Sequence record: LR588166.1 | Length of the DNA stretch: 64,000 nucleotides | Direction: 5' to 3' (one strand) | In this document: positions 1 through 64,000 of the stretch, one piece after another | Layout: every line of letters begins with the position of its first letter | How positions within the stretch are numbered: position 1 is the stretch's first letter | Notes under the pieces: generated by a model | Told to the model about the DNA's origin: nothing | Seen by the model: only the letters and a program-made list of their open reading frames with translations | Database searches by the model: none | Position numbers and translations under genes: made by a program

Positions 1-159
1 ACTAATCTTAGAACAAATATTCACTTGATTTTTCTCCCAATATAGTGTATGTCTATATTAGATAAGATTAAGTCTTGTTTGCTTGTTACATTTTATATGT
101 TGCAATGCTAAGGCAATGACAATATTATATGTACAGCAACACAAAACAGGAGATATAAC

Positions 160-465
160 ATGTCAGCAGAATTGAAGCGGTTGTTAGAGATTTTTCCAAC
201 CTTTAAATCATTCATTTATGCTAAAGGGGCATATGGCATTGATGTTTGGAAGGCTACAGGTAGTGTTACTTTGGAACAGGTAACCAATGCTGTTAATGCA
301 GGTAATGCAGAATGGCAATGTAAAGGTGATCCAACATGCAGCCTGGAACAAAACAGCATGTATATTTTCATTACTATTCAGGAACCAGACTACACAGGAA
401 TGGTTGATATTGATATTTGTGTAAAGATTACTAACGGTAATGAAGTAAGTTATCAAATAGCATAA
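160..465 (+). CDS. hypothetical early protein (101 aa)
   Basis: ACAGGAG RBS before ATG; followed by a terminator hairpin. Confidence 0.8.
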   Translation: MSAELKRLLEIFPTFKSFIYAKGAYGIDVWKATGSVTLEQVTNAVNAGNAEWQCKGDPTCSLEQNSMYIFITIQEPDYTGMVDIDICVKITNGNEVSYQIA

Positions 466-466
466 T

Positions 467-496
467 AAAGGAAAGGGGCAACTGCCCCTTTCCTTA
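467..496. terminator. intrinsic terminator hairpin
   Basis: AAGGAAAGGGGCA-ac-TGCCCCTTTCCTT inverted repeat right after the stop. Confidence 0.8.
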
Positions 497-506
497 TGAC
501 CATTGA

Positions 507-527
507 TGCAAACTATTCTTATTTGCA
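507..527. promoter_or_regulatory. conserved 21-bp Fur-box-like motif, copy 1
   Basis: TGCAAACTATTCTTATTTGCA, identical to 932..952; reverse strand matches the 21-bp Fur consensus at 13/21. Confidence 0.55.
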
Positions 528-601
528 CATCAAAAAAATATCTATTGAATTCTATTATTATGATGCTATTATATATAGTGTAATTAACTCGGAGTAAAGT
601 T

Positions 602-889
602 ATGCAACCTCTAAAGCAATTGCCACAAAACTACGCAATAATCACTCCAACTAGTGTTACTAATTTTAGCTGCACCTTTTCTGAAGCCTATTGCAAAATA
701 AAAGCAGAATGCAAAAACGTTTTCTGTTGGGTTCGTTGGGGTGACCACGGCGTTGCAATGAAGCGCCGAATTGATCCACCGTATGTAGTGTATCGAAACA
801 ACGGACGACAACGAAAAGCAGTTCTTGTAAACGTAGACAAAGCCCCTGTTAATTGGCAAGACGAACTTAAACAACTATACAAATGGTAA
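602..889 (+). CDS. hypothetical early protein (95 aa)
   Basis: GGAG RBS; followed by a terminator. Confidence 0.75.
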   Translation: MQPLKQLPQNYAIITPTSVTNFSCTFSEAYCKIKAECKNVFCWVRWGDHGVAMKRRIDPPYVVYRNNGRQRKAVLVNVDKAPVNWQDELKQLYKW

Positions 890-890
890 T

Positions 891-921
891 TAAGAAAAGG
901 GCTATTATAGCCCTTTTCTTA
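891..921. terminator. intrinsic terminator hairpin
   Basis: TAAGAAAAGGGCTA-tta-TAGCCCTTTTCTTA. Confidence 0.8.
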
Positions 922-931
922 TGACCGTTAA

Positions 932-952
932 TGCAAACTATTCTTATTTGCA
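932..952. promoter_or_regulatory. Fur-box-like motif, copy 2
   Basis: TGCAAACTATTCTTATTTGCA directly after the terminator. Confidence 0.55.
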
Positions 953-1070
953 CGATCCCGCGCTTATAACACAAGTATGTTACAAAAGCAAGAATAAAAT
1001 TAACTTGACACCTATATGTAGAATATAGCACAATGTGTTTATAAATTATATTACTACAGGAGTGTTAACC

Positions 1071-1442
1071 ATGTTCAAATGCAAATTGTTTGTAGTAGAT
1101 CCTGTTTATAACAACCTTTGCTACACTCAACAAATATGGCTCGATAGTGACATAAATGTGTGTAGCCAAATAAAGCGTATTATTTCTGACGTAGAATTGG
1201 CATGCGCAAACAGGATAGTAAATAATCCTCATAGTCCACTATGCGTTAAATCGGCAGCATTAAAAATGGTTATGGACGGGCGCATTGACATCGAACTCAA
1301 AGATGTCGATAGTTACGTTGATCAATATAAAGACATTCTTCCTAGCACAAATATTTTGGGTGTTTTTAAACCGACGTTTTTATCTAACTGGAAAGAAGAG
1401 TGTGAACTTTATTTCCTCACTTGTGTTGAAAAAGACAATTAA
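1071..1442 (+). CDS. hypothetical early protein
   Basis: Start moved to ATG 1071, which has an ACAGGAG RBS and is in frame with the 1035 ORF. Confidence 0.75.
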   Translation: MFKCKLFVVDPVYNNLCYTQQIWLDSDINVCSQIKRIISDVELACANRIVNNPHSPLCVKSAALKMVMDGRIDIELKDVDSYVDQYKDILPSTNILGVFKPTFLSNWKEECELYFLTCVEKDN

Positions 1443-1453
1443 TATAATATAAT

Positions 1454-1741
1454 ATGGAATATGATTTAAAAAATATTGTTTCGAAGACTATCTTATCTAA
1501 TAAAATTAAGATAGTCTCTTTACGTACTGTAGTAAAAACTCAGTATAAAAGAGTAGACTTCCATTATAAGATAGAATGTGAAAATAGTTCTGCAAAACGT
1601 AATTTGGTGCTTGCCCGTATATGCAAACCATTAGAACACACATTAGGTTCAAAACTTGTTTATGTAGATATTGTGCCTATCAAGTTTAAGAAAGATGAAA
1701 TGCCATCTACTATTCTATCAGTAAGTGTAATGACCGATTGA
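1454..1741 (+). CDS. hypothetical protein (95 aa)
   Basis: ORF directly follows the previous gene; no clear SD. Confidence 0.6.
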   Translation: MEYDLKNIVSKTILSNKIKIVSLRTVVKTQYKRVDFHYKIECENSSAKRNLVLARICKPLEHTLGSKLVYVDIVPIKFKKDEMPSTILSVSVMTD

Positions 1742-1766
1742 TATTTGGATTTGATATCTGGAAATA

Positions 1767-1787
1767 TAATAGTAATTCTTATTTGCA
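1767..1787. promoter_or_regulatory. Fur-box-like motif, copy 3
   Basis: TAATAGTAATTCTTATTTGCA; reverse strand 14/21 to Fur consensus. Confidence 0.5.
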
Positions 1788-1833
1788 ATTATAATAAATT
1801 CTTGTTTACTTTTAAAATAAAAGCAAATTCTAG

Positions 1834-1862
1834 TTGCATAGCTAGCGGCACTGTGCTAGTAT
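1834..1862 (+). promoter_or_regulatory. sigma70-type early promoter
   Basis: TTGCAT-17-TAGTAT with TG extended -10. Confidence 0.65.
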
Positions 1863-1892
1863 ATTAAAAAATAAAGACAGGAGTGTTATTAC

Positions 1893-2075
1893 ATGCAAAC
1901 CAAAGCAACCGAGTTGGCAGTAGGCGATGTTGTTTTCTACAACGGCATGAAAATGACTATCCAGAAAATTTCTAAAGGTCGGTGTGCAATAGATATTACA
2001 CTAGTAAATACTTTGGCTAAACTCACATCTTATGTGACAGTCGACTACGACGAAGAATTTGAAGAAGTATTATAA
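1893..2075 (+). CDS. small hypothetical protein, possibly SH3/KOW-like
   Basis: ACAGGAG RBS; ELAVGDVVFYNG pattern; ends at a bidirectional terminator. Confidence 0.7.
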   Translation: MQTKATELAVGDVVFYNGMKMTIQKISKGRCAIDITLVNTLAKLTSYVTVDYDEEFEEVL

Positions 2076-2091
2076 TGCAGAAATTATAGTC

Positions 2092-2122
2092 ATAAGAAAA
2101 GGGGCAATGCCCCTTTTCTTAT
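2092..2122. terminator. bidirectional terminator
   Basis: ATAAGAAAAGGGGCA-a-TGCCCCTTTTCTTAT between convergent genes. Confidence 0.85.
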
Positions 2123-2358
2123 AGTCCCAACAAATGTTTGCCACTTTTGACTTGCATCATACGCACTTTCTTTTTGCGCATTTGCGTTCTTACGTTCAGG
2201 CTGTTGGGACCTTTGAAGCTATACAGTATTTCAGTAGTCCCGTCTTCATAGTTGCGTACCACATTTGCAACAATTTGACTGCCTTCCTGGAACGCTTCGA
2301 TAAACACGCAGTAATTGAAATTTTCCTTGTTAGCGTTATGTGCGCGTAGTTGCATCAT
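2119..2358 (-). CDS. hypothetical protein (79 aa)
   Basis: GCAGGAG RBS on the minus strand; upstream TTGCAT..TATACT promoter; ends in the terminator. Confidence 0.75.
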   Translation of the reverse strand: MMQLRAHNANKENFNYCVFIEAFQEGSQIVANVVRNYEDGTTEILYSFKGPNSLNVRTQMRKKKVRMMQVKSGKHLLGL

Positions 2359-2502
2359 TTTCTGTTACTCCTGCGTTGTTTTGCTTTGTTATGTGTAGTA
2401 TACGCTATGTGTGTACTAATGCAAGAATTTTCTTCCATTTTCTTTCAAATAAAATGTTATTAGCATCTATTCTGTTATAACATTTTCTACGACTTCATGT
2501 TT

Positions 2503-2529
2503 TGCAAATAAGAATTAATCGCATTTGCA
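2503..2529. promoter_or_regulatory. Fur-box-like motif, copy 4 (inverted, extended)
   Basis: TGCAAATAAGAATTAATCGCATTTGCA; first 21 nt 13/21 to consensus; oriented with the minus-strand gene. Confidence 0.55.
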
Positions 2530-2712
2530 TTCCTACCTATCTGCCTAAAATTTAGGCAGCCTGGGTGATTGTCTCCCCCCGCCCTATTACTGGTCTCTGT
2601 ATAAAGATAATAGCACATTTGTATCTGCATGCAAGCATTTTTTGTAGAATTTTTCTCTTGACATTCCTTGCTGTAGGCTACATTATGCACACACAGAGCA
2701 GGAGATACCATT

Positions 2713-3093
2713 ATGGCACTCATAGCATTAGTAGCAACCGCATATGACAAAGAAGGCGATAAGTTCGACTATGTTCGATATCTTAAAGCTCATATCAATT
2801 TTGTTTCTGCTCAAGATCAACTGAAAGAATGGATCAAAAACAAAATTGATGCAAGTATAGCAGAAGTTAAAATCGGATTACGTGCAGAAATCGAAGTATT
2901 GGCCTATTTGGGAAACTATATAAGCCATAGTCAACGGATTATTAGTCCCGCTGGGATCATCATGTACATTGTTCTTGATGAGAAGTATGTTAATGAACTT
3001 CACGGTCAAATTTCTAATGCAATTGATTGTGAAGAAAAGAAACATGTAATAAAGAAAGAAGAAAACGTCACTTATATTGATTTTAAAAAATAA
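2713..3093 (+). CDS. hypothetical protein (126 aa)
   Basis: AGCAGGAG RBS; TTGACA upstream at 2658. Confidence 0.8.
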   Translation: MALIALVATAYDKEGDKFDYVRYLKAHINFVSAQDQLKEWIKNKIDASIAEVKIGLRAEIEVLAYLGNYISHSQRIISPAGIIMYIVLDEKYVNELHGQISNAIDCEEKKHVIKKEENVTYIDFKK

Positions 3094-3094
3094 C

Positions 3095-3123
3095 TTGCAT
3101 TAGCTGTAATGTATATGTATTAT
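3095..3123 (+). promoter_or_regulatory. sigma70 promoter of the candidate sRNA
   Basis: TTGCAT-17-TATTAT. Confidence 0.7.
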
Positions 3124-3129
3124 GTACTC

Positions 3130-3286
3130 AAGTTTGCAGCAAGACGTATTAATTTGTTTTGCTGTTAGTTGTAACTCCTGCTACCAAGTATGTGTTGAGC
3201 TAATGCTCCTGACTTGGTTCTTGGTACACTGGTTTGGGTGTACCGTTCTTGAGCTGCAAAGGGCTTGCCCGGCGCAGCTTTTTTTT
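3130..3286 (+). ncRNA. candidate ~157-nt structured small RNA
   Basis: Own promoter; stems 3136-45/3156-65, 3184-89/3212-17, 3223-29/3238-44; terminator AGCTGC..GGG-CTTG-CCC..GCAGCT plus T8; no RBS-led ORF. Confidence 0.7.
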
Positions 3287-3302
3287 GACTAATATTATTC
3301 AT

Positions 3303-3332
3303 TTGACAAAAAATAATAATTAAAAATATAAT
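3303..3332 (+). promoter_or_regulatory. sigma70 promoter
   Basis: TTGACA-18-TATAAT. Confidence 0.7.
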
Positions 3333-3366
3333 AGCTTAGTGTATAACTTCCCATATTAGGCTAATT

Positions 3367-3738
3367 ATGAAATTTGTTATTGCTGCTATTGCATTGTCTT
3401 TGTCCACACTAGTTTCTGCAGAATCTATTTCTGAAGTTAAGATAACTAAAGAAACATGCCTTACACTTCTGGAATTATCTAAGATTCATGTTGATATGGT
3501 AGTAAATGAACATATGAATGCAATACAAATTGCATCTCATATGGATATTGTATCTAATTTGTATAAGAATAATAATAGTAAATGGCTTGCATTCTTGCAG
3601 GCTCAAGCAAATATTTCAAAATTAATTGATGACGTATATGAGTTTTCATCTACTGAAGAAAGAAAGATTATTCCTCTAGCCATATTTAACGGTTGTATGG
3701 AAAGAGTTGGTAATACTTTTGAAATATATAAGAAATAA
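3367..3738 (+). CDS. putative exported/periplasmic protein
   Basis: Sec-type signal peptide pattern MKFVIAAIALSLSTLVSA|E. Confidence 0.75.
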   Translation: MKFVIAAIALSLSTLVSAESISEVKITKETCLTLLELSKIHVDMVVNEHMNAIQIASHMDIVSNLYKNNNSKWLAFLQAQANISKLIDDVYEFSSTEERKIIPLAIFNGCMERVGNTFEIYKK

Positions 3739-3739
3739 T

Positions 3740-4051
3740 ATGTATGTATATGTAGTCCACGGAATAGTCAATACAGGCGTTGAGACTAATATTTGTGATA
3801 TAGAACGTTACGTTACAGTTAACGACTTCCATGCTGTAGCAAAGTTTCTTAATTTTAAAGAACATATAGCAGCAAACCCAAACTTATATATACGATTAAT
3901 TACTACTGGATTGAATACTAAAAAGAACATATTAGAATTAAACTTATCGAAAAAAGAATATGTAGTATCGGGTTTTAGAGTTACATCAACTAATATAAAT
4001 GAATGCATTGAATATTACCTGTGTAGAAGGATATTTAAGTTACATGATTGA
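3740..4051 (+). CDS. hypothetical protein
   Basis: ATG 3740 lies 1 nt after the upstream stop; in frame with the 3707 ORF. Confidence 0.65.
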   Translation: MYVYVVHGIVNTGVETNICDIERYVTVNDFHAVAKFLNFKEHIAANPNLYIRLITTGLNTKKNILELNLSKKEYVVSGFRVTSTNINECIEYYLCRRIFKLHD

Positions 4052-4169
4052 ATTTATATTAAAATCCCTTTTATTAACTTCAGTTGTCAGTGTTGGCATA
4101 CTACTGATATTCATTATTATTTCACTGTTAATGTTTGGCTTAGCACCGATAGTTCCATTCCTTATTTAA
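4044..4169 (+). CDS. 41-aa membrane peptide (not in ORF track)
   Basis: MIEFILKSLLLTSVVSVGILLIFIIISLLMFGLAPIVPFLI; overlaps the upstream stop by 8 nt. Confidence 0.6.
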   Translation: MIEFILKSLLLTSVVSVGILLIFIIISLLMFGLAPIVPFLI

Positions 4170-4190
4170 TTTTAATTATTTGCAAGCAAA

Positions 4191-4217
4191 TGCAAATGCG
4201 AACAATTCTTATTATCC
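4191..4217. promoter_or_regulatory. Fur-box-like motif, copy 5 (extended)
   Basis: TGCAAATGCGAACAATTCTTATTATCC; reverse of 4197..4217 is 14/21 and includes GATAAT. Confidence 0.6.
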
Positions 4218-4383
4218 AGCAGGCCACTGTACCTAATCTTCGTTAGATAAAATCTATTAGAATCTACACAGTCCATTAAAACGTTCAATTGTACATGGTG
4301 GCCAGATCTGCATATACTACACACATGAAGCAAGCAAACAGCGCTTCATAAACAAACCCAAATACAGCTAGGAGTTCCAAATC

Positions 4384-4821
4384 ATGACCAAAGCAACCGT
4401 TACCGTCGAGCAATCCGCAATCAAACTGGTCCGCCGCAACCTGGAAGGGCACCGGCAAGCCCTGCTGCTGAACGGCGTCGAAGTAGGCAGCAGCGAAGCG
4501 TTCTACAAGACCAAAACCCAGCGCACCTGGTCGGCGAAGATCGACGCCAACATCAACGGCAAGGACATCGTCCTCGAACAGAAAGGTGTGTTCAGTGCGA
4601 TCCGGATCGCCCGGGCGATGGAACAAGCAATCCTGTTCATCCTGACCGACGGCAAAGAAGGCTCCGAGATGCCGGCTAGCACGCTGAGCAAGGAAGAACA
4701 AGCCCACAACCTGGTCAAGGCAGTAGTCCAGGTCGCCGCCCACGCTGTCCAGTCCGGCGCCGCTGCCCCGGCGAAGAAAGGCAGCTCGAAGAAGCGCAAA
4801 GAAGCCCAGCCGGAAGCATAA
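4384..4821 (+). CDS. hypothetical protein, GC-rich, basic C-terminal tail (145 aa)
   Basis: AGGAG RBS; G/C-ending codons; terminator follows. Confidence 0.85.
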   Translation: MTKATVTVEQSAIKLVRRNLEGHRQALLLNGVEVGSSEAFYKTKTQRTWSAKIDANINGKDIVLEQKGVFSAIRIARAMEQAILFILTDGKEGSEMPASTLSKEEQAHNLVKAVVQVAAHAVQSGAAAPAKKGSSKKRKEAQPEA

Positions 4822-4834
4822 TCCGGACTACACC

Positions 4835-4860
4835 GAGAAAGCACCGAAAGGTGCTTTCTC
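4835..4860. terminator. intrinsic terminator hairpin
   Basis: GAGAAAGCACC-GAAA-GGTGCTTTCTC. Confidence 0.8.
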
Positions 4861-4872
4861 TATGACTGTTAA

Positions 4873-4926
4873 TAGCAAATATTCTTATTTACATCTAATC
4901 TGAAATAATAATAACTCTTATTTACA
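4873..4926. promoter_or_regulatory. two Fur-box-like motifs, copies 6 and 7
   Basis: TAGCAAATATTCTTATTTACA (12/21) and TAATAATAACTCTTATTTACA (14/21); the second overlaps a TTTACA -35. Confidence 0.5.
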
Positions 4927-4977
4927 AATCATACTGAATAGTGTATTTTACACACTAAACATTGTAGGTAATACAAA

Positions 4978-5466
4978 TTGAATATATTTGTGACTGACAC
5001 AAATCCTTATGTATGTGCCAAACATCATTGTGATGTTCATCTAAGAAAGATGATAGTAGAAACAGCACAATTGTTAAGCACTACTCATTATATAATAAAC
5101 GGATATACTCCTGCATATAAACCTACTCATAAAAATCACCCATGTGCCGTTTGGATTAGAGAAAGTTCAAATAACTATAAATGGACTTATGAACTTCTTA
5201 CAAGTCTTATAAATGAATTTGAATATAGATTTGACAAACAACATGCAACTAAAATTCACCTTTCGTCATTAAAAACTATACCAAAACTCCCTAATATAGA
5301 AAGAACAGAGTTTGTCTTAGTTATGCCAGACGAATTTAAAACAGATAATGTAACACATTCATATCAGATATATTTGAATAACAAATTTAAAGAATGGGCA
5401 TCGAGATCTAACAGACCCATTTATGCTACATATACAAAGACACCTAAACCATATTTTATTAGTTGA
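4978..5466 (+). CDS. denV: pyrimidine-dimer DNA glycosylase/endonuclease V family protein
   Basis: MNIFVTD..P..CA..HCD.H..KMIVETAQLLST and Y(K)PTH.NHPC..W motifs of the Pyr_excise family. Confidence 0.8.
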   Translation: MNIFVTDTNPYVCAKHHCDVHLRKMIVETAQLLSTTHYIINGYTPAYKPTHKNHPCAVWIRESSNNYKWTYELLTSLINEFEYRFDKQHATKIHLSSLKTIPKLPNIERTEFVLVMPDEFKTDNVTHSYQIYLNNKFKEWASRSNRPIYATYTKTPKPYFIS

Positions 5467-5482
5467 AATATAATAAAAATGA

Positions 5483-5511
5483 TTGACATGTACATAAGAT
5501 CATATTATGCT
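5483..5511 (+). promoter_or_regulatory. sigma70 promoter
   Basis: TTGACA-17-TATGCT. Confidence 0.75.
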
Positions 5512-5538
5512 GTATAAAACAGCAAGGAGTAGATATAC

Positions 5539-5772
5539 ATGTACCGCAAACTGAATACAAATCCGCGCCCAATGCCAAAAACAAAGGCAATTCCAACTAA
5601 ATTTGTCATTCAGTACACTGCACGGAATAAAGCAACAGAAAGTTTGTTCAAAAAAAGAACTATTACATTACATGCGTTTGGGCGTCTCGATGCACAAACA
5701 CTCCTATCGAAACATATCCGAAAAAATAATTTGGAATTAGGTGTAATTATTGATTTCGGTGAAACAGTTTAG
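5539..5772 (+). CDS. hypothetical basic protein (77 aa)
   Basis: AAGGAG RBS, own promoter and terminator. Confidence 0.8.
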   Translation: MYRKLNTNPRPMPKTKAIPTKFVIQYTARNKATESLFKKRTITLHAFGRLDAQTLLSKHIRKNNLELGVIIDFGETV

Positions 5773-5780
5773 TTAGTAAC

Positions 5781-5811
5781 AAAGGAAAGGGGAATTAATC
5801 CCCTTTCCTTT
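5781..5811. terminator. intrinsic terminator hairpin
   Basis: AAAGGAAAGGGGA-atta-atCCCCTTTCCTTT. Confidence 0.8.
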
Positions 5812-5823
5812 TATTAAGTCAAA

Positions 5824-5850
5824 TGCAAATACAAATTATTCTTATTTGCA
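5824..5850. promoter_or_regulatory. Fur-box-like motif, copy 8 (extended)
   Basis: TGCAAATACAAATTATTCTTATTTGCA; 13/21 for 5830..5850; a TTGTAT-17-TACACT promoter follows at 5865..5893. Confidence 0.55.
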
Positions 5851-5932
5851 CAGATCAGACCCTGTTGTATTCTCCATTACGTGGTGCTACACTGTAAACA
5901 GTTGCACAAAACCATAAGCAGGAGTGTTAAAA

Positions 5933-6229
5933 ATGAACCAAGTGAATAACACCGAAGAGATGGCGTACATCCGCAATCTGCTTCAGTCTGAAGATGCAGT
6001 AAAATACTTTGCTCGCAAAGTCAACGACCTCATCGGCAAAGAGGCATTCGAGCGGCTCCTTAACGGCTTGTCCTACGAGGAGAATGTGGCACTGAACCTG
6101 ATGATCGAAAACAATCTCGTTAGCTTGCACAGCGATGGCTTTGTCGGTATCAAGTTCGATCTCAAACTGGAAGACGTGCGGTCAGACGTCGACTTCACCG
6201 ACGAAGGCTTCGAGCTAGAGGAAGAGTGA
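5933..6229 (+). CDS. hypothetical acidic protein, GC-rich
   Basis: AGCAGGAG RBS before ATG 5933. Confidence 0.8.
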   Translation: MNQVNNTEEMAYIRNLLQSEDAVKYFARKVNDLIGKEAFERLLNGLSYEENVALNLMIENNLVSLHSDGFVGIKFDLKLEDVRSDVDFTDEGFELEEE

Positions 6230-6366
6230 TGGCTTACTACAATGAATTCTGAATACTGAAAAGTGCCTAAGAAGTAATTCCAGTTGTATCTAAAACACTA
6301 TATGTTATTATACATATAGTGTTTTTATTTCTTATAATTATATTCAATAATAATGGTAAAATATAT

Positions 6367-6690
6367 ATGATTGAAGTAATTAAATGCATTATATGTAATG
6401 AATCACCCCGACCCGGTGCATTTGCAGCATTTATTACTCAAATGCGTCAAGTAGTAAAACCTCATGCAACTATAACTAGTTGGAATATTCTGCCCGGCAT
6501 TAATGATGATCCAACTAGTTATATTCATGCATTCAGTATAAAATCAAAAACAGCATACGATATTAATCAAGCGATTACCTTATTACTAATGTCATTATAT
6601 AATGCTAGTGAATATAAGACTAACTACATACCTACTTCGTTTAAAGACTATGAATCTACAATAAAGCATTTATCTAAGATCAAACAATAG
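6367..6690 (+). CDS. hypothetical protein with N-terminal CxxC
   Basis: In frame with the 6319 ORF; start uncertain. Confidence 0.55.
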   Translation: MIEVIKCIICNESPRPGAFAAFITQMRQVVKPHATITSWNILPGINDDPTSYIHAFSIKSKTAYDINQAITLLLMSLYNASEYKTNYIPTSFKDYESTIKHLSKIKQ

Positions 6691-6754
6691 CCAGTTGCAT
6701 ATTTACAAATATACATGTATGCTAATATGTATACACAATCATGAGTACAATATC

Positions 6755-6910
6755 ATGACAAAAGAAATTGCTTTTACTGAAGGATTAAAAGCAGGCGCTC
6801 AAATAAAAGAAGGCAAAGCTATCCTAACTGACTTCTTTCGATATTTCAATTCCTTACCAACTAATATGAGAACTTCTTTTATTATCGGTATCAAAACCGG
6901 TAGGAACTAA
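6755..6910 (+). CDS. small hypothetical protein
   Basis: TTGCAT-17-TATGCT promoter at 6695..6723 places the start at ATG 6755. Confidence 0.6.
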   Translation: MTKEIAFTEGLKAGAQIKEGKAILTDFFRYFNSLPTNMRTSFIIGIKTGRN

Positions 6911-6997
6911 TAAGCATATTAATTTTCATATTTTGGTAGACAAAGGTACTCACTGGATGCATACTGTATACATACAGAACATACGGAGTACAAAGGG

Positions 6998-7267
6998 ATG
7001 GACGCGCACTGCCTGCTTAGCCTTATCGAAGACCTCCCTATAGCTGTCTTCGGTAGCACAATGGATATTGTTCATCGAGTCAATTTTGAAGCTCTGGACA
7101 ATGCCGCGCACACCGACGGAGTAAAAGTCCACGAAGATGGAACCAACCGTTATACGGACGCTTTTGTTGATTGTTGGCTCCGCAGCGTCGAAACAGTTTT
7201 GGCCTGTTGCGATTTTGTGACTGAGGATGCCGCTAAGTGGTATACCGAGCACGGTGTCAAGTTTTGA
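6998..7267 (+). CDS. hypothetical protein, GC-rich
   Basis: GGAG upstream; coding-like composition. Confidence 0.6.
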   Translation: MDAHCLLSLIEDLPIAVFGSTMDIVHRVNFEALDNAAHTDGVKVHEDGTNRYTDAFVDCWLRSVETVLACCDFVTEDAAKWYTEHGVKF

Positions 7268-7298
7268 CATCCTCTACCTGCGCCTGCAGATAAAAAGG

Positions 7299-7327
7299 TT
7301 GACGTAGACTAGCAATGGACACATAAT
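7299..7327 (+). promoter_or_regulatory. sigma70 promoter, duplicated at 8695
   Basis: GTTGACG-17-CATAAT-AATTACAAC. Confidence 0.75.
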
Positions 7328-7361
7328 AATTACAACACAACCAGCCCAGGAGGGCAAAACT

Positions 7362-7511
7362 ATGTGTAACATTCAATGCATGAACAGCAAAGCCGGCGAG
7401 TCCTACGCATGGATTTGGAGCGATAGTGATAGCGATATCTGCTACGAAGTCATCTTCCGGCATGGCCAAGTCCTCACCCAGGTTTGGCTCGGCTATGATA
7501 TCGTAGCCTAA
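7362..7511 (+). CDS. 49-aa hypothetical protein (not in ORF track)
   Basis: AGGAGGG RBS; MCNIQCMNSKAGESYAWIWSDSDSDICYEVIFRHGQVLTQVWLGYDIVA; hairpin 7521..7543 follows. Confidence 0.7.
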   Translation: MCNIQCMNSKAGESYAWIWSDSDSDICYEVIFRHGQVLTQVWLGYDIVA

Positions 7512-7560
7512 CACCAACTAAAGCCCCGTCCCAGGCGGGGCTTCACTGAAGGAAAGGATC

Positions 7561-7770
7561 ATGATCGAACAACTGAAAGACATGCTCGTAGCGCAACGCA
7601 TGCGCATGAACCAACTCGAAAAACTGCGCTACACCGGACGGGTCGCTAGCGAGTTGCATGCCCACGCCAGAGAATTGTGTGAAGCCTTGGAACTGGCAAT
7701 TGCAAATGCCCAGTGCCTGGAAATGCGCAAGTTCGAAGAAGCCGCCCTGCACGCCCTGTTCGCACAATAA
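7561..7770 (+). CDS. hypothetical helical protein (69 aa)
   Basis: AAGGA RBS; GC-rich codons. Confidence 0.75.
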   Translation: MIEQLKDMLVAQRMRMNQLEKLRYTGRVASELHAHARELCEALELAIANAQCLEMRKFEEAALHALFAQ

Positions 7771-7803
7771 CCCACCACGCACAACCCGACAAGGAAACCA
7801 ACC

Positions 7804-8295
7804 ATGAGCACTACCATCCCCGATTCGATTCATCCGAGTGACCTTCCCGAAATCAGCCAGGGGCTGGCTGATGGAACCTTCTTTGTCCGCCATTGGCTCA
7901 ATGGCAAGGAATACGCCTACGTCGATCTCGGCAAAAGCGCCGAGTTCACTGGAGAATGGGGCGAGTATGGGCTGGACGTGGACAGCGCCGTTAGCTATCG
8001 AGACGGAGCTTCGAACACGATCGCTATGGCTGAAGCTGGCAGCCCGATTGCCAAGCAAGCTATGGAGATCGGAGAAGGCGTATTCATTCCTTCTGTTCTG
8101 GAACTGGCTCTTCTGTTCTCAGCAAATCAAGCAGGCGAGCTGTCTGGTTTCGCAGATCGCTGGTACTGGTCGAGTTCGCAGTACTCCGCCTGCGGCGCCT
8201 TCCGCATGCATTTCGGTGATGGCGAGGCTAGTGTCGCCATCAAGAGCAGCGCCTGGTTGGTCCGCCCCGTCCGCAAGATTCTCATTCTTCAGTAA
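7804..8295 (+). CDS. DUF1566 (Lcl C-terminal, C-type-lectin-fold) protein
   Basis: IPSVLEL...WYWSSSQYSA..AF.M.F.DG......K.....VRPVR signature. Confidence 0.8.
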   Translation: MSTTIPDSIHPSDLPEISQGLADGTFFVRHWLNGKEYAYVDLGKSAEFTGEWGEYGLDVDSAVSYRDGASNTIAMAEAGSPIAKQAMEIGEGVFIPSVLELALLFSANQAGELSGFADRWYWSSSQYSACGAFRMHFGDGEASVAIKSSAWLVRPVRKILILQ

Positions 8296-8372
8296 TCTAG
8301 CCCCGGAGATAACACGATGAACCTGCACCTCTCCAAGCATTGTTTGCGCCAGTGCGCTACTAAGGAACAGTC

Positions 8373-8621
8373 ATGAGTATTGCAAGCTACCTCTTGTTGT
8401 CCACTATTGTCTTCAACAACAACACCTACGCTCGTTCGACGACAGTGGACACCATTGTGGTTCGTGACCTCAGCAAGGAAGACTGCGAGGCGCTCAAGCG
8501 TGAGCGCGAAGCAGTTGTGAAGAACATCCGGGCAAGGAACTTCGGTAGCTCTGGTGATACGAGCGGTATCGCCGTGGGCTTTTCCAAACACAGTTGCACA
8601 AAGATGGAGGGTACGAAATGA
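8373..8621 (+). CDS. hypothetical protein (82 aa)
   Basis: AAGGA RBS; hydrophobic N-terminus. Confidence 0.6.
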   Translation: MSIASYLLLSTIVFNNNTYARSTTVDTIVVRDLSKEDCEALKREREAVVKNIRARNFGSSGDTSGIAVGFSKHSCTKMEGTK

Positions 8622-8694
8622 CTCAACTGGCACCGGCGAGCAAACATTACTCGGAAGGTGCTAGCTGAACGACTGGCGGAACAATAAATAAAAG

Positions 8695-8723
8695 TTGACG
8701 TGTCCGGGCGAAGGGCGCATAAT
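8695..8723 (+). promoter_or_regulatory. sigma70 promoter, second copy
   Basis: GTTGACG-17-CATAAT-AATTACAAC. Confidence 0.75.
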
Positions 8724-8762
8724 AATTACAACGCAACACAGCAAGCCCCGGAGGGCGCAACC

Positions 8763-8963
8763 ATGAGCCAGATCGTAGATGTCAAGCAAATTGCAATTGA
8801 TGCAAACCGTCGCCCTGCCTACAATGCGGTCATGGTGCGCTGGTTGATGCAGGAAGCTGAAATGCACCGTAGCTGTGGGCGCACCGCTACCCTGTTCTGC
8901 ATCGTTCGCAACCGCCCCGACGGCACACAGCGCCAGCTCGTGCAGCTTGTGGCTAGCGAGTAA
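8763..8963 (+). CDS. hypothetical protein (66 aa)
   Basis: GGAGGG RBS before ATG 8763; in frame with the 8700 ORF. Confidence 0.7.
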   Translation: MSQIVDVKQIAIDANRRPAYNAVMVRWLMQEAEMHRSCGRTATLFCIVRNRPDGTQRQLVQLVASE

Positions 8964-8993
8964 CCTCAATCACCCTATGCCCGGGAGGCCGTC

Positions 8994-9158
8994 ATGAATG
9001 CTGCACTGGCCAGACTTCAGAACGAACGTTGCATGTTACTTCGCCGGATGCTTTGCAGCAAATGGCACGGATTCTGTTTTGCAGGTCACCCCTGGGCAGA
9101 ACAAACCCGCAATCTGCACAACGAATCCAAGTGCATCCGAGAACATTACAGTAAGTAA
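8994..9158 (+). CDS. 54-aa hypothetical protein (not in ORF track)
   Basis: GGGAGG RBS; MNAALARLQNERCMLLRRMLCSKWHGFCFAGHPWAEQTRNLHNESKCIREHYSK. Confidence 0.65.
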   Translation: MNAALARLQNERCMLLRRMLCSKWHGFCFAGHPWAEQTRNLHNESKCIREHYSK

Positions 9159-9192
9159 TCCAAACCCACTGGATCTTACTGAGGATAAGATA

Positions 9193-9297
9193 ATGACCTA
9201 CGCAGAACTAATAAAGAAACTACATAACATAGAAGCTGGTCATTATCTTTCCAATAATGAAGTTAAGTTTCAAAACACAGGCAAGCAGGAGAACTAA
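9193..9297 (+). CDS. 34-aa hypothetical peptide
   Basis: GAGGA RBS before ATG; 3' end of the 8998 ORF. Confidence 0.45.
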   Translation: MTYAELIKKLHNIEAGHYLSNNEVKFQNTGKQEN

Positions 9298-9298
9298 A

Positions 9299-9595
9299 AT
9301 GAATTGCGAACATTTTTTCCTCAGTGCAGTAAAAGAACTTCTGTCCCTGTACCACATTAAGAGTACTATTCAACCGTCTTCTGATAACCTCGAAGAATTG
9401 GTAGTAGTTATTACCGATACTGCTTTTGGTACTATCAGATATGTTGGCAATAACACTGGATCAGTTATGTGTTATACTATGGGCGGTAATTACCCGTTCT
9501 ATGACACTGAGTGTTATTCCAACCGAACTATGATAGATTGTGTTATGTTGATATCAGTTTGGTATTCAATGTTCCCGACATTCGATAATAAGTAA
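9299..9595 (+). CDS. hypothetical protein
   Basis: AGCAGGAG RBS before ATG 9299. Confidence 0.75.
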   Translation: MNCEHFFLSAVKELLSLYHIKSTIQPSSDNLEELVVVITDTAFGTIRYVGNNTGSVMCYTMGGNYPFYDTECYSNRTMIDCVMLISVWYSMFPTFDNK

Positions 9596-9851
9596 TATAA
9601 TGGTTGCCCTATATAGTGTATGATGTTAGTTGTATACTATATAGAATAATTCTATTAACTGGGAGGGATTAATAAAAATATTTTCTTGACAATAGCAGGT
9701 ATAGGATAATTCTATTATACTGAAAATTGTTATAGAAAAATATAGTTGACAAATTTTGAAAGTGATGAATTCCAACGCCGGGTGGCTGTAAGCTGAGACG
9801 GTTGACATTCGGTGAGTGGTGGATTGTTACGCGGGTAGATTTTGAAATTCA

Positions 9852-10052
9852 CCGTCTATAGGTTCACTTACAAGTCACTTTCATTTATAAGTCATTTCCG
9901 TCTATAGGTTCACTTACAAGTCACTTTCATTTATAAGTCATTTCCGTCTATAGGTTCACTTACAAGTCACTTTCATTTATAAGTCATTTCCGTCTATAGG
10001 TTCACTTACAAGTCACTTTCATTTATAAGTCATTTCCGTCTATAGGTTCACT
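9852..10052. repeat. perfect 46-bp tandem repeat, 4 copies plus 17 bp
   Basis: CCGTCTATAGGTTCACTTACAAGTCACTTTCATTTATAAGTCATTT at 9852, 9898, 9944, 9990; partial at 10036. Confidence 0.95.
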
Positions 10053-10175
10053 CATAACACATATAAGTTACTTCTACTCGCTTATAAGTATCTTTTGCTT
10101 ATATGTTCATTTATAGGTTATGATAAATCACCTTCAGTACTGTTACTACACACATTCAAACCTATAAGTCATTTC

Positions 10176-10205
10176 ACTGTACTGTACTGTACTGTACTGT
10201 ACCGT
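10176..10205. repeat. (ACTGT)5 microsatellite
   Basis: Five exact pentamers plus ACCGT. Confidence 0.9.
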
Positions 10206-10552
10206 ATCATATATACTTCATACAATTCTCTTCTTTATCATGCTGCTAGTAAACAATCTATGTTATTATGCGTAGAAATGTTGTATAGTGTATTATAGTA
10301 AGTATAGTATGATTGCTATACAATATTCCTAATCTCATATTGTTGTTTAACTTTCCAAATCTGTCTCGGCTGTTCTACTTTATGTCTCATAGTTACGTAT
10401 TTTCTTTATCTAGGCGTATACGTAATAAACAAAGTAACTTTATAAAAAATTACTATAACTCATTAAAATGGGTATACAGCGAAAGAGACATTAATAGATA
10501 TATTACACGATACTCATTATGTAGAGCACTATATAGAGGCCATTAAATAAAA

Positions 10553-10762
10553 ATGTGTAGTATAATAAAAACATCTGTGTATTATAATAATATTAATATA
10601 TCTTCATATGTTACAATCATTAAACTAGCTACAACATATAGGTTAAAAGAATTTTCATACATTGGAAATTTAAATATATCTTTAATACGCAATAAAACCT
10701 ATGTTACACTGAGTGTAAGTAAATATGGTATAAAAATTAATGTTAATATTAGAAATATCTAG
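10553..10762 (+). CDS. micro-ORF, hypothetical
   Basis: AT-rich ORF, no clear SD. Confidence 0.4.
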   Translation: MCSIIKTSVYYNNINISSYVTIIKLATTYRLKEFSYIGNLNISLIRNKTYVTLSVSKYGIKINVNIRNI

Positions 10763-10899
10763 GAGAGTAAGGGTTATACGATATGATACATTCCTTAATG
10801 CTAAATATACACTTTTTAATAGTATACCGAATTTAAGCATGTATAAAATAGGCATTGATGCTGATGATAACGTTATATCTATAATAGTTTACCAAACAT

Positions 10900-11115
10900 A
10901 TGAATAAAATATTTTTAATTTCTAATAATATTACTTTAACGAAGTATAACATACTTTACTATTATTATTCTGCTATTGCAGTTAATACACATAAATTTTG
11001 GAAGGATAGAAGCTACGATATTGAAATAACATTTACAAGGGGCAATGCAATTATTCTGGAGTTGTTATTTCTAAATTGTAGAATAAAGGTTAGGAAACAA
11101 TATGACTACGAATAA
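10900..11115 (+). CDS. micro-ORF, first of coupled chain 1
   Basis: Overlaps the next ORF by 14 nt. Confidence 0.45.
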   Translation: MNKIFLISNNITLTKYNILYYYYSAIAVNTHKFWKDRSYDIEITFTRGNAIILELLFLNCRIKVRKQYDYE

Positions 11116-11296
11116 GATTATACACTACTCGCGTATTGTAGGGATGAACAGAATACGAAAATACATTGTTGTATTTTATAGATGTGAGTTTAAAAGTTTA
11201 TATATACAGCTTAATAACGAGCTTGGCTATTATGGAAGTTTAAGTTTAATGTATAGAGACTTTGATTCAGATATACTTTTTCGTATAATTCGATAA
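11102..11296 (+). CDS. micro-ORF, chain 1
   Basis: Tight start/stop coupling on both sides. Confidence 0.5.
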   Translation: MTTNKIIHYSRIVGMNRIRKYIVVFYRCEFKSLYIQLNNELGYYGSLSLMYRDFDSDILFRIIR

Positions 11297-11298
11297 TT

Positions 11299-11484
11299 AT
11301 GAATATATTTAAAATTAGTGTTTTATCATATGAAACAATGCAATTAGATACATTGCTTCGATATATTACAATACCCCAACATGTACCTATAAAGACTGTT
11401 TCTATAGTATATTTAAATGATTCAAAATTTGAAGTATACATTATCTTTGATAATATGAATTATATAATACTCACACATGAATAG
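11299..11484 (+). CDS. micro-ORF, chain 1
   Basis: 2-nt gap upstream, 8-nt overlap downstream. Confidence 0.5.
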   Translation: MNIFKISVLSYETMQLDTLLRYITIPQHVPIKTVSIVYLNDSKFEVYIIFDNMNYIILTHE

Positions 11485-11704
11485 TATTTTATTAAGATCT
11501 AGAATTCTATCATACGAAAATATAAATTCTTTTTTTAATATACTCTCGGCTATCAGTAGTAAGCGTAATCATACCTGGTCTGCTGTACGCAGCGTATCGT
11601 GCGAGTGTTTCAGAGACAATAATTACACACGGGTAAATTTCTCTGTTGAAACCTTTGCAGATAATACATTTATTTTAGCCAAATATAGAAGTAACAAAGC
11701 ATAA
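11477..11704 (+). CDS. micro-ORF, chain 1
   Basis: 8-nt overlap with the upstream ORF. Confidence 0.5.
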   Translation: MNSILLRSRILSYENINSFFNILSAISSKRNHTWSAVRSVSCECFRDNNYTRVNFSVETFADNTFILAKYRSNKA

Positions 11705-11829
11705 CTCTATCTAAACATATATTAATATGCACTAGGGTGAAGGGTGAATAGTATAAGATCGAAACTTGTATATAAGAAAGTGGATCATACATGATAACAC
11801 GAATAAAACATGTAGGAATGAGTTATATG

Positions 11830-11958
11830 AGTGAAGTGGATGTGTGATTGTGTTGTGGCGAAATGAAGTGGATGAAGTGATGGGGTGAAGTGAAGTGAAG
11901 TGATTGTATGGAGTGGGTAAAGTGAAGTGAAGTGATTGTATGGAGTGGGTAAAGTGGA
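11830..11958. repeat. G-rich (GAAGT)n tract with a 32-bp tandem duplication
   Basis: AAGTGAAGTGAAGTGATTGTATGGAGTGGGTA at 11888..11919 and 11920..11951; almost no C on the + strand. Confidence 0.85.
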
Positions 11959-12093
11959 TTATCTACTAGCACAATTGATTTAAAAAAATGCGTGCTAGCT
12001 CCACCATTCTAAAAAAATAAAATCTTGCTATGCGAATGTATGCAGTTTTGCTATAATATTATTATATTTAATCTAATATAACGGAATTTTAAA

Positions 12094-12468
12094 ATGATAT
12101 TTGTTTTTGGTAGTAATGAAGCGGGTCGACATGGCGCCGGCGCAGCAAAATTTGCACTACAGCGTAAAGGTGCAATCTACGGTATCGGTGTAGGTCATCA
12201 TGGACAAAGTTATGCAATTCCTACTAAAGATCATAACATAATTACACTACCGTATGCTGATATAGAAAAATATGTTAAACAGTTTTTAGAATATGCGAAA
12301 AATAATCCACAATTGCAATTTCAGGTAACCCGAATTGGTTGTGGTCTAGCAGGTTTCACTGATAACGAAATAGCTCCTCTGTTTGTTACTGCATCGGATA
12401 ATTGCTATTTCGATAGTGCCTGGTCGCCTTATCTTCCTGACAATTTTAAATTTTGGGGAAGTATATGA
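12094..12468 (+). CDS. macrodomain-like phage protein (A1S_2505-like family)
   Basis: IFVFGSN..G.HG.GAA, SYAIPTK and VTRIGCGLAG motifs. Confidence 0.75.
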   Translation: MIFVFGSNEAGRHGAGAAKFALQRKGAIYGIGVGHHGQSYAIPTKDHNIITLPYADIEKYVKQFLEYAKNNPQLQFQVTRIGCGLAGFTDNEIAPLFVTASDNCYFDSAWSPYLPDNFKFWGSI

Positions 12469-12668
12469 ATATAATAGAGAAAATACAAGACTATAATAGT
12501 GTTTTTGATAGAATAACAGTCTCACATTTATTGCAATTAATAACAGGAAGTGAAAATGATTTTATCAATATAAAGATAGTAACATATAAAACTAGTGTAA
12601 CTAGTAAACCTAGTGCAACATTAGAATATAGAACATGCAGTTTTCCTATAAAAATAGGATTAGTATAG
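12465..12668 (+). CDS. micro-ORF, chain 2
   Basis: ATGA overlap with the macrodomain gene stop. Confidence 0.55.
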   Translation: MNIIEKIQDYNSVFDRITVSHLLQLITGSENDFINIKIVTYKTSVTSKPSATLEYRTCSFPIKIGLV

Positions 12669-12883
12669 TGAATAAACAAGCAGAATATATTCACGCATAC
12701 ATTAAGGTATTAAGCGTCTGTTCTATTAATAAAATTATTAATAAGCGTGTGAAACATTTTAGTATATACATAACAGAAGTTATTCATGATTTTGATGGAA
12801 AATATTTAATTGTGAGAGCTAAATTTTATATTGTAGGTATTTACGGTTGTTATAGCAAGCCGGTTATATACAGATGCATATAG
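12668..12883 (+). CDS. micro-ORF, chain 2
   Basis: GTG overlaps the upstream TAG by 1 nt; in frame with the 12635 ORF. Confidence 0.5.
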   Translation: MNKQAEYIHAYIKVLSVCSINKIINKRVKHFSIYITEVIHDFDGKYLIVRAKFYIVGIYGCYSKPVIYRCI

Positions 12884-13068
12884 ATATATTAGATTATTCA
12901 GCACGTTTCGGCAGAAGGTCTAATGCCGTATCTATGTTAATTTACCTTGCGTTTTTAACGGTTAATAGTAAACATATAAAAATAAAAATAGATAAATCGT
13001 CTAGGGTTTTCTTTTCTATAATAGAAAACAACAATTTAAGATATAGTATAGGTATAGTATGTCAGTAA
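12874..13068 (+). CDS. micro-ORF, chain 2
   Basis: 10-nt overlaps on both sides. Confidence 0.5.
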   Translation: MHIDILDYSARFGRRSNAVSMLIYLAFLTVNSKHIKIKIDKSSRVFFSIIENNNLRYSIGIVCQ

Positions 13069-13316
13069 AGGATATACTAATTTTATCTAATTTCTTTAAT
13101 AAAGAAAAGTCGATTGCATCTATTTGTCCCATGCTAACAGTAAATTCAAATCTTGCTCCTTTAGAAATGCCGTTCGAAAACATAAAACTTCTAACTGTAA
13201 ATATACATTTTTCCAAAGCTACATCAAACCACATAAAATATGAGTTTACTTTTGTAACAGACAACACCGTACTTAACTACTTAAATGGATATGCAGTGTA
13301 TATAAGACATGATTAA
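13059..13316 (+). CDS. micro-ORF, chain 2
   Basis: Overlap coupling. Confidence 0.55.
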   Translation: MSVKDILILSNFFNKEKSIASICPMLTVNSNLAPLEMPFENIKLLTVNIHFSKATSNHIKYEFTFVTDNTVLNYLNGYAVYIRHD

Positions 13317-13530
13317 ATTTTTCGACAGTGTTACCAATATCCTATTTTTATCCCATTATATTATTGTAAATGATAAACTTATATCTGCATTTGTAAAATT
13401 TTACAATACGGATAAAAATAAAGATGTTAAACCGCATTTTATTATAGTTACAGACTATTATAATAGAATATCGAAAAATATATTTTTCGTAGTAGACGAT
13501 GCGTATTATGTAACTAGGTATAACGAATGA
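13309..13530 (+). CDS. micro-ORF, chain 2
   Basis: 8-nt overlap upstream, ATGA overlap downstream. Confidence 0.55.
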   Translation: MIKFFDSVTNILFLSHYIIVNDKLISAFVKFYNTDKNKDVKPHFIIVTDYYNRISKNIFFVVDDAYYVTRYNE

Positions 13531-13766
13531 ATTATCATACCAAACTTTTTACATCAGTTAATACATTTTCTATATCACATGCCATGCACTGCAATATATG
13601 TAATGCACATTTAGCTAACATAACGTTTTTATTTTATATTAAAGATGCATATTGTGTAGATTTGCATCACGTTAAGTTAACAACAAAAAAATTGTTTAAT
13701 AAAGATGAAATTTATATGTTTACTAATATAAATTCTTTAAAAATATGTGAAATACGTTGTGTATAA
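13527..13766 (+). CDS. micro-ORF, chain 2, with H-C-xx-C-xx-H motif
   Basis: ATGA overlap; HAMHCNICNAH. Confidence 0.55.
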   Translation: MNYHTKLFTSVNTFSISHAMHCNICNAHLANITFLFYIKDAYCVDLHHVKLTTKKLFNKDEIYMFTNINSLKICEIRCV

Positions 13767-13905
13767 CTTTTTATATTATAATAAAAAGATTATAGTTTTA
13801 TAGCATGATTGAGAATCATCTAAATTTATGTTTATTGTATATACGAATGCCTAATAATCTTACTTATTAACGTACTATTCGACATTATAGGATTTTATAA
13901 TTGAT

Positions 13906-14091
13906 ATGTATATAATAGACCTGCAATATTTTTATTCCTACAAATCTATAATAAAATCTATAATATATATTAACGCACATTCCATTAATGTACGTTTTTC
14001 ATTAATAAAATACCACTACGCATGGCTAGTATATACTAGTCACGGTCATACATTATTCAACAAATTAATAACAGATAATATTGCTAAGTAA
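13906..14091 (+). CDS. micro-ORF, hypothetical
   Basis: Composition like the chain ORFs. Confidence 0.4.
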   Translation: MYIIDLQYFYSYKSIIKSIIYINAHSINVRFSLIKYHYAWLVYTSHGHTLFNKLITDNIAK

Positions 14092-14192
14092 TCGTTTCAT
14101 ATTTGCTTATAAACACAATGTTTACATAATTGTATTACATAGTGTATTATTAAGTATTGTTGCAAGGATCGCAACAACGGAGATAACAAGGA

Positions 14193-14369
14193 ATGTTAAC
14201 AATTTCATCAGTAGAATTGGCATATGTAAATACTACATGCCTTTTTAGGGCATCTATGTTGCTAAGGGAAATGCCAGGTAGTAATATAAGAGTTTATCTA
14301 GGTAAAAAAGTACAAACGATGGTAATGTTGTCACGTACATTACCTGTTAAAATTGGATATATTCCGTAG
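14193..14369 (+). CDS. 58-aa hypothetical protein (not in ORF track)
   Basis: GGAG/AAGGA upstream; MLTISSVELAYVNTTCLFRASMLLREMPGSNIRVYLGKKVQTMVMLSRTLPVKIGYIP. Confidence 0.5.
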   Translation: MLTISSVELAYVNTTCLFRASMLLREMPGSNIRVYLGKKVQTMVMLSRTLPVKIGYIP

Positions 14370-14381
14370 AAGGGTTAAGAA

Positions 14382-15359
14382 ATGACTATAGTATATGCAC
14401 ATGAAATAAAAAATGATGTTTTTGTAGTTAGAACTAGTGCATATCTGTTTAACAATAATACAGTAATCCCTAGGCAAAATAACGGAAAACCTATTATTTC
14501 TGTCGATTTTGCTATACATGACGGAATAAAAGAATATGCAGTAAAAAGTAATGGTTTGATAGAATTTTATGCATCTAAAGACGACATAGAAACTAAACAG
14601 TACACAATAATAACATATATTCATTATGTTTCTCATTATATTCATTCTGTAGATAATACCATATTGTCTGTTCAAGATTATGACACATTTAAACTATGTA
14701 ATGAAATAGATAAAGGATATTTAAATCTTTATTCCGAGTGCTATGCTAAGACAAAATACAAAGAAGATACAATCCAAATTGTCATACAAAATAAGCTCGA
14801 AAGTATTGAAGATGAAATGCTAAGAAAGCATGCAATGCCTGTATTTTTGCCAGATCCGCACAACGTAAGTTCTGGAAAATCAGTGTATTCTATAAATTTA
14901 GAAAATGTAATTATAGATTACATTGAAACTAATGTTAATTCTGTAGTTAAAAATAAACTTGAACAAAAAATAAAAAATCCTTCTGAACCGTATTTTTATA
15001 AATCGAAAATTCTTAGAAATCAATATTATATAGAAAAAACAAACAATTCTATTGCACTAAGTATAGGGCAATCACTACACAATACACTCTATACTAGAGA
15101 TACATTTGTTGGGTCTATAGAAAGTATTAACATATCGTTAAAACATGCTATGAAACAACTAAAACTGATGTGCGATCTTTATATATCGTTAAATGATACA
15201 TCAAATACCGATATGACCTTTTTAGTTAGCCATCTTGACTCACTAGCTAGAATAGTACGACAGATAGATTTTAAAATAAAAGATAAAGACAAAAGAACCT
15301 TATTAACTGATTCGATTGATAAAATAAAAGAAAGTATAATAAAAAGAAAAGAAGATTAA
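14382..15359 (+). CDS. hypothetical protein (325 aa)
   Basis: Long ORF ending in a bidirectional terminator. Confidence 0.8.
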   Translation: MTIVYAHEIKNDVFVVRTSAYLFNNNTVIPRQNNGKPIISVDFAIHDGIKEYAVKSNGLIEFYASKDDIETKQYTIITYIHYVSHYIHSVDNTILSVQDYDTFKLCNEIDKGYLNLYSECYAKTKYKEDTIQIVIQNKLESIEDEMLRKHAMPVFLPDPHNVSSGKSVYSINLENVIIDYIETNVNSVVKNKLEQKIKNPSEPYFYKSKILRNQYYIEKTNNSIALSIGQSLHNTLYTRDTFVGSIESINISLKHAMKQLKLMCDLYISLNDTSNTDMTFLVSHLDSLARIVRQIDFKIKDKDKRTLLTDSIDKIKESIIKRKED

Positions 15360-15374
15360 ATCTTCTTTTCTTTT
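15342..15374. terminator. bidirectional terminator overlapping both convergent stops
   Basis: AAAAGAAAAGAAGA-ttaaa-TCTTCTTTTCTTTT. Confidence 0.7.
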
Positions 15375-16593
15375 ATATTATTAAAATTGTTTTTGTATAA
15401 GTATACGTATTATTGTCGTATGTAGTTACTCGCCATGTTATGTCTTGCGTCTGTCCCACTGTTCCGGAATTTGACGAAAAAGTCCATGTTCTGTTAACTA
15501 CAACAGGATCGTTAGGTCTTACATAATTAACAGAGCCCTTTGAATTTGTTCTAGTTGTATTAGACCCTACAGGCAGAGGGTATGCAACTCCGTCAAATAC
15601 TATTTCTTCAGATACGATTGCTTGATAGCCGAATGTAAATATTGCAGATCCGGTTATACTAGCACCCTGTTGTACTTGGTTAGGACCAGAAATGTTCATA
15701 GTAGGAACTATTGCTGCACTATTTGTTAAATTATATAACAGTGCATAAGTAGGCGATATAACAGGATATATTGCACTAGAAATATGTTCTATTACTGTAA
15801 ATTGCAAATTTCCTTGAACTATAGTTTGTGTGTCAAATTCCGTAAATATTACATAAAATGATATAACAGATGGACTGTTTAACTTTGCTTGAACAGACAT
15901 CTGGACATTGTCTATTTTAAGTATAAAAACTGTTTGATATGTATTATTTAATTCATAGAACGTTTTAGTACATGGTTTGCTGTTAGTTGGTACGCTTGGT
16001 GCAGATATTCCGAAAAATACAACAGAATTTATATTTTCTAAAAGCTCCTTCATCTTTGTAGAAATAGTAGTGCTCGGCGAGGTCAACTGAGGCGTTATTC
16101 TTATTGCGCCACCTGTATTGAAAAATTGTCTTGCATGATTATTATCATTAAATGTGACAGTAAACTCTGAATATACAGATTGATCCCACGGAGCACTCGT
16201 TGGTCTACTAGATGTTAGTTTAGTAGTATAAGTCGGATTTGCTAATTTACCTCTATTAGTTTCTAATAAAGATAATGCATCGCCTAATGGTAATAATGTA
16301 CCGGGCGGTTGCATTACATCATAGTTATATGCAGCAATTGTGTTATTTGAAGATACAATTGCTGGCCAGGCAGCGCCTAGTAACGATGTGCCTTGATGTA
16401 ATGCAATAGTTTGCATAGTAGAAAACAGTGTATTCCAGTTAGATGCACTGATTATATTTCCTATAGCAACTTGTTGTACAGGAACAGTCTGACCGTATCC
16501 GTAACTACCCGTTCCTGTACCTAAAATATTTTGTATTTTAGAAGAAAATAGATTATAATCAGCAGCCTGTATTACCTGATTTCTTGCGTACAT
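15373..16593 (-). CDS. virion structural (tail/baseplate-associated) protein
   Basis: Beta-rich; GxGxGSYGYGQ N-terminal motif; last gene of the baseplate operon. Confidence 0.7.
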   Translation of the reverse strand: MYARNQVIQAADYNLFSSKIQNILGTGTGSYGYGQTVPVQQVAIGNIISASNWNTLFSTMQTIALHQGTSLLGAAWPAIVSSNNTIAAYNYDVMQPPGTLLPLGDALSLLETNRGKLANPTYTTKLTSSRPTSAPWDQSVYSEFTVTFNDNNHARQFFNTGGAIRITPQLTSPSTTISTKMKELLENINSVVFFGISAPSVPTNSKPCTKTFYELNNTYQTVFILKIDNVQMSVQAKLNSPSVISFYVIFTEFDTQTIVQGNLQFTVIEHISSAIYPVISPTYALLYNLTNSAAIVPTMNISGPNQVQQGASITGSAIFTFGYQAIVSEEIVFDGVAYPLPVGSNTTRTNSKGSVNYVRPNDPVVVNRTWTFSSNSGTVGQTQDITWRVTTYDNNTYTYTKTILII

Positions 16594-18029
16594 TATTTAG
16601 AGCCTATTGCACATAAAACCAATTCTACATCCGATGTTGATTTAGAACTAATAGCACGTCCTATAATACTATATACACCCATAGGACCTAACTGTTGCAA
16701 TTCTGACATTGTTATTCTGCGAGCAACGCCAGGAACATCACTAGCAACTAATCTATCGCCCTTAGATATGGGTCCTATTACTTTCACGGGTACTCTTCCT
16801 GCTAATGCGACAAACGGATGCGTGTCATCTGTCCCTGCGTCGGCATTCATCATTATGCCTGCACTTGTACTTATTACACCGAATACTTCTGTATCTGCAT
16901 CGAGTGTTGTCATTGTTATTTCTTTAGAACCACCCAATTTAACTACAGTTCCTGTATCTAATTCTCCATCAGCTTCATATCTTTCTGCAAGATCTGCATA
17001 TTTACTTGATGTAGACGTGCCTATTAAATTAGTTCCATAAATATTTTGGAAAGGACTGGTTTGACTTCCTATAGAAGAAGTAGTTGTTCTAGCATTTATT
17101 TTAGATGTTGTTATTTCGTTTATGTATGATAGGCCAAATGCATTATTAACATCACCGATTGTGGTAGTATCAGGTACACCAGGAATTATCTTATCTCTTG
17201 CATATAATTCCATACCGTATATTTTAGAATATCTATTTGTATCTGAACCTAAAGTAAACGCATTAGTTGTGCTAGGTATTAAGTTAGTAATAACACCATA
17301 ACCTGGCTGCCCAGATCCGACCGATAAACTATTAGCATACATCCCGCTTGCATATATACCTGCAATTCTACTCGAAGCACTACCTAGAGTATCAGTTGTG
17401 TTTTTCATCCCAACTGCTGTATCACTAAGAGGTATAAAACCTAAAGTAATATTACCGTTTGATCTAGAAAATACAATTTCTTGTGTTGCAAGAAATCTTC
17501 TTGCATATATATCTGCAAATGTTAAACTTGCCGAACCTATAGAATACTGAGAATTTGTACTGGGTAGTACATTACCGCCTATAGTAGTAGAACCTAATTG
17601 AGTTGTTCCTGCAACTAAATTAGTTGTATTAACTGTACTGAAATAACCGACTCTGAATCTATTTGCGGCTGCGCCTAAATCTACTGTATTTGTTGCAGGA
17701 ATTATTGTAGAATCTACTGTACTTATTAATGATTTCCACGATGCATGATTTGGGTTTGCACTAGTGTTGTCTGTAGAATTGACAGGATCGTTTCCTATCC
17801 ACACTTTCATTACATTAGTTCTAGTATCAAACCAAAGTTGCCCTTTTATTGCACCCCGAGGAGATGTATTATTTGCAAAGTTTTCTAATGTTCTTATTGT
17901 AGACTGTGCTAAAGATTGTCCATATGCAGGTGTTATTCTACCAACTAAGCTAGTAGAATATACGTTAGATATAGTACCGTCAGGTATTGCTATTATATTT
18001 CCGTTTGACTTTGTAATTGTATATGACAT
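16593..18029 (-). CDS. tail fibre/spike with C-terminal Peptidase_G2-type intramolecular chaperone
   Basis: DLG....RF and SLGS....F fibre repeats; YADLAERYE...GVIS...VALAGRVPVKV. Confidence 0.75.
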   Translation of the reverse strand: MSYTITKSNGNIIAIPDGTISNVYSTSLVGRITPAYGQSLAQSTIRTLENFANNTSPRGAIKGQLWFDTRTNVMKVWIGNDPVNSTDNTSANPNHASWKSLISTVDSTIIPATNTVDLGAAANRFRVGYFSTVNTTNLVAGTTQLGSTTIGGNVLPSTNSQYSIGSASLTFADIYARRFLATQEIVFSRSNGNITLGFIPLSDTAVGMKNTTDTLGSASSRIAGIYASGMYANSLSVGSGQPGYGVITNLIPSTTNAFTLGSDTNRYSKIYGMELYARDKIIPGVPDTTTIGDVNNAFGLSYINEITTSKINARTTTSSIGSQTSPFQNIYGTNLIGTSTSSKYADLAERYEADGELDTGTVVKLGGSKEITMTTLDADTEVFGVISTSAGIMMNADAGTDDTHPFVALAGRVPVKVIGPISKGDRLVASDVPGVARRITMSELQQLGPMGVYSIIGRAISSKSTSDVELVLCAIGSK

Positions 18030-18031
18030 TA

Positions 18032-19777
18032 TTAACCTACCCTAATCCATACGTATGCACATTGCCACGGAGATTGGTTATTATGTTTTCCGTCGCCGCC
18101 GACAGAAGAAGTTAGAGGAGCTGTGGTAACGCTCTGGAATCCGTAACCGTCTTCGACCCTAGCAGATTGACCGCCGACTGAACCGAATCTACCCGATTGC
18201 GAAACGTTATTTCCGAAACCTTGTATATGCTGATGCGCTGGCATCTCTGCTACAGTAAGTTTATGGAAATAAGTTCCTCCTGTTGATCCGGCAGCATATC
18301 CACCCGAATCTCCATTTGCATCAGTAGTAGATCCGTTCCCGACTATAGATCTGCCCTGTGCATACGGATTCCAGACCCCGAATCCTAAATAAGTTGCTGG
18401 GTTTGCCGAATTAGTTGCGTTAATGTATACAGAACCTATAGGATATACTAATTCTCTAGTAGCTGCAATAGCAGTTAAAATTTTCTGATCTACTTGGTCT
18501 TGGGTATAAACGGTAGGAAGATTGCCAGTATGCCATATTCTTTGACCGTTTATATATAGTGCGCCGTCGTTTACGCCATCTGTATGCAGTCGAACATCGT
18601 AATCAGTAGAAGAGTTCGTGGCATGGTGAAAATCTAAATACCTAGCTATTTCTGTAACACCAGATGTACTAACAACAGGAATCTTGTTAGCCATATTTCC
18701 AGGAACACCGGGTGCTATAACATCGTGTGACGCTGCTGTGCCTAATCCAACTACAGTTGTGTTCATTGTAACGTTTGCAGTACCGTCTAATACTACTGAA
18801 CCTAAAACATTTCCAGTTAGTGTTAATGTTCTACCAAACGTCCATTTATCTGCAGAAGCTGCTCTGGTTGCATTAGTCGCACTTGATGCATTACCTACGA
18901 AATTTACAGAATACATGTTTCTATAGCGCCGAGCAGTAGAACCCAAGTCATACGTATTATCTATTACAGGCATCAAATGAGAATTTAAACCTTGATTTGT
19001 GCCAGTTCCTAATGTTAATAACGTCGTATTTACATCTTGGCCGAAGAATCTTGTTACTCTATATGAAGTACCACCTATAATCCATGTACCCCTACAGAAT
19101 AAATCGTTATTAGGTCCGTTTTCTAATGCTATAACAGAAGAACCATTAGTAAAAGTTATACCACCAGAATTAATCCATGCTTTCTTTGTATATAAATTAT
19201 CCCATTGTTTTGCAGACGAACCCAAACTAGATGATGTTATAAACTGACAAGGATTCGGCATAGTCGATTGGGTTTCGGGTAATATGTCGCCTTGAACTGA
19301 AGTATTTCCTACAACTGTAAGAGCAGTTCTGTTAGAACTAGATGTACATTTTCTTAAAGTTGCTTCTGTTCCGAAAAAGCCTACTGCATAGATATTTTTA
19401 AATCTAAGGGTAGGAGACCCTATATTAATTGTATTATCAACCTTTGGCAATAGATCTTGTATTAATGCTCCGCCAATAGGAGTCCACATTTCGTTAGATC
19501 TATCTGCACTAGTGTTATCGTTGGGAGATAGAGGGTCTGCTCCTTTCCATACTTTAAGTATTTCCTGCTGAGTATCATACCACAGTTGGCCCTTAATAGC
19601 CCCCCGAGGCGGAATTGTATTGGCAAAATTTTCTAAATGCCTAATTGTACTCTGTGCTATTTCTCCGCCATATGGTGATATGTCTTTACCTAGCAATGGC
19701 AAAGTATAATTCTCTAATATCGTTTGGTCTGCAACAGTAATAGGGGTGCCGTTACTTTTAGAAATATTATATGACAT
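18032..19777 (-). CDS. tail fibre / baseplate fibre protein with gp10/gp12-like C-terminus
   Basis: LDFH...DYDVRL; YPIGSVY..., GR..VG, LTVAEMPAHQH, HNN..P..W.R; N-terminus paralogous to 16593..18029. Confidence 0.75.
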   Translation of the reverse strand: MSYNISKSNGTPITVADQTILENYTLPLLGKDISPYGGEIAQSTIRHLENFANTIPPRGAIKGQLWYDTQQEILKVWKGADPLSPNDNTSADRSNEMWTPIGGALIQDLLPKVDNTINIGSPTLRFKNIYAVGFFGTEATLRKCTSSSNRTALTVVGNTSVQGDILPETQSTMPNPCQFITSSSLGSSAKQWDNLYTKKAWINSGGITFTNGSSVIALENGPNNDLFCRGTWIIGGTSYRVTRFFGQDVNTTLLTLGTGTNQGLNSHLMPVIDNTYDLGSTARRYRNMYSVNFVGNASSATNATRAASADKWTFGRTLTLTGNVLGSVVLDGTANVTMNTTVVGLGTAASHDVIAPGVPGNMANKIPVVSTSGVTEIARYLDFHHATNSSTDYDVRLHTDGVNDGALYINGQRIWHTGNLPTVYTQDQVDQKILTAIAATRELVYPIGSVYINATNSANPATYLGFGVWNPYAQGRSIVGNGSTTDANGDSGGYAAGSTGGTYFHKLTVAEMPAHQHIQGFGNNVSQSGRFGSVGGQSARVEDGYGFQSVTTAPLTSSVGGDGKHNNQSPWQCAYVWIRVG

Positions 19778-19780
19778 AAA

Positions 19781-20386
19781 TTACCCCATTTGCACTCTAA
19801 CAGTATATTGTATTTGTAATGCTCTATTAGATGATTTTTGTATAGGATGGAATATTACATGAGTAATCATTATTGCTTCACTTTGATCTAAATTTCCAGC
19901 TATACTAGGCGGACCTACATATAACGCAATTTCATCAAATACAGAACTATCTTTATTATCTTCTGCAAAACTGGGAGCTCTGTCTATAATTTGTTGTTGT
20001 AGTCCTGCTTCATCGTATGCAAGAGTAGTGGTTACTTTTAAATCTGAAAAGTTTGTACTTCCTAAAATAACTTCTATTTTATTTTGAAGTGTATTATCTA
20101 TTTCTTTTTTAAATGTTTCGTTATATAACGAATCGTCGGGATTGCGTATAATAGAAACATTGGGTTCCCTATAAATTATTTCACCCTCAGCAGTCACTCG
20201 AGTGCCACCGTTGCCGAAAGCCATATATCTTACGTGCCCGTTATCTTGTCCAGCCAATGCAGATACTATAGCAGCAGCCAAATTACCGAAATGAATTGCA
20301 TTCTTTTTGCTAAGAAGTATTTCACCCGTGTCTTTATCTACAATAGTAAGATGCCCAATAGCACGGATAGTTCCACTATCTTGCAT
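19781..20386 (-). CDS. baseplate-associated structural protein
   Basis: Position; MAFGNGG..EIALY..ITHVIFHPIQKS pattern. Confidence 0.65.
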   Translation of the reverse strand: MQDSGTIRAIGHLTIVDKDTGEILLSKKNAIHFGNLAAAIVSALAGQDNGHVRYMAFGNGGTRVTAEGEIIYREPNVSIIRNPDDSLYNETFKKEIDNTLQNKIEVILGSTNFSDLKVTTTLAYDEAGLQQQIIDRAPSFAEDNKDSSVFDEIALYVGPPSIAGNLDQSEAIMITHVIFHPIQKSSNRALQIQYTVRVQMG

Positions 20387-20387
20387 A

Positions 20388-20513
20388 TTAACCCCTTTTA
20401 TTTAATAATTCTTTATTTGTTTTCAGATCTACAATTTTAACGTGATCGAGGGCGTGACCGAGCACGTCCTCGTCTGGTTTTTTATTGTTACTGTTATCTT
20501 TCTTATCATCCAT
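20388..20513 (-). CDS. 41-aa small protein (not in ORF track)
   Basis: MDDKKDNSNNKKPDEDVLGHALDHVKIVDLKTNKELLNKRG; GATAAATA upstream; stop abuts the next start. Confidence 0.6.
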   Translation of the reverse strand: MDDKKDNSNNKKPDEDVLGHALDHVKIVDLKTNKELLNKRG

Positions 20514-20537
20514 ATCGATATTTATCTGTGTTTTAAA

Positions 20538-23500
20538 CTACGGAGTTAATCCACTTCCAGGTCTGTTTTGTAAGAATATAGCCCAGGGAGTTGTACTTAG
20601 AGCAAGTCCACCGTTATTATTTTCCCATATGTACTTACCTGTATCTTCTTGTTCTTGTTTATACGAACCGTCAAATACCCTAGTATATAGCGGCACAGTT
20701 GTATCTCCGTTTGTTCCGGTATATACAGATGTCCCTAATGATCCCCTAGTCAATCCATGTAATTTATTACCGCGTTTATATAAGAATTCTATACGTTCTG
20801 TTCCTATCCAAACTACACCGGGTTTACTACTAGACGGATCTACTATTGCAGATGCATCTACTAACTCTATAGATTTATCTGTAAGTTTTAATGGTTTAGC
20901 TAATCTAGTGCTATAATAATCAGAAATCCTAACATAGTGTGTTTCGCCCATTTCATCTAGGTGTACCCTAAAACTTAGTGGTTTGGCAGGATATTTGATT
21001 ACAACATTATCACCTTGCATTGTAACTGGATTTATGAAATTGTGTTGTTCATTGAATACAGCTACCCACGAATTATTAACAATATCGGTTACTTTTTGAA
21101 TGTTTGTTTCAGTCCAATCGATTCGTATAATATCGCCTGCGTTGAGAGTACCCTTATATACTACTAATAACTTAGCATTATCACCTGTTATATTTGTGAA
21201 TTCTATAGTGTAGTCTTTGTCTTTAGTTTTACTAATTCCATTTATATAAACTGTCTCTCCTACAAAATTACGTATACTAGTATCTACAGTGAAAAGTTTT
21301 GTATTTGTATACAACATTTCTTTACTCTTACGAGTATATAAATTATTAGACACACTGATCATTCTTTTGTTAGCAGCAACAAACATGTCTATTGTCTGCA
21401 ACTTATATTCAGATGTAGTAACAGAAGTTATGTTATATTTGTTCATTACATACGAAACATAATCATCTAACTTCATTATAGAATAAGATTGATATTTAAC
21501 TGTAATTACAGTTCCTGCACTCGGTGCAATTTCAAAATTAATAACAAGTTCAGGAGTAATTCCACTATTATCTACAACTACTGTATAGCCATACATTGCA
21601 ACTCCACTCGAATAAACACCCTGGACTCTGTTGGGGAGAATATTCATACCTGTATGTATCATAGTATCTACACCATTTGCAGTAATATCTACGAACTTGT
21701 ATGTAAGTTGTCCCGATGCCTGTGCAACTACTTCGTCAGGATTAGCAATAGTTGGCATATCTATAGGTAGTAGATACACACTATCTGCATTTTCTGGAGA
21801 ATCTATGCTTGGATCCCAAGCAAATGTATCCCATGTGTTTATATCTTTATTTTGTTTTGTATTTCTTAAATCTACAGTTATGTATCCTTGAGTATTATCC
21901 CTTACTACTGAATTAGTATCAAACCTATAATCGTTAGCTACAGTAGTTTGTGAAGTATAATTATCTTTATAGACTACTGATATAATATCACCTGTACTGA
22001 AACTAGTAGGATATGCAATGACTACGGTATTAATGCCGTTGTTATCTATATTAAACTTCAATTTGTCTTCAGTATTAGGATCTCCGTTTATAACTAACCC
22101 TATTATGTCCTGTAACACTATTTTTTCAGTTAATACTATTTTAACAAACGGATTCGAAGTATCTGTATTAGTAACAACATACTGAACTTCTGTAGTTTTC
22201 GCATTAGAATCTACAATAATAACCATATTCTCTGTAGGAGATACTAATGCTTGTTCTTCCGGGATTCCTTCTCTTACGTTAGTATCTTCAAAATATGCAC
22301 CATCTATTATAGGCTTACTAGTGTCACTGTTAAATGTATTAGTAACAGGATTAAAAGTAAACACTATTTCGTCACCTTCTACTGCGCCAGGAACTTCTAT
22401 AGATGTAAAATTAGAACCTTTTGTAGCAGTGTATTGTGTAGAAGATCCATTTAGTGTTACGCCAGTTATATCTACTACATATCGTATGACAAATGTTGTT
22501 TTTCCTTCCGATATAACTGTTGCACTTGTTTCAGTATAATTAGGAGTAATAACATACGTAGCAGTAGAGGCATCCCATGCATATTCGTCCCATTTTGTAC
22601 TATCCCACGGTCTGCTAAATATGTACTCAAAATCTTTAGCATCTATTACCTTACCTTCATAGTCACACCCATATTCGTCACCGAAACGTTCGTTGAATTG
22701 GAATAAAACATCTCTCTCGCCAGCTGAACTTTCGTATAGACGTTCAGTAAACGAACTGTATGGATATGAACCGTTTATGGGTGCGGCACTTAAAATATCC
22801 CGTTGCAGGTCAGTTTGATATAAGATATATCTTCCAGCGGCGCCAGAATATTGTAAGTATTCAGTCCATAATTGACGATTACCTTCTTGTATTGTGCCCG
22901 GTATACCCCAACGTAATTGACCCCACTTAGGAATACCCCAACCGCCTGCGATTTTACCAGCTGGATCTATTGCTAAATCAAATATAGGTTTAAGCACTTT
23001 ACCGGGTTGTCTAGCATTATATTCTAACCTCATTTCCTCTAACGGAGTTTGGGTGAATTCTGTACCAGAATATAATTTTATTTTAGATCCTATTTTAATA
23101 AGAGTATTCGATTTAAATGTTACTTGTAGATAGCCATTCTCGTTTATTTCTACATCATATTGCTCTTTAGTAATAGTTTTTCCATCTACCTTAATTTTCC
23201 AAACAGATTTTATATCAGTGTAGTTTACTATTATTACATCACCTGCATCAGGAGTAGAAGGAAGTATTATAAATGTTGCATTTAATATTGTAGTGAATGT
23301 GTAACCTTCTATTTCTTGCCCATTTATTGTTACAGATGTTATTCTAGAAATATCTTTATTAGCACCTAATTGATATTGAGAAATTCCATCTAATGCTATA
23401 AATTCATCATTAGGAGTATTTGCTATAAGAACTACTTGACCACCGGTACCGATAAATGTTTGGTCGCCTAAGTCTATATAATTCGGTTTAGTTATGTAAC

Positions 23501-26500
23501 CACATTGTACTCGATCGTATAACGAATTTATATCAAATAATCTAGGTACTTCTATCGGACGGAATGGTGCTTGTTCTCCCTCGTGGTCGTCTGGCCAATC
23601 GTATAATGAATCATAGTCATATGCTGTTCCGTTTGCGATATCCATAGGAACATTATATTTTACCCCTAAGTCTCTTATTTTTGTAGTATACGGTTTAATT
23701 TCTTTTATATAAGAAATAAAACTCTGTATAGGATCAGTTGTAACCGATTCTTGCTGAGTTAAACTTTCTCCTTCTTGATTAACTTTTATATAAGTAGTCT
23801 TGAATACCCAATCTAAGTTTTGTTGCTCAGATAAAATATAATTTATTAACGCAAAGAACACTAAGTTCCTCATTACTAAGTTTGCGTCTTTAAACACATT
23901 GTTATAAAGAGCAAATATTAGTTCTCGCAGTGCATTATCATTTGTATACGATCTAGATACTGTATAGATTGCAGGCAACAACTGAATAGCACTGTTCTGA
24001 CGTCCAATTAGCGTAAAATTTTGATTACTGTATTGATAAAGTGTAAATTCTTCAGGTCTTACTAATTTAACTATATCGCCGTCTTTTAGTTTTCCTACAA
24101 GTCCTGTTAATTCACCTACAGTAGACACTTGTTTTACAGGTGTTGTATTAAATTGATTAAATCCGTCAGCATACCAGTTTACATATCTCCAAAGAACAGA
24201 AGACGCTAATCCGTCAGCCCATGCAGGATTAAAATCTTTTATAGATATAGTAGACAGAAGACTGTTTGCATTTTGAACAAATACTTTTCTTGCTGCCATT
24301 CTATTATCTATCATAGATTGTCTAGGTCTTACTTTTATACCTAATTTACTAAATTCAGACAACGTAGGATCAGGAACTATATCTCCGTTTATGTTATATC
24401 CAACTAAACTATCTACTAATCTATTCCATAGATATGTAGGGATAACCGAAACTTCGTCGCCTTCCCTTAGTAGTTTCCATTCTGTATGTTTCTCGTTTAT
24501 ATTTTTAGTGTATCTATAATTAACCTGGAATACTGGTGTTTTTCCATTAATAGTTTTTGATACATTAGAAAATACAAACGAATTATTTCCTATAAACGAG
24601 AACCATTTATAACCCTGCGATTTAGGATTAGTTATAAGATTTTCTACACTAGTAGAAGTCATATTTCTACTTTTTATATTATTAGGTATTTCTTGTTTAC
24701 CTTTTACCCAATAATAATATATAGGTGTTGCTTGGCCAGCAGAATTAGTGTCATACCTGACAACATAATCTGTTAACGATTTCGGTGTGCCAGTGCCGTT
24801 GTATAAATCAGGCGTAAACGGACTTGAAACCCATTCGTAGACATTTATTACTGAACCTGGGAATAGTTTACCCCAATTATCTCTTCTATATTCTAGAATT
24901 TGTTCTTTGGTTTCAGATCCATCTAATTTTCCAGGTTGTTCATATTGTAAATACCTGCAAGTAGATGTATCCCACCATAATCTTCCCACTTCAGAATCTG
25001 TAAATGCTAATTCGTCGTCTATATTTGCAGAATTAGCCGAAACAGAATATGTAGTAGGATCTATTTCTGATTTATAGTGAATGTTTCTATCAGCAGTTCC
25101 CGGTATTAATCCTTTGACTGGATCGTAAACTGGTAGAAAATCTATAGTTTGTTTAGTGTCTTTATCATAGAAGTATGCATTTTCAAATAATTTACTATCT
25201 ACTAAATTTTGTCTAGAACGAATATTTGTTATAGTAGATCCGGAAACAACAGCAACAGCCCAGTCATTATCTGAATTTATACTATCAATCCATACTTTAC
25301 CCGATGTTACGTTAACAGATGCATTATTTTTAAATCTCACATTTTTAAAGAATAAAGGATTCTGTATAGGTACATTAGTTACTTGTTTACCTTCTTTATC
25401 AAATATTGCATCTATAACACCGTCCGAATCTACAGTATACGAATATACCATATTGTTTATAACACAATACGGATATAGCGCATTAGTAGCAGGTGTTAGA
25501 CCAGAGTATATAACAAATACACCCCAGTCGATACCTACTGACGAGGCATTACCTACCCAAATGTAACTAGTTAGACTCGGTTTAGAAACATCTTTTCTTT
25601 CCCACAATGTAAATATATTTTTAGGATATAGTATTTGATGAGTAACATCTTTAGTGTTTACATACCCAGCTGTAGGTATATTTCCGTCTAGCTGTTTTGT
25701 AGTAGGAACTAATCTATCATTATACTTAATCTCATTACCTACGATTACTGGCATTCTGCCATTAGGTTTAGATAGCCAACGCTCGTTGTCATCGCTATCT
25801 ATAGTAATAATCATGTCATATGGACTATCTTCGTCTATTTTATTTTTTATAATAGAAATTAACTTATCTATAGTTATGACAGTCTGGTTATAAATTATTG
25901 CTATCTTGGGAGGTTTTATATAACCGTATCCTGGTTCAGTTATAGTAACAGAATCAATTCTTCCATTTTTTAATACAACCTGTCCTGTTGCTCTAATTTC
26001 CTCTACAATATTATTATTAGGGCTATTTAATTGATTGCCTTGCAAATATGCATCTACATTAGGATCCAAGCCAGCATTAGCTTCTTCAGGCGTAGCAAAT
26101 ACTATTATAGGTGTAGTAGTATAAATCATTTCCGAACTTAATACTCTAACTTCAGAAACTTTACCTGTTCCGTATGATACAGGGTATGATAATTCTACTA
26201 TTTGCGGATCGCTTTTTACTAAATCGCCGTCAATTAATACTTCTAATTGTGCATTACTATTAGTAGCACCAAAATCTGCTAGCTTAAATGCAAATTCCTC
26301 ATAAATCTGAATATTTTCATTACTTTTAATAAATTCAGATCGTAAGAGTTTATCTACAGACTGCTTTGTACCTTTCTGAGAAATCATGCCTTTATAGAAT
26401 AGATATTGCTGATCGCCTGTAATACGTAGATTGTTTAAATACTCTCTATCTTGGAATCCTATTAAATGTCTAGCAGTTTGTTCTATTATAGGATTATCTA

Positions 26501-29500
26501 ATGTATTTTCAGTATCGTAATAATGCCATATTGAATCAGTTAAATTCTCAAAGTTTTGTAATAGATTATCATCTTGTATTAAATAACCATCCGCCTCAAA
26601 TTTACCGTACCAATCGTTTGTGCGAATGCCGCGTAACTGAAGTCTTTTTTGTCTAGAGTATAGTAACGGATCGTATATAGTATCGTTAAATATAGTTTTG
26701 TTATCAAAAAGTATAGCGTGTTCTGTATCGCTTGTAGAAACACGGAATAAATATATTCCAATTTGATCGCTTTCGTGAGATACAGAGATAGTTCTTCTGT
26801 CCCTGTCTATAATAGTATCATTAGGCGATATAGCATATCCATTTTGATCTAATATACTATAAACACCATTTGATATTCTTTCTACCTTCTCAGGATAACC
26901 TTCGTTTACTTCTAATGTAATTTTAGAAGCACCCGGGGCGACGAATAAAGTGTTATTTGGTGCCCATTGAGTAGTTGCCCAGAATAAGAATCCCTTAGCA
27001 GAAGTAACCCAATTTAATACTTCTCCTGTAGTTTGGTCTATTTCATTAAATTTCCATCCGTTTAATTCTAAATACTGACCATACCCTATCAGGAAATCAA
27101 ATACATCCTGAGGAGTATCTAATTCACTTCCGTATTCTATTTCGTAGAATTCGCTATAATCTCCTTCATTAATATAGTTTACTGTTATACCGCCAGTTGC
27201 AGGAAGTGATTTTAGACGCATCCAGTTATCTTGATTAAATTTTCCCTGTGATGCAATAACAACGCATTGGTAGTAGACTCCATTGTACCGAACTACATCT
27301 CCATAGTTGTACTGAACATTAGTGTCATAAATTGTGAAATTAGAAGTTGTTCCGCCTACATTTATTGTAGTTCCAGATACTAATGTACTTCTAGGAACAA
27401 CTTTAAATACAGGATTTAATACATCATATCCTCTTACTTCAAATTTTCCATATTCGTTTACACGTATTGCAACACCGCTGAATACGTATTCAGTTATAGG
27501 TTTGCCGGTGTATACTCTTACATGTATATTTTCGTTAGGTAACAACATGCTAGAATTAGTAGAGCCGCCAGATATACTATCAGCATATACGTTCAATGTA
27601 TCTACATTGGTATATCCTGCAAGTCTATGTGCTAAACAAACATCTAACGAACGTATCTTACTACCGAAATTGTATGTAATATCTTGTTTACCCATGAAGG
27701 ACAATCTATCAAATACATATTGTTGATATCCAGAGTTTAACACTATATTTCCATTTACTACTTCGCCGTGGGCATATGTGTTACTATTAGCAATTCTGGT
27801 ATATGTAGAACTTGATATATACTGCTTCGCGTTTATGGGTGCTCTTGTATCGTCAAGTGGATTCCAGTATCTTTCTCCGAAATCTGCAGGTTTCATTAAA
27901 TATAACAATTCTAACTGAACAAATGGCCATTCCGAATTGGTATACCATGCTTCTTCTACAGGACTATTGTCCCCGAATATCCATTCGTCTTGAAGTGTTT
28001 CTATTTCTTGATTAGAAAGCTGCGGAACTATACCTAACTCCTCTGGTGTTTTTAAATCACCAGAAGTATCTGACGGTATTAGATTTGGAACTAATCCAGT
28101 TCTTTTATACTTTTCGTGGGTGCCTGCTCTATTGCCACGGCGAATTATACCGTTTTCAATATCAGTCCACATATCAGTATTTTGTGAAGTATAATCTCCA
28201 TTATATTCTTCATCCCACCAGGTCGGCTTTTCTACAAACCCTAACATTTCCCATGGTGTTTTATTAGGTGTTAGTGTGTTATAGTAGTATTTGTATAATC
28301 CGCGCCAGGATCCGATAGAATCGTTACTAACTGGACGATAATTCCAGGTTTTCCAGTTTAACGAATTAAATCCAGAATATAATTTATAATTAAGACTATT
28401 CTTTAAACACCATTTTAAGAAATAAGGTTTTACTATTTCATTATATTGTTGCAGAGTATACCCGTTTTCATAAAATTTTGTCGGTTTTACATCGTCTAAT
28501 TTAAGTAATAAATTGTAATCTAGTCTAAATTTGTCGGCAATATTGTTATATATTCTTGTTTCGAATTCTAATAATAGATCATCCCTAATATCGCCGTAGG
28601 TGGGTATTTTAGAACCATCATGACCTAAAATTACTTCTGTAGGAGTAACATAACTATTATCTACAATTATTTTAGGTTGATATACAGGATAACATCCTAT
28701 TTTAGAAGGTGTTGCAGGTATTTTTGCAGAAAGTATGTTATTGTATATACGAACAATATACGACGTATTCGAAGGTGTGCTAGACAGTTTAACAACTAAA
28801 TTATTATTAGAATACGATAGTGTATAGTCTTTATCTATTGTTAATGTATTGTAATCAACAGAAGTGCCAGTTCTTCTAAATACAAGAACAGAAGAATCCA
28901 TTTTATCTAATATGTTATTAGTCGGTACTAATAATGTATTTCCTACTGATGCGCTAGAGAAATTGTATTCATCGTATACATCACCCCATGCAGCCATATA
29001 TGATTGCGTGAAGGCACCATTGTATTCGAACGTACTAGTAACGCGATTTATCACATACGTAAACAATGCATCTATGTTTACTGGGTTTGTATTTTGATTT
29101 AAAGGCGCTGCTATTAATTCTTTTGCATATTTTATGAACTTATCTTTATATCTAGTATACTCGTCGCGTGCAAATCTTATAGCAGAATTTATATTTAATT
29201 CTTCGCTAGAAGATACAAGCATTGTTTTTAACAATGGACTTCTATTTTGTAGAATAAATGTACCTAAAGATTTGTCTTCAGCAGTATCTCTGTAATTATT
29301 ATTAGAACTATAAGGATCTCCTTTAAATCCTATTTGATTAGTCATTATACTAACAAAATGGTTTGTTAACTCGTTCGACGAGTATTCATTTACTTCTAAG
29401 TTGTTAGGGTTATTCTCTAATTGTTGTGGAATTTGATAATACCCTAGTGCGTTATCTGGTAAAGCTTCTTTAGAATAGGTGTATGTTTGAATAACATCGG

Positions 29501-32111
29501 TTGCAGAGAGTGATCTCAATATTTTTATAGTTTTAGTAGGTTTCCCGTCGTTATCCAGGACTATAGTAAATTCCACATTCTGTGCAAGGGTAGATTTATT
29601 GTATTCTACTCTTATGTCAAATATACCCGGTTCCAATTCTTCGGGTGTTACGCTTAGTTCGTATTCTTTTTGCGAAGAATCCGATACTACAAATCTATCT
29701 ATCACTCTTTGTTTAGAATTTCCGTCAAATGGCACCCAGGTATGCTCATATGTGGGATTAGAGCCAGATATTGTATAATTCCATTGTTTAAAATAATAAT
29801 AACCTTTTATTGGTTCGAATTCATTTCCGTTAAAGTATTGGAATACATCCGTGTGAAGATCGTGTCTAAACACAATATCGGATATTTGACCTAAGTTTTT
29901 TACTTCAATAGGAAATCCTAATATTTCATCGTCGTATGCACTTTCTTCATTTACTTTATACGAAAAAATCTTAGATCCAGCAAATGTAGATTGCGGGAAA
30001 CTATCTAACGAAATTGCATTGTTATTAGAGTCTAAATCAGTATAATATAAATTAAATAAAGGAGCTTGGTTAGCATTTGTTTTTCTATTATAAGTCCTTT
30101 CCCATTGTACTCCAGTATAATAGAACATGTCTCCTGCAAATGTATCTCCTTCAGTTACTAATACTACATCTCCTTTAGCAACTTTTGTGTATTTGTTAGG
30201 AATAGGGATTATACTGTTTACTACAGTATTGTCTGGCTGTTCTACTTTAACTATTTTCCATATATAGTCTGTTGCATTTAATGTAAGAGTTTCGTTATCT
30301 CTTACTATTAATTTAACAATACTATCGTCAGGCACTATATTTTTAAATTCTACTAATAGTGCATTATCTTGTTCTATTGTAAAACTAACAAAATCATCTG
30401 CAGGATTATATAAGTAGTTATACGATACTGGATCATTGTTTGCATCTCTTGTATATGCATCTATTTGAATACCTATTATATGATTACCTATATTTTGTTG
30501 AGTAAAATTAAAAGTAAAATCATTATTAAATAAAAATGTTCTTCTGGCGCCTGGTCCTTCTATTGCTTCGGCAGCCGGCTTCTTATACATGTTTACTTTA
30601 TTGTTTACATTTATTTCTACTTGGTCACCAGGCAATAACCCATCTATGTTATCATTTATGATTACATCAAATGCTAAATTAGTAGGTAAGGTAGTTCCTG
30701 TAATGGTTACAATGCTATTATTCTTGCCAACAGGTGTATTTAATGTTTCTACATTAAATGTAAACGAAGTTCTCGGCTGTCTTATAGATGTTCCTCTGTT
30801 AACTACATCTATAGTCTTAATAGTTCCTACGCTAGATGGTGTATAAAATTTATATTCAATTCCATTTGTTATGTTTTCGAAACTAACATTGTTTATATCA
30901 TACGAAATAGGATTCCATTGCAATCCTTTTGTGTCTGCAATGAAATTCATTTGGTTTAATTCATCTTCGTACGAATACCATTCAGGATTGTAAAACATTT
31001 TGTTACCACGTTTTACAATTACAAATATATCATCTGTATCAGTAAATGGCTTTCGTAATATTATATTGTATGGTGCTACATCTGCAATAAATGTATCTAC
31101 AATTGGATAAGTTATTGTGCTATTAGACAAGAAAATTAACTTATCTTGATCTTCTAATAGTTTTCCATCAATAGTGTATGATGCAGAATTTGATATACTA
31201 GAAATATTATCAGACTCGGCTACTAGATTAACTTCACCTAAGTAATTATTTCCAGATTTAAATAACTCTATATCTCTATCAAACTCTATAATAGGTCTTC
31301 TTGCCTTAACTGCATTGTTATACGTAGATGTATTAGTTGCAGAGGCAGAAGTTGCCATTACAGATTTATGATACCATTTGTTAGTGCGGGACCATGCGTT
31401 TCCATCTCTACAGCCACGTTCTATAGTGATATAATCTACCGAACCAACAGTATCTACTAAGTGAGATTCATCTTTTACTAAAATAATACCTTTTCCGACA
31501 CCTTCTACAGTTAATGGTCTATTAAATGAGGACGAGTTAGTATATTGTATTCTAAGTCCGTTAGAAAGCTGAATAGTATTACCGTTTTCTAATGTTATAC
31601 TGGCGTTCTTTTTTCCTATTATATTGTTTATTATCCATTCGTCTGCGTTTATACCGCTTTCGTTTTCTACTGTTAACATAATAACAGGCAGCCGATCTTC
31701 TATCCAATAATAATTTTGGAAATTTATAAATTTATCTAAATCTATCGGCGGACCGAAAGAATAATATCCACCAGAAAATAAAGTGTCATTATTCTTTGTA
31801 TTGGCACCATAATAATTTAACCTGTTTAACAAGTCTTGGTAAAACATTATATTTGTTTGATCTAACGTAGTAGAATCAACACTATACGAGGTTGCTTCTA
31901 ACTGATACCAAGTCCGTTCTTTAGTAGGTTCTGCTAAGTAATAATCATTTATAGGATCATGTCTACCGGGAACTCTTCTACCTATGTAAGCAGTTATATC
32001 CTCTACATTCTTTTTAGAAAATAGTTGCTCAAATGTAGCTAAAAAGAATCTTTTTTGGGTATCTGTTCTAAATATACCAGGTAACTTGTTAAACGTTTTT
32101 AATGTTGCCAT
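20538..32111 (-). CDS. giant baseplate wedge/structural protein (3857 aa)
   Basis: Uninterrupted 11.6-kb ORF directly downstream of gp6, in the T4 gp7-like position. Confidence 0.8.
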   Translation of the reverse strand: MATLKTFNKLPGIFRTDTQKRFFLATFEQLFSKKNVEDITAYIGRRVPGRHDPINDYYLAEPTKERTWYQLEATSYSVDSTTLDQTNIMFYQDLLNRLNYYGANTKNNDTLFSGGYYSFGPPIDLDKFINFQNYYWIEDRLPVIMLTVENESGINADEWIINNIIGKKNASITLENGNTIQLSNGLRIQYTNSSSFNRPLTVEGVGKGIILVKDESHLVDTVGSVDYITIERGCRDGNAWSRTNKWYHKSVMATSASATNTSTYNNAVKARRPIIEFDRDIELFKSGNNYLGEVNLVAESDNISSISNSASYTIDGKLLEDQDKLIFLSNSTITYPIVDTFIADVAPYNIILRKPFTDTDDIFVIVKRGNKMFYNPEWYSYEDELNQMNFIADTKGLQWNPISYDINNVSFENITNGIEYKFYTPSSVGTIKTIDVVNRGTSIRQPRTSFTFNVETLNTPVGKNNSIVTITGTTLPTNLAFDVIINDNIDGLLPGDQVEINVNNKVNMYKKPAAEAIEGPGARRTFLFNNDFTFNFTQQNIGNHIIGIQIDAYTRDANNDPVSYNYLYNPADDFVSFTIEQDNALLVEFKNIVPDDSIVKLIVRDNETLTLNATDYIWKIVKVEQPDNTVVNSIIPIPNKYTKVAKGDVVLVTEGDTFAGDMFYYTGVQWERTYNRKTNANQAPLFNLYYTDLDSNNNAISLDSFPQSTFAGSKIFSYKVNEESAYDDEILGFPIEVKNLGQISDIVFRHDLHTDVFQYFNGNEFEPIKGYYYFKQWNYTISGSNPTYEHTWVPFDGNSKQRVIDRFVVSDSSQKEYELSVTPEELEPGIFDIRVEYNKSTLAQNVEFTIVLDNDGKPTKTIKILRSLSATDVIQTYTYSKEALPDNALGYYQIPQQLENNPNNLEVNEYSSNELTNHFVSIMTNQIGFKGDPYSSNNNYRDTAEDKSLGTFILQNRSPLLKTMLVSSSEELNINSAIRFARDEYTRYKDKFIKYAKELIAAPLNQNTNPVNIDALFTYVINRVTSTFEYNGAFTQSYMAAWGDVYDEYNFSSASVGNTLLVPTNNILDKMDSSVLVFRRTGTSVDYNTLTIDKDYTLSYSNNNLVVKLSSTPSNTSYIVRIYNNILSAKIPATPSKIGCYPVYQPKIIVDNSYVTPTEVILGHDGSKIPTYGDIRDDLLLEFETRIYNNIADKFRLDYNLLLKLDDVKPTKFYENGYTLQQYNEIVKPYFLKWCLKNSLNYKLYSGFNSLNWKTWNYRPVSNDSIGSWRGLYKYYYNTLTPNKTPWEMLGFVEKPTWWDEEYNGDYTSQNTDMWTDIENGIIRRGNRAGTHEKYKRTGLVPNLIPSDTSGDLKTPEELGIVPQLSNQEIETLQDEWIFGDNSPVEEAWYTNSEWPFVQLELLYLMKPADFGERYWNPLDDTRAPINAKQYISSSTYTRIANSNTYAHGEVVNGNIVLNSGYQQYVFDRLSFMGKQDITYNFGSKIRSLDVCLAHRLAGYTNVDTLNVYADSISGGSTNSSMLLPNENIHVRVYTGKPITEYVFSGVAIRVNEYGKFEVRGYDVLNPVFKVVPRSTLVSGTTINVGGTTSNFTIYDTNVQYNYGDVVRYNGVYYQCVVIASQGKFNQDNWMRLKSLPATGGITVNYINEGDYSEFYEIEYGSELDTPQDVFDFLIGYGQYLELNGWKFNEIDQTTGEVLNWVTSAKGFLFWATTQWAPNNTLFVAPGASKITLEVNEGYPEKVERISNGVYSILDQNGYAISPNDTIIDRDRRTISVSHESDQIGIYLFRVSTSDTEHAILFDNKTIFNDTIYDPLLYSRQKRLQLRGIRTNDWYGKFEADGYLIQDDNLLQNFENLTDSIWHYYDTENTLDNPIIEQTARHLIGFQDREYLNNLRITGDQQYLFYKGMISQKGTKQSVDKLLRSEFIKSNENIQIYEEFAFKLADFGATNSNAQLEVLIDGDLVKSDPQIVELSYPVSYGTGKVSEVRVLSSEMIYTTTPIIVFATPEEANAGLDPNVDAYLQGNQLNSPNNNIVEEIRATGQVVLKNGRIDSVTITEPGYGYIKPPKIAIIYNQTVITIDKLISIIKNKIDEDSPYDMIITIDSDDNERWLSKPNGRMPVIVGNEIKYNDRLVPTTKQLDGNIPTAGYVNTKDVTHQILYPKNIFTLWERKDVSKPSLTSYIWVGNASSVGIDWGVFVIYSGLTPATNALYPYCVINNMVYSYTVDSDGVIDAIFDKEGKQVTNVPIQNPLFFKNVRFKNNASVNVTSGKVWIDSINSDNDWAVAVVSGSTITNIRSRQNLVDSKLFENAYFYDKDTKQTIDFLPVYDPVKGLIPGTADRNIHYKSEIDPTTYSVSANSANIDDELAFTDSEVGRLWWDTSTCRYLQYEQPGKLDGSETKEQILEYRRDNWGKLFPGSVINVYEWVSSPFTPDLYNGTGTPKSLTDYVVRYDTNSAGQATPIYYYWVKGKQEIPNNIKSRNMTSTSVENLITNPKSQGYKWFSFIGNNSFVFSNVSKTINGKTPVFQVNYRYTKNINEKHTEWKLLREGDEVSVIPTYLWNRLVDSLVGYNINGDIVPDPTLSEFSKLGIKVRPRQSMIDNRMAARKVFVQNANSLLSTISIKDFNPAWADGLASSVLWRYVNWYADGFNQFNTTPVKQVSTVGELTGLVGKLKDGDIVKLVRPEEFTLYQYSNQNFTLIGRQNSAIQLLPAIYTVSRSYTNDNALRELIFALYNNVFKDANLVMRNLVFFALINYILSEQQNLDWVFKTTYIKVNQEGESLTQQESVTTDPIQSFISYIKEIKPYTTKIRDLGVKYNVPMDIANGTAYDYDSLYDWPDDHEGEQAPFRPIEVPRLFDINSLYDRVQCGYITKPNYIDLGDQTFIGTGGQVVLIANTPNDEFIALDGISQYQLGANKDISRITSVTINGQEIEGYTFTTILNATFIILPSTPDAGDVIIVNYTDIKSVWKIKVDGKTITKEQYDVEINENGYLQVTFKSNTLIKIGSKIKLYSGTEFTQTPLEEMRLEYNARQPGKVLKPIFDLAIDPAGKIAGGWGIPKWGQLRWGIPGTIQEGNRQLWTEYLQYSGAAGRYILYQTDLQRDILSAAPINGSYPYSSFTERLYESSAGERDVLFQFNERFGDEYGCDYEGKVIDAKDFEYIFSRPWDSTKWDEYAWDASTATYVITPNYTETSATVISEGKTTFVIRYVVDITGVTLNGSSTQYTATKGSNFTSIEVPGAVEGDEIVFTFNPVTNTFNSDTSKPIIDGAYFEDTNVREGIPEEQALVSPTENMVIIVDSNAKTTEVQYVVTNTDTSNPFVKIVLTEKIVLQDIIGLVINGDPNTEDKLKFNIDNNGINTVVIAYPTSFSTGDIISVVYKDNYTSQTTVANDYRFDTNSVVRDNTQGYITVDLRNTKQNKDINTWDTFAWDPSIDSPENADSVYLLPIDMPTIANPDEVVAQASGQLTYKFVDITANGVDTMIHTGMNILPNRVQGVYSSGVAMYGYTVVVDNSGITPELVINFEIAPSAGTVITVKYQSYSIMKLDDYVSYVMNKYNITSVTTSEYKLQTIDMFVAANKRMISVSNNLYTRKSKEMLYTNTKLFTVDTSIRNFVGETVYINGISKTKDKDYTIEFTNITGDNAKLLVVYKGTLNAGDIIRIDWTETNIQKVTDIVNNSWVAVFNEQHNFINPVTMQGDNVVIKYPAKPLSFRVHLDEMGETHYVRISDYYSTRLAKPLKLTDKSIELVDASAIVDPSSSKPGVVWIGTERIEFLYKRGNKLHGLTRGSLGTSVYTGTNGDTTVPLYTRVFDGSYKQEQEDTGKYIWENNNGGLALSTTPWAIFLQNRPGSGLTP

Positions 32112-32117
32112 TTTTAG

Positions 32118-35100
32118 TTAAATTCTCATATTCATTTCTGTTAAGTTATTTACTATCTCTACATTAGCTACAGTTGCAGTAGATATAAACAATTCATCTG
32201 ATTCTGCTCTAATTTGGAATAAATTACCAAATTTAGAAGTTTGTTCTATAGGTACTATAACAACCGAACCTATAACTCCCGCTAGGGTTTGGTGAATGTA
32301 TGCTGCTAATTCTGTATAATAGAATGATTCACCGAAATCCCAGTTGTTTATGTTAAAATATTCGTCTATTGCAGAAACAACTTTAGATTTTATTTCGTTA
32401 TCAGTTAAAGTAGTAGAACCTACTTTAACTACTTTGAATGTACATTTGTATTCTTCTCTTGCTTGCTGACCAAATAATACTTTAAATCTAGCAGGCTGGA
32501 ATACAATTTGGTCTGACAGCATTTTGTATGTACTAAGATCACCAAATTGTATTCTTAGTTCTTCAGTAGTAGGCGATTCAGGGAAACGTTCGATAGGTAA
32601 ATTTTGATTTTTCCATTTAAGGATATCGTCATAATACGATTGTGTTAAAGTTACCATATCTACAATATTACTTATACTAGGATCTATTCTGTTATCCGAA
32701 GGAGCATAATGTTTCCATTTATAATGCAACGGATAAAACTGAGAATCCTCATTCTGTGTATAACCCCTTCCGTTACTAACACTATGATCGTCATCAAACA
32801 CATATGATAATACAGCATAACTTGCAGTTAATGTCATAAACTGTGCTAATGAAGACGAATTAGCCTTCGCTGCGGTTATACCTGTTATTTCATTAATAGT
32901 TTGATTATTTCCATTGTTAATGCGTATTGTTTCAAAAATACGACTACCAGGAGAATCTAAATTCTGTGTTACAATATTTATTCCGTCATTTTCTATGCGT
33001 TCTATAAAAATAGTTGTCCCATCAACACTATTGTTACTATTATAATTATCAGAATATATTGCTTCTAATACTTTAGTCCTTAGTAATGATTTAAAAGATG
33101 ATTCTGCTGCACTTGCAATTAAAACCAAGTCCCTTGCAACAACATCATTATAATTAAAATCTAAACTATTAGGATTCTGTTGGCGAAGATCTAGCCAAGA
33201 TGCTTGCCATAATCTATTATATTCATATCCGTCGTAATCTGTAGTTTTTTCATGAAAAACTAAATCAGTAGGTGAAACAAATTGTTCGAAAATAAAAGTA
33301 TTATCTGGTATACCGTCTCTATCTCTATCTGCAGGAACTACTACTATTTTTCTAGGATCACTATAGCCGTCGGATTCTATAAATGTTTGGAAAGAATTCC
33401 AGACAATAGAATTACCCAATTGACCTTGATTAGAATAAAATATTCGTATAATATCGTTAACTTGTTGCCCTACGTATTCTGCATCTAAAACGCCAGCAGA
33501 TGCAGCGCCTGTTGGCAATGCACCCGGTAATAATATGCCGTTTTGCCAGTACTGAATTTCTTTAGGTAAAGTATCTCTGTATTTTAAAATTATTTTGTTG
33601 TCAGGATATGTTAAACTAACTATACCATTAACCAAACGCCATTGACCGTTTCCGATAAACTGCCAATTTTCTACTATAGTAGGACCTGTGTTAATTCCTA
33701 GTATTTCTATTTCATCTCTTTGTGCAGAACCAGTGTTTATGTCATATTCGGTTTCGTCTGTATCGTAATAAAATTCTACAGTACCGTTTGTTTCAAATAT
33801 AAACTTTGTTCCTCTTGATAAAAATGTATAATTATCTGTTTCAGTAGAATATGTTAAAACAAGCATCCAGTCTTTTCTAACTGCAGGCTGAGATAAAGAT
33901 AAATCGAATTCAAAATTATCTAAATTTGTAGTAGGTACGCCTAATACAATAAACCACGAACCTTCTGGATCTACATCTATATCGTACTTTAAACCAAATT
34001 CATTTCTTCTAAATAGTTGATTTGCTATATCTGTAGTTTCTTCTGTATCAAACGTTGTTTTATATCTAGGATATACACTATCTACATACCAATTTGCTGG
34101 AATTTCTATATCAAATACAAATAAACTTGCGTTTAATCTAGTTGCAATAAACTCATTATCTGTAGTTGCATCCCCTTGTGACACCGGGTTAGTAATACTT
34201 TTAACGGTTACTTCTTTATATTCTGTACCGTTTGTAAATTTAATTTTAGATCCGACGGAAAGGAATCTAAATTCCCCTTCTGGTCTATTATTATAATTCG
34301 TAGGATATATATAGTTGGTAGATCCTTTAACTAAGTATCCTGTATTAGTTGCATCAGACGATGGATACGTTACCCACTTTGCTTGAGTAGAAGTGTATCT
34401 AAATATATTAGGAACTCCGGGACGAACAATAGAGGTATTTATGGGGTTAGGAGTTGGGTTTTGTCTATATCTTATATACTCACTCAGGTAATTATTCCAA
34501 TAAAAGTTGATTAAATCTTGATTTCTAATAAATGTCTGTAAATTATTTCTAACTACTATATTTTCGCTAACTAATTTATCACCCATTGCTACTGTAGTAG
34601 AAGGCACCGTACTCTGATTGTATATAGAACCATCTTCGCCGAAAATATTTAAATTTTGATGAAATCCGGTGGGATCGTTAATATCTATGTATCTAGAATG
34701 TCCAGAATGAGTTCTATTGATAGCATGAACTTTTGCAATAGAACTACCCTGCGTTAACGGGAAAACATTATAATCCTCGTTGTTTACCATTCTATCTTGG
34801 GTATAGTATACTTGCGGTGCTCTGGTTTTTATCTCATCGTTTGTTTCTGTAGGCGAAGAATTAGATATAGTTTGTTCTAAACTAAAAATTAATCGAAGAT
34901 CATATTGTTGAGAATCCGCACCTATATACGGTATTACTAATTCCATCCCGGATGCTTCTTCTGGACGTAAAGTAAAAGTAGTGTTAGATGAAACTCTATA
35001 CCATACTCTAAATGTACCTGTAGGAATAGTACCGAAATTTCCATCAGAGAATTTAACAGAAATTTGATCATTGACTCTAGAAACTACTTCAAATATATTT

Positions 35101-36077
35101 CTTATACCTAAGTTAATACTATTATAAATTATATTTGTTCCACCCGAAACATTAGGTACCTTAGTCCATTTTTCTTCAACAGTTCCAATTTCGTTAATCT
35201 CTTGGACCCACACATCAGTTTCGTTTATATTTCTATCATTTATATCTATAATTCTATTTTGAACAGGAAAATCGAATGCAAAATCTTTAAATGCAAGAGT
35301 ACCTTGTTTAAATTGCAAAAAGAAACCTGTGTTTGCAGAATCTAACCCCTGGCCATCGTTCCTGTATATAACATGAAACGCATCGTCTGGATCGGGTTGT
35401 CTTTCCGTAAATGTTTCGTCAAAATCTGAGTTAACTACTTCAAACGGTAAGGCGACATTATTAACAACTATCGGTATAGGAAATGCAACGTTTACCCTTT
35501 TTACGTTGTTTAATTGATATAAGCTAGTAGGTATATTACCTACTGTTCCACTTTTAAATGGTCTACCGAATGGATTAGTAGAAGCAAATGCCGCATTTAA
35601 TATAGTTATAAACTTGTCATAACTATCTATATCGTTAGGATCATTCCAAAATACAGTTCTATTATTTAAATTCCTTTCTTGAGAATCTGTAACTGGTTCC
35701 GACGTTTGCACACCTATTAATTTAAATAACCCTTTAGCAGGTATATTTCGTTTAGGTTGATAGTTTATCATTCTAGCTAAACGTATAATGCTATCCCTAC
35801 GCTCAGCAGTATCCATAAAGTTTTCTCTAGAATTTAAATCCATTCTGAATGCAAGACTAGTTCCTAGATATGCAAGCAATTCAATAATAGCAATAAATTC
35901 AGAGCTTTCTATGTAATCATTAAAATCTTCAGGATAATGAATTTGAACATAATTAACTAATGCAGTCTTTAAGGAATCAAAATCATATGCTTTGAAATCG
36001 ACGTCCTTGAAACTTTTATATATTTTTCTATAATCTTCCGCTGCGAACAGATTAGATTGTCTTACGTCTTGTGACAT
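32118..36077 (-). CDS. gp6: baseplate wedge subunit, T4 gp6-like (extended)
   Basis: YDFDSLK..L..Y...DFND..ESSE..LAY..ENF..TA.RR.S...LA....Y.PKR N-terminus. Confidence 0.85.
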   Translation of the reverse strand: MSQDVRQSNLFAAEDYRKIYKSFKDVDFKAYDFDSLKTALVNYVQIHYPEDFNDYIESSEFIAIIELLAYLGTSLAFRMDLNSRENFMDTAERRDSIIRLARMINYQPKRNIPAKGLFKLIGVQTSEPVTDSQERNLNNRTVFWNDPNDIDSYDKFITILNAAFASTNPFGRPFKSGTVGNIPTSLYQLNNVKRVNVAFPIPIVVNNVALPFEVVNSDFDETFTERQPDPDDAFHVIYRNDGQGLDSANTGFFLQFKQGTLAFKDFAFDFPVQNRIIDINDRNINETDVWVQEINEIGTVEEKWTKVPNVSGGTNIIYNSINLGIRNIFEVVSRVNDQISVKFSDGNFGTIPTGTFRVWYRVSSNTTFTLRPEEASGMELVIPYIGADSQQYDLRLIFSLEQTISNSSPTETNDEIKTRAPQVYYTQDRMVNNEDYNVFPLTQGSSIAKVHAINRTHSGHSRYIDINDPTGFHQNLNIFGEDGSIYNQSTVPSTTVAMGDKLVSENIVVRNNLQTFIRNQDLINFYWNNYLSEYIRYRQNPTPNPINTSIVRPGVPNIFRYTSTQAKWVTYPSSDATNTGYLVKGSTNYIYPTNYNNRPEGEFRFLSVGSKIKFTNGTEYKEVTVKSITNPVSQGDATTDNEFIATRLNASLFVFDIEIPANWYVDSVYPRYKTTFDTEETTDIANQLFRRNEFGLKYDIDVDPEGSWFIVLGVPTTNLDNFEFDLSLSQPAVRKDWMLVLTYSTETDNYTFLSRGTKFIFETNGTVEFYYDTDETEYDINTGSAQRDEIEILGINTGPTIVENWQFIGNGQWRLVNGIVSLTYPDNKIILKYRDTLPKEIQYWQNGILLPGALPTGAASAGVLDAEYVGQQVNDIIRIFYSNQGQLGNSIVWNSFQTFIESDGYSDPRKIVVVPADRDRDGIPDNTFIFEQFVSPTDLVFHEKTTDYDGYEYNRLWQASWLDLRQQNPNSLDFNYNDVVARDLVLIASAAESSFKSLLRTKVLEAIYSDNYNSNNSVDGTTIFIERIENDGINIVTQNLDSPGSRIFETIRINNGNNQTINEITGITAAKANSSSLAQFMTLTASYAVLSYVFDDDHSVSNGRGYTQNEDSQFYPLHYKWKHYAPSDNRIDPSISNIVDMVTLTQSYYDDILKWKNQNLPIERFPESPTTEELRIQFGDLSTYKMLSDQIVFQPARFKVLFGQQAREEYKCTFKVVKVGSTTLTDNEIKSKVVSAIDEYFNINNWDFGESFYYTELAAYIHQTLAGVIGSVVIVPIEQTSKFGNLFQIRAESDELFISTATVANVEIVNNLTEMNMRI

Positions 36078-36091
36078 GAATTAATTCCTAC

Positions 36092-36484
36092 TTATAATCT
36101 ATCTATGTTAGAACTATTTTCTTGAGTAAAAATAGCAATAAGCCTTTCTGGGGTTTGGTATGGCAAAAATGTAAGTAATACCTCTATTCTTATTCCGTTG
36201 TGAAGTTGTATTACTTTTATATCGTCATCGCTATTTAATTGAACTCTCGGGTCAGAACCAATTACGTCCTTGACATCATCTACAACTATTCCTACTGTAT
36301 ATTCGTCTAGGGGATCCATTACATAGTCGTGTATGATACTTCCAAATTCGGGTAACATAACTCGTTCGCCCTTTCTTGTATAGAAATGATTCATTAAATC
36401 TACTTTAACTAAATCTATGTCATTTACTTGATACGGTGGCCTAACTTTACCTACCGTAGAAAATCCAATAAACACTTTTGCCAC
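36092..36484 (-). CDS. gp25: baseplate wedge subunit gp25-like (GPW/gp25)
   Basis: DL.N.F.TRKGER.M.PEFGS...DPRV. Confidence 0.85.
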   Translation of the reverse strand: MAKVFIGFSTVGKVRPPYQVNDIDLVKVDLMNHFYTRKGERVMLPEFGSIIHDYVMDPLDEYTVGIVVDDVKDVIGSDPRVQLNSDDDIKVIQLHNGIRIEVLLTFLPYQTPERLIAIFTQENSSNIDRL

Positions 36485-36507
36485 TTTATTATTCCTGTTT
36501 ATTTCAA

Positions 36508-36515
36508 TATTTATC
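36508..36515 (-). promoter_or_regulatory. late promoter candidate GATAAATA
   Basis: Upstream of gp25; same octamer recurs at other late gene starts. Confidence 0.6.
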
Positions 36516-36539
36516 TGGATATTTTTCTACATACTTAAC

Positions 36540-36568
36540 TTGACGGATAACAGTAAAATTAGTATACT
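36540..36568 (+). promoter_or_regulatory. sigma70 promoter
   Basis: TTGACG-17-TATACT. Confidence 0.7.
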
Positions 36569-36620
36569 GTGTACATGTTAAGTAATTCCGCTTAACAGTA
36601 ACCAAGCTAAGAAAAAGAAA

Positions 36621-36863
36621 ATGGCAAAAGAAAAAGTAACTTTCCCTATCTATAAATTCAACCGCATTGCAGAAATGGCTGACAAATATAATTCTAAAAC
36701 TAAGACACAACGGTTTCAAGTTATGTCTAAGTTTAAAGGAACTCAGCTCATAGAAGTTGGACTGTACGATACTAAAGATAAGAAATATGTACTAGTAGAT
36801 ACACGCCATTATACAATGGATGATTGTATAAAAGAAATGGAATCTATGATTTCGGGAAAGTAA
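36621..36863 (+). CDS. hypothetical protein (80 aa), antisense to the baseplate operon
   Basis: Own promoter; hairpin terminator 36878..36907. Confidence 0.75.
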   Translation: MAKEKVTFPIYKFNRIAEMADKYNSKTKTQRFQVMSKFKGTQLIEVGLYDTKDKKYVLVDTRHYTMDDCIKEMESMISGK

Positions 36864-36907
36864 CTTAAACAGAAGGGAGGGGGTTAAGTAACTAACCCCC
36901 TATTTTT

Positions 36908-37192
36908 ATGCCCGGAAAATTAAAGTATCATAATAGCTACGACTTTATATGCGGCGTCTATGTTATCGCAAAAGATTCCCACAAGGAACAGTATGTATGC
37001 ATAGCTTTATCTGAAGACTTAGACGAAGAATATATATTTAATGAAATCGATTTTTATAGTGTACGCTATATAAAAGATAATTTCTACGATGTATATTGTA
37101 AATTCGATTTATTTACTTTTGCTAGAATGTTGGCAACACATTTAGAATTATTGTACGACAGAAGATACAATTATTTTAATGATGATTTATAA
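36908..37192 (+). CDS. hypothetical protein (94 aa)
   Basis: Ends at bidirectional hairpin AAAGGAGCAT-t-ATGCTCCTTT (37191..37211). Confidence 0.6.
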   Translation: MPGKLKYHNSYDFICGVYVIAKDSHKEQYVCIALSEDLDEEYIFNEIDFYSVRYIKDNFYDVYCKFDLFTFARMLATHLELLYDRRYNYFNDDL

Positions 37193-37199
37193 AGGAGCA

Positions 37200-38633
37200 T
37201 TATGCTCCTTTATTTTTGTGCTCGGGACACGGTTCGAATGTATTAAATCTAGATACTATAGTAGTTACTCCTGGTTGAGACATTCTATTATATCTATTTG
37301 CATCACTAAACTCAGGCAATATATTAGTTTTGCCATTAGTAGTAGGTGTACTTGCTTCAGTAGGAGAATCAGGCGTTGGCGGCTGCGGACCGTTCATATG
37401 TATATTAGCACCTAACTCGATAATATCCCCGCCTGCACTTAACCCATATGTTCCGTTAGTAGCAGTTGCTATCTGTCCTGCAGCTTGTAAATTATAATTA
37501 GAACCTGCTTTTAAAGATATATCAACTCCGGCAGTGTTATGCAAACTGCCTCCTAATTGATTTAGTAATGTATCTTTTTGCGATTGAATATTTAAATTAT
37601 TATTAGCTTGTATAAATATATCTCCGCCTTGACCTGTTAGTTCCGGGGCTATGCCTCCGGTAGAAACAGTAGTATAGTCTTTAGATGCTTTAATGTTTAT
37701 ATTTCTTCCTGCTTCTATATTAATATCTCTATCTGCTCGTATATTGAAATCTTCCATAAAACGTAAAGATCCGGATTTTGCACCAAATACATCTACGTTG
37801 CCCGAGTTATCTAATTCTATCCAAGCAGTGCCCAATTTATTAATTATATAAATTATTCCATTAGTTTCATCTAATCTTATTTGAGCACCAGATCTAGTTC
37901 TTAATGTGATATGTTCGGATGTGGGTGCATCATCCATAACGAACTGATGACCGCCATGCCTTCTTGCATTTGCACCGTCTATTACTGGACCTGGGGTAAG
38001 AATACCGAATACCTGACTAGGTGCTTCCCTGCGTGCAGATGATGAAGATACACCCCGTATATTATCGTTAATAAGCCCTTGCGTTTTTAATCCTTGGGCA
38101 AGACTAGCAACAGGTTTATTAATAGTTTGTGCATTTACTTTTTCTAGTGTGTTTTTATTATATTCACCTACAGGTAAAGATTTTCCTGCTGTCTCATAAT
38201 TATTAACACTGCCAGCAACTGCAGGAATCATATGATTCATCTGTTGTTGCCATATGCATCCAAACCAAAATCCCTTTGCAGGGTCGCCATTAGCAAACAT
38301 TACAGCTACCTGATTTTCGAGATCTGGCGGAACTGCCCACATACCGTAAGATGTTTGTGTTTCGTGGAATGCAGATACATCTTGTGAACCGCCGATTGTC
38401 ATAGGATTAGTTGCGCCAGCAAATGGCGAACAGTATCCAACTAACAACCAACCAGATTCATCGCTCGGATCAGTACCGAATTCCGGGACCCAAACCCTAA
38501 GTCTTCCCATTCTGTTGCTATCGACATTATCTTTGACAAACCCAATATACATTCCGTAATATTTTTGTGCTCTGCCAGTTGGTGTTTTGCTAGCAGATGG
38601 ATTTACACCTACTGTTCTAGAATATGTACTCAT
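37200..38633 (-). CDS. gp5: baseplate central spike, gp5/VgrG-like, no lysozyme domain seen
   Basis: G.VKDN.D..RMGRLRVW.P OB-fold, YGMWAVPPD, beta-helix repeats. Confidence 0.8.
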   Translation of the reverse strand: MSTYSRTVGVNPSASKTPTGRAQKYYGMYIGFVKDNVDSNRMGRLRVWVPEFGTDPSDESGWLLVGYCSPFAGATNPMTIGGSQDVSAFHETQTSYGMWAVPPDLENQVAVMFANGDPAKGFWFGCIWQQQMNHMIPAVAGSVNNYETAGKSLPVGEYNKNTLEKVNAQTINKPVASLAQGLKTQGLINDNIRGVSSSSARREAPSQVFGILTPGPVIDGANARRHGGHQFVMDDAPTSEHITLRTRSGAQIRLDETNGIIYIINKLGTAWIELDNSGNVDVFGAKSGSLRFMEDFNIRADRDINIEAGRNINIKASKDYTTVSTGGIAPELTGQGGDIFIQANNNLNIQSQKDTLLNQLGGSLHNTAGVDISLKAGSNYNLQAAGQIATATNGTYGLSAGGDIIELGANIHMNGPQPPTPDSPTEASTPTTNGKTNILPEFSDANRYNRMSQPGVTTIVSRFNTFEPCPEHKNKGA

Positions 38634-40657
38634 TATTGATTAAACCTTTGGATGTCTATGTCTGTTATATCAGTTAATTTATCTCTTACTGCTTGCAATT
38701 CTTGGCGGAATATGCCTTTGGAAAAAACATGCTTCACTACTATAACTTGATATATGCCATTTATAATAGTATTTTGTTTCATTGAAGATGTTACTGTTCC
38801 TTCTATATAATTTAAATTAGGAGTCTGACTAGTAAACAAAAAGAATACTTGAGACGAAGTAGGATTAACATAAGATGTATTTGTATTGTTTATCCTATCC
38901 TCTACTGTACTTATTTTATTAGTTGTAGGCGGACCTAGCCAATAAGGATCTCCTTTTATAGATAAATCTATTTTAAGCAATTCGGCGTTATCATCATACA
39001 TTATTTGAGAAAATAATGAAGATAAAAAAGATTTACCTGCATGATAGTTGTCTTCTACACCTATATCATCATTTGAAGTATCTGGGGTTTCTATAGTTGT
39101 AATAGGAAGTTTACTTAATGAATCTGCAGTAGCATCTTCTATAAATTGTATGGCATTTTGCCTTACTTCAGTTTCTTGATCTGTGTCGGGATCTGCATTT
39201 GTATTTTCTCTAATCCTTGCTTGCCTTCCTTTTGACACCAGAGACGATTGTTCTGTATTTGTATCTACAGTAGATACATTTCTAGGATCCTGGCGATCTG
39301 TACCGGGAGTAACTGTCGAATTAAATTTGCTTTTCACAGATGCACTTGTCGACATCTTCTGTTTTAATAATAATTGATCAGGAGACATTCTTCTACCTGG
39401 ATCAACAGATGTATATGTATCTACTGTTCCTGTTTGTCTAGGTAGCGTAGCATACCACATAAAATTAAATTTCAAATTAAAATCTAATATTTGATCATTT
39501 AATCCGGTAAATAGATAATTATAATGCTTTCTTAGTACACTTCTGCCTAAATATTCATTAAATCTATTTTCTGAAGACTCGGGTGTAACTCTAGATTCAT
39601 CCTTCGATGCAACTATTGTCATTGTATCGTACGGTACGATAACATACCTAAAATTCCTAGCATAATCCCCTCTTCCTGGGTCATATTCTAGCGTGTCTAC
39701 TTGAGACAAAACCCTATATAATTTTTTAACCATAGACCTATTCGGATCTGGATTAAATTGGGGGTGAGCCGGTACATCTGAACCTGCAATTTCCTTTTCA
39801 ATAACTTCTGTAGAATTTATTATAGTTTCAATTATATACTGTATACTAGTATTATCATAAAATTGAACAGTAGTTACTGAGTTATCATCCACTACATAGT
39901 CAGATAGTCTGTCAATTGTTTGGTCGGAATTAGATATTTTTAACGGAGCATTTATTAATCTCTCATCCGAAATTATTATTTCGTACTTATCTGGCTTCAA
40001 TTGTTTATTAGATGCTCGCTGTGGCTGTCTATTATTGAGCGATTGTTTTAATTTTTCTAGCATTTCGCCCACAGTTTTGCCAGAAAGAGATATGCCTTGT
40101 TGCATATCGCCGTATTGGTTTGTATATCCTAGTTCGCTGTATACTGCTCCTACAAAATCATAAGTTGTACCCGATCCCGTAACAACCATATCCATTTTAG
40201 TTATAGTAATAGGAAATACCCATTTTGCCTTCATAACAGACGGCAACGAAGAAGTTGTTGTTCTACCTTTAAAAGTCAATTCCATAAAATATGGTGCTTT
40301 TAAGTAATTATCAATACCCAAACTAACAGCAGATGCATATAACTGATCTAACATACTGCTGCCGTGTGGTTCTTGAATTTTAAAAGATAATGTTGTAGAC
40401 TCACCTGTACCGGTTTCTACTGTCATTCCAGGAACAGTTGTTAATATGAAGTCATCTATACCTAATCCAGTAACACCCGATTCTGCAATTGTTATTTGTC
40501 TAGACCTGTCTAATACATTATTGTTTACTATATCTTCTATAGAGCACATATATAATCGTAAATGATAAGTAGTGCTAGTTATAGAATCCAACGGATTAGG
40601 TAAAAACGGATACATATTTGTATCCGTATTAGTAGGAGTAGGTTTGTTTAATGACAT
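38633..40657 (-). CDS. baseplate hub protein (gp27-like)
   Basis: Position before the spike; I.GDPYWL and G.Y.V..V.H.FS.G.F.Q.L C-terminus. Confidence 0.55.
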   Translation of the reverse strand: MSLNKPTPTNTDTNMYPFLPNPLDSITSTTYHLRLYMCSIEDIVNNNVLDRSRQITIAESGVTGLGIDDFILTTVPGMTVETGTGESTTLSFKIQEPHGSSMLDQLYASAVSLGIDNYLKAPYFMELTFKGRTTTSSLPSVMKAKWVFPITITKMDMVVTGSGTTYDFVGAVYSELGYTNQYGDMQQGISLSGKTVGEMLEKLKQSLNNRQPQRASNKQLKPDKYEIIISDERLINAPLKISNSDQTIDRLSDYVVDDNSVTTVQFYDNTSIQYIIETIINSTEVIEKEIAGSDVPAHPQFNPDPNRSMVKKLYRVLSQVDTLEYDPGRGDYARNFRYVIVPYDTMTIVASKDESRVTPESSENRFNEYLGRSVLRKHYNYLFTGLNDQILDFNLKFNFMWYATLPRQTGTVDTYTSVDPGRRMSPDQLLLKQKMSTSASVKSKFNSTVTPGTDRQDPRNVSTVDTNTEQSSLVSKGRQARIRENTNADPDTDQETEVRQNAIQFIEDATADSLSKLPITTIETPDTSNDDIGVEDNYHAGKSFLSSLFSQIMYDDNAELLKIDLSIKGDPYWLGPPTTNKISTVEDRINNTNTSYVNPTSSQVFFLFTSQTPNLNYIEGTVTSSMKQNTIINGIYQVIVVKHVFSKGIFRQELQAVRDKLTDITDIDIQRFNQ

Positions 40658-40956
40658 TAAATTATACCTTCTAACGATTCGATTGTGGGTGCATATATAG
40701 ATTTTCCTGCAATAAAATCGTATATAGGATCGATTAATTCATCCATATTTCTTACTGCAAATACCCACCAAAGTTCTTCTGTTCCGTATAAATCATACGA
40801 AAGCAAATCAGGTCTTTGATCATATTTAGGTGCAATAACAATTAATTCATCAGTTATATTGGGTAATATTTTCCTAGGAACCCATAAATCTAAATAAAAA
40901 TCTTTTATAGGTGTATCATAATATCGGCTTTTCGTAGAAGAAATGTTATTTGCCAT
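40657..40956 (-). CDS. gp53: baseplate wedge protein gp53-like (LysM-type)
   Basis: RPDLLSYDLYG..ELWWVFA..N..IDP. Confidence 0.8.
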   Translation of the reverse strand: MANNISSTKSRYYDTPIKDFYLDLWVPRKILPNITDELIVIAPKYDQRPDLLSYDLYGTEELWWVFAVRNMDELIDPIYDFIAGKSIYAPTIESLEGII

Positions 40957-41591
40957 TATATAAATCCTTTATTATTCTTCAGTAACTCACCTGTCCTAAA
41001 TTTACTTAGATCAAACGTCTGCCTAACCTCTTGGGGGTTATATTGAGGTTCTAACGTTATAGTCATAGTTAATTGAGTAGGAACATCTGTGTTTTCACTT
41101 ATATTGTTAAATCTTACAGGGACATAATCTACTTTGTTGTCTAAAATAATACTGAAATTTTTAACAACTACTGGCACATTTTTGAACATGTATGTTCCTA
41201 AGTAATTAAATGATAAAATGGGCGGCGGAGTGCCTGCTCTTACTAAATCTGTTTGTCCAAAGTAATTTTTTGTTACTGTTCGCATAAAATGCATTGCTGC
41301 TAATGTATATCTTGCCTCTACATCCGTTTGTGATGTAAATATTGCTTCTACTGATATAGGCTGAGGTGCAGATTTAACATATGCAAGGTATTTGTAGTTA
41401 GTATGAGTAAAATGGAAGGATTCATCGTATTCTGCATCTGCTGCTAATGTAACTATCGGTCTAAATGGAAATATTAAACCGCCTGTCTTTTTTAGAGGTG
41501 CAAGAATATTAACAAGCTGATCGTTACTTTCTCCAAATAAATCATTTGCAGCTAATGCATTCTTTGGTTTTAAAATTGCTCTACTATCCAC
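40956..41591 (-). CDS. tail tube initiator / baseplate tube cap (gp48/54-like)
   Basis: FP..P, THTNY, G.PPP.L.F..LG...F.NVPVV. Confidence 0.6.
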   Translation of the reverse strand: MDSRAILKPKNALAANDLFGESNDQLVNILAPLKKTGGLIFPFRPIVTLAADAEYDESFHFTHTNYKYLAYVKSAPQPISVEAIFTSQTDVEARYTLAAMHFMRTVTKNYFGQTDLVRAGTPPPILSFNYLGTYMFKNVPVVVKNFSIILDNKVDYVPVRFNNISENTDVPTQLTMTITLEPQYNPQEVRQTFDLSKFRTGELLKNNKGFI

Positions 41592-41640
41592 GATATGTAA
41601 TCTCTTTTATATATTTATCAGTAGGTTTATATGCTAATAT

Positions 41641-41669
41641 TTGACTTTGAAAATATTTTGTTGTAAAAT
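41641..41669 (+). promoter_or_regulatory. sigma70 promoter of the gp55-47-46 operon
   Basis: TTGACT-17-TAAAAT with TG. Confidence 0.7.
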
Positions 41670-41693
41670 AATAATAAAAAGCACGGATGCACA

Positions 41694-42536
41694 ATGAATA
41701 CAAAAATTGTAGTTAATTATATTAATAATAAAGAAATGTTAAAGGAAATACATCGTAGTAAAAATTCATTCTGCGAATATATTTCCCCAGAATATAAAGA
41801 TTACGATATTATCTTTACTTCGAAAGAAGATTGTCTGAAACAAGAAAATATAAACGAAGCAATACTCAAACGAGCGGAGCGTTTAACACAAGTACAGATA
41901 GATGAATATGCATTAAGAACAAATACTAGTTCTAAAAAAGCAAAAGCATCTATAACCCAAGTAGATCCTGCAACAATAAATAAACATGATGTTGTTTTTC
42001 GTGTTATTACATACGAACATATTCCAGAAGATCATGATAGGAAAAAGACAAAAAAATCAATTAAAGACTATCATGTTAAGTTAAATTTTACTCCTTTTAA
42101 GCATTTTATTATAGACGAAAATAATAACTTAGTAGAAGTAGGCAGAAGCCACAGCAAAAAAGGAGAGTTTTGCTTAACTGGAGGATCTATATCAGATAGA
42201 TTAGCAAAAATGTTTATGTTGTTAATTGACAAATTTGGTCAAAAAAGCAACTGGCGTGGATATTCATATCTAGATGAAATGAAGGGACAAGCTTTACTTC
42301 AGTTAGCGTCTATGGGGTTGCAATTCGACGAACATTTAAGCGATAATCCCTTTGCATATTACACTTCGTCTATAAACAATTCTTTTACTAGGGTATTCAA
42401 CATAGAAAAACGTAATCAAATAATCAGGGACGATTTATTACAAAATATGGGACAAAATCCTAGCCTTACTAGACAATTAGAACACGATGAGCAAATTCGG
42501 TTGCTCAGAGAATTAAATGATTCTAAAGATGATTAA
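41694..42536 (+). CDS. gp55: late-transcription sigma factor, T4 gp55-like
   Basis: YINNKEML, NWRGYSY.DEM.G.A, F....NPFAY.T; synteny with gp47/46. Confidence 0.8.
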   Translation: MNTKIVVNYINNKEMLKEIHRSKNSFCEYISPEYKDYDIIFTSKEDCLKQENINEAILKRAERLTQVQIDEYALRTNTSSKKAKASITQVDPATINKHDVVFRVITYEHIPEDHDRKKTKKSIKDYHVKLNFTPFKHFIIDENNNLVEVGRSHSKKGEFCLTGGSISDRLAKMFMLLIDKFGQKSNWRGYSYLDEMKGQALLQLASMGLQFDEHLSDNPFAYYTSSINNSFTRVFNIEKRNQIIRDDLLQNMGQNPSLTRQLEHDEQIRLLRELNDSKDD

Positions 42537-42547
42537 AAGGATTTAAA

Positions 42548-43561
42548 GTGGGTAATTTATTTAAGAAAGTTGCATGTTTTAGTGATATTCACTTCGGATT
42601 GCATCATAACTCTAAAATTCACAATCAAGACTGTGAAGATTTCATTAAGTGGTTTTGTAAAACTGCTAAAGAAAAAAATGCAGAAACATGTATATTTTTA
42701 GGCGATTGGCATCATACAAGAAACACCATTAATGTATCTACGCTAAACTACACTATGTCTAGTTTAGAACTACTAAACGATACGTTCGAAAAAGTATATT
42801 TTATCACTGGCAATCATGACCTTATGTATAGAGAAAAAAGAGAAGTACATTCTATTCCGATGGGTCACAAATATCCTAATATAGTTATGATAGAAGATCC
42901 GTTCGAACAAGGAGATGTATCTATTCTACCGTGGTTAGTAGGAGATGAATGGAAAGACGTTCCTAAAATAAAAGCAAAATATTTGTTTGGGCATTTAGAA
43001 ATTCCAGGATTTAAATTAAATGCAATGATAGAAATGCCAGATGTAGGAGAAATAAAATCCGAACATTTTGTTAATCAAACATATGTATTTTCCGGACATT
43101 TTCATAAGAGACAAGTAAATGGAAAAATTAATTATATCGGCAATCCATTCGGCCACAACTATTCTGATGTATGGGATTTTGATAGGGGTGCAATGTTTTT
43201 AGAATGGGGAGGGGAGCCTGAATATGTTAATTACGAAGACGGACCTAGATTCATATCCACTACATTGAAACAAATACTAGAAAATCCAGATTATTATCTT
43301 AAGCCAAAAACTCACGTAAAAGCAACTATAGATGTAGATATAACATACGAAGAAGCCAATTTCTTACGTGAAACATTCTTATCTTCATATAAAGTTAGAG
43401 AATTTAAATTATTACAGTCTAAATACAGCGAACACGAAATAGAAAGTGATACTGAAACTGAATTCGAAACTGTAGATGAAATTGTTATTTCCGAACTAAC
43501 TAATATTCAAAGTGATAACTTTGATAAAAACATACTTATAAGCATTTACACAAACCTATAA
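42548..43561 (+). CDS. gp47: recombination endonuclease subunit (Mre11/SbcD-like)
   Basis: SDIHFG, LGDWHH, GNHD, GH and SGHFH metallophosphoesterase motifs. Confidence 0.9.
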   Translation: MGNLFKKVACFSDIHFGLHHNSKIHNQDCEDFIKWFCKTAKEKNAETCIFLGDWHHTRNTINVSTLNYTMSSLELLNDTFEKVYFITGNHDLMYREKREVHSIPMGHKYPNIVMIEDPFEQGDVSILPWLVGDEWKDVPKIKAKYLFGHLEIPGFKLNAMIEMPDVGEIKSEHFVNQTYVFSGHFHKRQVNGKINYIGNPFGHNYSDVWDFDRGAMFLEWGGEPEYVNYEDGPRFISTTLKQILENPDYYLKPKTHVKATIDVDITYEEANFLRETFLSSYKVREFKLLQSKYSEHEIESDTETEFETVDEIVISELTNIQSDNFDKNILISIYTNL

Positions 43562-45315
43562 TGTTAAAATTTAAATCTATATCAATGCGAAATTTTATGT
43601 CTGTCGGTAATAATACACAGACTATATTGCTAGACGAAAACGATCTAACATTAGTTTTGGGAGAAAATTTAGATCTCGGTGGCAATGACAGTAAAAACGG
43701 AACCGGTAAGACTGCAAAATTAAATGCACTTTCATACGCACTCTTTGGTACAGCATTAACTAATATAAGAAAAGAAAATCTAATTAATAAAACAAATGAA
43801 AAAAATATGTATGTTAAATTAGAATTTTCGTTGAATAATAAAGAATACAAAATAGAAAGGGGAAGAAAACCCAATATATTTAAAGTTATAATCAACAACA
43901 AAGAATTAGAAACAGACGAAACTGACGAAGCGCAAGGCGACAGCAGACAAACCCAACTTGCATTAGAAAAGGAATTAGGTTTTAGTCATAATATGTTTAA
44001 AAACATAATTGCACTAAACACTTATTCCACTCCTTTTCTTTCTATGAAAACTACCGAACAAAGAGAATTAATAGAACAACTGCTAGGCATAACTAAACTA
44101 AGTGAAAAAGCAGATATTCTAAAAAATTTAGTTAAAGATACTAAAGATAGAATTAAAGAAGAAGAATTTAGAATTAAAGCAATCCAAGAAGCAAATAAAA
44201 GCATAGAACAAAACATTGCTTCTATGGAACTTAGAAGCAAGGCTTGGGATAAAAGACATTTAGATACTTTACAAGAATACAGAGAATCGCTAGAGCATCT
44301 AAATAAAATAGATATAGATACTGAAATAGAAATGCATAAAGTTTTAAAAGAGATTTCTATTAAAGAAAGAGAAAAAAATGATATTTTAAAAGAATATAAT
44401 ATTGTAGAACGAGAAATACAGTCATTATCTACAACAGTATCTCACCTTTCGTCACAATTACTAAAAACTACAGAACACAACGAATGTCCTACATGCGGGC
44501 AAGAATTAAATGATAGTCATACTTCATTAACTGAATCTTTAAAATTAAAGTTAGAATCTGCAACTAATTCACTTAAAGAAAAAGAAAATGAAAAAGAATT
44601 AATTTTAAATACATTGAATTCTATTTTTATACCGGAAAAACCATCTACGTTTTATTCGTCTTTAGATGATGTTTATAATCATAAAACTATGATTAATACA
44701 CTAGAGCATTCTATAGAAAAAGAAGAAATGCTAACTAACCCTCACGTAGAAAATGTTTCTATTTTACGAGATAGCATAAAACCGGTGGATTTCGAAACTA
44801 TTAATACGTTAGTTTCGTTACGAGATCATCAAGAATTTTTATTAAAACTGCTAACCTCAAAAGATAGTTTTATAAGAAAAAAGATTATAGATCAAAATTT
44901 ATCTTATCTAAATACAAGACTTGCACACTACTTAATAAAAATAGGATTGCCACACGAAGTAAAATTTATGTCTGACCTAGAAGTTCAGATTACAGAACAC
45001 GGCAGAGAATTAGACTTTGATAATTTAAGTAGAGGTGAACGCACCCGTTTAATTCTTTCACTAAGTTGGGCATTTAGGGATGTATTTGAAAGTCTTAACT
45101 ATAAAATAAATCTGCTGTATATAGACGAATTAATAGACAACGGATTAGATACTAGAGGTGTAGAATCTGCTCTAAGCATTCTAAAACAAATGTCAAGGGA
45201 TTCTAGCAGAAAAGTATTTTTAGTGTCACACAGAGAAGAATTAATTGGACGAGTTGATGTTCAACTAAAAGCAGTAAAAGAAGGTGGATTTACTTCTTAT
45301 ACAATCGAAGGATAA
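43561..45315 (+). CDS. gp46: recombination ATPase subunit (Rad50/SbcC-like)
   Basis: Walker A NGTGKT, CPTCGQ zinc hook, LSRGE signature, IDE Walker B. Confidence 0.9.
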   Translation: MLKFKSISMRNFMSVGNNTQTILLDENDLTLVLGENLDLGGNDSKNGTGKTAKLNALSYALFGTALTNIRKENLINKTNEKNMYVKLEFSLNNKEYKIERGRKPNIFKVIINNKELETDETDEAQGDSRQTQLALEKELGFSHNMFKNIIALNTYSTPFLSMKTTEQRELIEQLLGITKLSEKADILKNLVKDTKDRIKEEEFRIKAIQEANKSIEQNIASMELRSKAWDKRHLDTLQEYRESLEHLNKIDIDTEIEMHKVLKEISIKEREKNDILKEYNIVEREIQSLSTTVSHLSSQLLKTTEHNECPTCGQELNDSHTSLTESLKLKLESATNSLKEKENEKELILNTLNSIFIPEKPSTFYSSLDDVYNHKTMINTLEHSIEKEEMLTNPHVENVSILRDSIKPVDFETINTLVSLRDHQEFLLKLLTSKDSFIRKKIIDQNLSYLNTRLAHYLIKIGLPHEVKFMSDLEVQITEHGRELDFDNLSRGERTRLILSLSWAFRDVFESLNYKINLLYIDELIDNGLDTRGVESALSILKQMSRDSSRKVFLVSHREELIGRVDVQLKAVKEGGFTSYTIEG

Positions 45316-45327
45316 TAAAAAAGAGGC

Positions 45328-46077
45328 TTAAGCCTCTTTTTTATTAGTTTCTATTTTTGCTTTATCTAGTTGCTGTTTACTAATATATTTCGCATTAATT
45401 GTTATATTTTTGTTATCTCTTGCTTTAGTTAACCTATGAGCACCGTCTATTACATATAGTTTACCGTTGTCTTTATACACTATTATAGGGATGCTCACAT
45501 CGGCAGCTTTTACTCTCGCCGGCGCTAATTTGGTATATCGTAATATCCATGTTAAGTCTTTTATTTTAACACTTTCTACAGGAGCATGCTCTGTACTTCT
45601 AAAAATATCATCTAATCTATATTCATTACCATTATGCGTTAATGTACTATGTTTACCTTCTGAATAAGATTCAGAAATAGTATTAATGTTGTTGCCTATG
45701 TTAGATATTCTTGTTAAACTAGATTCAGTATCAGAAGCTATTATGTCTCTACTATCTCCTGATCCTTTAAAATCGTAAACAATTATTCTTACTACATCAG
45801 GGAATATAGAAGATTTATTTACTTTAAGTCTTTTTATACGGTTACCCTGGTTGTCGTATAATGTTTCGTCAATTATATTAATATTAAAAGATTTTGCTAA
45901 ATCCTTTGCAGTAATACCTACCTCTGCGGGCGATTCTTTAGAATATCTAGCCCTATTATCTATTACTAACTCGGTATTGTTAAAAAATGGATATTTATTC
46001 AATACATTGTTTAGTATTTTTTTAAATTTTGTATCTATAGGCTTAAACGGTAAAATCTCACCTTCTATAAATCTCAT
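45328..46077 (-). CDS. protein with C-terminal ParB/Srx-like domain
   Basis: PIIV......VIDGAHRL. Confidence 0.7.
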   Translation of the reverse strand: MRFIEGEILPFKPIDTKFKKILNNVLNKYPFFNNTELVIDNRARYSKESPAEVGITAKDLAKSFNINIIDETLYDNQGNRIKRLKVNKSSIFPDVVRIIVYDFKGSGDSRDIIASDTESSLTRISNIGNNINTISESYSEGKHSTLTHNGNEYRLDDIFRSTEHAPVESVKIKDLTWILRYTKLAPARVKAADVSIPIIVYKDNGKLYVIDGAHRLTKARDNKNITINAKYISKQQLDKAKIETNKKEA

Positions 46078-46079
46078 TA

Positions 46080-46577
46080 TTATTTACTCAGCTGTTTTAC
46101 TTTCTCTTTATTCTCTTCTGTCCAGAAATTATTCCAACTACAGAATACCCAACCCTTATAATCTATACTATTATTTACTTTAATACCGGTTTTTTCTTCA
46201 AATACTACCCATTTGCCTTGCCGCGTTATTTTTATAAAAATAATATTAAAATCACCCTCGCTAGCAGTATCGCGTACCTGTGATATCCATGTATCTAACT
46301 GTTTGCACTCTCCTTCGAACAACGAAGTAAATGAAAATTTTGCATACGATTTACATTCAGAATTAAAATGTTCCCATGTATCCGGAGGGAAAATATCACC
46401 TTTATAGGATTTGATTTGATTATTACCTAGTGATGTTTTTCTGACAGAATTTTGTCCTCCTATAAAGGCACCTGAATGTGCTGTTCTGGTAAAGGGTTCG
46501 TTGTAAAATGAGGTAAGATCTTTTGCTACATCTCGTTCCCAGCTACTACCTTTAATTTTACTTTTCGATCCAGACAT
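46080..46577 (-). CDS. Holliday junction resolvase-like PD-(D/E)XK nuclease
   Basis: SK.KG..WER.VAK.L ... GDI.PP ... ECK. Confidence 0.75.
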   Translation of the reverse strand: MSGSKSKIKGSSWERDVAKDLTSFYNEPFTRTAHSGAFIGGQNSVRKTSLGNNQIKSYKGDIFPPDTWEHFNSECKSYAKFSFTSLFEGECKQLDTWISQVRDTASEGDFNIIFIKITRQGKWVVFEEKTGIKVNNSIDYKGWVFCSWNNFWTEENKEKVKQLSK

Positions 46578-46708
46578 GTTTTGTTAACCTTTTATATACC
46601 TGTTAAATTTTACATTATTTAGTTAATTTTATACCCATATAATACTGTCGAGATAAATATGTGTGTAGATAACTTATAGCATTATTTTTAACGATTTTAG
46701 TACAATGG

Positions 46709-46737
46709 TTGACAGTATTAATGTCGTATGCTATAAT
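46709..46737 (+). promoter_or_regulatory. consensus sigma70 promoter with no downstream ORF
   Basis: TTGACA-17-TATAAT with TG extended -10. Confidence 0.85.
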
Positions 46738-46743
46738 CCGCAA

Positions 46744-47649
46744 CATAATAAAACTAAAGGACGTATGTAACAAAACAGACGTTCTCCTAAGTGTTTTAAA
46801 GTTTTTGCTTAGGAAGACCCAGTTGTATGTTTAAAGGGTGAACGGTAACGGGCATTCTTGTTTAAGACTAGTTCTTATGAAGACATTGGCAACTAACATA
46901 GCAGCTTTGTTCCATCATTGGATATTGGTAGTAGAAACTATCCCCATCGTGCCTTTACTGTAGTACCGTTAGAGACGGAGATAACGCAGGAAAAAAGGTT
47001 ATTTAAATTATGATTTTGGGTGCTGCAGAACACTTTCGTAAACAAAAGGAATATAGTTTACGTATACACAACGGGAACGGGAAAAAGCTTTTTAAGCAAA
47101 AACGAGTCCCTGGTAATTGGTGTTTAACGGGAGTGACGTCCCAAATGTTATTCATCGATTAACACTGTAAGAAGGTTGTAAGGGTTATTGTGTTCGAAGT
47201 GGTTTACACAACTGTTCTTCCTACATTTATGTACAGAAGTGTAAACGAAAGGATGTTGCTCTGGTAGAAAAAGATCAACGTACTTTATGACACTATCCTT
47301 GTGACATATGTACTTGTACCAACAACAGCCGCAGGTTACGGATATGGTATTACAAACTGTACTGCGGTTCCGGGAGTTGAAAGTGGATGTTAGCTTAGGT
47401 GGCTGTTTGCTTAATTATAATGTTTAATTTAGGCAATATAAGCGTCGGGTGAGGCTTTCGTAGGTTGCGTGTTTATGCTACGGTGTAAATGGGCTAGACT
47501 ACTGGCGCATACATGAGTATTGTAGGATTGGCGCTTTAATAAAGAAATTTGTTAAAGTTTGAGTTTAGCTCCCCGCTCATTAGCAATAAACGTTGCTAGT
47601 CGATAGTATACCCACGCCTAAATAATGCCGTCATTGTTTAGTTTTTTTT
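46744..47649 (+). ncRNA. candidate ~900-nt large structured non-coding RNA
   Basis: Perfect promoter; no ORF of 60 aa or more in six frames; many helices; 5'/3' closing helix 46750-58/47637-45; ends in a T-tract. Confidence 0.6.
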
Positions 47650-47654
47650 AAAAA

Positions 47655-47939
47655 ATATAATTGTCAATTATATGTCGTACGCATCTACCCCGAAAAGGGG
47701 TAGATGTTTATGACTTTCGTTTACACTCATGTCATAATCAGTACACGCCATTTTAGGCCATTCTACATCAATACACTGCTTCTAGCAGTGTATTGGACAT
47801 ACAAAATAATCTTAAATTATATCAAATTTGTTTAATTACTTTAATTTTGTTACTTTAGTAATTTGTATTTTGTTTATATGAGTTGTAGTTTACGAAAACG
47901 AATATAAACAAAATACATATGTGAACTGTAGTTCACATA
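47655..47939. repeat. cluster of perfect inverted repeats
   Basis: Stems of 8, 10, 12, 16 and 9 bp. Confidence 0.85.
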
Positions 47940-48091
47940 CTTACTAACGTTGTATATTACGGTAATTCTATAAAATATCTCTATATAATTATAAACGTTT
48001 TATGGCATACTACGACTGAACGAAATTGAAAATTAACTAGAGATTTAATTAGATAAATAATATTGTAAAAATTGTATAGAGGTATACATCA

Positions 48092-48544
48092 ATGAACGAT
48101 TACACACATTACACAGAGGAAGATTTCATATTTTTAGCATATGATTTAAATACTCAGCTTATAAATGATGGATATCCTGACGCTGCTGTAAAATTTATTA
48201 CTAATCAGTTTATTTTAGAGCATAGACATCCTGACGAAATAAAACGTTGTATAGGATGTAATTCTAAAATGTACGAAGATGTTATTGCTACTAAGAGAAA
48301 TTTATCTGGTAAATCGCATTGCAGACATTGCGAATCGAAACTTAGTATGTATAAGGAAGTTGTTAAGGAAGTAGCAAATACAACACAAATACTTCGCATA
48401 CCAGAAAAACATTTAAATTCAGTTAAACGATTAATTAGAATATATAATGAGCAAAACAAAACTAGTGCATATCAGAGTATATTAGTTAAAACAAAGAAAC
48501 TTAACACAGGAGTTTCTAAAAAGTCAAAAAGAAAGGGACGTTAA
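48092..48544 (+). CDS. hypothetical protein with CxxC...CxxC zinc ribbon
   Basis: AGAGGT RBS; GATAAATA at 48052; CIGC and CRHC. Confidence 0.75.
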   Translation: MNDYTHYTEEDFIFLAYDLNTQLINDGYPDAAVKFITNQFILEHRHPDEIKRCIGCNSKMYEDVIATKRNLSGKSHCRHCESKLSMYKEVVKEVANTTQILRIPEKHLNSVKRLIRIYNEQNKTSAYQSILVKTKKLNTGVSKKSKRKGR

Positions 48545-48560
48545 TTGTCCCTTTCTTTTT
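48526..48560. terminator. bidirectional terminator
   Basis: AAAAAGAAAGGGAC-gttaatt-GTCCCTTTCTTTTT. Confidence 0.8.
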
Positions 48561-48786
48561 ATAGGAAGCTTCTACCTGTTTCTGCTTCGATTTTTTGTTT
48601 AATAAATTCTCCTAAACGTACCCGCTCTTGATATGATAAAGACCAAGCAGTGTGCCAGTCAAATCCATTAATTTTATCACATATTTGGACTATTTCGCCT
48701 TCTAATCCCAGTGATTCTTGTTCATATTCTTGTATAACGTTCCTAATATCATCTGGGGTTCCCGATACTAGGATTCTCTGAAAAAA
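48559..48786 (-). CDS. -1 frame extension of the tail chaperone (GT/gp51-like part)
   Basis: 73-codon open frame with no ATG/GTG/TTG, entered at T-TTT-TTC (48786..48780); DWHTAWSLSYQER motif. Confidence 0.7.
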   Translation of the reverse strand, partial: FFQRILVSGTPDDIRNVIQEYEQESLGLEGEIVQICDKINGFDWHTAWSLSYQERVRLGEFIKQKIEAETGRSFL

Positions 48787-49622
48787 CTTACTGGGTTAAA
48801 ATCTACAGGTACTACAAAACTTTTATTACAGTTGTCGCATACTGCATCAAAGTCGCCATTAACTCCTACTTGATTTATTTCTTTTAAAAGACTATCTATT
48901 TTATTAACATCTGCTCTATCTATATTTGCTATAAATTCTTTTATATCAGCCAGTGTCTGAGGAGTATTATTAACTATATCTATACCGTTAGTTTCATCTA
49001 CAATACGAACTATTGTTTTTGCAATTAATTCGAAATTTAATGATGACAGTTCATTTATTGTGTTAGAAAATGCAGAAAGTTTTTCTTCATCTGAATACAT
49101 ATCGCTTTGCATTATTCTAATAAATTTTGCTTGTTCTAATGCAGTTTTTGCAACTGTCATATTATCTGAAAAATCATATGGTCTAATAAATATAGATAGA
49201 CCGTTATCAAGATTCACGACGTATTGATCTTCTAAATAAGTAGACGTATTAATAACATTTAATAAGTCTATTCCATATAAATTTTTATGATTACAATGCG
49301 GGCACGTAGAAGAAATATCTATTGTGTTACCGTATGATGCTGCTTTTATAGCAACACATATCATATGAATGTCATTAATCAAGAGTTTATTTACATCTTT
49401 AATTCCCGGTACACAACTCTTAATTACTTCTTTTAAGCCTTCACCGTTCACTAATGCATCAGGATTTTTTATTAATACTTCATCTTTTCCTGTCATAGCA
49501 TATACCCCTAGTTCTCCAGAATCGGTGTATTCTACAACATTTGATGGATAAAATGAATTTCCGCTGGGCAAACGAATATAAGATTTGAATGTTCTGTAAT
49601 ATTGATGTAATTTGTTGCTCAT
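48768..49622 (-). CDS. baseplate hub/tail assembly chaperone, T4 gp26-like
   Basis: I.LPSG..Y, MT.KDE..IK.PDAL, CP.C and C..C...F.VP..FNP.SFF. Confidence 0.75.
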   Translation of the reverse strand: MSNKLHQYYRTFKSYIRLPSGNSFYPSNVVEYTDSGELGVYAMTGKDEVLIKNPDALVNGEGLKEVIKSCVPGIKDVNKLLINDIHMICVAIKAASYGNTIDISSTCPHCNHKNLYGIDLLNVINTSTYLEDQYVVNLDNGLSIFIRPYDFSDNMTVAKTALEQAKFIRIMQSDMYSDEEKLSAFSNTINELSSLNFELIAKTIVRIVDETNGIDIVNNTPQTLADIKEFIANIDRADVNKIDSLLKEINQVGVNGDFDAVCDNCNKSFVVPVDFNPVSFFRES

Positions 49623-49641
49623 AATGTGTATATGCTCTTTT

Positions 49642-49669
49642 GATAAATATGCTATATACCGTATTTATC
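49642..49669. promoter_or_regulatory. back-to-back late promoter candidates
   Basis: GATAAATA on + (49642..49649) and on - (49662..49669). Confidence 0.65.
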
Positions 49670-49691
49670 ATAGCATTTTATAGAGGTTCTT

Positions 49692-52088
49692 GTGGCAGAA
49701 GATATTAGAATTGTTGGCGTTGATCCTAGTGTCCCAGGCTGGGCTAGAGAAGAAACTCTTAATAAAATAGTATCTGAGTTAAAAAAACTCAATGGATCTA
49801 ATACAAGAGAAAACGACGAACTAAAAGATGCAGTAGATGAACTAGTTAGGGTAACCCGTAGATCTAACGAAGATACATCTAGAACAGATAATAACACTGA
49901 AATAAAAGAAGCATTAAATAGATTATCTTCTTCGTTAAAACAACAGAAAAAATCTGATAATTCTTTATCTGCAAAGCAAGGGGGAAACAAACCTCCCGTA
50001 TTGCCGCCTGACAATAAGAAATCTAAATTAGATACAGATACTATAGGCGCATTTATTACTGCCGTCGGTACTGCTTCAAAGGCAGTAGCAAAATTTACTT
50101 TAAGTATGGCATCTTTTGCAGTTGGCGGAAGTATATATGCTGCATTAAAGCAAGCTGCATCGTCGCAACTTACTTTATCTAGAGATTTATATAAATCAGG
50201 TTGGAACTTCGGAACGGTATTAGACGATGCATCTGGTATTATTAAATCTACCAACTTAGACGGTATTTCGTATGCCATAAAAGGTTTAGGTATAAATTCA
50301 TCTGCACTATCTGAAGTATTAAAAGGCAATGAATTAGCAATACAAAAATACGGAATAAAATCGTTTGTAGATTTGTCTTCTAGCTTAAAAAGACAAGGCA
50401 ATAGCTTAGGTATGTCTTTAAAAGAAACAGCAGATTATGTAGGAGAATATTTAGAATCTCAACGTTTAATGGGTACATTTGATAAAATGCGCCAAGTAAA
50501 CATGACTGCCCTTGCATCTAAAGCACTTAAAGATACCCAAGCATTTGCTACTGCATTAAGAATGTCTACAGAAGACCTTCAGGCAAAAATGAATGAAAGT
50601 TTAAAAGATGTAGACTTTCGTGTAGCAATAGAATCAGTTAACGCAAATTCTAAAGAAGCCGCCGCCCAAATTTATGCCGCTTTGCCGGAACAATTGCAAA
50701 CTATGTTTAAGGTAGCTCTTAAAGATACTCCGTCTTTTATGGCATCCAAAGAATACGCCGATTTAATAAAATCCGGGCAAGGAGAATTAGCTAGACAAAT
50801 AATTGCAGTATCATCTGGACTGAAATCTGGTAATATAACTAACGGTCAGGCAGATGATGCAATGAAACGACTTATAAAATCTACTAGTTTTGCAGAAAGT
50901 ACAATGCGTAGACTTGCTATGCTAGATGCTCGTGGACTAATAGATAGTAATGTTGCTGCTGCTGCGTATGGATTAAAAGACCTTAGAGATAAAATGGATG
51001 GTCATTATGAAGGAATCCAAAATACAGAAGCTACAAATTTAGCAAAAGTTGAAGATGTAAGAAATAGAGCATTAGCTGTATTAGATACGTTTGTATCATC
51101 TATAATGAGGGCAGGATTCGAATCTGATGAATTTGCTAAATTATTAGATAATGCAAATGAAATGTTAAAAACAATTCATAATACAGCAGAAGACTTAGGT
51201 AAACAATTAGGTCCGGAATTATTTAAATTTGTTAACAATGCTATGGAATATCTAAATGGTTTATTTAGTAAAGATGTAGCAGGAAATATAAATGTAAATT
51301 ATTCTAAAATAATAGGAGATATTTTAACAAGTTCCGGTGCTGCTATAGTAGTTGGCGTTCTTGCTATTATGACTACATTTAAAGGTGTTGTTATTTCTTC
51401 GTTATCGTCGTGGCTTAAAGGTGCATCAGGACCTATGTCATCATTAGGTGGCACCGTAAAAACTATAGCAGGAAGATTAGGGGCATTTGCAGCACTAGCA
51501 GTATCGTTTACAAATGGAATAGGTAGATTAAGTCAATCAATTTCGGAAGGCGGCGATGCAATAGAATCTGCATTGAATTTTTTATCGGGCGCCGGCGAAG
51601 GTATAATAGATCCTGTGTTTAAATCCCTTACATGGGCAGCTAACAAATTAGGTATAGTATCTGATGAAGCAGCAGATGGATTTAGTAAATACATCAGTGA
51701 TACTAATTTGCAACAGTTCTTGGGTCTACAAGATATACCTATAAAAGTAGAAACTACTAATAAACCTGCATATACACCGCCTGGACCTACTGCTACTAAA
51801 ACATCTGCATACGGTAAAATAGAAACTCCGAAAGCTCCTGCTATAATTCCTACAGCTCAGCCAGATGTAGCAGACGCAGCAAAACAAAGTCCTACTCCTG
51901 TAGATCCTACTAGCAATATAAAGCCTATAGAAAATACAGGAATGAGTTCTCAAGACATGCTAAATAGAAGTACAGATAAACTTATACGTTTACAAGAAGA
52001 ACAAATACGACAGTTACAAGAGCTTGTAGATATTCAGCGCAGAGCATTAGCTGCTACTAGAGAAACTGGATTTACAAGAACTAGGTAA
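49692..52088 (+). CDS. putative tape measure protein (798 aa)
   Basis: Long helical Ala/Gly-rich protein next to the chaperone and portal. Confidence 0.6.
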   Translation: MAEDIRIVGVDPSVPGWAREETLNKIVSELKKLNGSNTRENDELKDAVDELVRVTRRSNEDTSRTDNNTEIKEALNRLSSSLKQQKKSDNSLSAKQGGNKPPVLPPDNKKSKLDTDTIGAFITAVGTASKAVAKFTLSMASFAVGGSIYAALKQAASSQLTLSRDLYKSGWNFGTVLDDASGIIKSTNLDGISYAIKGLGINSSALSEVLKGNELAIQKYGIKSFVDLSSSLKRQGNSLGMSLKETADYVGEYLESQRLMGTFDKMRQVNMTALASKALKDTQAFATALRMSTEDLQAKMNESLKDVDFRVAIESVNANSKEAAAQIYAALPEQLQTMFKVALKDTPSFMASKEYADLIKSGQGELARQIIAVSSGLKSGNITNGQADDAMKRLIKSTSFAESTMRRLAMLDARGLIDSNVAAAAYGLKDLRDKMDGHYEGIQNTEATNLAKVEDVRNRALAVLDTFVSSIMRAGFESDEFAKLLDNANEMLKTIHNTAEDLGKQLGPELFKFVNNAMEYLNGLFSKDVAGNINVNYSKIIGDILTSSGAAIVVGVLAIMTTFKGVVISSLSSWLKGASGPMSSLGGTVKTIAGRLGAFAALAVSFTNGIGRLSQSISEGGDAIESALNFLSGAGEGIIDPVFKSLTWAANKLGIVSDEAADGFSKYISDTNLQQFLGLQDIPIKVETTNKPAYTPPGPTATKTSAYGKIETPKAPAIIPTAQPDVADAAKQSPTPVDPTSNIKPIENTGMSSQDMLNRSTDKLIRLQEEQIRQLQELVDIQRRALAATRETGFTRTR

Positions 52089-52117
52089 TAAACACAATAT
52101 ATATTGAGATAGAGTAC

Positions 52118-53833
52118 ATGTCTAGTTGGAAAAAACATTTTAAGCCTGCATCAAATTCAGCGCTGCCTATACAAACTAAAAATACATCTGGTTATGCTTC
52201 TGCTGTTTCAAAATATAACACATGGCTTCCTGAAGTTTATATGGGTCCGCCTAACAGATTGGAGCGGTACATTCAGTATGAACAAATGGATCTAGATCAC
52301 GAAGTAAACACTGCATTAGATACTATAGCAGAGTTTTCCACACAACCGGACGGTGTAACCGGGTTGCCATTAAATATAAAATTTACAGAAGAACCTACTG
52401 AAACAGAATTAAAAATTTTAACAAAAAGCTTAAAAAGATGGATACATCTTAATAAGTTTGAAGATAGGCTTTTCGGTATTTTTAGATCTACAATAATGTA
52501 TGGAGATCAATTCTTTATAAGAGATCCAGAAACTTACGAATTATATTGGGTAGACCCGCACAAAGTAGAAAAAATAATTGTTAACGAAAGTAAAGGAAAA
52601 GAAATAGAGACCTATTTCATTAAAGATGTCGATTTAAATACTGCAGAGTTAGTAGGATCTAATGTAACTAATAAAATACAAATAGGATACGGAAACACAG
52701 CATCTGCTTTCCCCCAAGCAACTATGGGAATAAATCCTGCAGGACCATACGCATCTGCAAATAATCCTAGTCAGAATGGCTCATTAGCTAACAGCGAAGC
52801 TATGCCGATAAATGCAAAGCATATAGTTCATTTTTCTATGACGGAAGGTATGAATTCTGCGTGGCCGTTTGGTACTAGTGAATTAGAGACTATATTTAAA
52901 GTATATAAGCAAAAAGAAATGCTTGAAGATGCAATGCTTATATATAGAATTCATCGCGCACCAGAAAGACGTGTGTTTATTATTGACACAGGTAACTTAC
53001 CTCCTAACAAAGCTCAGCAAGTGTTAGAGCGCGTTAAATATGAAGTACAACAAAAAAGGATTCCTAATAAAACCGGCGGCGGAAGTAATATTCTAGACTC
53101 GTCATATAACCCTCTTTCTACTCTTGAAGATTATTATTTTGCTCAGTCAGCAGACGGCAGAGGATCGAAAGTAGATGTTTTACCAGGAGGTTCTAATCTA
53201 GGCGAAATAGATGATATGCGTTATTTTAATAATAAAATGATGCGTGCGTTAGGAGTTCCTAGTTCATATCTACCTACAGGACCCGATGATGGTACAGCAG
53301 GGTATAATGACGGAAGAGTAGGAACTGCATATATACAAGAATTTAGATTTAGTGAAAGATGCAAAAGACATCAACGCCAGATAGTAAAAACATTAGATAA
53401 AGAATTTAAACTATATCTTAAGTTTAGTGGCATTACTATAGACAATAGTATATTTAATATAACATTTGTAGAGCCACAAAATTTTGCTAAATATCGACAA
53501 ATAGATATGGATTCTGCTCAAGTTGCAGTTTTTAATGGAATTGCTGATGTCCCCTACATAAGTAAGCGGTTTGCATTAAAACGTTATTTAGGTTGGGGAG
53601 AAGCTGAAATTCTAGAAAACGAAAAAATGTATGCAGAAGAACAGAGTCTTAAAAACAAACGTGGTAAAAAAGCTGATGCTGGTATGAGACAAGTGGGTAT
53701 TTCGCCGGCTGCGCTAGCTGGTGTTGGGGAGTTTGATACTAGTGCAGTTAGTGATAGTTCTGACTTTAGTGATGACGATATAGTCGATGATATTGATTTA
53801 GATCAAACAGTAGAAGACTTTGGGAAAGAATAA
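52118..53833 (+). CDS. gp20: portal vertex protein
   Basis: EDAMLIYRI.RAPERRVF.ID.GN.P..KA..; EDY.F....GRGS.V..LPGG.NLGE..D. Confidence 0.95.
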   Translation: MSSWKKHFKPASNSALPIQTKNTSGYASAVSKYNTWLPEVYMGPPNRLERYIQYEQMDLDHEVNTALDTIAEFSTQPDGVTGLPLNIKFTEEPTETELKILTKSLKRWIHLNKFEDRLFGIFRSTIMYGDQFFIRDPETYELYWVDPHKVEKIIVNESKGKEIETYFIKDVDLNTAELVGSNVTNKIQIGYGNTASAFPQATMGINPAGPYASANNPSQNGSLANSEAMPINAKHIVHFSMTEGMNSAWPFGTSELETIFKVYKQKEMLEDAMLIYRIHRAPERRVFIIDTGNLPPNKAQQVLERVKYEVQQKRIPNKTGGGSNILDSSYNPLSTLEDYYFAQSADGRGSKVDVLPGGSNLGEIDDMRYFNNKMMRALGVPSSYLPTGPDDGTAGYNDGRVGTAYIQEFRFSERCKRHQRQIVKTLDKEFKLYLKFSGITIDNSIFNITFVEPQNFAKYRQIDMDSAQVAVFNGIADVPYISKRFALKRYLGWGEAEILENEKMYAEEQSLKNKRGKKADAGMRQVGISPAALAGVGEFDTSAVSDSSDFSDDDIVDDIDLDQTVEDFGKE

Positions 53834-54054
53834 TGAAAATAAACGATATTATAACAGAAGGTTATTATAATCCTGCAGACGATTCTAGTGCAATTGCACA
53901 TAAGTCAGACACACGTAGACCTAGACTAACATTTTCTCATTTAAATAAGCTTAGAAAAATGAGAGAATTGCGTAAAGTAGAAACAGAAGAACATTTAGTG
54001 TTAGTTAGACAAATGTATAGCCAGCCGACACAATCGGACGATGCATTTGGATAA
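53833..54054 (+). CDS. small head-associated protein (gp67/68-like position)
   Basis: Coupled to the portal; RRPRLT...LNKLRKMR. Confidence 0.7.
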   Translation: MKINDIITEGYYNPADDSSAIAHKSDTRRPRLTFSHLNKLRKMRELRKVETEEHLVLVRQMYSQPTQSDDAFG

Positions 54055-54120
54055 AATTTCTAAAAATGTTAGTTTTTGGGGCATAAATGCCCCTTTTTTA
54101 ATATTAAGTGTAAATACCGA

Positions 54121-54128
54121 TATAAATA
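54121..54128 (+). promoter_or_regulatory. T4-type late promoter TATAAATA
   Basis: Exact T4 late consensus upstream of the prohead core operon; terminator 54078..54099 precedes it. Confidence 0.75.
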
Positions 54129-54159
54129 ATATACAACGTTTTCCTAAAGGAGTAAAAAC

Positions 54160-54972
54160 ATGTCTCATCGTAAGGAACTAGAAAAAGTTCTAGATCTTCT
54201 ACTAAATGAAAATGCAGAACAAGCTTCGGCATTATTACATCAAATTGTTGTAGCTAAAGCTCGTGATATTTACGAACAAGAATCTGCAGATTTTGAAGAA
54301 GATTTTGTAAATGAAGAAGTAGGTGGCGACAGCCGCGAATCGTTTATCGACGACATTAAATCTGACGAAGAAGAAATCGATGCAGATGAAATGTTTGATG
54401 ATCAGTCTAGCGAATTAAATTCTGAAGATGAAGAAGAAGCTGATGTTGATCAAGATATAGAAGATAAAGTAGAAGATCTAGAAGCTCAGTTAGCTGCATT
54501 AAAAGCAGAATTTGAAACTCTAGTAAGTCAAGAAGAAGATGAACCGTATCATCCTAATTTAGAACAAGATTTAGATGATGCTGCCGCTGATGCCCTAGAA
54601 AAATTTGAAAGTTTAGAAGAAGCAACTAAGTTTAGTGATTCTGTAAACGTAGATATGAAACAAGAAGGTAAATTAGCAGGAACAGGTAATAAAAGTAAAA
54701 CTGGTTCTGTAGATAAAGAATCACCTTTTAGCAAACCTACTCAAAAGAAAAATTACGGAGTAGATCCTGTTAAATTTGCTAAATCTACTAATCAAGGCGC
54801 TGAAGCTTCAAAGAAAGCAGACGAATCGTGTGATTTGAATACAGAAGCTACTCCTGAAAAAGTTAGCGATCCTGCAATGAAACAAGAAGGTAAATTAGCA
54901 GGAACAGGTAATAAAAGTAAAACTGGTTCTGTAGATAAAGAATCACCCCTATCTAAAGCACCTAAGAAGTAA
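54160..54972 (+). CDS. acidic prohead core protein with an internal duplicated motif
   Basis: AAGGAG RBS; D/E-rich; identical 71-bp repeats at 54655..54725 and 54877..54947. Confidence 0.8.
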   Translation: MSHRKELEKVLDLLLNENAEQASALLHQIVVAKARDIYEQESADFEEDFVNEEVGGDSRESFIDDIKSDEEEIDADEMFDDQSSELNSEDEEEADVDQDIEDKVEDLEAQLAALKAEFETLVSQEEDEPYHPNLEQDLDDAAADALEKFESLEEATKFSDSVNVDMKQEGKLAGTGNKSKTGSVDKESPFSKPTQKKNYGVDPVKFAKSTNQGAEASKKADESCDLNTEATPEKVSDPAMKQEGKLAGTGNKSKTGSVDKESPLSKAPKK

Positions 54973-54990
54973 TTTAGGATAAGTATAAGT

Positions 54991-55623
54991 ATGGCTAGGC
55001 AGCTTTACGAATATATGTCCCAATCTAAGGGATCGATAATAATAGAACACGGCACCGGACCTGACGGTGCCCGTGATCTATTTATGCGCGGAATATTTAT
55101 TCAAGGTGATGTAAAAAATCATAATCAGCGCATCTATCCCCTACATGAAATATCTCATGCAGTTGAATCAGTAAAAGCAAAAATACAGGAAGGGTTTTCT
55201 GTTTTAGGAGAACTCGATCATCCAGAAGAATTAACTATTAATTTAGACAGAGTGTCTCATATAATCACAGAAATGTGGATGGAAGGCAACTGCGGCTACG
55301 GCAAATTAAAATTATTAGATACTCCTACTGGAATTATTGCTAAAAGCTTATTAACTGCCGGAGCCAAATTGGGCGTAAGTTCTCGCGGCTCAGGTAATGT
55401 AGGTTATGACGGTGTAGTGAGCGACTTTGATATTGTAACAGTTGACATTGTTGCACAACCGAGCGCGCCTAATGCATATCCTAAACCTATATATGAAAGT
55501 TTATACAACATGAAAGGCGGCGAAATCATTATGGATTTAGCCCGTAACACACCACAGGATCCTAGTGCAGATAAATATCTCAGTAGGGAAATAATAAAAC
55601 TTATATCCGAATTGAAAAAATAG
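54991..55623 (+). CDS. gp21: prohead protease
   Basis: GIFIQGDVKN.NQR.YP, GELDHP, GVSSRG.G, DIVA.PSAP.A. Confidence 0.95.
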   Translation: MARQLYEYMSQSKGSIIIEHGTGPDGARDLFMRGIFIQGDVKNHNQRIYPLHEISHAVESVKAKIQEGFSVLGELDHPEELTINLDRVSHIITEMWMEGNCGYGKLKLLDTPTGIIAKSLLTAGAKLGVSSRGSGNVGYDGVVSDFDIVTVDIVAQPSAPNAYPKPIYESLYNMKGGEIIMDLARNTPQDPSADKYLSREIIKLISELKK

Positions 55624-55635
55624 TAGGAGATTTAA

Positions 55636-56742
55636 ATGACAGTGAAGTTCGAACATATCCTAAACGAACAAACTTCTTTAAGTGCAGAAGTAAAATCTGC
55701 TATTACAGAAGCATGGGAAGCTCGTATAGGACAAGTAAAAGAAGAACTCACTGCTGAGCTTCGTGAAGAATTTGCTCGTAAGTTTGCACACGACAAAGAA
55801 CAACTTGTCGAAGCAATGGACAAATTCTTAGAAGAAAAAATCCGCAGTGAAATCGAAGAATTTGCTCAAGACAAACGAGAACTAGCTGCCGAACGAGTTC
55901 AAGCTAAAATGCAAGTAAAAGAACATATCGAAATGCTCGATAAGTTCTTAATAGATGCAGTTTCTAAAGAAGTCAAAGAACTTCGTGAAGATCGCCGTGC
56001 AATTAAAGGCAATCTAGAGAAACTAGAAGAGTTTGCACTCACTAATCTTGCAACCGAAGTTAAAGAGCTTCGGGAAGAAAAGCAAGCATTAGTTCGTCAG
56101 AAAGTTAAATTAATTAGTGAAGCAAAAAAACAATTAGCAGAAACTAAAAAGCAGTTCATAAAGAAAGCGTCGCAAATAGTAGACACAAACATTAATAGCG
56201 TATTGCAAGAAGAAATAAAGCAATATAAAGAAGATATTGATGCTGCTCGTCGAAATGACTTTGGACGTCGTTTATTTGAAGCTTTTGCTGCAGAGTACAT
56301 GACTTCGCATCTAAACGAAGGTAGTGAACTTAAGAAACTCAAAAATATTCTTATACAAAAAGAAGAAGCCCTTAATGAAGCTTTATCTCATGTAGAAGAA
56401 CGTGAAGCACTTGCAGAAAATCTACGCACTCGCATTTCTGTATTAGAAGAGCGTGTTAAACGTAGCTCTGTAATGTCTGAATTGTTAGCTCCGCTAAATA
56501 AAGAAAAGCGTAGTGTAATGCAAGATCTTTTAGAGTCTGTAAAAACAGAACATTTAAAAGTTGCATATAACAAATATTTGCCAGCAGTGCTAGATTGTAG
56601 TGCAGCACCGGCAAGTAAAAAAGAAGCTCTAACTGAGTCAGCAAGAGCTGTAAAAACTGGTAACAGGGCGTCTAGCGTTGCCCAGCAAGATGACTCATCT
56701 GTAGGCGTTGATGAATTAAGACGCCTAGCAGGCATTAAGTAA
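55636..56742 (+). CDS. gp22: prohead scaffold protein
   Basis: Coiled-coil, E/K-rich; between the protease and capsid genes. Confidence 0.85.
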   Translation: MTVKFEHILNEQTSLSAEVKSAITEAWEARIGQVKEELTAELREEFARKFAHDKEQLVEAMDKFLEEKIRSEIEEFAQDKRELAAERVQAKMQVKEHIEMLDKFLIDAVSKEVKELREDRRAIKGNLEKLEEFALTNLATEVKELREEKQALVRQKVKLISEAKKQLAETKKQFIKKASQIVDTNINSVLQEEIKQYKEDIDAARRNDFGRRLFEAFAAEYMTSHLNEGSELKKLKNILIQKEEALNEALSHVEEREALAENLRTRISVLEERVKRSSVMSELLAPLNKEKRSVMQDLLESVKTEHLKVAYNKYLPAVLDCSAAPASKKEALTESARAVKTGNRASSVAQQDDSSVGVDELRRLAGIK

Positions 56743-56761
56743 TTAGGAGAATAACTTAAAA

Positions 56762-57949
56762 ATGTCTAATCGTCTATTTGAAAGCAACTGGGCTGCTACT
56801 AAAAGCGCCCTCACTGAAGGTCTAAAAGGTCAACGTAAGTCGACCATGGACGCAGTAATGGAAAACACTAAGCGTTTCTTAGTTGAAAATGCTTCCGCCG
56901 GTGCTACCCAAGCCGGTAACATAGCTACTATCAACAAAGTGATGCTACCCCTAATCCGTCGTGTTATGCCTTCCGTTATTGCTAACGAAATTATGGGTGT
57001 ACAGCCTATGACTGGTCCCGTAGGTCAGATACATACCCTACGTGTTCGTTATGCTGATACTGCATCTGGTGTTCAAGCTGGTACTGAAGCACTAAGCCCG
57101 TTCGATATTGCAAAAGCATATTCCGGTAACGAAGCTTTAAACAGCAGCACTAACCCAGTTCCAGGCGCTGCCAACACTTCTCGTATGGAAGGTTTTGCTG
57201 GTAATCGCATGAACATTCAAATTCTAAAAGAAACCGTAGAAGCACGTACTCGTCGTCTAAGCGCTCGCTGGACCTTCGAATCTGCACAGGATGCTAACGC
57301 TCTTCACGGTATAGATATAGAAGCTGAAATCATGCAAGCTTTAGCTCAAGAAATTACCGTCGAAATCGACCAAGAAATGCTAAATCGTCTACGTATTTTA
57401 GCTGGTCCGGCTCCTGTAACTTATAACCAAGCTGCTGTATCTGGTACTGCTACTTATGTAGGTGATGAACATGCTGCATTGGCTGTAATGATCAACCAAC
57501 AGGCTAACTTAGTTGCTGCTCGTACTCGTCGCGGCGCTGCTAACTGGGCTGTTATTTCGCCTAATGCACTAACTGTTCTACAGTCTGCAACTACTTCGAC
57601 TTTTGCTCGTACTACTGAAGGTGTATTTGAAGCGCCTACTAACGTTAAATTTGCAGGTACCTTAAACGGAACTATGCGCATTTATGTAGATACTTATGCT
57701 GCTGAAGATGAAAAAGTTTTAATCGGTTATAAAGGTTCGACCGAAACTGATGCTGCTGCATTCTTCTGCCCGTATATTCCGTTAATGAGCACTGGTCCGG
57801 TAATTGATCCTACTACTTTCGAGCCTGTAGTATCATTTATGTCCAGATACGGTTACTTAGAACTCACCAATACTGCTAACTCGCTGGGTAACGGTGCTGA
57901 CTATCTAAGTTCGATTGCTATAGATGCATCCACTCTTAAATTCTTCTAA
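56762..57949 (+). CDS. gp23: major capsid protein
   Basis: PL.RR..P..IA..I.GVQPMTGP.G, EA..R.L.ARWT.E.AQD, EI..EID. Confidence 0.97.
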   Translation: MSNRLFESNWAATKSALTEGLKGQRKSTMDAVMENTKRFLVENASAGATQAGNIATINKVMLPLIRRVMPSVIANEIMGVQPMTGPVGQIHTLRVRYADTASGVQAGTEALSPFDIAKAYSGNEALNSSTNPVPGAANTSRMEGFAGNRMNIQILKETVEARTRRLSARWTFESAQDANALHGIDIEAEIMQALAQEITVEIDQEMLNRLRILAGPAPVTYNQAAVSGTATYVGDEHAALAVMINQQANLVAARTRRGAANWAVISPNALTVLQSATTSTFARTTEGVFEAPTNVKFAGTLNGTMRIYVDTYAAEDEKVLIGYKGSTETDAAAFFCPYIPLMSTGPVIDPTTFEPVVSFMSRYGYLELTNTANSLGNGADYLSSIAIDASTLKFF

Positions 57950-57984
57950 TAATAACAAGTTATACTTGTTATTCGAAGAATACC

Positions 57985-58017
57985 AAAAAAAGTGTAGTAG
58001 AAATACTACACTTTTTT
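57985..58017. terminator. terminator after the capsid gene
   Basis: AAAAAAGTGTAGTA-gaaa-TACTACACTTTTTT. Confidence 0.85.
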
Positions 58018-58067
58018 ATTGACTAGAAAAAAATAATTTGTTAGTATTATAAAAAACTATTTTATAT

Positions 58068-59645
58068 ATGTCAGACTTAATAATACAAATAAAAGAATTG
58101 ATAAAAAGTAAACCAAAGCATTTTAGTGTTTTGATTAAAAAAGATTTAAAACTGGCAGAATTTGTAGAACAACACTGCACTAATCCCTCCAATACTGTGT
58201 ATGCTGCTAAAGTGTATACTGCCATAACCGGCGAAAAAGAAGAATGCAAATACGGAAACACAAAAAAATTTAATTCAATAAATGATGGGTTTAGATTTTG
58301 TGGTACTGCATCCTCGTGCAAGTGTTGTAAAGAAAGTGTATCTAATAACTTAGTGCAATCAAAAAAGATAGAAAATAAAGAAATATCAAAGAAAAAGCGT
58401 GAGAAAACTAATCTAAAAAAATACGGAGTATCAAATACTGGGCAATCTGCTATTGCTCTACAAAATCATGCAAAATTTTACGAAAATAAACAAAATGTAG
58501 ACAAAGTAACGTCTAAGATAAAGCACACCAAGTCAATAAAATACGGTAACAAAAATTTTAATGGTAATAAATGGTATTCTAAAATATCGGAAAAACTAAA
58601 AGAAAATAATTTATCTTTTACTATACAAGAACATGAATATAAAGGTATGGCAGAAACGTATTGCATAAGATGTGGAACCTGTAATACCACTTTTATGTCT
58701 AAGGTTAGATATAGTAGTATACCGACTTGTGCAATATGTATGCCGGAATTGACAGTATGTAATTCAACACAAGAACAAGAATTATTTAATTTTATAAGAC
58801 AACATTATTCTGGAGAAATAATAACTGGATCTAGAAAAATATTAGATTCTGGAAAAAGTTTAGATATATACCTTCCTGAAAAAAATCTTGCAATAGAATA
58901 TAATGGGCTTTATTGGCATGTAATAGATAACGATCGTTTACCGCACATAACTAAAACATATCATTATGACAAATATATAGGTTGTAAAGAAAAGGGAATA
59001 TCGTTAATTACTATATATGGACATTTGTATAACTCTAAAAAAACTATAATAGAAAACAGATTACTTCATAAATTAGGCTATACACAAGAGACGGTATATG
59101 CTAGAAAATGTATTATTAAAGATGTGCCTTCTGCAGAAGAAAAAGAATTTTTGAATAAAACGCATATACAAGGTTATGTTCCGTCATCTATAAAATACGG
59201 ATTGTATTTTAATGATGTATTAGTTGCATTAATGAGTTTTATAAAATCATCTAACAGAAACATTTCGGGAAATAACAGATACGACTACGAATTGCTTAGA
59301 TATGCAACATCTTGTTCGGTACTAGGCGGCGCATCTAAATTGTTTTCTCATTTTGTAAAGAATAATATTCCTAATTCTATAGTTTCATATTCACAAAACG
59401 AATGGAATACAGGCAATGTTTACCGTATATTAGGGTTCAAACAAGAACCTAAAATAAACATAGGATATTGGTATGTAAGTCCGGATTTTTGTAAAGTATA
59501 TCATAGGACTAATTATACTAAAAAGAAATTAATAGAACATGGCTTTAATTCAAATAAGTCAGAACACCAGATAATGGAAGAGCGTGGATTTAGACGACTA
59601 TATGATTGTGGTAATACCAAATGGGTGTGGGAAAACAAAATATAA
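58068..59645 (+). mobile_element. free-standing Hef-like homing endonuclease
   Basis: KTNLKKYGV.N repeat-type segment; LDIYLPEKNLAIEYNGLYWH; YARKC.IK...FL..H.QG, YEL.RYA; own TTGACT-17-TAGTAT promoter at 58019. Confidence 0.7.
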
Positions 59646-59662
59646 GTTTTTAAAATACAGAG

Positions 59663-60160
59663 TTGTGTTATACTTTAAAAATAAAAGGGGTTTTAGTGTC
59701 AGACATAGTTGATATACGTTTTGAGTTTGTAGGATACGATTCAGACATAAAATACGTAAATAATTGCGAAAATAGTGGATGTTATGATGAGGGTATATGT
59801 CGTTGTGGACATTTTGAAGATACAGATATAAATGGTATACCAGATGATCCCGAATATATTTTTCCAACTAAAATGTCTGTATGGAGACGAGTAGGATATA
59901 ATGGAATATATGATGATTACAAACATAGTTACTATGAAATCACTGAATCCGATAGAAAATATTTTGCAAAAATAATGCATTTTATCGGTTATACACTAGA
60001 TTCTTTTTATTTTGATATCGAATCGGGGTACTATGGCGAAGAAGGCGGAGATCTAGTACACGATAAACAGGGCTTGTTAAAATCTGCCATGATTGACATT
60101 TTAAACAGACCCGACGAAGAAGACAGATTGGTGTATTTATTATCTAAAACTTGGGAATAA
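59663..60160 (+). CDS. hypothetical protein with Cys-rich motif, paralog of the next gene
   Basis: NCENSGCYDEGICRC and GYYGEE.GD..H; start uncertain. Confidence 0.7.
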   Translation: MCYTLKIKGVLVSDIVDIRFEFVGYDSDIKYVNNCENSGCYDEGICRCGHFEDTDINGIPDDPEYIFPTKMSVWRRVGYNGIYDDYKHSYYEITESDRKYFAKIMHFIGYTLDSFYFDIESGYYGEEGGDLVHDKQGLLKSAMIDILNRPDEEDRLVYLLSKTWE

Positions 60161-60161
60161 T

Positions 60162-60860
60162 ATGGATACATTCATTACATTTTATGGCAGATACTATGCA
60201 ACTTTAGATTACGAACTGCAACACAATTGTAATAACGATTGTATAGAAAGCGGAATATGCAGATGTTCTGTAATAACATCCCCTGTAGTGGTATCTATCA
60301 ATAACTATAAAGTGTATGATATGGTCGAGGTGTTAGTAAATAAACCCGATTTAAACGGAACACCTAGATGTGTTAGATATATGTATAGTCAAATAGAGCA
60401 ATATTGTGTAGAAAGAATCATAACAAAACATAAAATTTTAGACGGTTCACTATATTATGTAACTGTAGAACGTGGTTATTACGGTGATGAAATCGGTGAC
60501 ATAATCCATGAAAATGAACAAAATGCAATGGATGATATATTAACGATGATTTCATTAAAAACCGATATAGAAAAACTACATTATGTTTTAATGTTAGAAT
60601 ACGGGTATATTGCTCCTATAATTTCTGAGTGTAAAAACTTGGCTATTAAAAAAGTATGTATAACTGATATAGTTCCTACTATTGCATATAAAAGTATGGA
60701 ACCTCAGCATACCTATCATTTAGATGTATATGATGATATGATAATGGGTGTGCTAAAGGGAAATAAATTGATTGATGGTAATCATAGATATTCATTCTAT
60801 ATGAATACAATGAGAGATAAAAACAAAGATAACTTTGTATATTATATAGAATTATCTTAA
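60162..60860 (+). CDS. Cys-rich paralog fused to a ParB-like C-terminal domain
   Basis: NCNNDCIESGICRC, GYYGDEIGD..H, LIDGNHRY. Confidence 0.7.
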   Translation: MDTFITFYGRYYATLDYELQHNCNNDCIESGICRCSVITSPVVVSINNYKVYDMVEVLVNKPDLNGTPRCVRYMYSQIEQYCVERIITKHKILDGSLYYVTVERGYYGDEIGDIIHENEQNAMDDILTMISLKTDIEKLHYVLMLEYGYIAPIISECKNLAIKKVCITDIVPTIAYKSMEPQHTYHLDVYDDMIMGVLKGNKLIDGNHRYSFYMNTMRDKNKDNFVYYIELS

Positions 60861-60870
60861 AGGTGTATAT

Positions 60871-61176
60871 ATGAAAACAATAGGCGTTGATTATGATGAC
60901 ACTATATCACAAGATGATAACGGATGGTTATCTGTATTACTTGCACTTGAGCATATTGGATACAGGGTTGTTATTGTTACTTACCGTAATCCTACCTGCT
61001 ATCCAGAAGATCTTCAATTTTTAATAGATAAAGGATATAAGGTATACTTTACAAGTCAACATGCTAAAAGAACGTATATGGAAAATCTTGGCATAGATAT
61101 AGATATTTGGATAGACGATAGTCCTGAATCTATATTATATAATTATGATTCATATTTAGGTAAGTATATAAAATAA
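60871..61176 (+). CDS. HAD-superfamily phosphatase
   Basis: IGVDYDDTI motif I, IVTYR motif II, WIDDSP motif IV. Confidence 0.8.
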   Translation: MKTIGVDYDDTISQDDNGWLSVLLALEHIGYRVVIVTYRNPTCYPEDLQFLIDKGYKVYFTSQHAKRTYMENLGIDIDIWIDDSPESILYNYDSYLGKYIK

Positions 61177-61201
61177 AAAAGGAGCATAATGCTCCTTTTT
61201 T
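61175..61201. terminator. terminator hairpin
   Basis: AAAAAAGGAGCAT-a-ATGCTCCTTTTTT. Confidence 0.8.
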
Positions 61202-61236
61202 ATTGATAAATATATGCATCTTAAGGAATAAGGTGT

Positions 61237-64000
61237 ATGTCGAGTAAAATTAAATTCACGGATCAATATATCCTATCTAGTGTTGGGCAAACTTCTAATA
61301 ATATAGTATATTTGCAAGTAAATGATGATCAGCAATTAGTTGTTACTCATCCTATGTATGCAACTGAATGGTCTACATTAGGTGGGCTTAGAGTAACAGG
61401 TGATCAGTCTAAATTTGATGGATCATTAGAAGTTGGATATGAATTACTAGTAGGACAAACATCTACCTTTAACAACGACATGGTAGTAAACGGTTTAGTT
61501 ACAGTAAACAGAGATTCTCTAGATGCAATGCTCATTCACGGGAATGTTACATTACATGGCAACTTAACTGTAGTAGGTAGCAGCTCAGGGACTACGCCCG
61601 GGCAAGTAACTATTTCCGACAACATTATGGTTGTGAATACAGATGACGTAGGTCCGGGCGTCACTGCAACATATTCTGGCTTTGAAGTCCAGCGTGGAAT
61701 TCCCGTAGGCGAAACTAATAGTCACGGTGAACCTGGTCAAGGTAAATTGCCTTCTGCTGGATTAGTTTGGAATGAAGTGCAAAAATCCTGGGATCTTAAT
61801 TATAACCCTATTCTTTCTGAAAAATTACCACAAAATCCTAGAATAATTAACTTAGGGCAGCCAGTTGCTGACAACGATGCTTCTACAAAAAAATATGTTA
61901 ATGATAGCATAACTGCTGCACTCGACGATGATATTTATTTAGATAGACTTACTGATGTAACAATTTCTTCTCCGGCTAATAAAAATATACTACAGTACGA
62001 TTCTTCTACATCGCAATGGAGAAATTTACCATATTCGTTTATACGATTAACGGATGTAACTGGTGTATCTGTCCCGAGAGGATATGTGAGATGGAATGCA
62101 GCAGGAACACAGTTAGTATATGAAACCACTATAGATTATGCACAGTTAACTGGGTTGTCTGATGTAGCTAAAGCAGGACAAGGAGCTCTAAGTTTTCTTA
62201 GTGATGTAACATTATCATCGTTATCTAATACACAGGCATTATTTTATAATGGAACCTCTTGGGTTAATAGACTAATTAATTACTCCGACATTCAAAATAC
62301 TCCTACTAACAATTCGTATAGTTTTATTGGATTAAATGATACAAATAATACAGTTGTTAATAACGGATATGTAAGATGGAATGCAGCAGGAACACAGTTA
62401 GTATATGAAACCACTATAGATTATGCACAGTTAACTGGGTTGTCTGATGTAGCTAAAGCAGGACAAGGATCGTTAGATTATTTAACAGATGTTAGTATAG
62501 GAACTGCTAGCTCTGGTAATGTGCTAAGATATAACGGAACTAATTGGGTAAACCAAGTATTATCATATACTGATCTTTCTAATACCCCTACTAACAATTC
62601 GTATAGTTTTATTGGATTAAATGATACTAACGATACTGCACTGTCGGGCGGCTATTTACGATGGAATCCCACTGGAACACAGATAGTATATCAATCCACT
62701 ATAGATTATGCCCAGTTAACTGGGTTATCTTCTGTTGCTAAAGCAGGACAAGGGGCTCTAAGTTTTCTTAGTGATGTAACTATATCGTCACCTGGCGCTA
62801 GTAATACATTGCGATACGATACTACTTCGTCTAAATGGGTAAACACTAGACTTGCTTATTCCGATTTAACAGGTCAACCAACCTCTGCTAATTATCAACT
62901 AGTTGGGTTAAGTGATACTGCAAGCACATCTGTACCACTTGGATATCTTAGATGGAACTCCGCTGGAACTCAAGTAACATATGCTACTACGATAGATATA
63001 TCAGTTATATCTGGTAAATCTACTGTAGCTTCTGCTGGTTCAGCAACACTATCTAATCTAGAAGATGCTGCTGTTACAACGCCTGCTGGCGGGAATACTT
63101 TAATATGGAATGCGTCTACAAATAAATGGACAAACGGCATATTAGATGTATCTAATATTACTAATGCTGTACCTGTTAGTAGAACAGTATCTGCAGGAAC
63201 TGGACTATCTGGCGGAGGAAATTTATCTAGTAATATTACGTTGTCGGTTAATAGAACATTAACTGATACATGGTATGCTGCTGCATCACATACTCATGAT
63301 GCATCTAACATTACGTCTGGTGTTATTGCGAATGCTAGACTGCCAGTTGGAAGCACAACAGCACAAGGTATTTTACAGTTAACAGATAGTGTTGCTAGCA
63401 CATCTACAACTACTGCCGCTACACCTAATTCAGTAAAAACTGCATATGATTTGGCAACGACAAAAGCTAATATATCACATACTCATGATGCATCTAATAT
63501 TACTACTGGTACTATTGCTGTAGCCAGACTTCCAGTTTCGTCTACTACTGCACAAGGTATAGTTCAGCTTACTGACGGTGTTGCTAGCACATCTACAACT
63601 ACTGCTGCTACACCCAATTCAGTAAAAACTGCATATGATTTGGCAACGACAAAAGCTAATGCTTCTCACACCCATGATGCATCTAATATTACGTCTGGTG
63701 TTATTGCGAATGCTAGACTGCCGTTTGCCTCAACTACTGTATATGGTATAGTAACTCTGTTAGATTCAGTTGCCAGTACATCTATATCTACTGCTGCTAC
63801 ACCGAATTCGGTGAAAACTGCATATGACTTAGCAACGACAAAAGCTAATATATCACATACACATACTCCTGTTCAAGTAGGTTTATCGAATATTTCTAAT
63901 AACGGAAATACTATAACGGGAAATACAACTATATCCGGTGCATTGTCAGTAACAGGAAATGCTGTTTTTAATACATCTGATATAAAATTAAAAGATAATA
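61237..64000 (+). CDS. long tail fibre protein, truncated at window end (not in ORF track)
   Basis: AAGGT RBS, GATAAATA at 61205; open frame to 64000; four ~95-aa repeats; three 63-aa tail-fibre repeats (GI.QL.D.VASTS...AATP.SVK); SDIKLK start of an S74-type chaperone. Confidence 0.9.
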   Translation, partial: MSSKIKFTDQYILSSVGQTSNNIVYLQVNDDQQLVVTHPMYATEWSTLGGLRVTGDQSKFDGSLEVGYELLVGQTSTFNNDMVVNGLVTVNRDSLDAMLIHGNVTLHGNLTVVGSSSGTTPGQVTISDNIMVVNTDDVGPGVTATYSGFEVQRGIPVGETNSHGEPGQGKLPSAGLVWNEVQKSWDLNYNPILSEKLPQNPRIINLGQPVADNDASTKKYVNDSITAALDDDIYLDRLTDVTISSPANKNILQYDSSTSQWRNLPYSFIRLTDVTGVSVPRGYVRWNAAGTQLVYETTIDYAQLTGLSDVAKAGQGALSFLSDVTLSSLSNTQALFYNGTSWVNRLINYSDIQNTPTNNSYSFIGLNDTNNTVVNNGYVRWNAAGTQLVYETTIDYAQLTGLSDVAKAGQGSLDYLTDVSIGTASSGNVLRYNGTNWVNQVLSYTDLSNTPTNNSYSFIGLNDTNDTALSGGYLRWNPTGTQIVYQSTIDYAQLTGLSSVAKAGQGALSFLSDVTISSPGASNTLRYDTTSSKWVNTRLAYSDLTGQPTSANYQLVGLSDTASTSVPLGYLRWNSAGTQVTYATTIDISVISGKSTVASAGSATLSNLEDAAVTTPAGGNTLIWNASTNKWTNGILDVSNITNAVPVSRTVSAGTGLSGGGNLSSNITLSVNRTLTDTWYAAASHTHDASNITSGVIANARLPVGSTTAQGILQLTDSVASTSTTTAATPNSVKTAYDLATTKANISHTHDASNITTGTIAVARLPVSSTTAQGIVQLTDGVASTSTTTAATPNSVKTAYDLATTKANASHTHDASNITSGVIANARLPFASTTVYGIVTLLDSVASTSISTAATPNSVKTAYDLATTKANISHTHTPVQVGLSNISNNGNTITGNTTISGALSVTGNAVFNTSDIKLKDN

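Follow-up and report, generated by a model that had tools for sequence, protein, structure and literature searches.

A conserved 27-bp intergenic dyad as a putative operator in the early block of Pseudomonas phage vB_PaeM_MIJ3

T4-type phages reportedly carry promoter-early stem-loop cassettes, said by Arbiol et al. in 2010 to be repeated, to border small early genes within a plastic region and to act as recombination points. Cluster A mycobacteriophages (L5 gp71 type) contain more than 20 dispersed, 13-bp asymmetric stoperators that occupy promoters as well as short intergenic spaces and whose orientation correlates with the direction of transcription (PMC9283540). Among bacterial operators, Fur boxes are said to share a universal central AANNNTT (PMC6922518), and Arg57 of Fur contacts a guanine approximately 6 bp from the dyad in each half (PMC4506495). 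The RsaL protein of P. aeruginosa recognizes TATGAAATTTGCATA (PMC5314801).

The DNA investigated here, referred to as the window, comprises 64,000 nucleotides (record LR588166.1) and represents the last 64 kb of the Pseudomonas jumbo phage vB_PaeM_MIJ3, a PA5oct-like Wroclawvirus with a G+C content of 33%. Phages of this genus (PA5oct, Paride and others) are therapy candidates, with Paride noted for killing dormant P. aeruginosa, and they use the host RNA polymerase all through infection; for early transcription in PA5oct, the host enzyme alone suffices. An initial annotation of the window proposed an array of eight copies of a 21-bp motif acting as Fur operators. The array itself stood up to closer analysis, being non-random, conserved, intergenic and dyad-symmetric, while Fur as its binder was unsupported.

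Extent, architecture and conservation of the array

The exact 13-mer ATTCTTATTTGCA, hereafter the core, was found in five copies within positions 1-6000 of the window, compared to 0.02 expected, and none of 100 shuffled sequences reached five (Table 1). A weight matrix scan of the MIJ3 genome revealed 24 half-sites scoring at least 16 bits, all intergenic and located between MIJ3 positions 202,754 and 230,023 (27.3 kb), with no half-site above this threshold and a top score of 15.1 bits in the remaining 261 kb. The array region corresponds to the early block transcribed by the host RNA polymerase, within the terminal-repeat region, and falls in the stretch encoding gp34-gp105 of PA5oct, an early block that is highly transcribed and dependent on the host RNA polymerase. 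As the window edge truncates the array, of which another 21.4 kb lies upstream in MIJ3, only its tail had been visible to the initial annotation. Seven of the eight reported copies were as described, with the copy at 4197 being degenerate. That all copies are intergenic and none occurs later in the window was confirmed, and the 21-mers at 507 and 932 (sites 1 and 2) are indeed identical. The additional in-phase TTTGCA hexamers had also been correctly recognized, as had the placement of most copies 15-80 bp upstream of the -35 element (measured 14-81 nt).

Table 1 Features of the window surrounding the array sites. Positions are those of the window; core refers to ATTCTTATTTGCA.
Feature	Position	Strand	Description
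MIJ3_00351 intrinsic terminator	472-490	+	First half of repeated terminator-plus-site cassette
Site 1	501-527	+	Exact core 515-527; 25.5 bits; starts 11 nt past terminator stem
Sigma-70-like promoter with TG	545-572	+	TTGAAT, 16 nt, TATTAT; -35 begins 17 nt past site 1
MIJ3_00352	602-889	+	Flanked by two near-identical cassettes
Site 2	926-952	+	Exact core 940-952; 23.1 bits; starts 10 nt past terminator stem
Site 3	1761-1787	+	Exact core 1775-1787; 24.0 bits; weak left arm; without upstream terminator
Promoter TTGCAT/TGCTAGTAT	1834-1862		46 nt downstream of site 3
Site 4	2503-2529	-	Exact core 2503-2515; 23.0 bits; between divergent MIJ3_00356 (-) and MIJ3_00357 (+), same orientation as MIJ3_00356
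Degenerate TGCAAA/TTTGCA hexamer cluster	4169-4215	.	Contains the copy at 4197 (3 core mismatches); other arm at 4188-4206, 12.8 bits (minus strand); ~170 nt upstream of P3
Promoter-like site	4290-4318	+	TGTACA, 17 nt, TATACT; within CAATTGTACA leader motif
P3 (MIJ3_00360)	4384-4821	+	One of three paralogous genes
P3 intrinsic terminator	4835-4862	+	
Site 5	4867-4893	+	Core 4881-4893, 1 mismatch; 16.9 bits; starts 11 nt past terminator stem
Site 6	4900-4926	+	Core 4914-4926, 2 mismatches; 15.1 bits
MIJ3_00362 intrinsic terminator	5787-5806	+	
Site 7	5824-5850	+	Exact core 5838-5850; 26.4 bits; top dyad in window; starts 14 nt past terminator stem
Promoter	5865-5893	+	TTGTAT, 17 nt, TACACT after TGC; -35 begins 14 nt past site 7

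The repeat unit was found to be a 27-bp imperfect dyad in which one 13-bp arm is nearly invariant and the inverted one is weaker (e.g. site 7), with hexamers in 6-bp phase inverted around a single central base (e.g. site 4) and with C4, T6, T10 and G11 as near-invariant letters. The symmetry is specific to this register, in which 69.5% of the cells are complementary, compared to 38-48% when the arms are slid against each other. In 16 of 18 sites, the strong arm points the same way as transcription (p = 0.0013), and the start of 10 of the 22 site frames lies 10-18 nt past a terminator stem. The typical order is a stop codon, an intrinsic terminator, 10-18 nt, the site, 14-100 nt, a promoter and a gene. 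Between most sites and the downstream -35 element lie 14-100 nt, and in six sites the distance from the end of the core to a TGnTAnnnT -10 element is 34-44 nt. Site-linked promoters have poor -35 hexamers and extended -10 elements of the type TG-C-TAnnnT; near-consensus promoters lacking sites are present at 3303-3332 and 5483-5511. The motif being itself a sigma-70 promoter was considered and rejected, as the distance from the core to the nearest TGnTAnnnT ranges from 5 to 170 nt and only site 6 fits a 16-18 nt spacing; the TTTACA of this site also forms the -35 of a promoter-like site (4921-4949) upstream of a DenV-like gene.

When four phages were compared, the core differed by 1.1% and the 60-nt flanks by 3.4% (Fisher p = 8.6e-5), the core thus evolving three times slower than its flanks; the weak arm differed by 5.3%. 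Diverged metagenomic relatives with a G+C content of 47-48% carry the same core, always in intergenic positions and with mostly unalignable flanks; two of them (L135 and L134) encode 10 half-sites in 7.2 kb and 9 in 4.2 kb, respectively, all intergenic. The core is kept even where the flanks are unrelated and a terminator is missing, as in site 3 and at 39222-39248 of L002.

The densest site clusters lie upstream of three paralogous MIJ3 genes that are rich in G+C (59-62%), and when relatives are included such clusters are located 170-470 nt upstream of seven of nine family members. The CAATTGTACA leader motif is common to two of the three MIJ3 paralog leaders (P2 and P3) and to the relatives L130 and L134. 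In P3, the N-terminal domain is beta-rich and the tail is disordered, with basic residues at its end; no structural match for the beta-rich fold of the family was found. As PA5oct virions contain the first member of the family, this protein could enter the cell along with the DNA.

A putative early operator and competing explanations

With moderate confidence, we interpret the motif as a putative operator recognized by a single sequence-specific DNA-binding protein, most likely encoded by the phage and acting on the entire Wroclawvirus early block. A phage-encoded regulator had been mentioned in the initial annotation as a caveat, and is the binder that best fits the data. The weak inverted arm suggests a dimeric protein. 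The sites would mark the boundaries between early transcription units, where we infer that the bound protein acts in an orientation-dependent manner: it could reinforce or insulate termination directly upstream, and could also regulate the neighbouring promoter from a position around -60 to -70, whether by activating it or by shutting off the early block. Approximately 20 early units would in this way be co-regulated by one factor. The distance between site and promoter, varying from 14 to more than 100 nt, fits poorly with a single activation geometry and counts against this reading, and the constant spacing between terminator and site could stem from the shared descent of duplicated cassettes rather than from function. 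Searches for a candidate regulator gave no DNA-binding domain, whether helix-turn-helix (HTH) or related, among about 62 early-region proteins using Pfam, and none when PHROGs were used for 10 early-region proteins or when three early-region proteins and a profile of the paralog family were searched against PDB sequences. One conserved putative operator at approximately 20 unit boundaries offers a concrete starting point in the search for the regulator and in the interpretation of RNA-seq data already available.

Alternatively, the motif may have no dedicated binder and be the conserved part of a duplicated terminator-promoter cassette maintained through descent and recombination, similar to the T4-type cassettes and perhaps with a role as upstream promoter element or recombination signal. 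Terminator-plus-site cassettes of 60-100 bp do occur repeatedly; two copies enclose MIJ3_00352, a gene that PA5oct and Callisto, with their single cassette, lack, and at the P2 locus the upstream site cluster is constant although the gene allele differs. The cassettes also double as points of recombination at which early genes are gained and lost, which helps account for the shuffling of small early genes between relatives. As the full explanation we nevertheless consider descent unlikely, since the core is retained with unrelated flanks and no terminator and is three times more conserved than the surrounding cassette sequence, and since descent alone leaves both the dyad symmetry and the clusters of three to five sites unexplained.

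A binder supplied by the host other than Fur, i.e. a global regulator or nucleoid protein recruited at about -65 and activating weak extended -10 early promoters from DNA entry on, would agree with early transcription requiring only the host RNA polymerase, and with the poor -35 and TG-C-TAnnnT -10 elements of the site-linked promoters, six sites being placed at a class-I-like distance. The lack of a phage regulator among the Pfam results points in the same direction, as does Paride, a phage of the same genus that on dormant cells needs host RpoS and (p)ppGpp signalling. On the other hand, neither the core nor its reverse complement was found in any published Pseudomonas operator, the RsaL site has only ATTTGCA in common with the motif and a different half-site spacing, and the distances to promoters vary widely. 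Scans for the core in public genome and viral collections gave single chance matches only. We regard this explanation as rather improbable.

According to the initial annotation, host Fur binds the sites, and the array either titrates Fur or couples early expression to iron status. Several features do resemble Fur boxes: the 6-bp-phased hexamers are inverted about one central base, the central AANNNTT (AA at -3/-2, TT at +2/+3) is found in approximately 15 of 21 sites, although it carries little information in A/T-rich DNA, and GCAAAT and GCGAAT are the same hexamers as in the feoAB1 operator bound by Magnetospirillum Fur, in its native and co-crystal forms (PMC4506495). Using the 19-bp consensus of E. 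coli and P. aeruginosa as printed in PMC3145626, PMC4506495 and PMC6922518, the sites as a group also matched better than site-free intergenic windows (11.6 compared to 9.5 of 19). The 12-14 of 21 matches originally claimed became 9-14 of 19 on recounting, however, averaging 11.0 at the dyad register, and only one of 22 sites reached the at least 14 of 19 used to define Fur boxes in Pseudomonas (PMC6922518). A score of at least 12, the level of a typical site, is shared by approximately 1000 19-mers in the MIJ3 genome, and 6.6% and 20% of site-free intergenic windows reach 12 and 11 of 19, respectively. The near-invariant C4, T6, T10 and G11 conflict with the consensus, and the conserved arm has an invariant T at +6 in place of the guanine contacted by Arg57, while just 9 of 21 sites carry G at -6. 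Neither the strong asymmetry nor the orientation bias is expected for a symmetric Fur dimer, the location, mostly ahead of promoters and directly past terminators, is atypical, and overlap with -35/-10 elements is rare, site 6 alone overlapping a -35-like hexamer. PA5oct DNA furthermore contains a modified guanine, which would be expected to disturb the reading of G in the major groove, and the main text of the PA5oct infection RNA-seq paper makes no mention of iron or siderophore genes. Fur is thus an unlikely binder and its titration or iron coupling improbable, and the present analysis corrects an attractive yet unsupported account of the array as an iron sponge.

An element working at the RNA level, whether by forming a hairpin or by directing the processing of read-through transcripts, is disfavoured as very improbable: the best dyads could fold into 13-bp A/U-rich hairpins and the sites lie in intergenic transcript regions, but the majority follow terminators, the strong arm is fixed in sequence while the weak arm is free to vary, and the arms do not covary (three pairs with double changes compared to 2.6 in shuffles; 69.5% paired cells compared to 70.1%), so the element is taken to act as DNA.

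Comparison with described systems

The genome papers on PA5oct and MIJ3 limit themselves to -35/-10 hexamers and terminators, without mention of the motif, and no paper was found that reports the core in any regulatory context. The RsaL operator shares the heptamer ATTTGCA and is likewise an A/T-rich dyad, but as a 15-bp site with half-sites approximately 8 bp apart it lacks the rest of the phage core. More generally, the array has in common with Fur boxes and polymerising Fur sites the A/T-rich hexamers in 6-bp phase, the single-base inversion, the central AANNNTT and the extra in-phase hexamers, whereas the MIJ3 site is asymmetric, oriented, mostly located outside -35/-10 elements and marked by other invariant letters. 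In the feoAB1 operator of Magnetospirillum gryphiswaldense (PMC4506495), GCAAAT/ATTTGC in the crystal DNA and ATTCGC in the native operator are identical to the arm hexamers of the phage sites. There, one Fur dimer binds two hexamers separated by a single base; in the phage, whose host is a different one, the GCAAAT-type hexamers lie 13 bp from each other and enclose a second hexamer pair.

The 24 half-sites of MIJ3, with their 13-bp asymmetric core, exclusively intergenic location and co-orientation in 16 of 18 cases, resemble the stoperators of cluster A mycobacteriophages. Those phages are temperate and use their sites for immunity through a monomeric two-domain HTH repressor, whereas MIJ3 is described as virulent; the MIJ3 sites also differ in having a weaker inverted arm and in being confined to one 27-kb early block, and neither a homolog of the stoperator repressor nor an HTH protein was detected by Pfam among the approximately 62 early-region proteins. 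A stoperator-like block of elongating RNA polymerase is compatible with, though in no way proven by, the location of sites 10-18 nt past terminators. It is a doubtful but conceivable extension of the operator hypothesis that the entire early programme of a virulent jumbo phage is run through such a network, with one factor, possibly a member of the GC-rich paralog family, using more than 20 oriented post-terminator sites to insulate and time approximately 20 early units. With the T4-type cassettes, finally, MIJ3 shares repeated cassettes that flank small early genes and at which gene content varies; its conserved element is, in contrast, a dyad and putative operator that follows the stem-loop, stands apart from the promoter and is conserved beyond the cassette.

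Extent and anatomy of the site array

The recurring motif constitutes a real, previously undescribed and oriented array of putative operators bounding early transcription units in Wroclawvirus phages. Nucleotides 1–8000 of the window, which is the final 64 kb of the record, are 100% identical to positions 224,171–232,170 of Pseudomonas phage vB_PaeM_MIJ3 (MIJ3; LR588166.1), and ten other Wroclawvirus genomes (including PA5oct, Cassandra, Deifobo, Ettore, Paride, Callisto, 30-2, 30-3 and PAC2) show 96–97% identity to them. The PA5oct equivalent of this stretch lies within a 39,080-bp direct terminal repeat, where gp34 to gp105 are highly transcribed early genes, and transcription of this phage depends on the host RNA polymerase and is abolished by rifampicin (PMC7318152).

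The exact 13-mer ATTCTTATTTGCA was found at window positions 515, 940, 1775 and 5838 on the plus strand and at 2503 on the minus strand, compared to 0.02 exact matches expected from shuffles. The copies at 4881 and 4914 have one and two mismatches, respectively. The initial annotation had described eight intergenic copies between 507 and 5850; the recurrence stands and all copies are intergenic, the one at 4197 being degenerate. The extent did not hold, as only the final 5.5 kb of an array spanning 27 kb had been seen: when the whole MIJ3 genome was scanned with a 19-column weight matrix and a cut-off of at least 16 bits, all 24 half-sites fell within MIJ3 202,754–230,023, with a top score of 15.1 in the other 261 kb. 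The array thus lies inside the block equivalent to PA5oct gp34–gp105. A literature search found no paper placing the core in a regulatory context, and the motif goes unmentioned in the papers on MIJ3 and PA5oct.

Alignment of the sites on the core reveals an imperfect dyad of 27 bp, with an arm complementarity of 69.5% in register versus 38–48% when one arm is slid by 1–3 columns. The arms are unequal: 11 of the 13 core columns show little or no variation, and the other arm carries about 0.3–1 bit per column. A typical site reads as the hexamers GCAAAT and GCGAAT, one central base, and ATTCTT and ATTTGC, often trailed by an extra in-phase TTTGCA. No covariation was found between the arms of the dyad, and the site is therefore read as a DNA dyad and not as an RNA helix, the RNA hairpin reading being rejected; Rfam returned tRNAs only. 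Perfect tandem repeats (3 × 42 bp, L002 28456–28582; 7.5 × 12 bp, 47416–47505) are located directly upstream of the two densest clusters, the former coming after the terminator of PA5oct ncRNA001.

Example dyads and paralogous genes of the early block (L002, an upstream piece of the MIJ3 genome)
Feature	Location	Strand	Basis
Example dyad	window 5824–5850	+	core alignment
Example dyad	window 2503–2529	-	core alignment
Full dyad, first of three consecutive	L002 28586–28612		core alignment
Full dyad, second of three consecutive	L002 28633–28659		core alignment
Full dyad, third of three consecutive	L002 28679–28705		core alignment
P1	L002 29084–29788	+	paralog family member
P2 (MIJ3_00347)	L002 47979–48446		paralog family member
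P3 (MIJ3_00360)	window 4384–4821		paralog family member

When MIJ3 was compared to PA5oct, Cassandra and Callisto, differences were found at 9 of 819 core positions (1.1%) versus 248 of 7278 positions in the 60-nt flanks (3.4%; Fisher p = 8.6e-5) and 45 of 844 in the weak arm (5.3%), these comparisons being phylogenetically non-independent. More telling than the four-phage comparison is the presence of the same core, intergenic every time, in diverged relatives, which are short metagenomic contigs of 47–51% G+C that align to MIJ3 in patches only and were found via the P1–P3 protein family. One of these (L135) carries 10 half-sites within 7.2 kb, including 7 exact ones, and another (L134) carries 9 within 4.2 kb; 2–3 each are present in L130 and L133. 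Among the matches listed, motif scans of viral contigs (15-mer) and genome contigs (17-mer) gave single chance matches only.

Transcriptional context and gene flux

The strong arm is co-directed with the downstream gene at 16 of 18 sites (p = 0.0013, with the palindromic cluster left out). Ten of the 22 site frames start 10–18 nt past the stem of an intrinsic terminator and, conversely, of the 25 terminator-like hairpins on the plus strand of the block, 10 have a site at this distance downstream. Downstream of the sites, the prevailing promoter type has a weak -35 (TTGCAT, TTGTAT, TTGAAT) and a TG-C before the -10. At six sites the distance from core end to -10 is 34–44 nt, which puts the centre of the dyad at around -60 to -70; at other sites the distance ranges from 70 to more than 100 nt. 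The site at window 4914–4926 is the sole one that itself provides a -35-like hexamer, and the motif itself was ruled out as a promoter as it has no fixed -10. Near-consensus promoters lacking a site are also found in the block (window 3303–3332 and 5483–5511).

The site-linked promoters at window 1853–1862, 5884–5893 and 564–572 and at L002 34870–34880 have in common a poor -35 and a TG-C-TAnnnT -10 in which the C lies just 5' of the hexamer. A C at this position is a trait of stationary-phase sigma promoters. Paride, from the same genus, requires RpoS and (p)ppGpp for growth on dormant hosts. Separately, window 3095–3295, in a 270-nt intergenic gap, contains a promoter-like site along with a structured, G+C-rich segment and a T-run, and no notable ORF; a small non-coding RNA may be encoded there, and Rfam gave no match.

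Terminator and site together make up a repeated module of 60–100 bp. MIJ3_00352 (window 602–889) is situated between two near-identical modules, direct repeats at window 441–530 and 866–955, and is present in MIJ3 and Cassandra; the gene is absent from PA5oct and Callisto, where there is a single module and the junction falls within the repeat. One metagenomic contig retains the upstream cluster of the P2 locus and encodes there a protein only 44% identical to P3. The modules would thus also be recombination points, as indicated by the presence or absence of MIJ3_00352 at the repeat together with the differing allele at the P2 locus. Recombination alone, however, leaves unexplained both the persistence of the core amid unrelated flanks and its excess conservation. 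Elsewhere in the window, positions 7772–8000 are 90–94% identical to the unrelated P. aeruginosa siphophages D14O, Haboob, FBPa42 and phPA-G, and the sequence suggests recent horizontal exchange at MIJ3_00367.

The GC-rich paralogs P1–P3

Three paralogous genes of 59–62% G+C are encoded in this 33% G+C genome, sharing 45–48% identity across a 75-residue N-terminal domain. The three densest site clusters each precede one of these genes by 170–430 nt, and the same order of cluster and family gene was found in L130, L133, L134 and L135, giving a total of 7 of 9 family genes in a sample biased by the contigs having been found via the family. In PA5oct, P1 corresponds to EST35_0038, an annotated virion protein detected by mass spectrometry. 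The MIJ3 annotation places MIJ3_00305 (L002 29063–29836, MIJ3 203,234–204,007) on the minus strand, opposite the P1 ORF, and is probably on the wrong strand. The alleles are hypervariable, with contig L128 sharing the upstream DNA and encoding a protein just 44% identical to P3.

The family is confined to Wroclawvirus-like phages and has no Pfam or PDB relative. HMMER, run on 1.84 billion representatives, retrieved about 10 small relatives together with some spurious hits in giant repeat proteins, and a paralog-alignment search of viral contigs found no related loci. An AlphaFold2 model (pLDDT 72; 85–90 for the N-terminal domain) predicts a beta domain of six strands, then a helix and a disordered tail, for which Foldseek gave no informative match in PDB or BFVD. 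These genes may be no more than the target under the tightest control.

Host Fur and other candidate binders

The initial annotation had proposed that the copies are Fur boxes, by which the array would act as a sponge for host Fur. The architecture, with phased hexamers and a central AANNNTT, is indeed Fur-like, and the site hexamers are identical to those of the Magnetospirillum Fur feoAB1 operator; there, however, a single hexamer pair surrounds one base, whereas in the phage site the matching pair is 13 bp apart (PMC4506495). Scored against the 19-bp consensus alone, in the form given by three papers (PMC3145626, PMC4506495, PMC6922518), the sites match at 9–14 of 19 positions at the dyad register (mean 11.0; best-register mean 11.6). 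Only 1 of 22 attains the minimum of 14/19 applied to Pseudomonas Fur boxes (PMC6922518). As to background, 0.35% of all 19-mers in the 33% G+C genome (about 1000) attain 12/19, and of the intergenic 39-nt windows in this block that lack a site, 20% attain 11/19 and 6.6% attain 12/19, so that the resemblance, with the motif taken as one, is unremarkable.

The never-varying motif letters C4, T6, T10 and G11 conflict with the Fur consensus at the best register. In Fur-DNA crystal structures, a guanine 6 bp from the dyad is read by Arg57 (PMC4506495), but this position on the conserved phage arm is an invariant T. Placement upstream of promoters and after terminators, the strong asymmetry and the orientation bias are likewise atypical for Fur. 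PA5oct DNA is resistant to several restriction enzymes and the phage has genes for 7-deazaguanine synthesis, for which reason its guanines are probably modified, and a modified guanine would be expected to impede a host protein reading guanine N7. In its main text, the PA5oct transcriptome study draws attention to NAD, psl, nap and Pf1 genes, with no mention of iron or siderophores. Judged on sequence, the sponge idea and the underlying Fur-box assignment are not supported, and binding by host Fur appears improbable.

RsaL was ruled out by its half-site spacing. Among the approximately 62 proteins of the early block, Pfam revealed no HTH, winged-helix, ribbon-helix-helix or Fur-family domain, and no DNA-binding family was found by PHROGs for 10 early proteins or by PDB sequence search for three basic conserved proteins and the paralog profile. 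The annotated 'DNA binding protein' (window 4978–5466) was rejected as regulator, being a DenV-like pyrimidine-dimer DNA glycosylase (Pfam Pyr_excise, E = 6e-4; phrog_624, E = 3e-51). Two other early proteins gave matches below the curated Pfam cut-off: a small protein (L002 43216–43419) weakly matches ribosome modulation factor (RMF, E = 3e-5), which may be relevant to dormant-cell infection, and an annotated virion structural protein (L002 35631–36095) has a dual-specificity phosphatase signature (DSPc, E = 9e-6).

Among known systems, the operator/stoperator network of cluster A mycobacteriophages (PMC9283540) is the closest in anatomy. In contrast to that network, the array has no repressor recognizable by Pfam among the approximately 62 early-block proteins, and it is further distinguished by its weak second arm, its confinement to one early block and the virulent lifestyle of the phage.

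Follow-up and report, generated by a model that had tools for sequence, protein, structure and literature searches.

Enterobacterial small RNAs (sRNAs) derived from 3' untranslated regions (3'UTRs) are either transcribed from an internal promoter of their own, like DapZ and MicL, or processed, like CpxQ and SroC. C/U-rich seeds directed at Shine-Dalgarno (SD) sequences are found in RNAIII and the Rsa RNAs of Staphylococcus aureus with their UCCC loops, in RoxS and FsrA of Bacillus subtilis and in PrrF of Pseudomonas, and the icaR 3'UTR of S. aureus carries an anti-SD of the sequence UCCCCUG. In phage T4, the endoribonuclease RegB inactivates early phage mRNAs by way of a GGAG-type SD that is largely absent from later genes. 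We know of very few sRNAs of virulent phages with a known function, and of none described for the jumbo-phage family treated here, which includes therapy candidates and phage Paride. Phage and prophage RNAs that occlude ribosome-binding sites (RBSs) comprise c4 of P1/P7, sar of P22 and DicF of the Qin prophage (review PMC12197685). In a 2025 preprint (PMC12697547), octamers resembling the anti-SD and lying hundreds of bases downstream in B. subtilis mRNAs are reported to pair with the RBS, promote decay and block initiation. As for Pseudomonas phage PA5oct, four ncRNAs have been annotated from RNA-seq, at 8263-8498, 21951-22401, 103065-103368 and 246116-246734 (Lood et al. 2020, PMC7318152), among which ncRNA001 was experimentally abundant (PMC7318152); the count was five in the 2018 preprint (bioRxiv 10.1101/406421) against four in the 2020 paper (PMC7318152).

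The window analysed here, a stretch of 64 kb, is the final 64 kb of LR588166.1, the genome of Pseudomonas phage vB_PaeM_MIJ3, a PA5oct-like jumbo phage. It contains an unannotated phage RNA that is very likely a functional structured element and a credible candidate sRNA, with a regulatory role that we infer (Table 1). The 1.2 kb surrounding the element are 100% identical to vB_PaeM_MIJ3 and 97-99% identical in nine further distinct Wroclawvirus genomes, and a sensitive blastn search against phages found the element only in these ten genomes. They form the comparison set used throughout (n=10: MIJ3, PA5oct in two records, PAC2, Paride, Deifobo, Cassandra, Ettore, Callisto, 30-2 and 30-3). In PA5oct, the counterpart of 3095-3286 is 32668-32859, with the RNA part at 32704-32859, and this locus lies within the 39-kb terminal repeat that carries the early genes. 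The coordinates match none of the four PA5oct ncRNAs (compared with PMC7318152). The stretch is left blank in the GenBank records of PA5oct, MIJ3, Callisto, 30-2 and 30-3, and a hypothetical protein of 55, 56 or 64 aa is annotated there in five records, namely Paride, Deifobo, Cassandra, Ettore and PAC2. Rfam covariance models gave no match at gathering thresholds across the whole window, and with E up to 10 the sole match in 3000-3400 was a chance miRNA (E = 5.6). ARAGORN found no tRNA or tmRNA, blastn found no paralogue of the element in the window or in PA5oct 1-40 kb, and our literature search found no publication on this element.

Table 1. Features of the candidate sRNA locus and its predicted pairing partners (positions in the 64-kb window)
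Feature	Position	Strand	Description
Candidate sigma-70-type promoter	3095..3123	+	TTGCAT 3095-3100, 17-nt spacer, TATTAT 3118-3123
Candidate small RNA, ~151-156 nt	3131..3286	+	Predicted +1 (A3130/A3131) to U-tract; from fold and RNA-seq contigs
Stem-loop 1	3136..3165	+	11 bp, 8-nt loop; MFE and centroid structures
Linker with seed ACUCCUGCU (3174-3182)	3166..3182	+	17 nt, unpaired
Stem-loop 2, with second CUCCUG at 3206-3211	3183..3218	+	From fold; variant 3196 unpaired
Stem-loop 3	3223..3244	+	8 bp, 6-nt loop; invariant
Intrinsic terminator	3251..3286	+	Hairpin 3251-3280 with internal loop, GGG-CUUG-CCC cap, U8 at 3279-3286
56-codon ORF	3122..3292	+	Judged not coding
Upstream early gene MIJ3_00357 (PA5oct EST35_0095)	2713..3093	+	mRNA continues into the element, no terminator between
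Promoter of next gene (3367-3738)	3303..3332	+	Perfect consensus TTGACA-18-TATAAT
SD of upstream gene 2713	2697..2704	+	AGCAGGAG, 8-nt complement; candidate cis and trans target
SD region of gene 5933	5917..5925	+	AGCAGGAGT, perfect 9-nt complement
SD region of gene 9299	9284..9291	+	AGCAGGAG, 8-nt complement; top site of unbiased sliding scan
SD region of gene 2119-2358	2367..2374	-	GCAGGAGT, 8-nt complement; best cofold, -16.5 kcal/mol

Several observations on the neighbourhood are recorded here in their own right. The gene at 3367-3738 has at least 30-fold the depth of its neighbours in infection RNA-seq; its product of 123 aa has a hydrophobic N-terminus and belongs to no family, its SD is weak, and its variability is the highest of the neighbourhood (8.6% of sites). 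The gene at 2119-2358 (-) is the only minus-strand gene in the early block and ends at a 15-bp hairpin (2091-2123) that resembles a bidirectional terminator. Moreover, two GC-rich islands stand out from the 34% GC of the genome, at 4401-4800 (60%) and 7200-9200 (50-56%). The latter spans about 2 kb with a single annotated gene (7804-8295), and the islands may have been acquired or may contain genes or RNAs missing from the annotation; Pfam returned nothing solid for them.

A promoter had been claimed in a preliminary description of the locus, and both hexamers with their 17-nt spacer are indeed in place. They amount to an 8/12 consensus match, which is worthless as evidence because matches of that quality occur about 13 times per kb. 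The stricter pattern TTGnnn-16..18-TATWAT is scarcer, with 22 occurrences on the window's + strand. The first 11 kb contain eight of these, the present one included, and of the remaining seven, six directly precede annotated early genes. None of the 10 genomes has a change in the -10 hexamer, and the variants in the promoter region fall at 3099 and 3110. As for the other end of the transcript, the terminator is the only strong hairpin followed by at least six T on the + strand in the first 11 kb by our own criteria, and it may also insulate the strong promoter downstream.

We placed RNA-seq contigs on 2650-3800; four runs from 2020 that contain the region apparently belong to the PA5oct infection study. 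In run X25, a single unbroken contig covers 2905-3261 at a depth of 1538, with the upstream gene at about 1050-1090, the next contig (3235-3390) at 150 and the downstream gene at 7,000-57,000, contig depth being a poor measure of expression. The contig ends in Illumina adapter sequence at 3261 and 3264, so many short fragments must end within the terminator hairpin. Thus a stable hairpin and a U-tract are accompanied by a roughly tenfold loss of transcript across them, and the 3' end is backed both by this drop and by the adapter-tagged ends. In run X3, one contig bridges 2650-3470. We conclude that the element is transcribed on the + strand in infection and that its terminator is functional. 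Because the X25 contig runs unbroken from the upstream gene, the element is at least the 3'UTR of that gene.

Evidence of a separate, shorter RNA comes from other data. Run X9, which belongs to another study and bears another organism label, yielded a single contig of 151 nt at exactly 3131..3281, beginning 7-8 nt past the -10 hexamer and ending with the third U. Since 151 nt is a common read length, only its 5' end counts as an independent coincidence. The X13 contig, from an Ettore-like variant, begins at 3079, upstream of the predicted +1. Moreover, seven unrelated runs with varied organism labels (X9, X12, X13, X27, X28, X30 and X31) contain near-identical sequence words from 3100-3300 and essentially none from the flanks. 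These reads are notable given the roughly 30-fold higher abundance of the downstream gene in a normal infection. They suggest a stable RNA that outlasts the mRNAs, and may reflect low-level Wroclawvirus infection with such an RNA, or carry-over. A transcript of about 155 nt had been anticipated in the preliminary description; the X9 contig agrees with it, and the PA5oct contig is continuous with the upstream gene. Taken together, we consider a discrete species of about 150 nt reasonably likely, and a moderate sigma-70 promoter of its own is probably a further source of the RNA.

The predicted three stem-loops and the terminator with its CUUG cap and U8 were reproduced by folding. For 3130-3286 the minimum free energy (MFE) is -55.6 kcal/mol, compared with -41.5 ± 3.5 kcal/mol for shuffled sequences (z = -4.0), and none of 200 shuffles was as stable. 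Covariation, which had been named together with folding as a check, was absent: of the 41 base pairs, 40 are constant in the 10 genomes, one has a change in a single partner (G·U to A-U) and none in both partners. The lack of compensatory changes is due to the close relatedness of the genomes (at least 97% identical), so that the structure rests on thermodynamics. Distant relatives were not found in exact-pattern scans of IMG/VR, GTDB genomes and JGI metagenomes, nor beyond Wroclawvirus by sensitive blastn against phages, nor in plasmids, and protein-guided locus searches of IMG/VR with both neighbouring genes returned no further relatives. In fact, the family of this phage consists of a single genus.

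Even among such close relatives, the element is more conserved than the adjoining intergenic DNA. The density of variable sites in the 10 genomes is 3.2% for the element (3131-3286), compared with 3.7% for the upstream CDS, 8.6% for the downstream CDS and 9-11% for the two flanking intergenic stretches. Five sites vary in total. Four of them, 3196, 3219, 3220 and 3273, have P(unpaired) of at least 0.93, with 3219 and 3220 located in the linker preceding stem-loop 3; the fifth, G3146A in Deifobo, is the sole variant of stem-loop 1 and turns a closing G·U into A-U. This pattern fits selection on the fold, at a rough chance estimate of about 0.08 with five sites. The linker 3166-3182 is invariant in all 10 genomes, an observation of low power with relatives at least 97% identical.

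The anti-SD seed described earlier does lie in an unpaired linker, with P(unpaired) of 0.82-0.95 for its ACUCCU part (3174-3179) and 0.40-0.65 for its GCU part. A second CUCCUG had also been pointed out; it is present and mostly base-paired within stem 2. The occurrence of two CTCCTG in 156 nt has a probability of about 5e-4, a local estimate that carries no correction for a scan of the full window. All seven complementary SD sites of the preliminary description were recovered, including CAGGAG(T) ahead of the starts of genes 160, 1071 and 1893. We surveyed the SD context in window 1-9600 and in PA5oct 1-40 kb. In promoter-proximal early genes the SD is strong, stands in the context (A)(G)CAGGAG(U/A) and follows short A/C-rich leaders, and the linker matches their consensus AGCAGGAG(U). 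Most other genes, including downstream operon genes and many later genes, have weak SDs. As a separate observation, a second copy of the octamer ACTCCTGC occurs at 5107-5114 (+) on the sense strand inside gene 4978-5466; internal anti-SD-like sequences of this kind are reported to be depleted from bacterial coding sequences.

The accessible and conserved linker offers 8-9-nt complements to six start regions. Among the 256 nonamers of the form N-CTCCT-NNN, the seed ranks first for start regions with at least 8 contiguous complementary nt (6 of 152) and 7th-13th at 7 or more, these statistics being post hoc and the target start regions possibly related by duplication. Any exposed CUCCU would score well against SDs. 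When the whole RNA was cofolded, 24 of 151 start regions reach a ddG of -10 kcal/mol or lower, against 8 of 250 coding controls, and the top seven duplexes all use 3166-3182. In a sliding scan of 16 kb of the + strand, 16 of the 25 top windows contain start regions, compared with 6.4% of all windows, and genes 9299, 2713, 5933, 160 and 4384 lead the list. Duplexes of the linker have energies of -12 to -19 kcal/mol, as against -7 to -10 kcal/mol for the 16S tail, the sequence of which was taken from general knowledge. These results render the proposed mechanism plausible, short of proof.

Our leading reading, held tentatively, is that of a 3'-UTR-type phage sRNA acting in trans to occlude the phage's SDs and perhaps also, in cis, that of the upstream gene. 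The RNA, from 3131 to 3281-3286, would share its intrinsic terminator with the mRNA of early gene 2713-3093. Its three stable hairpins and terminator are predicted to leave the linker single-stranded and ACUCCUGCU exposed, which complements both the core SD (AGGAG) and the extended context (A)(G)CAGGAG(U) of promoter-proximal early genes. The linker would then pair with the SD regions of these genes much more tightly than does the 16S rRNA tail, and such pairing would block 30S binding and possibly destabilise the mRNA. Several early mRNAs could be reached in trans, and the upstream gene's read-through mRNA in cis. We infer that the RNA has a discrete 5' end, that it pairs in vivo and that this pairing has a regulatory effect. 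A trans-acting SD repressor had also been the proposal of the preliminary description, which is partly supported; the elements of it that held are a non-coding, transcribed, terminated and conserved RNA with an anti-SD fitting the early SD context, and a start mainly at its own promoter, translational repression in trans and a purpose in early-gene shut-off or host silencing are hypothetical.

The strongest competitor takes the element for no more than a structured 3'UTR with terminator belonging to the upstream gene, in which the hairpins shield the mRNA from 3' exonucleases, the terminator insulates the strong promoter 3303-3332 from upstream transcription and the CUCCU is incidental. The contig that continues from the gene at similar depth and drops tenfold just before a perfect-consensus promoter agrees with it, as do the weak promoter match and the lack of covariation. 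However, in an early region packed this tightly, a terminator would not require three extra hairpins and 190 nt. The linker does not vary where flanking intergenic DNA varies at 9-11%, and among the 256 variants the seed has the flanks that best suit the SD contexts of the phage itself. The X9 contig that begins at the predicted +1 and the several runs with the element and without its flanks also speak against it. On balance, a plain 3'UTR seems somewhat unlikely. Even if it were the right answer, five hypothetical-protein ORF calls would be corrected, and a functional terminator and insulator would be mapped in the early region.

Next in order is an action confined to cis, whereby the anti-SD linker folds back on the SD of its own mRNA, about 480 nt upstream, and limits translation and stability. 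Both partners do reside on one transcript, with no terminator between them and with contigs that bridge them. The complement to this SD is perfect over 8 nt and extends to about 15 bp (ddG -14.8 kcal/mol, using 3166-3182), and pairing of anti-SD-like 8-mers with an RBS hundreds of nt away is described in the preprint cited above (PMC12697547). Yet genes 5933, 9299 and 2358- are complemented equally or better, and the signs of a separate short species do not suit a purely local role. We regard this restriction to cis as unlikely; cis and trans action are compatible and not mutually exclusive.

Slightly behind stands the possibility, also improbable, that the true targets are mRNAs of the host P. 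aeruginosa, or that the RNA serves as a sponge for an Hfq-type host RNA-binding protein, the match to phage SDs being a by-product. The seed includes the generic anti-SD core, with which many host SDs would pair, and a hairpin followed by a 3' U-tract, here U8, is the usual Hfq-binding module. Set against this, the flanks of the seed fit the extended SD of the phage best among the 256 variants.

The element is non-coding. It is very improbable that ORF 3122-3292, or a shorter ORF within it, encodes a small protein, in spite of the calls in the five records named above, since its ATG (3122) sits inside the -10 hexamer without an SD, its stop (3290-3292) is lost by T3290C in six of the 10 genomes and lies past the U-tract, an extra T shifts the frame in Ettore, its product has no Pfam or PHROG match, and it is unannotated in PA5oct and MIJ3 although the curation of PA5oct was guided by RNA-seq. 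The stop loss and the frameshift explain why the records annotate 55, 56 or 64 aa, and transcripts that end at the terminator would not include the stop, which lies beyond the U-tract. Looking up the exact protein sequence of the ORF returned phage Paride only. Two further candidates were rejected. A leader or riboswitch of the downstream gene is at odds with the perfect promoter which that gene has past the terminator, and a CRISPR-repeat mimic, a tRNA-like RNA or a type III antitoxin repeat RNA was set aside, with no repeats on inspection and no tRNA found by ARAGORN.

A bolder extension of the sRNA reading, which we consider unlikely, is that of a ribosome-mimicking shut-off factor, one sRNA silencing the whole immediate-early class through its (A)GCAGGAG(U) signature, to which the exposed anti-SD would bind far more tightly than 16S rRNA. 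If true, it would be an RNA-based counterpart of T4 RegB, and PA5oct ncRNA001, with its exposed ACCUCCUA, might be a second member of the system. Should the element act as we propose, the phage would control a whole temporal gene class through a shared extended SD signature, and an RNA regulator would be added to the annotation of PA5oct-like genomes.

How the element relates to described systems can be set out by group. First, like the enterobacterial 3'UTR-derived sRNAs DapZ, MicL, CpxQ and SroC, it directly follows a coding gene and shares its intrinsic terminator; it may be transcribed from an internal promoter as well as by read-through of the parent mRNA, and its short, conserved, unpaired seed precedes structured hairpins on the 3' side. 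However, there is no sequence relationship to them (no Rfam match), and the element is encoded by a virulent jumbo phage. Second, like c4, sar and DicF it is a short structured phage RNA with an exposed segment predicted here to pair around the RBS, and c4 likewise targets mRNA of its own phage. Those three are gene-specific antisense or near-antisense RNAs of temperate phages, whereas the element, which has no homology to them, comes from a lytic jumbo phage, many early genes of which are matched by its generic extended anti-SD.

Third, the element shares with icaR and the B. subtilis anti-SD octamers a pyrimidine-rich anti-SD in the 3' part of a transcript, complementary to an SD of the same transcript. 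In contrast to these, it also appears as a separate short species and fits the SDs of other genes equally well, and its folding in cis is predicted. Fourth, as in RNAIII and the Rsa RNAs, RoxS and FsrA, and PrrF, an exposed C/U-rich motif is available for the G-rich SDs of several mRNAs, but the motif lies in a linker instead of hairpin loops, no homology exists and the targets would be viral. With RegB there is a functional analogy only: strong (C)AGGAG SDs are likewise concentrated in the promoter-proximal early genes, but an RNA-based equivalent of this protein nuclease is hypothetical.

Finally, the element shares its phage lineage with PA5oct ncRNA001-004 and its terminal-repeat early region with ncRNA001 and ncRNA002 (PMC7318152). 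It differs from ncRNA001-004 in its coordinates, has no sequence similarity to them, and its locus is absent from the published record. ncRNA001 (MK797984.1 8243-8522) has a TTTACA-17-TATACT promoter, an intrinsic terminator and a folding z of -4.1, and close to its 5' end an apical loop displays ACCUCCUA, identical to the 16S anti-SD core. Possibly it is the second RNA of this phage to bear an anti-SD, which hints that exposed anti-SD motifs may recur among its non-coding RNAs. In comparison with all these systems, the element is a credible new, unannotated phage small RNA of the 3'-UTR type, and the occlusion of SDs by it is a proposal drawn from the predicted pairing.

Follow-up and report, generated by a model that had tools for sequence, protein, structure and literature searches.

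A probable gene for a large structured non-coding RNA in a fixed slot of T4-like jumbo phage genomes

What does a jumbo phage encode in roughly 1.5 kb of its genome where no sizeable open reading frame can be found? The question is raised by positions 46578-48091 of the window, the 64,000-nt stretch of record LR588166.1 analysed here, which in DNA comparison matched Pseudomonas phage vB_PaeM_MIJ3 at 100% and PA5oct at 99.5% (locus at 75667-77179 in PA5oct). A preliminary description, made from the letters of the sequence, had suggested that a giant structured RNA, either new or divergent, is encoded at this place, a reading now supported by negative Rfam searches, covariation, a non-coding signal and covariance models. 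We conclude, with a probability of about 0.8, that 46744-47649 on the + strand forms a gene of its own, encoding a large structured non-coding RNA whose family is absent from Rfam. The predicted transcript measures ~906 nt to a first terminator (T1), or ~965 nt (to ~47710) if a second (T2) is reached. The assignment is based on the lack of an ORF, strand-specific folding and homology to five loci from uncultivated phages (L046, L049, L053, L051, and L064), and the gene belongs to an undescribed family of 0.6-1.0 kb structured ncRNA genes in T4-like jumbo phages.

Coding potential, signals and search for known RNAs

ORFs overlapping 46578-48091 reached at most 52 aa, with stops throughout all six frames, in agreement with the earlier statement that about 1.5 kb lacked any ORF of 60 aa or more. 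The higher G+C content remarked on at the same time was equally real, at 0.36-0.43 over 46700-47600 compared with 0.27-0.30 in the flanks; GC skew of the + strand in this stretch was +0.14 to +0.33, with G also above that of the flanks. Substitutions between the window and L046, its nearest homologue, numbered 210 and were split 70/70/70 over the three codon positions, and the region is therefore non-coding for protein. Window ORFs were interrupted by indels and stops in L046, where the reading frames were not kept. Neither Pfam nor PHROG families matched the region, and protein similarity was absent in every frame, so that neither a protein-coding gene nor a pseudogene is indicated by periodicity of substitutions, a kept frame or a family match. 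One small Gly/Cys-rich peptide, over 47301-47393, was considered, as some of its changes relative to L046 looked synonymous; it was rejected because the ORF is missing from L049, L053, and L051, and the segment coincides with the covarying helix Hb and hairpin region described below. Folding differed between strands, with -247 kcal/mol for the + strand (z = -2.3, a modest value from only 20 shuffles) and -187 kcal/mol (z = -0.9) for the - strand. The sense strand contained more G than C in 13/13 family members, with a modest excess of 0.04-0.19.

The putative gene is preceded by a perfect extended sigma-70 promoter, TTGACA-17-TGcTATAAT (46709-46737, + strand), from which transcription would start near 46744. 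It had been described as the sole promoter of this form, which holds for the 64 kb: the one other perfect -35/-10 pair, at 3303, has an 18-nt spacer and no TG. At the same site, homologues carry TTGACA or TTGATA together with TATAAT, TATACT or TATAGT. The late-type motif reported earlier is present as GATAAATA at 46652-46659 (+ strand), 92 nt upstream of the predicted sigma-70 start, and is a putative analogue of T4-type late promoters. Its nine copies in the window do not exceed the 9.6 expected, giving no overall enrichment; 7-8 of the nine are in the right orientation, 20-60 nt (one ~130 nt) upstream of gene starts, including those of both hub-flanking genes and of a 150-aa gene downstream (motif at 48052). 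The motif also lies upstream of the RNA in 4-5 close homologues, L046, L049, L053, and L051 among them. Judged from these motifs, the gene may be expressed both early and late.

At the other end, terminator T1 (47618-47649, + strand) has the form CUAAAUAAUG-CCGU-CAUUGUUUAG followed by U8, with a fold z of -3.9. The T-tract with which the RNA had been said to end is a run of eight T (47642-47649) directly after this 10-bp hairpin, a combination that identifies T1 as a terminator; a terminator scan overlooked it because its stem has just two G-C pairs. L046 has GCCGGUUUA...UAAACCGGC and U6 at the equivalent place. T2 (47682-47706, + strand) reads CAUCUACCCC-GAAAA-GGGGUAGAUG followed by UUUAU (-23.5 kcal/mol, z = -7.3), and a G+C-rich hairpin occupies this place in every homologue. 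The predicted 3' end thus consists of tandem intrinsic terminators, and the putative promoter, late-type motif and terminators are all kept among homologues. A long hairpin, rich in A+U and tipped by ACGAAAACGAA (47861-47920, no strand assigned), lies 160 nt past T2 and may be a separate element. Hairpins of an ACGAAG type were also seen 3' of the RNA in L049, L064, L093, L059, L063, and the L003 group.

Rfam 15 covariance models returned nothing at the gathering score in the 64-kb window, just four chance-level matches at E<=10 within 46400-48150, and, for 12 homologous loci, no match within the RNA stretch. Models without a match in the window or the homologues include GOLLD, ROOL, OLE, HEARO, and raiA. 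ARAGORN predicted 0 genes in the window, and the tRNA, tmRNA, RNase P and intron models of Rfam likewise gave no match, in line with the earlier failure to recognise any of these by eye. The novelty claimed for the RNA therefore stood up to comparison with Rfam, and we found no description of it in the literature.

Homologous loci and covarying structure

Homologues, ~0.6-1.0 kb in length, were found in ~15 distinct uncultivated phage contigs, with blastn blocks joining the window to L046, L049, L053, L051, and L064. Loci between the resolvase and gp26-like genes, proposed beforehand as the place to look, did yield relatives: in every contig with enough flank, the RNA lies between gp47/gp46/PD-(D/E)XK resolvase genes and baseplate hub/portal genes, convergent with the hub gene. 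The window shows the same gp46/47(-resolvase)-hub slot and orientation, with a predicted promoter and terminator of its own. Hub proteins across the RNA-bearing lineages are just 35-56% identical.

Searches differed widely in yield. Among 50,697 phage records, a DNA search retrieved just 11 Wroclawvirus genomes, which are near-identical (at least 99%) and thus of no use for covariation. With the resolvase as bait, 43 loci came from IMG/VR; neither blastn nor nhmmer related them to the window gap, and ORF-free stretches recur at the locus among them. Scanning IMG/VR with a block B DNA pattern (see below) gave 30 loci, among them the known L053 and 12 new ORF-free loci with the full block B context; a stricter first version of the pattern had 0 matches there. 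A hub-protein scan of metagenomes found no match, and a block A pattern in metagenomes and GTDB retrieved just a conserved CDS of no relation to the RNA and a palindrome from Firmicutes that resembles an operator. The downstream 150-aa protein has no relatives outside Wroclawvirus and was therefore unusable as bait. Of two contigs found via the hub protein, L073 stops at the hub gene and L074, which is incomplete, matched nothing. Two groups, L057-L063 and L003/L006/L007/L044/L009, occupy the same slot, are missed by both covariance models (R1 and R2), and are linked to the family solely via blocks shared with L064, L093, and L099. Homing-endonuclease genes were observed around the RNA gene in relatives (L057, L093, L079, and L097 sequences).

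Covariation was assessed on ~15 distinct sequences, with significance taken from shuffles and slid controls; MAFFT global alignments of five or eight full-length RNAs were unreliable beyond the conserved blocks. Block A (46927-47020, + strand) comprises helix H1 (46927-32/46937-42), the long-range helix H2 (46943-46/47017-20, CCCA/UGGG) and H3 (46952-56/46994-98), which encloses a variable insert. Across five sequences, its 13 pairs were paired in 96.8% of cells, and 6/13 pairs changed on both sides, compared with 0-1 in slid controls and a result of 0/500 in shuffles. Outside its training set, model R1 detected block A at E 5.5e-10 in L087 and at E 0.02 in the L076 group, both of which add compensatory changes; it scored 87.8 bits on window positions 46917-47031, the window being one of its five training sequences. 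Not all members have block A, which was seen in the five close homologues, in L087 and in the L076 group.

The most conserved motif of the family is block B, AAAGGAUGUUGCUCUGGUAGAAAAAGA (47248-47274, + strand), which is 96% identical to L064 over 27 nt and contains an invariant mini-hairpin, UCU 47260-62 / AGA 47272-74. The window carries its full pattern, AAAGGAU-NNN-GCUCUG-loop-GAAAAAGA, with helix Hb formed to a downstream xCAAC-NNN-R. In the window, this core helix (47254-47327, + strand) joins UGUUG at 47254-58 to CAACA at 47323-27, within ACCAACAACAG. Hb was fully paired in 13/13 sequences, with all four Watson-Crick types at two pairs, and had 16 cells changed on both sides, where shuffles gave 3.8 +/- 1.6 (0/500) and slid controls 0-2, in alignments made with the spacers cut out. 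An alternative pairing of block B with a GCAACAU 5' end, suggested by alifold, was inconsistent in L049, L053, and L051 and was superseded by Hb. Model R2, built with the window left out, recovered 47243-47336 at E 4e-5 and also matched the L008/L011/L014 gaps. A third element, block C, is a hairpin of the form NNGG-[AAGAUGSUGYCCG]-CCNN with a 13-nt loop, ~130 nt 3' of block B, and is clear in L049, L053, L051, L064, L087, L079, L097, L093, L099, and L078; the copy in L046 is degenerate and the window has no convincing one. By these comparisons, the family combines fast-evolving peripheral helices with a conserved core, made up of blocks A and B (the latter with Hb) and, in the majority of members, of the 13-nt-loop hairpin.

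Several hairpins outside these blocks could be followed by direct comparison with L046. Near the 5' end, UCCUAAG/CUUAGGA (46785-46814, + strand) corresponds to GUAGG/CCUAC with the same conserved loop, UUUUAAAGUUUUU, a comparison read by eye because an indel shifts the alignment register. The local hairpin CGUAAAC/GUUUACG (47037-47062, + strand) is aligned with AAUCGAG/CUCGAUU, with all pairs changed, and GUUUACAC/GUGUAAAC (47202-47246, + strand) differs from its counterpart GUUUAUAA/UUAUAGAC by two double changes and one wobble change. Three double changes separate GCCGCAG..UACGG / CUGUA..CUGCGGU (47328-47368, + strand; local fold z = -2.7) from GCAUCUG/CAGAUGU, and (U)AGCAA/UUGCU(A) (47581-47598, + strand; z = -4.7) differs from UGCAA-UAGACG-UUGCA in its closing pair, A-U in the window and U-A in L046. 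Helices picked with both sequences in view contain 40 pairs, of which 40/40 were kept; 10 of them were double changes, and slid controls had 0-2. For pairs from the single-sequence MFE fold of the window, the count of double changes was 22, and 8-16 for shifted controls, a weak, roughly twofold signal.

Covariation is thus significant in two separate domains on these alignments, so that its absence among homologues, named at the outset as grounds for abandoning the idea, was not what we found. The helices listed in the preliminary description are all present in the sequence, and they fared differently on comparison. Compensatory changes in homologues back 46785-91/46808-14, 47037-43/47056-62, 47202-09/47239-46, and 47581-86/47593-98; two others (46966-69/46975-78 and 47129-32/47139-42) fall inside insertions specific to the window. 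The three long-range helices are probably wrong, namely the 9-bp 'closing' helix 46750-58/47637-45, 47324-30/47401-07, and 47427-34/47616-23 with its neighbour (GCGT-c-GGGT, 47442-50), as they clash with the better-supported hairpin 47618-41, helix 47254-58/47323-27 and hairpin 47328-68.

Possible roles and rival explanations

Under the reading as a stand-alone RNA gene, host RNA polymerase would begin to transcribe the RNA within minutes of infection, T4-type late machinery would transcribe it again from GATAAATA at 46652, and it would be freed as a discrete stable molecule of ~0.9 kb. Its invariant single-stranded core nucleotides could then recognise a conserved protein, of phage or host origin, or self-assemble. 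By analogy, we tentatively favour a trans-acting folded scaffold or RNP core as the most likely mechanism; RNase P, SRP, OLE, GOLLD, and ROOL are built as such scaffolds. We regard a base-pairing regulator as less likely, and likewise a leader sequence. A bolder version, which we regard as doubtful, makes the RNA the catalytic or scaffolding core of an essential RNP at the replication/recombination-morphogenesis junction of T4-like jumbo phages, where origin firing, genome processing or assembly, for example, may include a step that depends on it. Such an RNP would represent a new class of viral 'housekeeping' RNA, with a status like that of RNase P or pRNA.

The main rival, in our view unlikely, is a replication-origin primer: the G-rich, folded sigma-70 transcript would form a persistent R-loop, and processing by phage RNase H would yield the leading-strand primer. 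ColE1 RNA II and the T4 oriF(uvsY)/oriG transcripts prime replication in this R-loop manner, and T4 oriF adjoins hub genes 25/26. The resemblance to them is considerable, with a sigma-70-type promoter (the single consensus extended -10 promoter within 64 kb), a structured 0.5-1 kb transcript in which G exceeds C in all 13 members, if modestly, and a locus that always adjoins the recombination/replication genes gp46/gp47/resolvase and, like a T4 origin, lies beside hub genes. The next stretch (47700-48090) is very A+T-rich (G+C 0.20-0.27) with many hairpins, and covariation would also be expected of a structured primer RNA. Gene orientation and cumulative GC skew both flip within ~5 kb of the locus; the skew flip coincides with the gene-orientation flip, however, and is therefore not independent evidence for an origin. 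Against a primer, two conserved intrinsic terminators would free the transcript ahead of the A+T-rich stretch, and a conserved late-type promoter is unexpected at an early origin. GGG is not enriched over CCC in many members, and neither iterons, a hybrid-forming G-cluster, an antisense regulator nor an antisense promoter/terminator pair was seen, which sets the locus apart from ColE1 RNA II and the T4 origins.

An anti-defence decoy or sponge, that is, an abundant early structured RNA that titrates a host defence or RNA-binding factor or mimics its target, we consider distinctly unlikely. Pseudo-ToxI, RNA anti-CRISPRs and phage tRNA clusters are examples of the type. A consensus promoter of the immediate-early kind and a small conserved core within a rapidly evolving periphery would suit such a role, as would the clustering of homing-endonuclease genes around the RNA gene, which recalls T4 tRNA genes. 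Strict synteny in a core replication/morphogenesis region is nevertheless unlike accessory anti-defence loci, and the clade is wide, presumably with very different hosts. Repeats of a binding motif are absent inside the RNA, and GGA motifs, counted manually, occur at about the expected frequency.

Very improbable, and largely refuted, is a coding or cis-regulatory reading, in which the stretch would hold several tiny genes or a long leader/attenuator of the 150-aa gene. PA5oct curators annotated four CDSs of 38-50 aa here, gp142-145 (Lood et al. 2020, PMC7318152), without mention of them in the text of that paper. The conserved block A motif UAUGAUYUUGGGUG holds an AUG, with a purine-rich stretch upstream, from which the homologues translated have ORFs of 7-50 aa, and T1 could be an attenuator because helix 47427-34/47616-23 competes with it. 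The even 70/70/70 substitutions and the indels and stops of L046 nevertheless contradict a coding function, as does the lack of Pfam and PHROG matches; past 'MILG' the peptides share nothing, and changes in the motif covary with helix H2. As to a leader, the 150-aa gene is confined to Wroclawvirus while the RNA is widespread, and it has its own GATAAATA at 48052; moreover, the gene after the RNA is convergent in L053 and apparently so in L064, which excludes a leader role at least there. A decayed gene or neutral spacer, left by a lost protein gene or mobile element and folding by chance, might fit a locus at which homing-endonuclease genes come and go and lengths range from ~0.6 to 1.0 kb, but it is hardly credible given the absence of protein similarity in all frames, the conserved promoter and terminators, and blocks and pairing kept with compensatory changes across hub proteins 35-56% identical, a covariation that refutes it unless the counts are alignment artefacts.

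Significance and relation to known RNAs

To our knowledge, large structured RNAs without an assigned function are uncommon, and nearly all come from Firmicutes, their prophages, or unculturable metagenome sources. The RNA proposed here sits in a phage-host pair that is cultivated and genetically tractable (PA5oct or MIJ3 on P. aeruginosa PAO1) and has already been covered by RNA-seq, and it combines a fixed core-genome slot across a broad jumbo-phage clade with a strong predicted early promoter. The role of a giant phage RNA thus becomes approachable by deletion, pull-down, structure probing and cryo-EM. Its small covarying core provides a precise family definition, and the sequence motifs and covariance-model alignments offer a route to further members. 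Public annotation is corrected as well: PA5oct lists four tiny 'hypothetical proteins' here, and the records of Cassandra, Deifobo, Ettore, Paride, and PAC2 list six.

Four ncRNAs are already annotated in PA5oct, ncRNA001-004 (8263-8498, 21951-22401, 103065-103368, and 246116-246734; PMC7318152). They resemble the present RNA in belonging to the same phage species, in being transcribed and in having no ORFs, and differ in lying elsewhere; no structure or conservation is given for them in that paper (PMC7318152). Some likeness to RNase P RNA (P4) can be seen in a purine-rich GAAAG before a long-range helix, a 3' strand after an A-rich motif and a fast-evolving periphery. The resemblance is superficial, as the strands are only 5-125 nt apart, the conserved regions come in another order and there is no S-domain; RNase P-like, CsrB-like and anti-Shine-Dalgarno readings, with short resemblances alone behind them, were dropped. 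The pRNA of phi29 is likewise a structural RNA encoded by a phage; its promoter is early and its gene lies a few kb from the portal gene. It differs in being 174 nt long, without sequence or structural similarity (Rfam negative), and T4-type terminase motors, as far as we know, need no RNA.

The nearest likeness, one of kind and not of homology, is to GOLLD and ROOL, large ornate RNAs of bacteria and phages that assemble into RNA-only cages. These are multi-helix RNAs of 0.6-0.8 kb with conserved cores and variable peripheral helices, often encoded by stand-alone phage or prophage genes (see 10.1101/2024.12.08.627333), and the window likewise contains what appears to be a large stand-alone phage RNA gene with many conserved helices; by the sequence-based tests applied here, there is no kinship between them. 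GOLLD and ROOL are known mainly from Firmicutes, from rumen and lake samples, and from prophages near tRNA genes. In contrast, the jumbo-phage RNA occupies a fixed core-genome slot in strictly lytic T4-like phages, behind predicted sigma-70 and late-type promoters.

Locus, transcription signals and annotation

The candidate RNA gene (46744-47649, + strand; predicted ends, extending to ~47710 with read-through of the first terminator) lies between a 'resolvase' gene of the PD-(D/E)XK type (Pfam PF24608; 46080-46577, − strand) and the gene of a 150-aa protein (48092-48544, + strand). The latter product, zinc-ribbon-like with two CxxC pairs, has no relative outside Wroclawvirus among 5.8 billion proteins. 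Used as a query, the 1.5-kb stretch was 100% identical to the Pseudomonas jumbo phage vB_PaeM_MIJ3 and 99.2–99.9% identical to ten further Wroclawvirus records, including PA5oct (PA5oct position = window position + 29,089).

The preliminary description had noted a stretch free of ORFs of 60 aa or more, richer in G/C than its flanks, with a perfect TTGACA-17-TGnTATAAT promoter, a late-type motif and a terminal T-tract, and all of these features were recovered. The longest ORF between the resolvase and 150-aa genes is 52 aa, with stops crowding all six frames; G+C is 0.36–0.43 over 46700-47600 versus 0.27–0.30 on either side, with a + strand G excess of 0.14–0.33. TTGACA-17-TGcTATAAT occupies 46709-46737; one other perfect −35/−10 pair occurs in the 64 kb, inside the terminal repeat (3303-3332, 18-nt spacer, without TG). 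The late-type motif, GATAAATA, is present at 46652. As a word it is not enriched in the window (9 observed, 9.6 expected), but 7–8 of the nine copies are correctly oriented and closely precede a gene start; among these starts are those on either side of the hub gene and that of the 150-aa gene. Such a placement is what would be expected of a T4-type late promoter. Two tandem intrinsic terminators follow on the + strand: T1, a 10-bp A+U-rich hairpin (fold z = −3.9) with its T-tract at 47642-49, and, 33 nt later, the strong, G+C-rich T2 (47682-47706, −23.5 kcal/mol). The RNA stretch folds at −247 kcal/mol on the + strand versus −187 on the − strand (z-scores −2.3 versus −0.9, from 20 shuffles only).

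No annotation covers the stretch in the MIJ3 record; in PA5oct it holds four CDSs of 38–50 aa (gp142-145; 46615-46746, 46831-46947, 47010-47162 and 47308-47427), and six 'hypothetical proteins' per record are annotated inside the RNA gene in Cassandra, Deifobo, Ettore, Paride and PAC2. Between the window and the relative L046, 210 substitutions over 525 well-aligned positions divide 70/70/70 among the phases, and nearly every window ORF is disrupted in L046 by frame-shifting indels or stops. Ten ORF pieces had no match in PHROG or Pfam, and the stretch lacks iterons and multi-copy repeats. A conserved AUG in block A (46927-47020) gives unrelated peptides of 7–50 aa in those homologues for which it was translated, and changes in the motif around it covary with helix H2. 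Judged from sequence, the stretch is not protein-coding, and gp142-145 and the six counterparts in the other records are very probably not real genes. Nor is the RNA one of the ncRNAs already published for PA5oct: the four in the omics paper (PMC7318152) all lie at other coordinates, so the locus is so far undescribed as RNA.

Elsewhere in the window, ~4000-10000 has a G+C of 0.39–0.46 versus ~0.32, only short, overlapping ORFs, ~1-kb gaps without annotated CDS, and no tRNA or Rfam matches; its far end coincides with the inner edge of the 39-kb terminal repeat (PA5oct 39080 = window 9991).

Homologues and neighbouring elements

Isolated phages were uninformative, 11 genomes being near-identical and the next relatives sharing 25–30% protein identity. 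Resolvase homologues in a large protein collection (70%, 64% and 53% identity) led to contigs L046, L049 and L051, whose ORF-free stretches have colinear blastn blocks in common with the window gap. L053 was retrieved from IMG/VR with a block-derived DNA pattern, and L057-L065 via hub-protein homologues; L064 has a 27-nt block in common with the window (96% identity), and different blocks link it to two additional sets of ORF-free elements. A looser pattern for block B (47248-47274), GATNNNGCTCTGNNNGAAAMAGA, matched 30 IMG/VR loci, 17 of which fell within long ORFs and were discarded as chance matches; 12 new loci, together with L053, were ORF-free with full motif context. All new loci with enough flank occupy the slot between gp47/gp46(-resolvase) and hub(-portal), oriented toward the hub gene as in the window; a synteny-blind search therefore returned syntenic loci only. 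Hub proteins across the clade are 35–56% identical to the window's, and the position of the RNA in the core genome is fixed. All five close homologues carry a sigma-70-like promoter, an upstream GATAAATA motif and a G+C-rich terminator; predicted RNA lengths range from ~576 to ~1007 nt. The comparative set comprises ~15 distinct sequences, in alignments partly hand-built around conserved blocks.

In several relatives the immediate neighbour of the RNA gene is a free-standing GIY-YIG (SegE-like) homing-endonuclease gene: L053 (1281-1694, Pfam PF19835 match) and, by eye from a 'YVY...G..YFG' motif, L057 (7621-8109, − strand), L093 and L079/L097. The arrangement resembles that of the T4 seg genes near tRNA genes and suggests that the RNA gene may be a conserved homing target. 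Nearly all relatives, those without block B among them, have a long A+U-rich hairpin with tip ACGAA(A/G)CGAA behind the RNA gene (window 47861-47920; also L049, L064, L093, L059, L063 and the L003 group); this hairpin may be an independent conserved element acting in regulation or termination.

The same slot is taken in other contigs by two sets of conserved elements that likewise lack ORFs, 0.5–0.7 kb long and 70–87% identical within each set: an L057 type (L057, L059, L061, L062, L063; ~7659-8300, − strand) and an L003 type (L003, L006, L007, L044, L009; behind the resolvase gene on the + strand), the latter with 28 compensated pairs in RNAalifold. Neither was matched by our covariance models of block A (R1) or block B with its helix Hb (R2), and their link to the RNA family consists of 60–90-nt blocks that they have in common only with L064, L093 and L099. 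The L003-type contigs also carry, just downstream of the hub gene, a conserved ~59-aa ORF (L003:7053-7231, − strand), too short for the usual ORF cut-off, whose substitutions are patterned like those of coding sequence. In Agrobacterium phage Atu_ph07 (L067), a 1.1-kb hub-gp46 gap (5829-6935) with four tiny annotated ORFs (40–112 aa) may be another over-annotated non-coding element in the same synteny; R1 and R2 found no match in it. The L063 portal gene (135-3392) contains an intein (Pfam Intein_splicing within Portal_T4).

Covariation and secondary structure

On comparative grounds the RNA is structured, with three independent lines of support. Block A (+ strand) comprises hairpin H1, long-range helix H2 and closing helix H3, enclosing a variable insert. 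Across five sequences 96.8% of its cells are paired, with both-side changes at 6 of 13 pairs versus 0–1 with a slid partner, a score reached by 0/500 shuffles. Built from these five sequences, R1 detects block A in L087 (E 5.5e-10; H1 GGUGU/ACACC, H3 CCCAC/GUGGG). The L076 group gives a weak match (E 0.02; H1 GGUUGG/CCAACC, H2 CGCA/UGCG). Both add new compensations from sequences outside the training set of the model.

Helix Hb (+ strand), which joins five bases of block B (47254-58) to 47323-27 within the conserved ACCAACAACAG, is paired at every cell in 13 distinct sequences. With the variable 2–125-nt spacer excised from the alignment, both-side changes occur in 16 cells, versus 3.8 ± 1.6 in shuffles (0/500) and 0–2 when slid, and all four Watson-Crick types are seen at two pairs. 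R2, trained on nine natural sequences excluding the window, detects window 47243-47336 (E 4e-5) and also matches L046, L076 and the gaps of L008, L011 and L014; in these three gaps the helix is UAAUG/CAUUA.

Window and L046 have six in-register helices (40 pairs, all kept in both) with 10 double changes versus 0–2 in slid controls, a count that leans toward structure as the helices were picked with both sequences in view. Hairpins 46759-84, 46785-46814 and 47037-62 are wholly re-coded in L046 and indel-shifted in the alignment. Most members also carry block C, a hairpin NNGG-[AAGAUGSUGYCCG]-CCNN with covarying outer pairs and a conserved 13-nt loop, ~130 nt after block B; no convincing copy was found in the window.

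Rfam 15 gave zero matches at gathering score across the window and nothing beyond chance level at E≤10, and ARAGORN found nothing, in agreement with the preliminary description, which had recognised no tRNA, tmRNA, RNase P or intron core. The cmscan it proposed thus places the RNA in no Rfam family, and its central claim, a new or divergent giant structured RNA, is supported by covariation, homologues and this lack of an Rfam family. Its ten helices fared unevenly: four were confirmed by comparison, two fall in window-specific inserts, and three long-range ones contradict pairings that have better support. Of these three, the 9-bp 'closing' helix and 47427-34/47616-23 (together with its neighbour) are incompatible with the T1 hairpin, while 47324-30/47401-07 is incompatible with Hb and with hairpin 47328-68. 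Speculatively, competition between 47427-34/47616-23 and T1 could set read-through to T2.

Possible roles and relation to known large RNAs

The locus forms a discrete unit of promoter, RNA and tandem terminators, with a conserved folded core and a fast-changing periphery. The RNA would be made immediate-early by the host sigma-70 polymerase, again late from GATAAATA, and released as a stable RNA. In protein-binding or self-assembling RNAs (RNase P, SRP, OLE, GOLLD, ROOL), invariant unpaired nucleotides are framed by covarying helices; because this RNA has the same pattern, we favour, with a probability of roughly 0.4, a trans-acting scaffold or RNP core.

The main rival, an RNA that primes replication at an origin in the manner of ColE1 RNA II or T4 oriF, would suit the neighbourhood, promoter and G excess, but is unlikely given the terminators, the late-type motif, a modest G bias (0.04–0.19 in 13 members) and the absence of iterons. 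Still more doubtful is an anti-defence decoy RNA, which would account for the early promoter and fast-evolving periphery but sits poorly with core-genome synteny. In L053 at least, the convergent orientation of the following gene rules out a leader role; such a role is improbable in the window too, because the downstream 150-aa gene is genus-specific.

The RNA is alike in kind to GOLLD and ROOL, although membership of either failed every model-based test, and we rate it a new family among the known large ornate phage RNAs. Unlike those two, it is encoded by lytic jumbo phages that infect Gram-negative hosts, its gene is a core gene kept in synteny, and early and late promoters are predicted for it.

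Follow-up and report, generated by a model that had tools for sequence, protein, structure and literature searches.

One gene for two predicted proteins: a conserved candidate -1 frameshift cassette in the gp26/gp51 family of jumbo phages related to T4

Tail assembly chaperone (TAC) genes reportedly carry -1 frameshifts that are conserved across very divergent long-tailed phages, an observation credited to Xu, Hendrix and Duda in 2004 and cited in PMC9024508. In lambda G/GT and P2 E/E', ribosomes slip by -1 close to the 3' end of a gene for tail morphogenesis, so that a short form predominates and a smaller amount is made of a form extended at its C-terminus; the lambda slip site is G_GGA_AAG. 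The cassettes of Escherichia coli dnaX (tau/gamma) and of IS elements consist of an X_XXY_YYZ heptamer, in their case A_AAA_AAG, with a short spacer, a downstream stem-loop and an upstream Shine-Dalgarno-like stimulator. T4-type phages are, to our knowledge, usually cited as having no conserved tail-assembly frameshift, and we know of no mechanism for gp26 and gp51, which in this respect are among the last of the T4 tail proteins. Both are listed as hub assembly chaperones, gp51 is required yet absent from the particle, and the T4 homologues are reported as assembly factors that are absent from virions or of uncertain presence there (PMC3004832).

T4 gp26 (208 aa) and gp51 (249 aa) each match the Pfam family PF12322 over their full length (E=8.8e-64, 215.6 bits, and E=3.9e-52, 177.5 bits, respectively), and gp51 homologues combine PF12322 with a second domain, Gp51_C (PF28602). 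The two T4 proteins are the products of two diverged genes on opposite strands, in agreement with an earlier note on the DNA described here, which had stated that T4 keeps genes 26 and 51 separate. An internal-start product of gene 26, named 26', is also part of the T4 annotation.

The stretch of DNA analysed here, referred to as the window, comprises the right-hand 64,000 nucleotides of a Pseudomonas aeruginosa jumbo phage of the PA5oct/MIJ3 type (Wroclawvirus). Positions 48400-49800, which enclose the locus of interest (Table 1), match LR588166 at 100% identity and ten other GenBank records at 98.6-100%. The 284-aa product of the 0-frame ORF belongs to PF12322, 'T4_baseplate' (E=3.2e-25), with a score of 89.5 bits against a cut-off of 24.5 and an alignment that spans model positions 16-219 of 219, and it also matches phrog_150, 'baseplate hub' (E=3.9e-23). 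Its homologues are all 274-303 aa long and share the same end point. An AF2 model of the 284-aa body is confident (pLDDT 91); it has no Foldseek match among solved structures, and in VIA-align only a helical hairpin aligns, with a generic Z of about 7. Taken jointly with the whole frameshift explanation developed below, it is highly probable from these family matches that the PA5oct group has this gene as its only member of the T4 gp26/gp51 family of baseplate-hub assembly proteins. In all 11 GenBank records of the group the identical 284-aa ORF is annotated, and no feature is given for the 220 nt that follow it.

Table 1. Positions in the window of the gp26/gp51-family gene, its putative frameshift elements and its divergent neighbour
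Feature	Position	Strand	Remarks
0-frame ORF, gp26/gp51-family gene, 284 aa	49622..48768	-	stop TAG 48770-48768; PF12322, phrog_150
Slippery heptamer T_TTT_TTC in X_XXY_YYZ phase; codons AGT TTT TTC = S-F-F	48786-48780	-	in 0 frame, inside overlap of both frames
-1 extension, 73 codons + TAA	48780..48559 (codons 48780..48562, stop TAA 48561-48559)	-	small helical Gp51_C-like domain
Predicted hairpin, candidate frameshift stimulator	48773-48741	-	starts 6 nt 3' of heptamer; -13.8 kcal/mol, z -1.98 (modest)
Intrinsic-terminator-like hairpin + T tract	48561-48525	-	between convergent genes; directly after -1 stop
Divergent 798-aa virion protein, putatively tape-measure-like	49692..52088	+	PA5oct orthologue in virions by ESI-MS/MS

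The gene ends with the codons CCA GTA AGT TTT TTC AGA GAA TCC TAG, the 0-frame stop following three codons past the heptamer T_TTT_TTC. The -1 frame is closed upstream by a TAA five codons before the shift, and beyond the heptamer it stays open through a 73-codon extension that contains no ATG, GTG or TTG anywhere, near-cognate ATC and ATT codons being present. The heptamer, the upstream TAA, the 73 open codons that lack the three usual start codons, and the terminator had all been described in the earlier note, and all are present in the sequence as it described them. A slip into the -1 frame at the heptamer would give a predicted product of 354 aa beside the 284-aa short form, and the extension forms a three-helix domain in an AF2 model (pLDDT 89); searched on its own, it has no match in Pfam, PHROGs, PDB sequences or Foldseek PDB. 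The terminator is positioned after the stop of the -1 frame and not after that of the 0 frame, the TAA of the -1 frame falling inside the first arm of its hairpin. That hairpin (48525-48561) is bidirectional, being shared with a convergent 150-aa cysteine-containing ORF (48092-48544, + strand) that has no Pfam or PHROG family.

Substitution patterns in the seven Wroclawvirus genomes aligned base by base, among the 11 GenBank matches, reveal how the two frames have been maintained. The 0-frame ORF has accumulated 27 substitutions, 24 of them at third codon positions and 25 synonymous. None of the five SNPs in the extension alters the protein read in the -1 frame, while most would change a residue if read in the other two frames, and the -1 frame is thus under purifying selection.

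The same arrangement recurs far outside Wroclawvirus. Seventeen loci with 27-56% identity were examined singly, eight of them from named phages (Agrobacterium Atu_ph07, Pectobacterium CBB, Escherichia 121Q, Klebsiella RaK2, Salicola SCTP-2, Xanthomonas Xoo-sp13 and XbC2, and Stenotrophomonas CM1) and nine from metagenomic contigs. Each of the 17 has an in-frame T_TTT_TTC, T_TTT_TTT or A_AAT_TTT located 1-14 codons ahead of the 0-frame stop, and each continues into a -1 ORF of 70-81 codons, the products of which are mutually alignable and share the motif R..LL..PEEI...WYMRGG...LS..ER. Similarly, a heptamer is found in 79 of 80 further IMG/VR loci, 0-5 codons before the stop, the one exception (L041) reading TCT TTT TCT, a sequence that still allows a single-tRNA slip. 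The extension domain lies in the -1 frame in all 77 of the IMG/VR loci with enough downstream sequence (HMM E 1e-7 to 1e-31) and in the +1 frame in none, and a second scan yielded 78 further frameshift-type loci. Because phase, heptamer and -1 extension coincide in 79 of 80 loci and a +1 arrangement is never seen, the recurrence is far beyond chance, with the qualification that the loci are phylogenetically related, so that counts and p-values overstate their independence. The codon preceding the T run always ends in T while the residue it encodes varies (N, S, D, T, H, R, A), a fixed wobble base that points to selection on the nucleotide and not on the protein. Conservation of the heptamer in relatives, which the earlier note had offered as a check on its proposal, thus extends from the seven Wroclawvirus genomes to the 17 single loci and to all but one of the IMG/VR loci, and the comparisons indicate that heptamer, frame relation and -1 product are kept in divergent relatives beyond what coding needs would explain.

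RNA folding adds a further, more qualified element. Across 80 non-identical loci, the 50 nt past the slip site have a mean folding energy of -10.7 kcal/mol, as compared to -4.8 to -7.1 kcal/mol in five control windows from the same genes, which are significantly less stable (paired Wilcoxon p=1e-12). The stems that account for this stability differ between loci in sequence and position, starting 0 to 11 nt from the site, and RNAalifold returned no consensus structure for 17 aligned slip regions. Since there is no single alignable consensus structure, a role of the window hairpin as frameshift stimulator is likely rather than proven.

The relationship of the predicted long product to gp51 is visible only with family profiles and not with single sequences. 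An hhalign comparison of the single-sequence extension with T4 gp51, gp25 and uvsY.-1 was negative, and the extension alone aligns with the gp51 C-terminus at 47% probability (E=2e-4) when profiles are compared. When a profile of the 17 trans-frame products is compared with one built from 92 gp51 homologues, the two align at 95.3% probability (E=2e-8), colinearly over residues 46 to 351, and the alignment crosses the shift junction, pairing NPVSFF/QRILVSGTPDDI (shift at the slash) with DIVDVFK-LLVNPDEI. An Atlas search flagged Gp51_C (PF28602) in a similar cluster. PF12322 membership and the colinear trans-frame alignment together point to a gp26-type short product and a gp51-type long product, and it is most likely, as judged from these comparisons, that one gene yields both.

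The resemblance to T4 extends to gene position, as in both phages the PF12322 gene is transcribed divergently from adjoining hub or tape-measure genes. The two predicted forms of the window protein share an identical 281-residue N-terminal body because they come from a single gene, whereas the T4 pair comes from separate genes, and the window extension is about 25 residues longer than the T4-type Gp51_C. T4 gene 26 has no slip site; it ends ...EFFELL and is followed by gene 25. The last residues of gp26 (...KEFFELL; gene 26 at L017 3803-4429) resemble the jumbo-phage trans-frame junction FF-R-x-x-LL, as if they were a vestige of the first residues of the extension.

A third genetic layout emerged when the extension profile was searched against 1.8 billion representative proteins. 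Most of the 638 relatives found are ORFs of 58-98 aa. Among the best 150, however, about 20 are proteins of 319-351 aa that consist of a PF12322 body with the extension joined to it in frame. At each of the four fused loci examined (L109, L110, L111 and L119), a short PF12322 paralogue of 294-341 codons lies directly upstream and ends ...NFFTR or ...SFFND, a non-slippery site. A fused long gene with an adjoining short paralogue means that this sister clade of uncultured phages also makes short and long forms, in its case from two genes and not from one as is likely in the window. The sister clade otherwise has the same family, the same extension domain at the same junction, and the same order of portal, large protein and then divergent PF12322 genes. 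A further IMG/VR locus (L112 1565-3519) contains an upstream PF12322 paralogue together with a frameshift-type second copy, and is possibly an intermediate between the one-gene and two-gene layouts. The pair of short and long forms is kept in three different genetic layouts. One 361-aa homologue (P0097), considered as a further candidate, has no extension fused to its body. The T4-type portal gene of one fused-clade phage (L110 1-709) has intein and HNH endonuclease domains (PF14890, PF13392) inside Portal_T4.

The RaK2 orthologue of the divergent 798-aa protein is annotated as tape-measure-like, and the portal gene comes after the 798-aa gene. The earlier note had described the frameshift gene as divergent from the tape measure; the orientation is as it described, while the tape-measure identity is a putative one, the 798-aa protein itself matching no Pfam or PHROG family. 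Among relatives the large neighbour ranges from 722 to 1473 aa (L012 1-1928; L005/L006 1-2919), and in L012 it includes a VanY peptidase domain; such size variation and domain content are typical of tape-measure proteins. In the PA5oct virion proteomics annotation the gp26/gp51-family gene is not flagged, unlike its 798-aa neighbour and the portal. On the other side of the locus, downstream of it, is a protein-free stretch of about 0.9 kb with only short ORFs (46652-47649). A gene for a PDDEXK/EndoVII or RusA-like resolvase (46080-46577, - strand) lies near the gp26/51 gene, and stays near it in PA5oct (gp342), 121Q, CBB, RaK2, L004, L008 and L012.

The cassette, its conservation, the purifying selection on the -1 frame and the colinearity with gp51 are computed directly from the sequences, and with them at hand it is very probable that a programmed -1 ribosomal frameshift on T_TTT_TTC makes a gp26-type short form and a gp51-type long form. 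Most ribosomes would remain in frame 0 and terminate three codons past the slip site, releasing the 284-aa gp26-type form with the PF12322 domain only. A fraction would move back one base, with the A-site and P-site tRNA-Phe both re-pairing on T_TTT_TTC, a slip probably aided by the hairpin 6 nt downstream and by the nearby 0-frame stop; these ribosomes would translate 73 more codons, giving the 354-aa form with a C-terminal three-helix domain similar to T4 Gp51_C. The two forms would be made in a fixed ratio, and one gene would replace genes 26 and 51 of T4 or the paralogue pair of the sister clade. This is the frameshift, with 284-aa and 354-aa products, that the earlier note had proposed, and it has gained strong comparative support from the conserved site and domain, the wobble T, the synonymous SNPs, the downstream fold and the sister-clade fusions. 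Ribosomal slippage itself and its efficiency are inferred, as is a fixed-ratio role of the products as non-structural hub or tail chaperones in the manner of lambda G/GT.

Other routes to the same arrangement have to be weighed against ribosomal frameshifting. The same 354-aa protein would result if RNA polymerase added one U on the run of six T's and the transcript were then translated normally. The homopolymer that such transcriptional slippage needs is present and, together with the wobble T by which it is extended, conserved, and the protein product would be indistinguishable; moreover, the RNA-seq sequences are consensus contigs, and because these are assembled contigs and not raw reads, rare variants such as minor transcriptional-slippage RNAs on T6 would be invisible in them. 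Six T's are, however, short for efficient transcriptional slippage in bacteria, and twelve IMG/VR loci, together with L005 and L006, have five T's yet a valid heptamer, A_AAT_TTT. The run is always found in X_XXY_YYZ phase, and structure is enriched downstream of the site, where ribosomes would be affected. Slippage by the polymerase is, on balance, improbable. It is still harder to see the downstream frame as an independent small gene whose unfused protein would arise from its own initiation or from termination-reinitiation. Many relatives do have the downstream ORF annotated as a separate small gene with its own possible start codon (ORFs of 36-73 aa with ATG or TTG are called), the window has its near-cognate ATC and ATT codons, and T4 gene 26 provides a precedent for an internal start in 26'. 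The window and its group, on the other hand, offer none of the three usual start codons in 73 codons. Among 64 non-identical loci, 39 have no start codon in the first nine extension codons, and since the conserved N-terminal part (R..LL..PEEI) there lies upstream of any start, independent initiation cannot make this part of the domain at those loci. A separate gene would also leave the heptamer and the wobble T unexplained, and in both the fusions and T4 gp51 the domain lies C-terminal to a PF12322 body and a motif runs across the junction. Separate translation is accordingly a very improbable account of the conserved pattern.

It might also be asked whether the two frames are real at all, as homopolymers are error-prone and a miscounted T could disguise a true single ORF of 354 aa; alternatively, the locus could be a decaying gene that leaves a truncated pseudogene. 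The earlier note had raised the possibility of such a homopolymer error, and no differing T count was found. The seven aligned Wroclawvirus genomes, which were independently sequenced and come from Europe, Japan and Thailand, all have the same T6 run, and four more read-derived contig sets, two of them from RNA-seq and two from unrelated metagenomes, keep the six T's and have no indel in 48400-49800; one of the RNA-seq contigs covers the gene plus the extension. Unrelated samples supply well over 150 loci with the same out-of-frame layout, and purifying selection on the -1 frame is at odds with decay. Error and decay are thus effectively refuted.

As a cassette, then, the window site is classical in kind. 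It has the X_XXY_YYZ heptamer, short spacer and downstream stem-loop of the dnaX and IS-element cassettes, from which it differs in that its heptamer is of the all-U type, that no Shine-Dalgarno-like stimulator is seen upstream, and that the shifted product is longer where that of dnaX is shorter. No report of such a cassette was found for this protein family: the PA5oct and CBB papers mention no frameshift, and full-text searches of the literature, with subscription-only papers outside their reach, found none described in gp26/gp51-family (baseplate-hub) genes.

The comparison with lambda G/GT is of a different nature. Like G/GT and P2 E/E', the window gene would produce a major short and a minor, C-terminally extended form by a -1 slip near its 3' end, and its cassette, like that of lambda G/GT, is widely conserved and adjoins a putative tape-measure gene. 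The window body (281 aa) is, however, twice the size of a lambda-type TAC body, and the gene is divergent from the 798-aa gene, whereas lambda-type genes share a strand with the tail tube and tape-measure genes and are flanked by them; no tube protein of the T4 gp19 type turned up in a search of the MIJ3 record. The window gene has no match to a TAC Pfam family, its only approach to a TAC PHROG being phrog_15960 at E=0.015, and neither Foldseek nor VIA-align nor a PDB match relates it to the TAC fold. As there is no fold match, no structural link to TACs is claimed. The earlier note had connected T4-type gp26 and gp51 with G/GT chaperones; the gp26/gp51 part of that connection holds, through PF12322 and the colinear trans-frame product, and the G/GT part is a functional analogy only, drawn from the pair of short and long forms, the wide conservation and the adjoining probable tape measure. 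Similarly, a chaperone function for the window gene would be an extension of the T4 literature and not of any fold match. By the same analogy it is conceivable, and put forward tentatively, that gp26/gp51 are the T4-lineage counterpart of the G/GT chaperone pair, with the short form holding tape-measure or hub proteins and the long form recruiting the next partner sub-stoichiometrically via its Gp51_C-like domain. If this were true, T4 would be no exception to the tail-gene frameshift rule, its frameshift having been resolved into two genes, and the 'catalytic' role of gp51, long without an explanation, could be tested directly.

For the phages themselves, the consequences begin with annotation. 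The 73 codons are unannotated or appear as an orphan 'hypothetical protein' in 11 of 11 GenBank genomes and in most relatives, and the annotation should thus become a joined CDS, which matters in that phages of the PA5oct group are under study for therapy. More broadly, a large clade of T4-related jumbo phages, including PA5oct, RaK2, 121Q, CBB, GAP32, Atu_ph07 and hundreds of uncultured phages, most likely uses a -1 slip within one gene, an arrangement that would tie T4 gp26 and gp51 together as a short and long pair and provide a concrete model for them.
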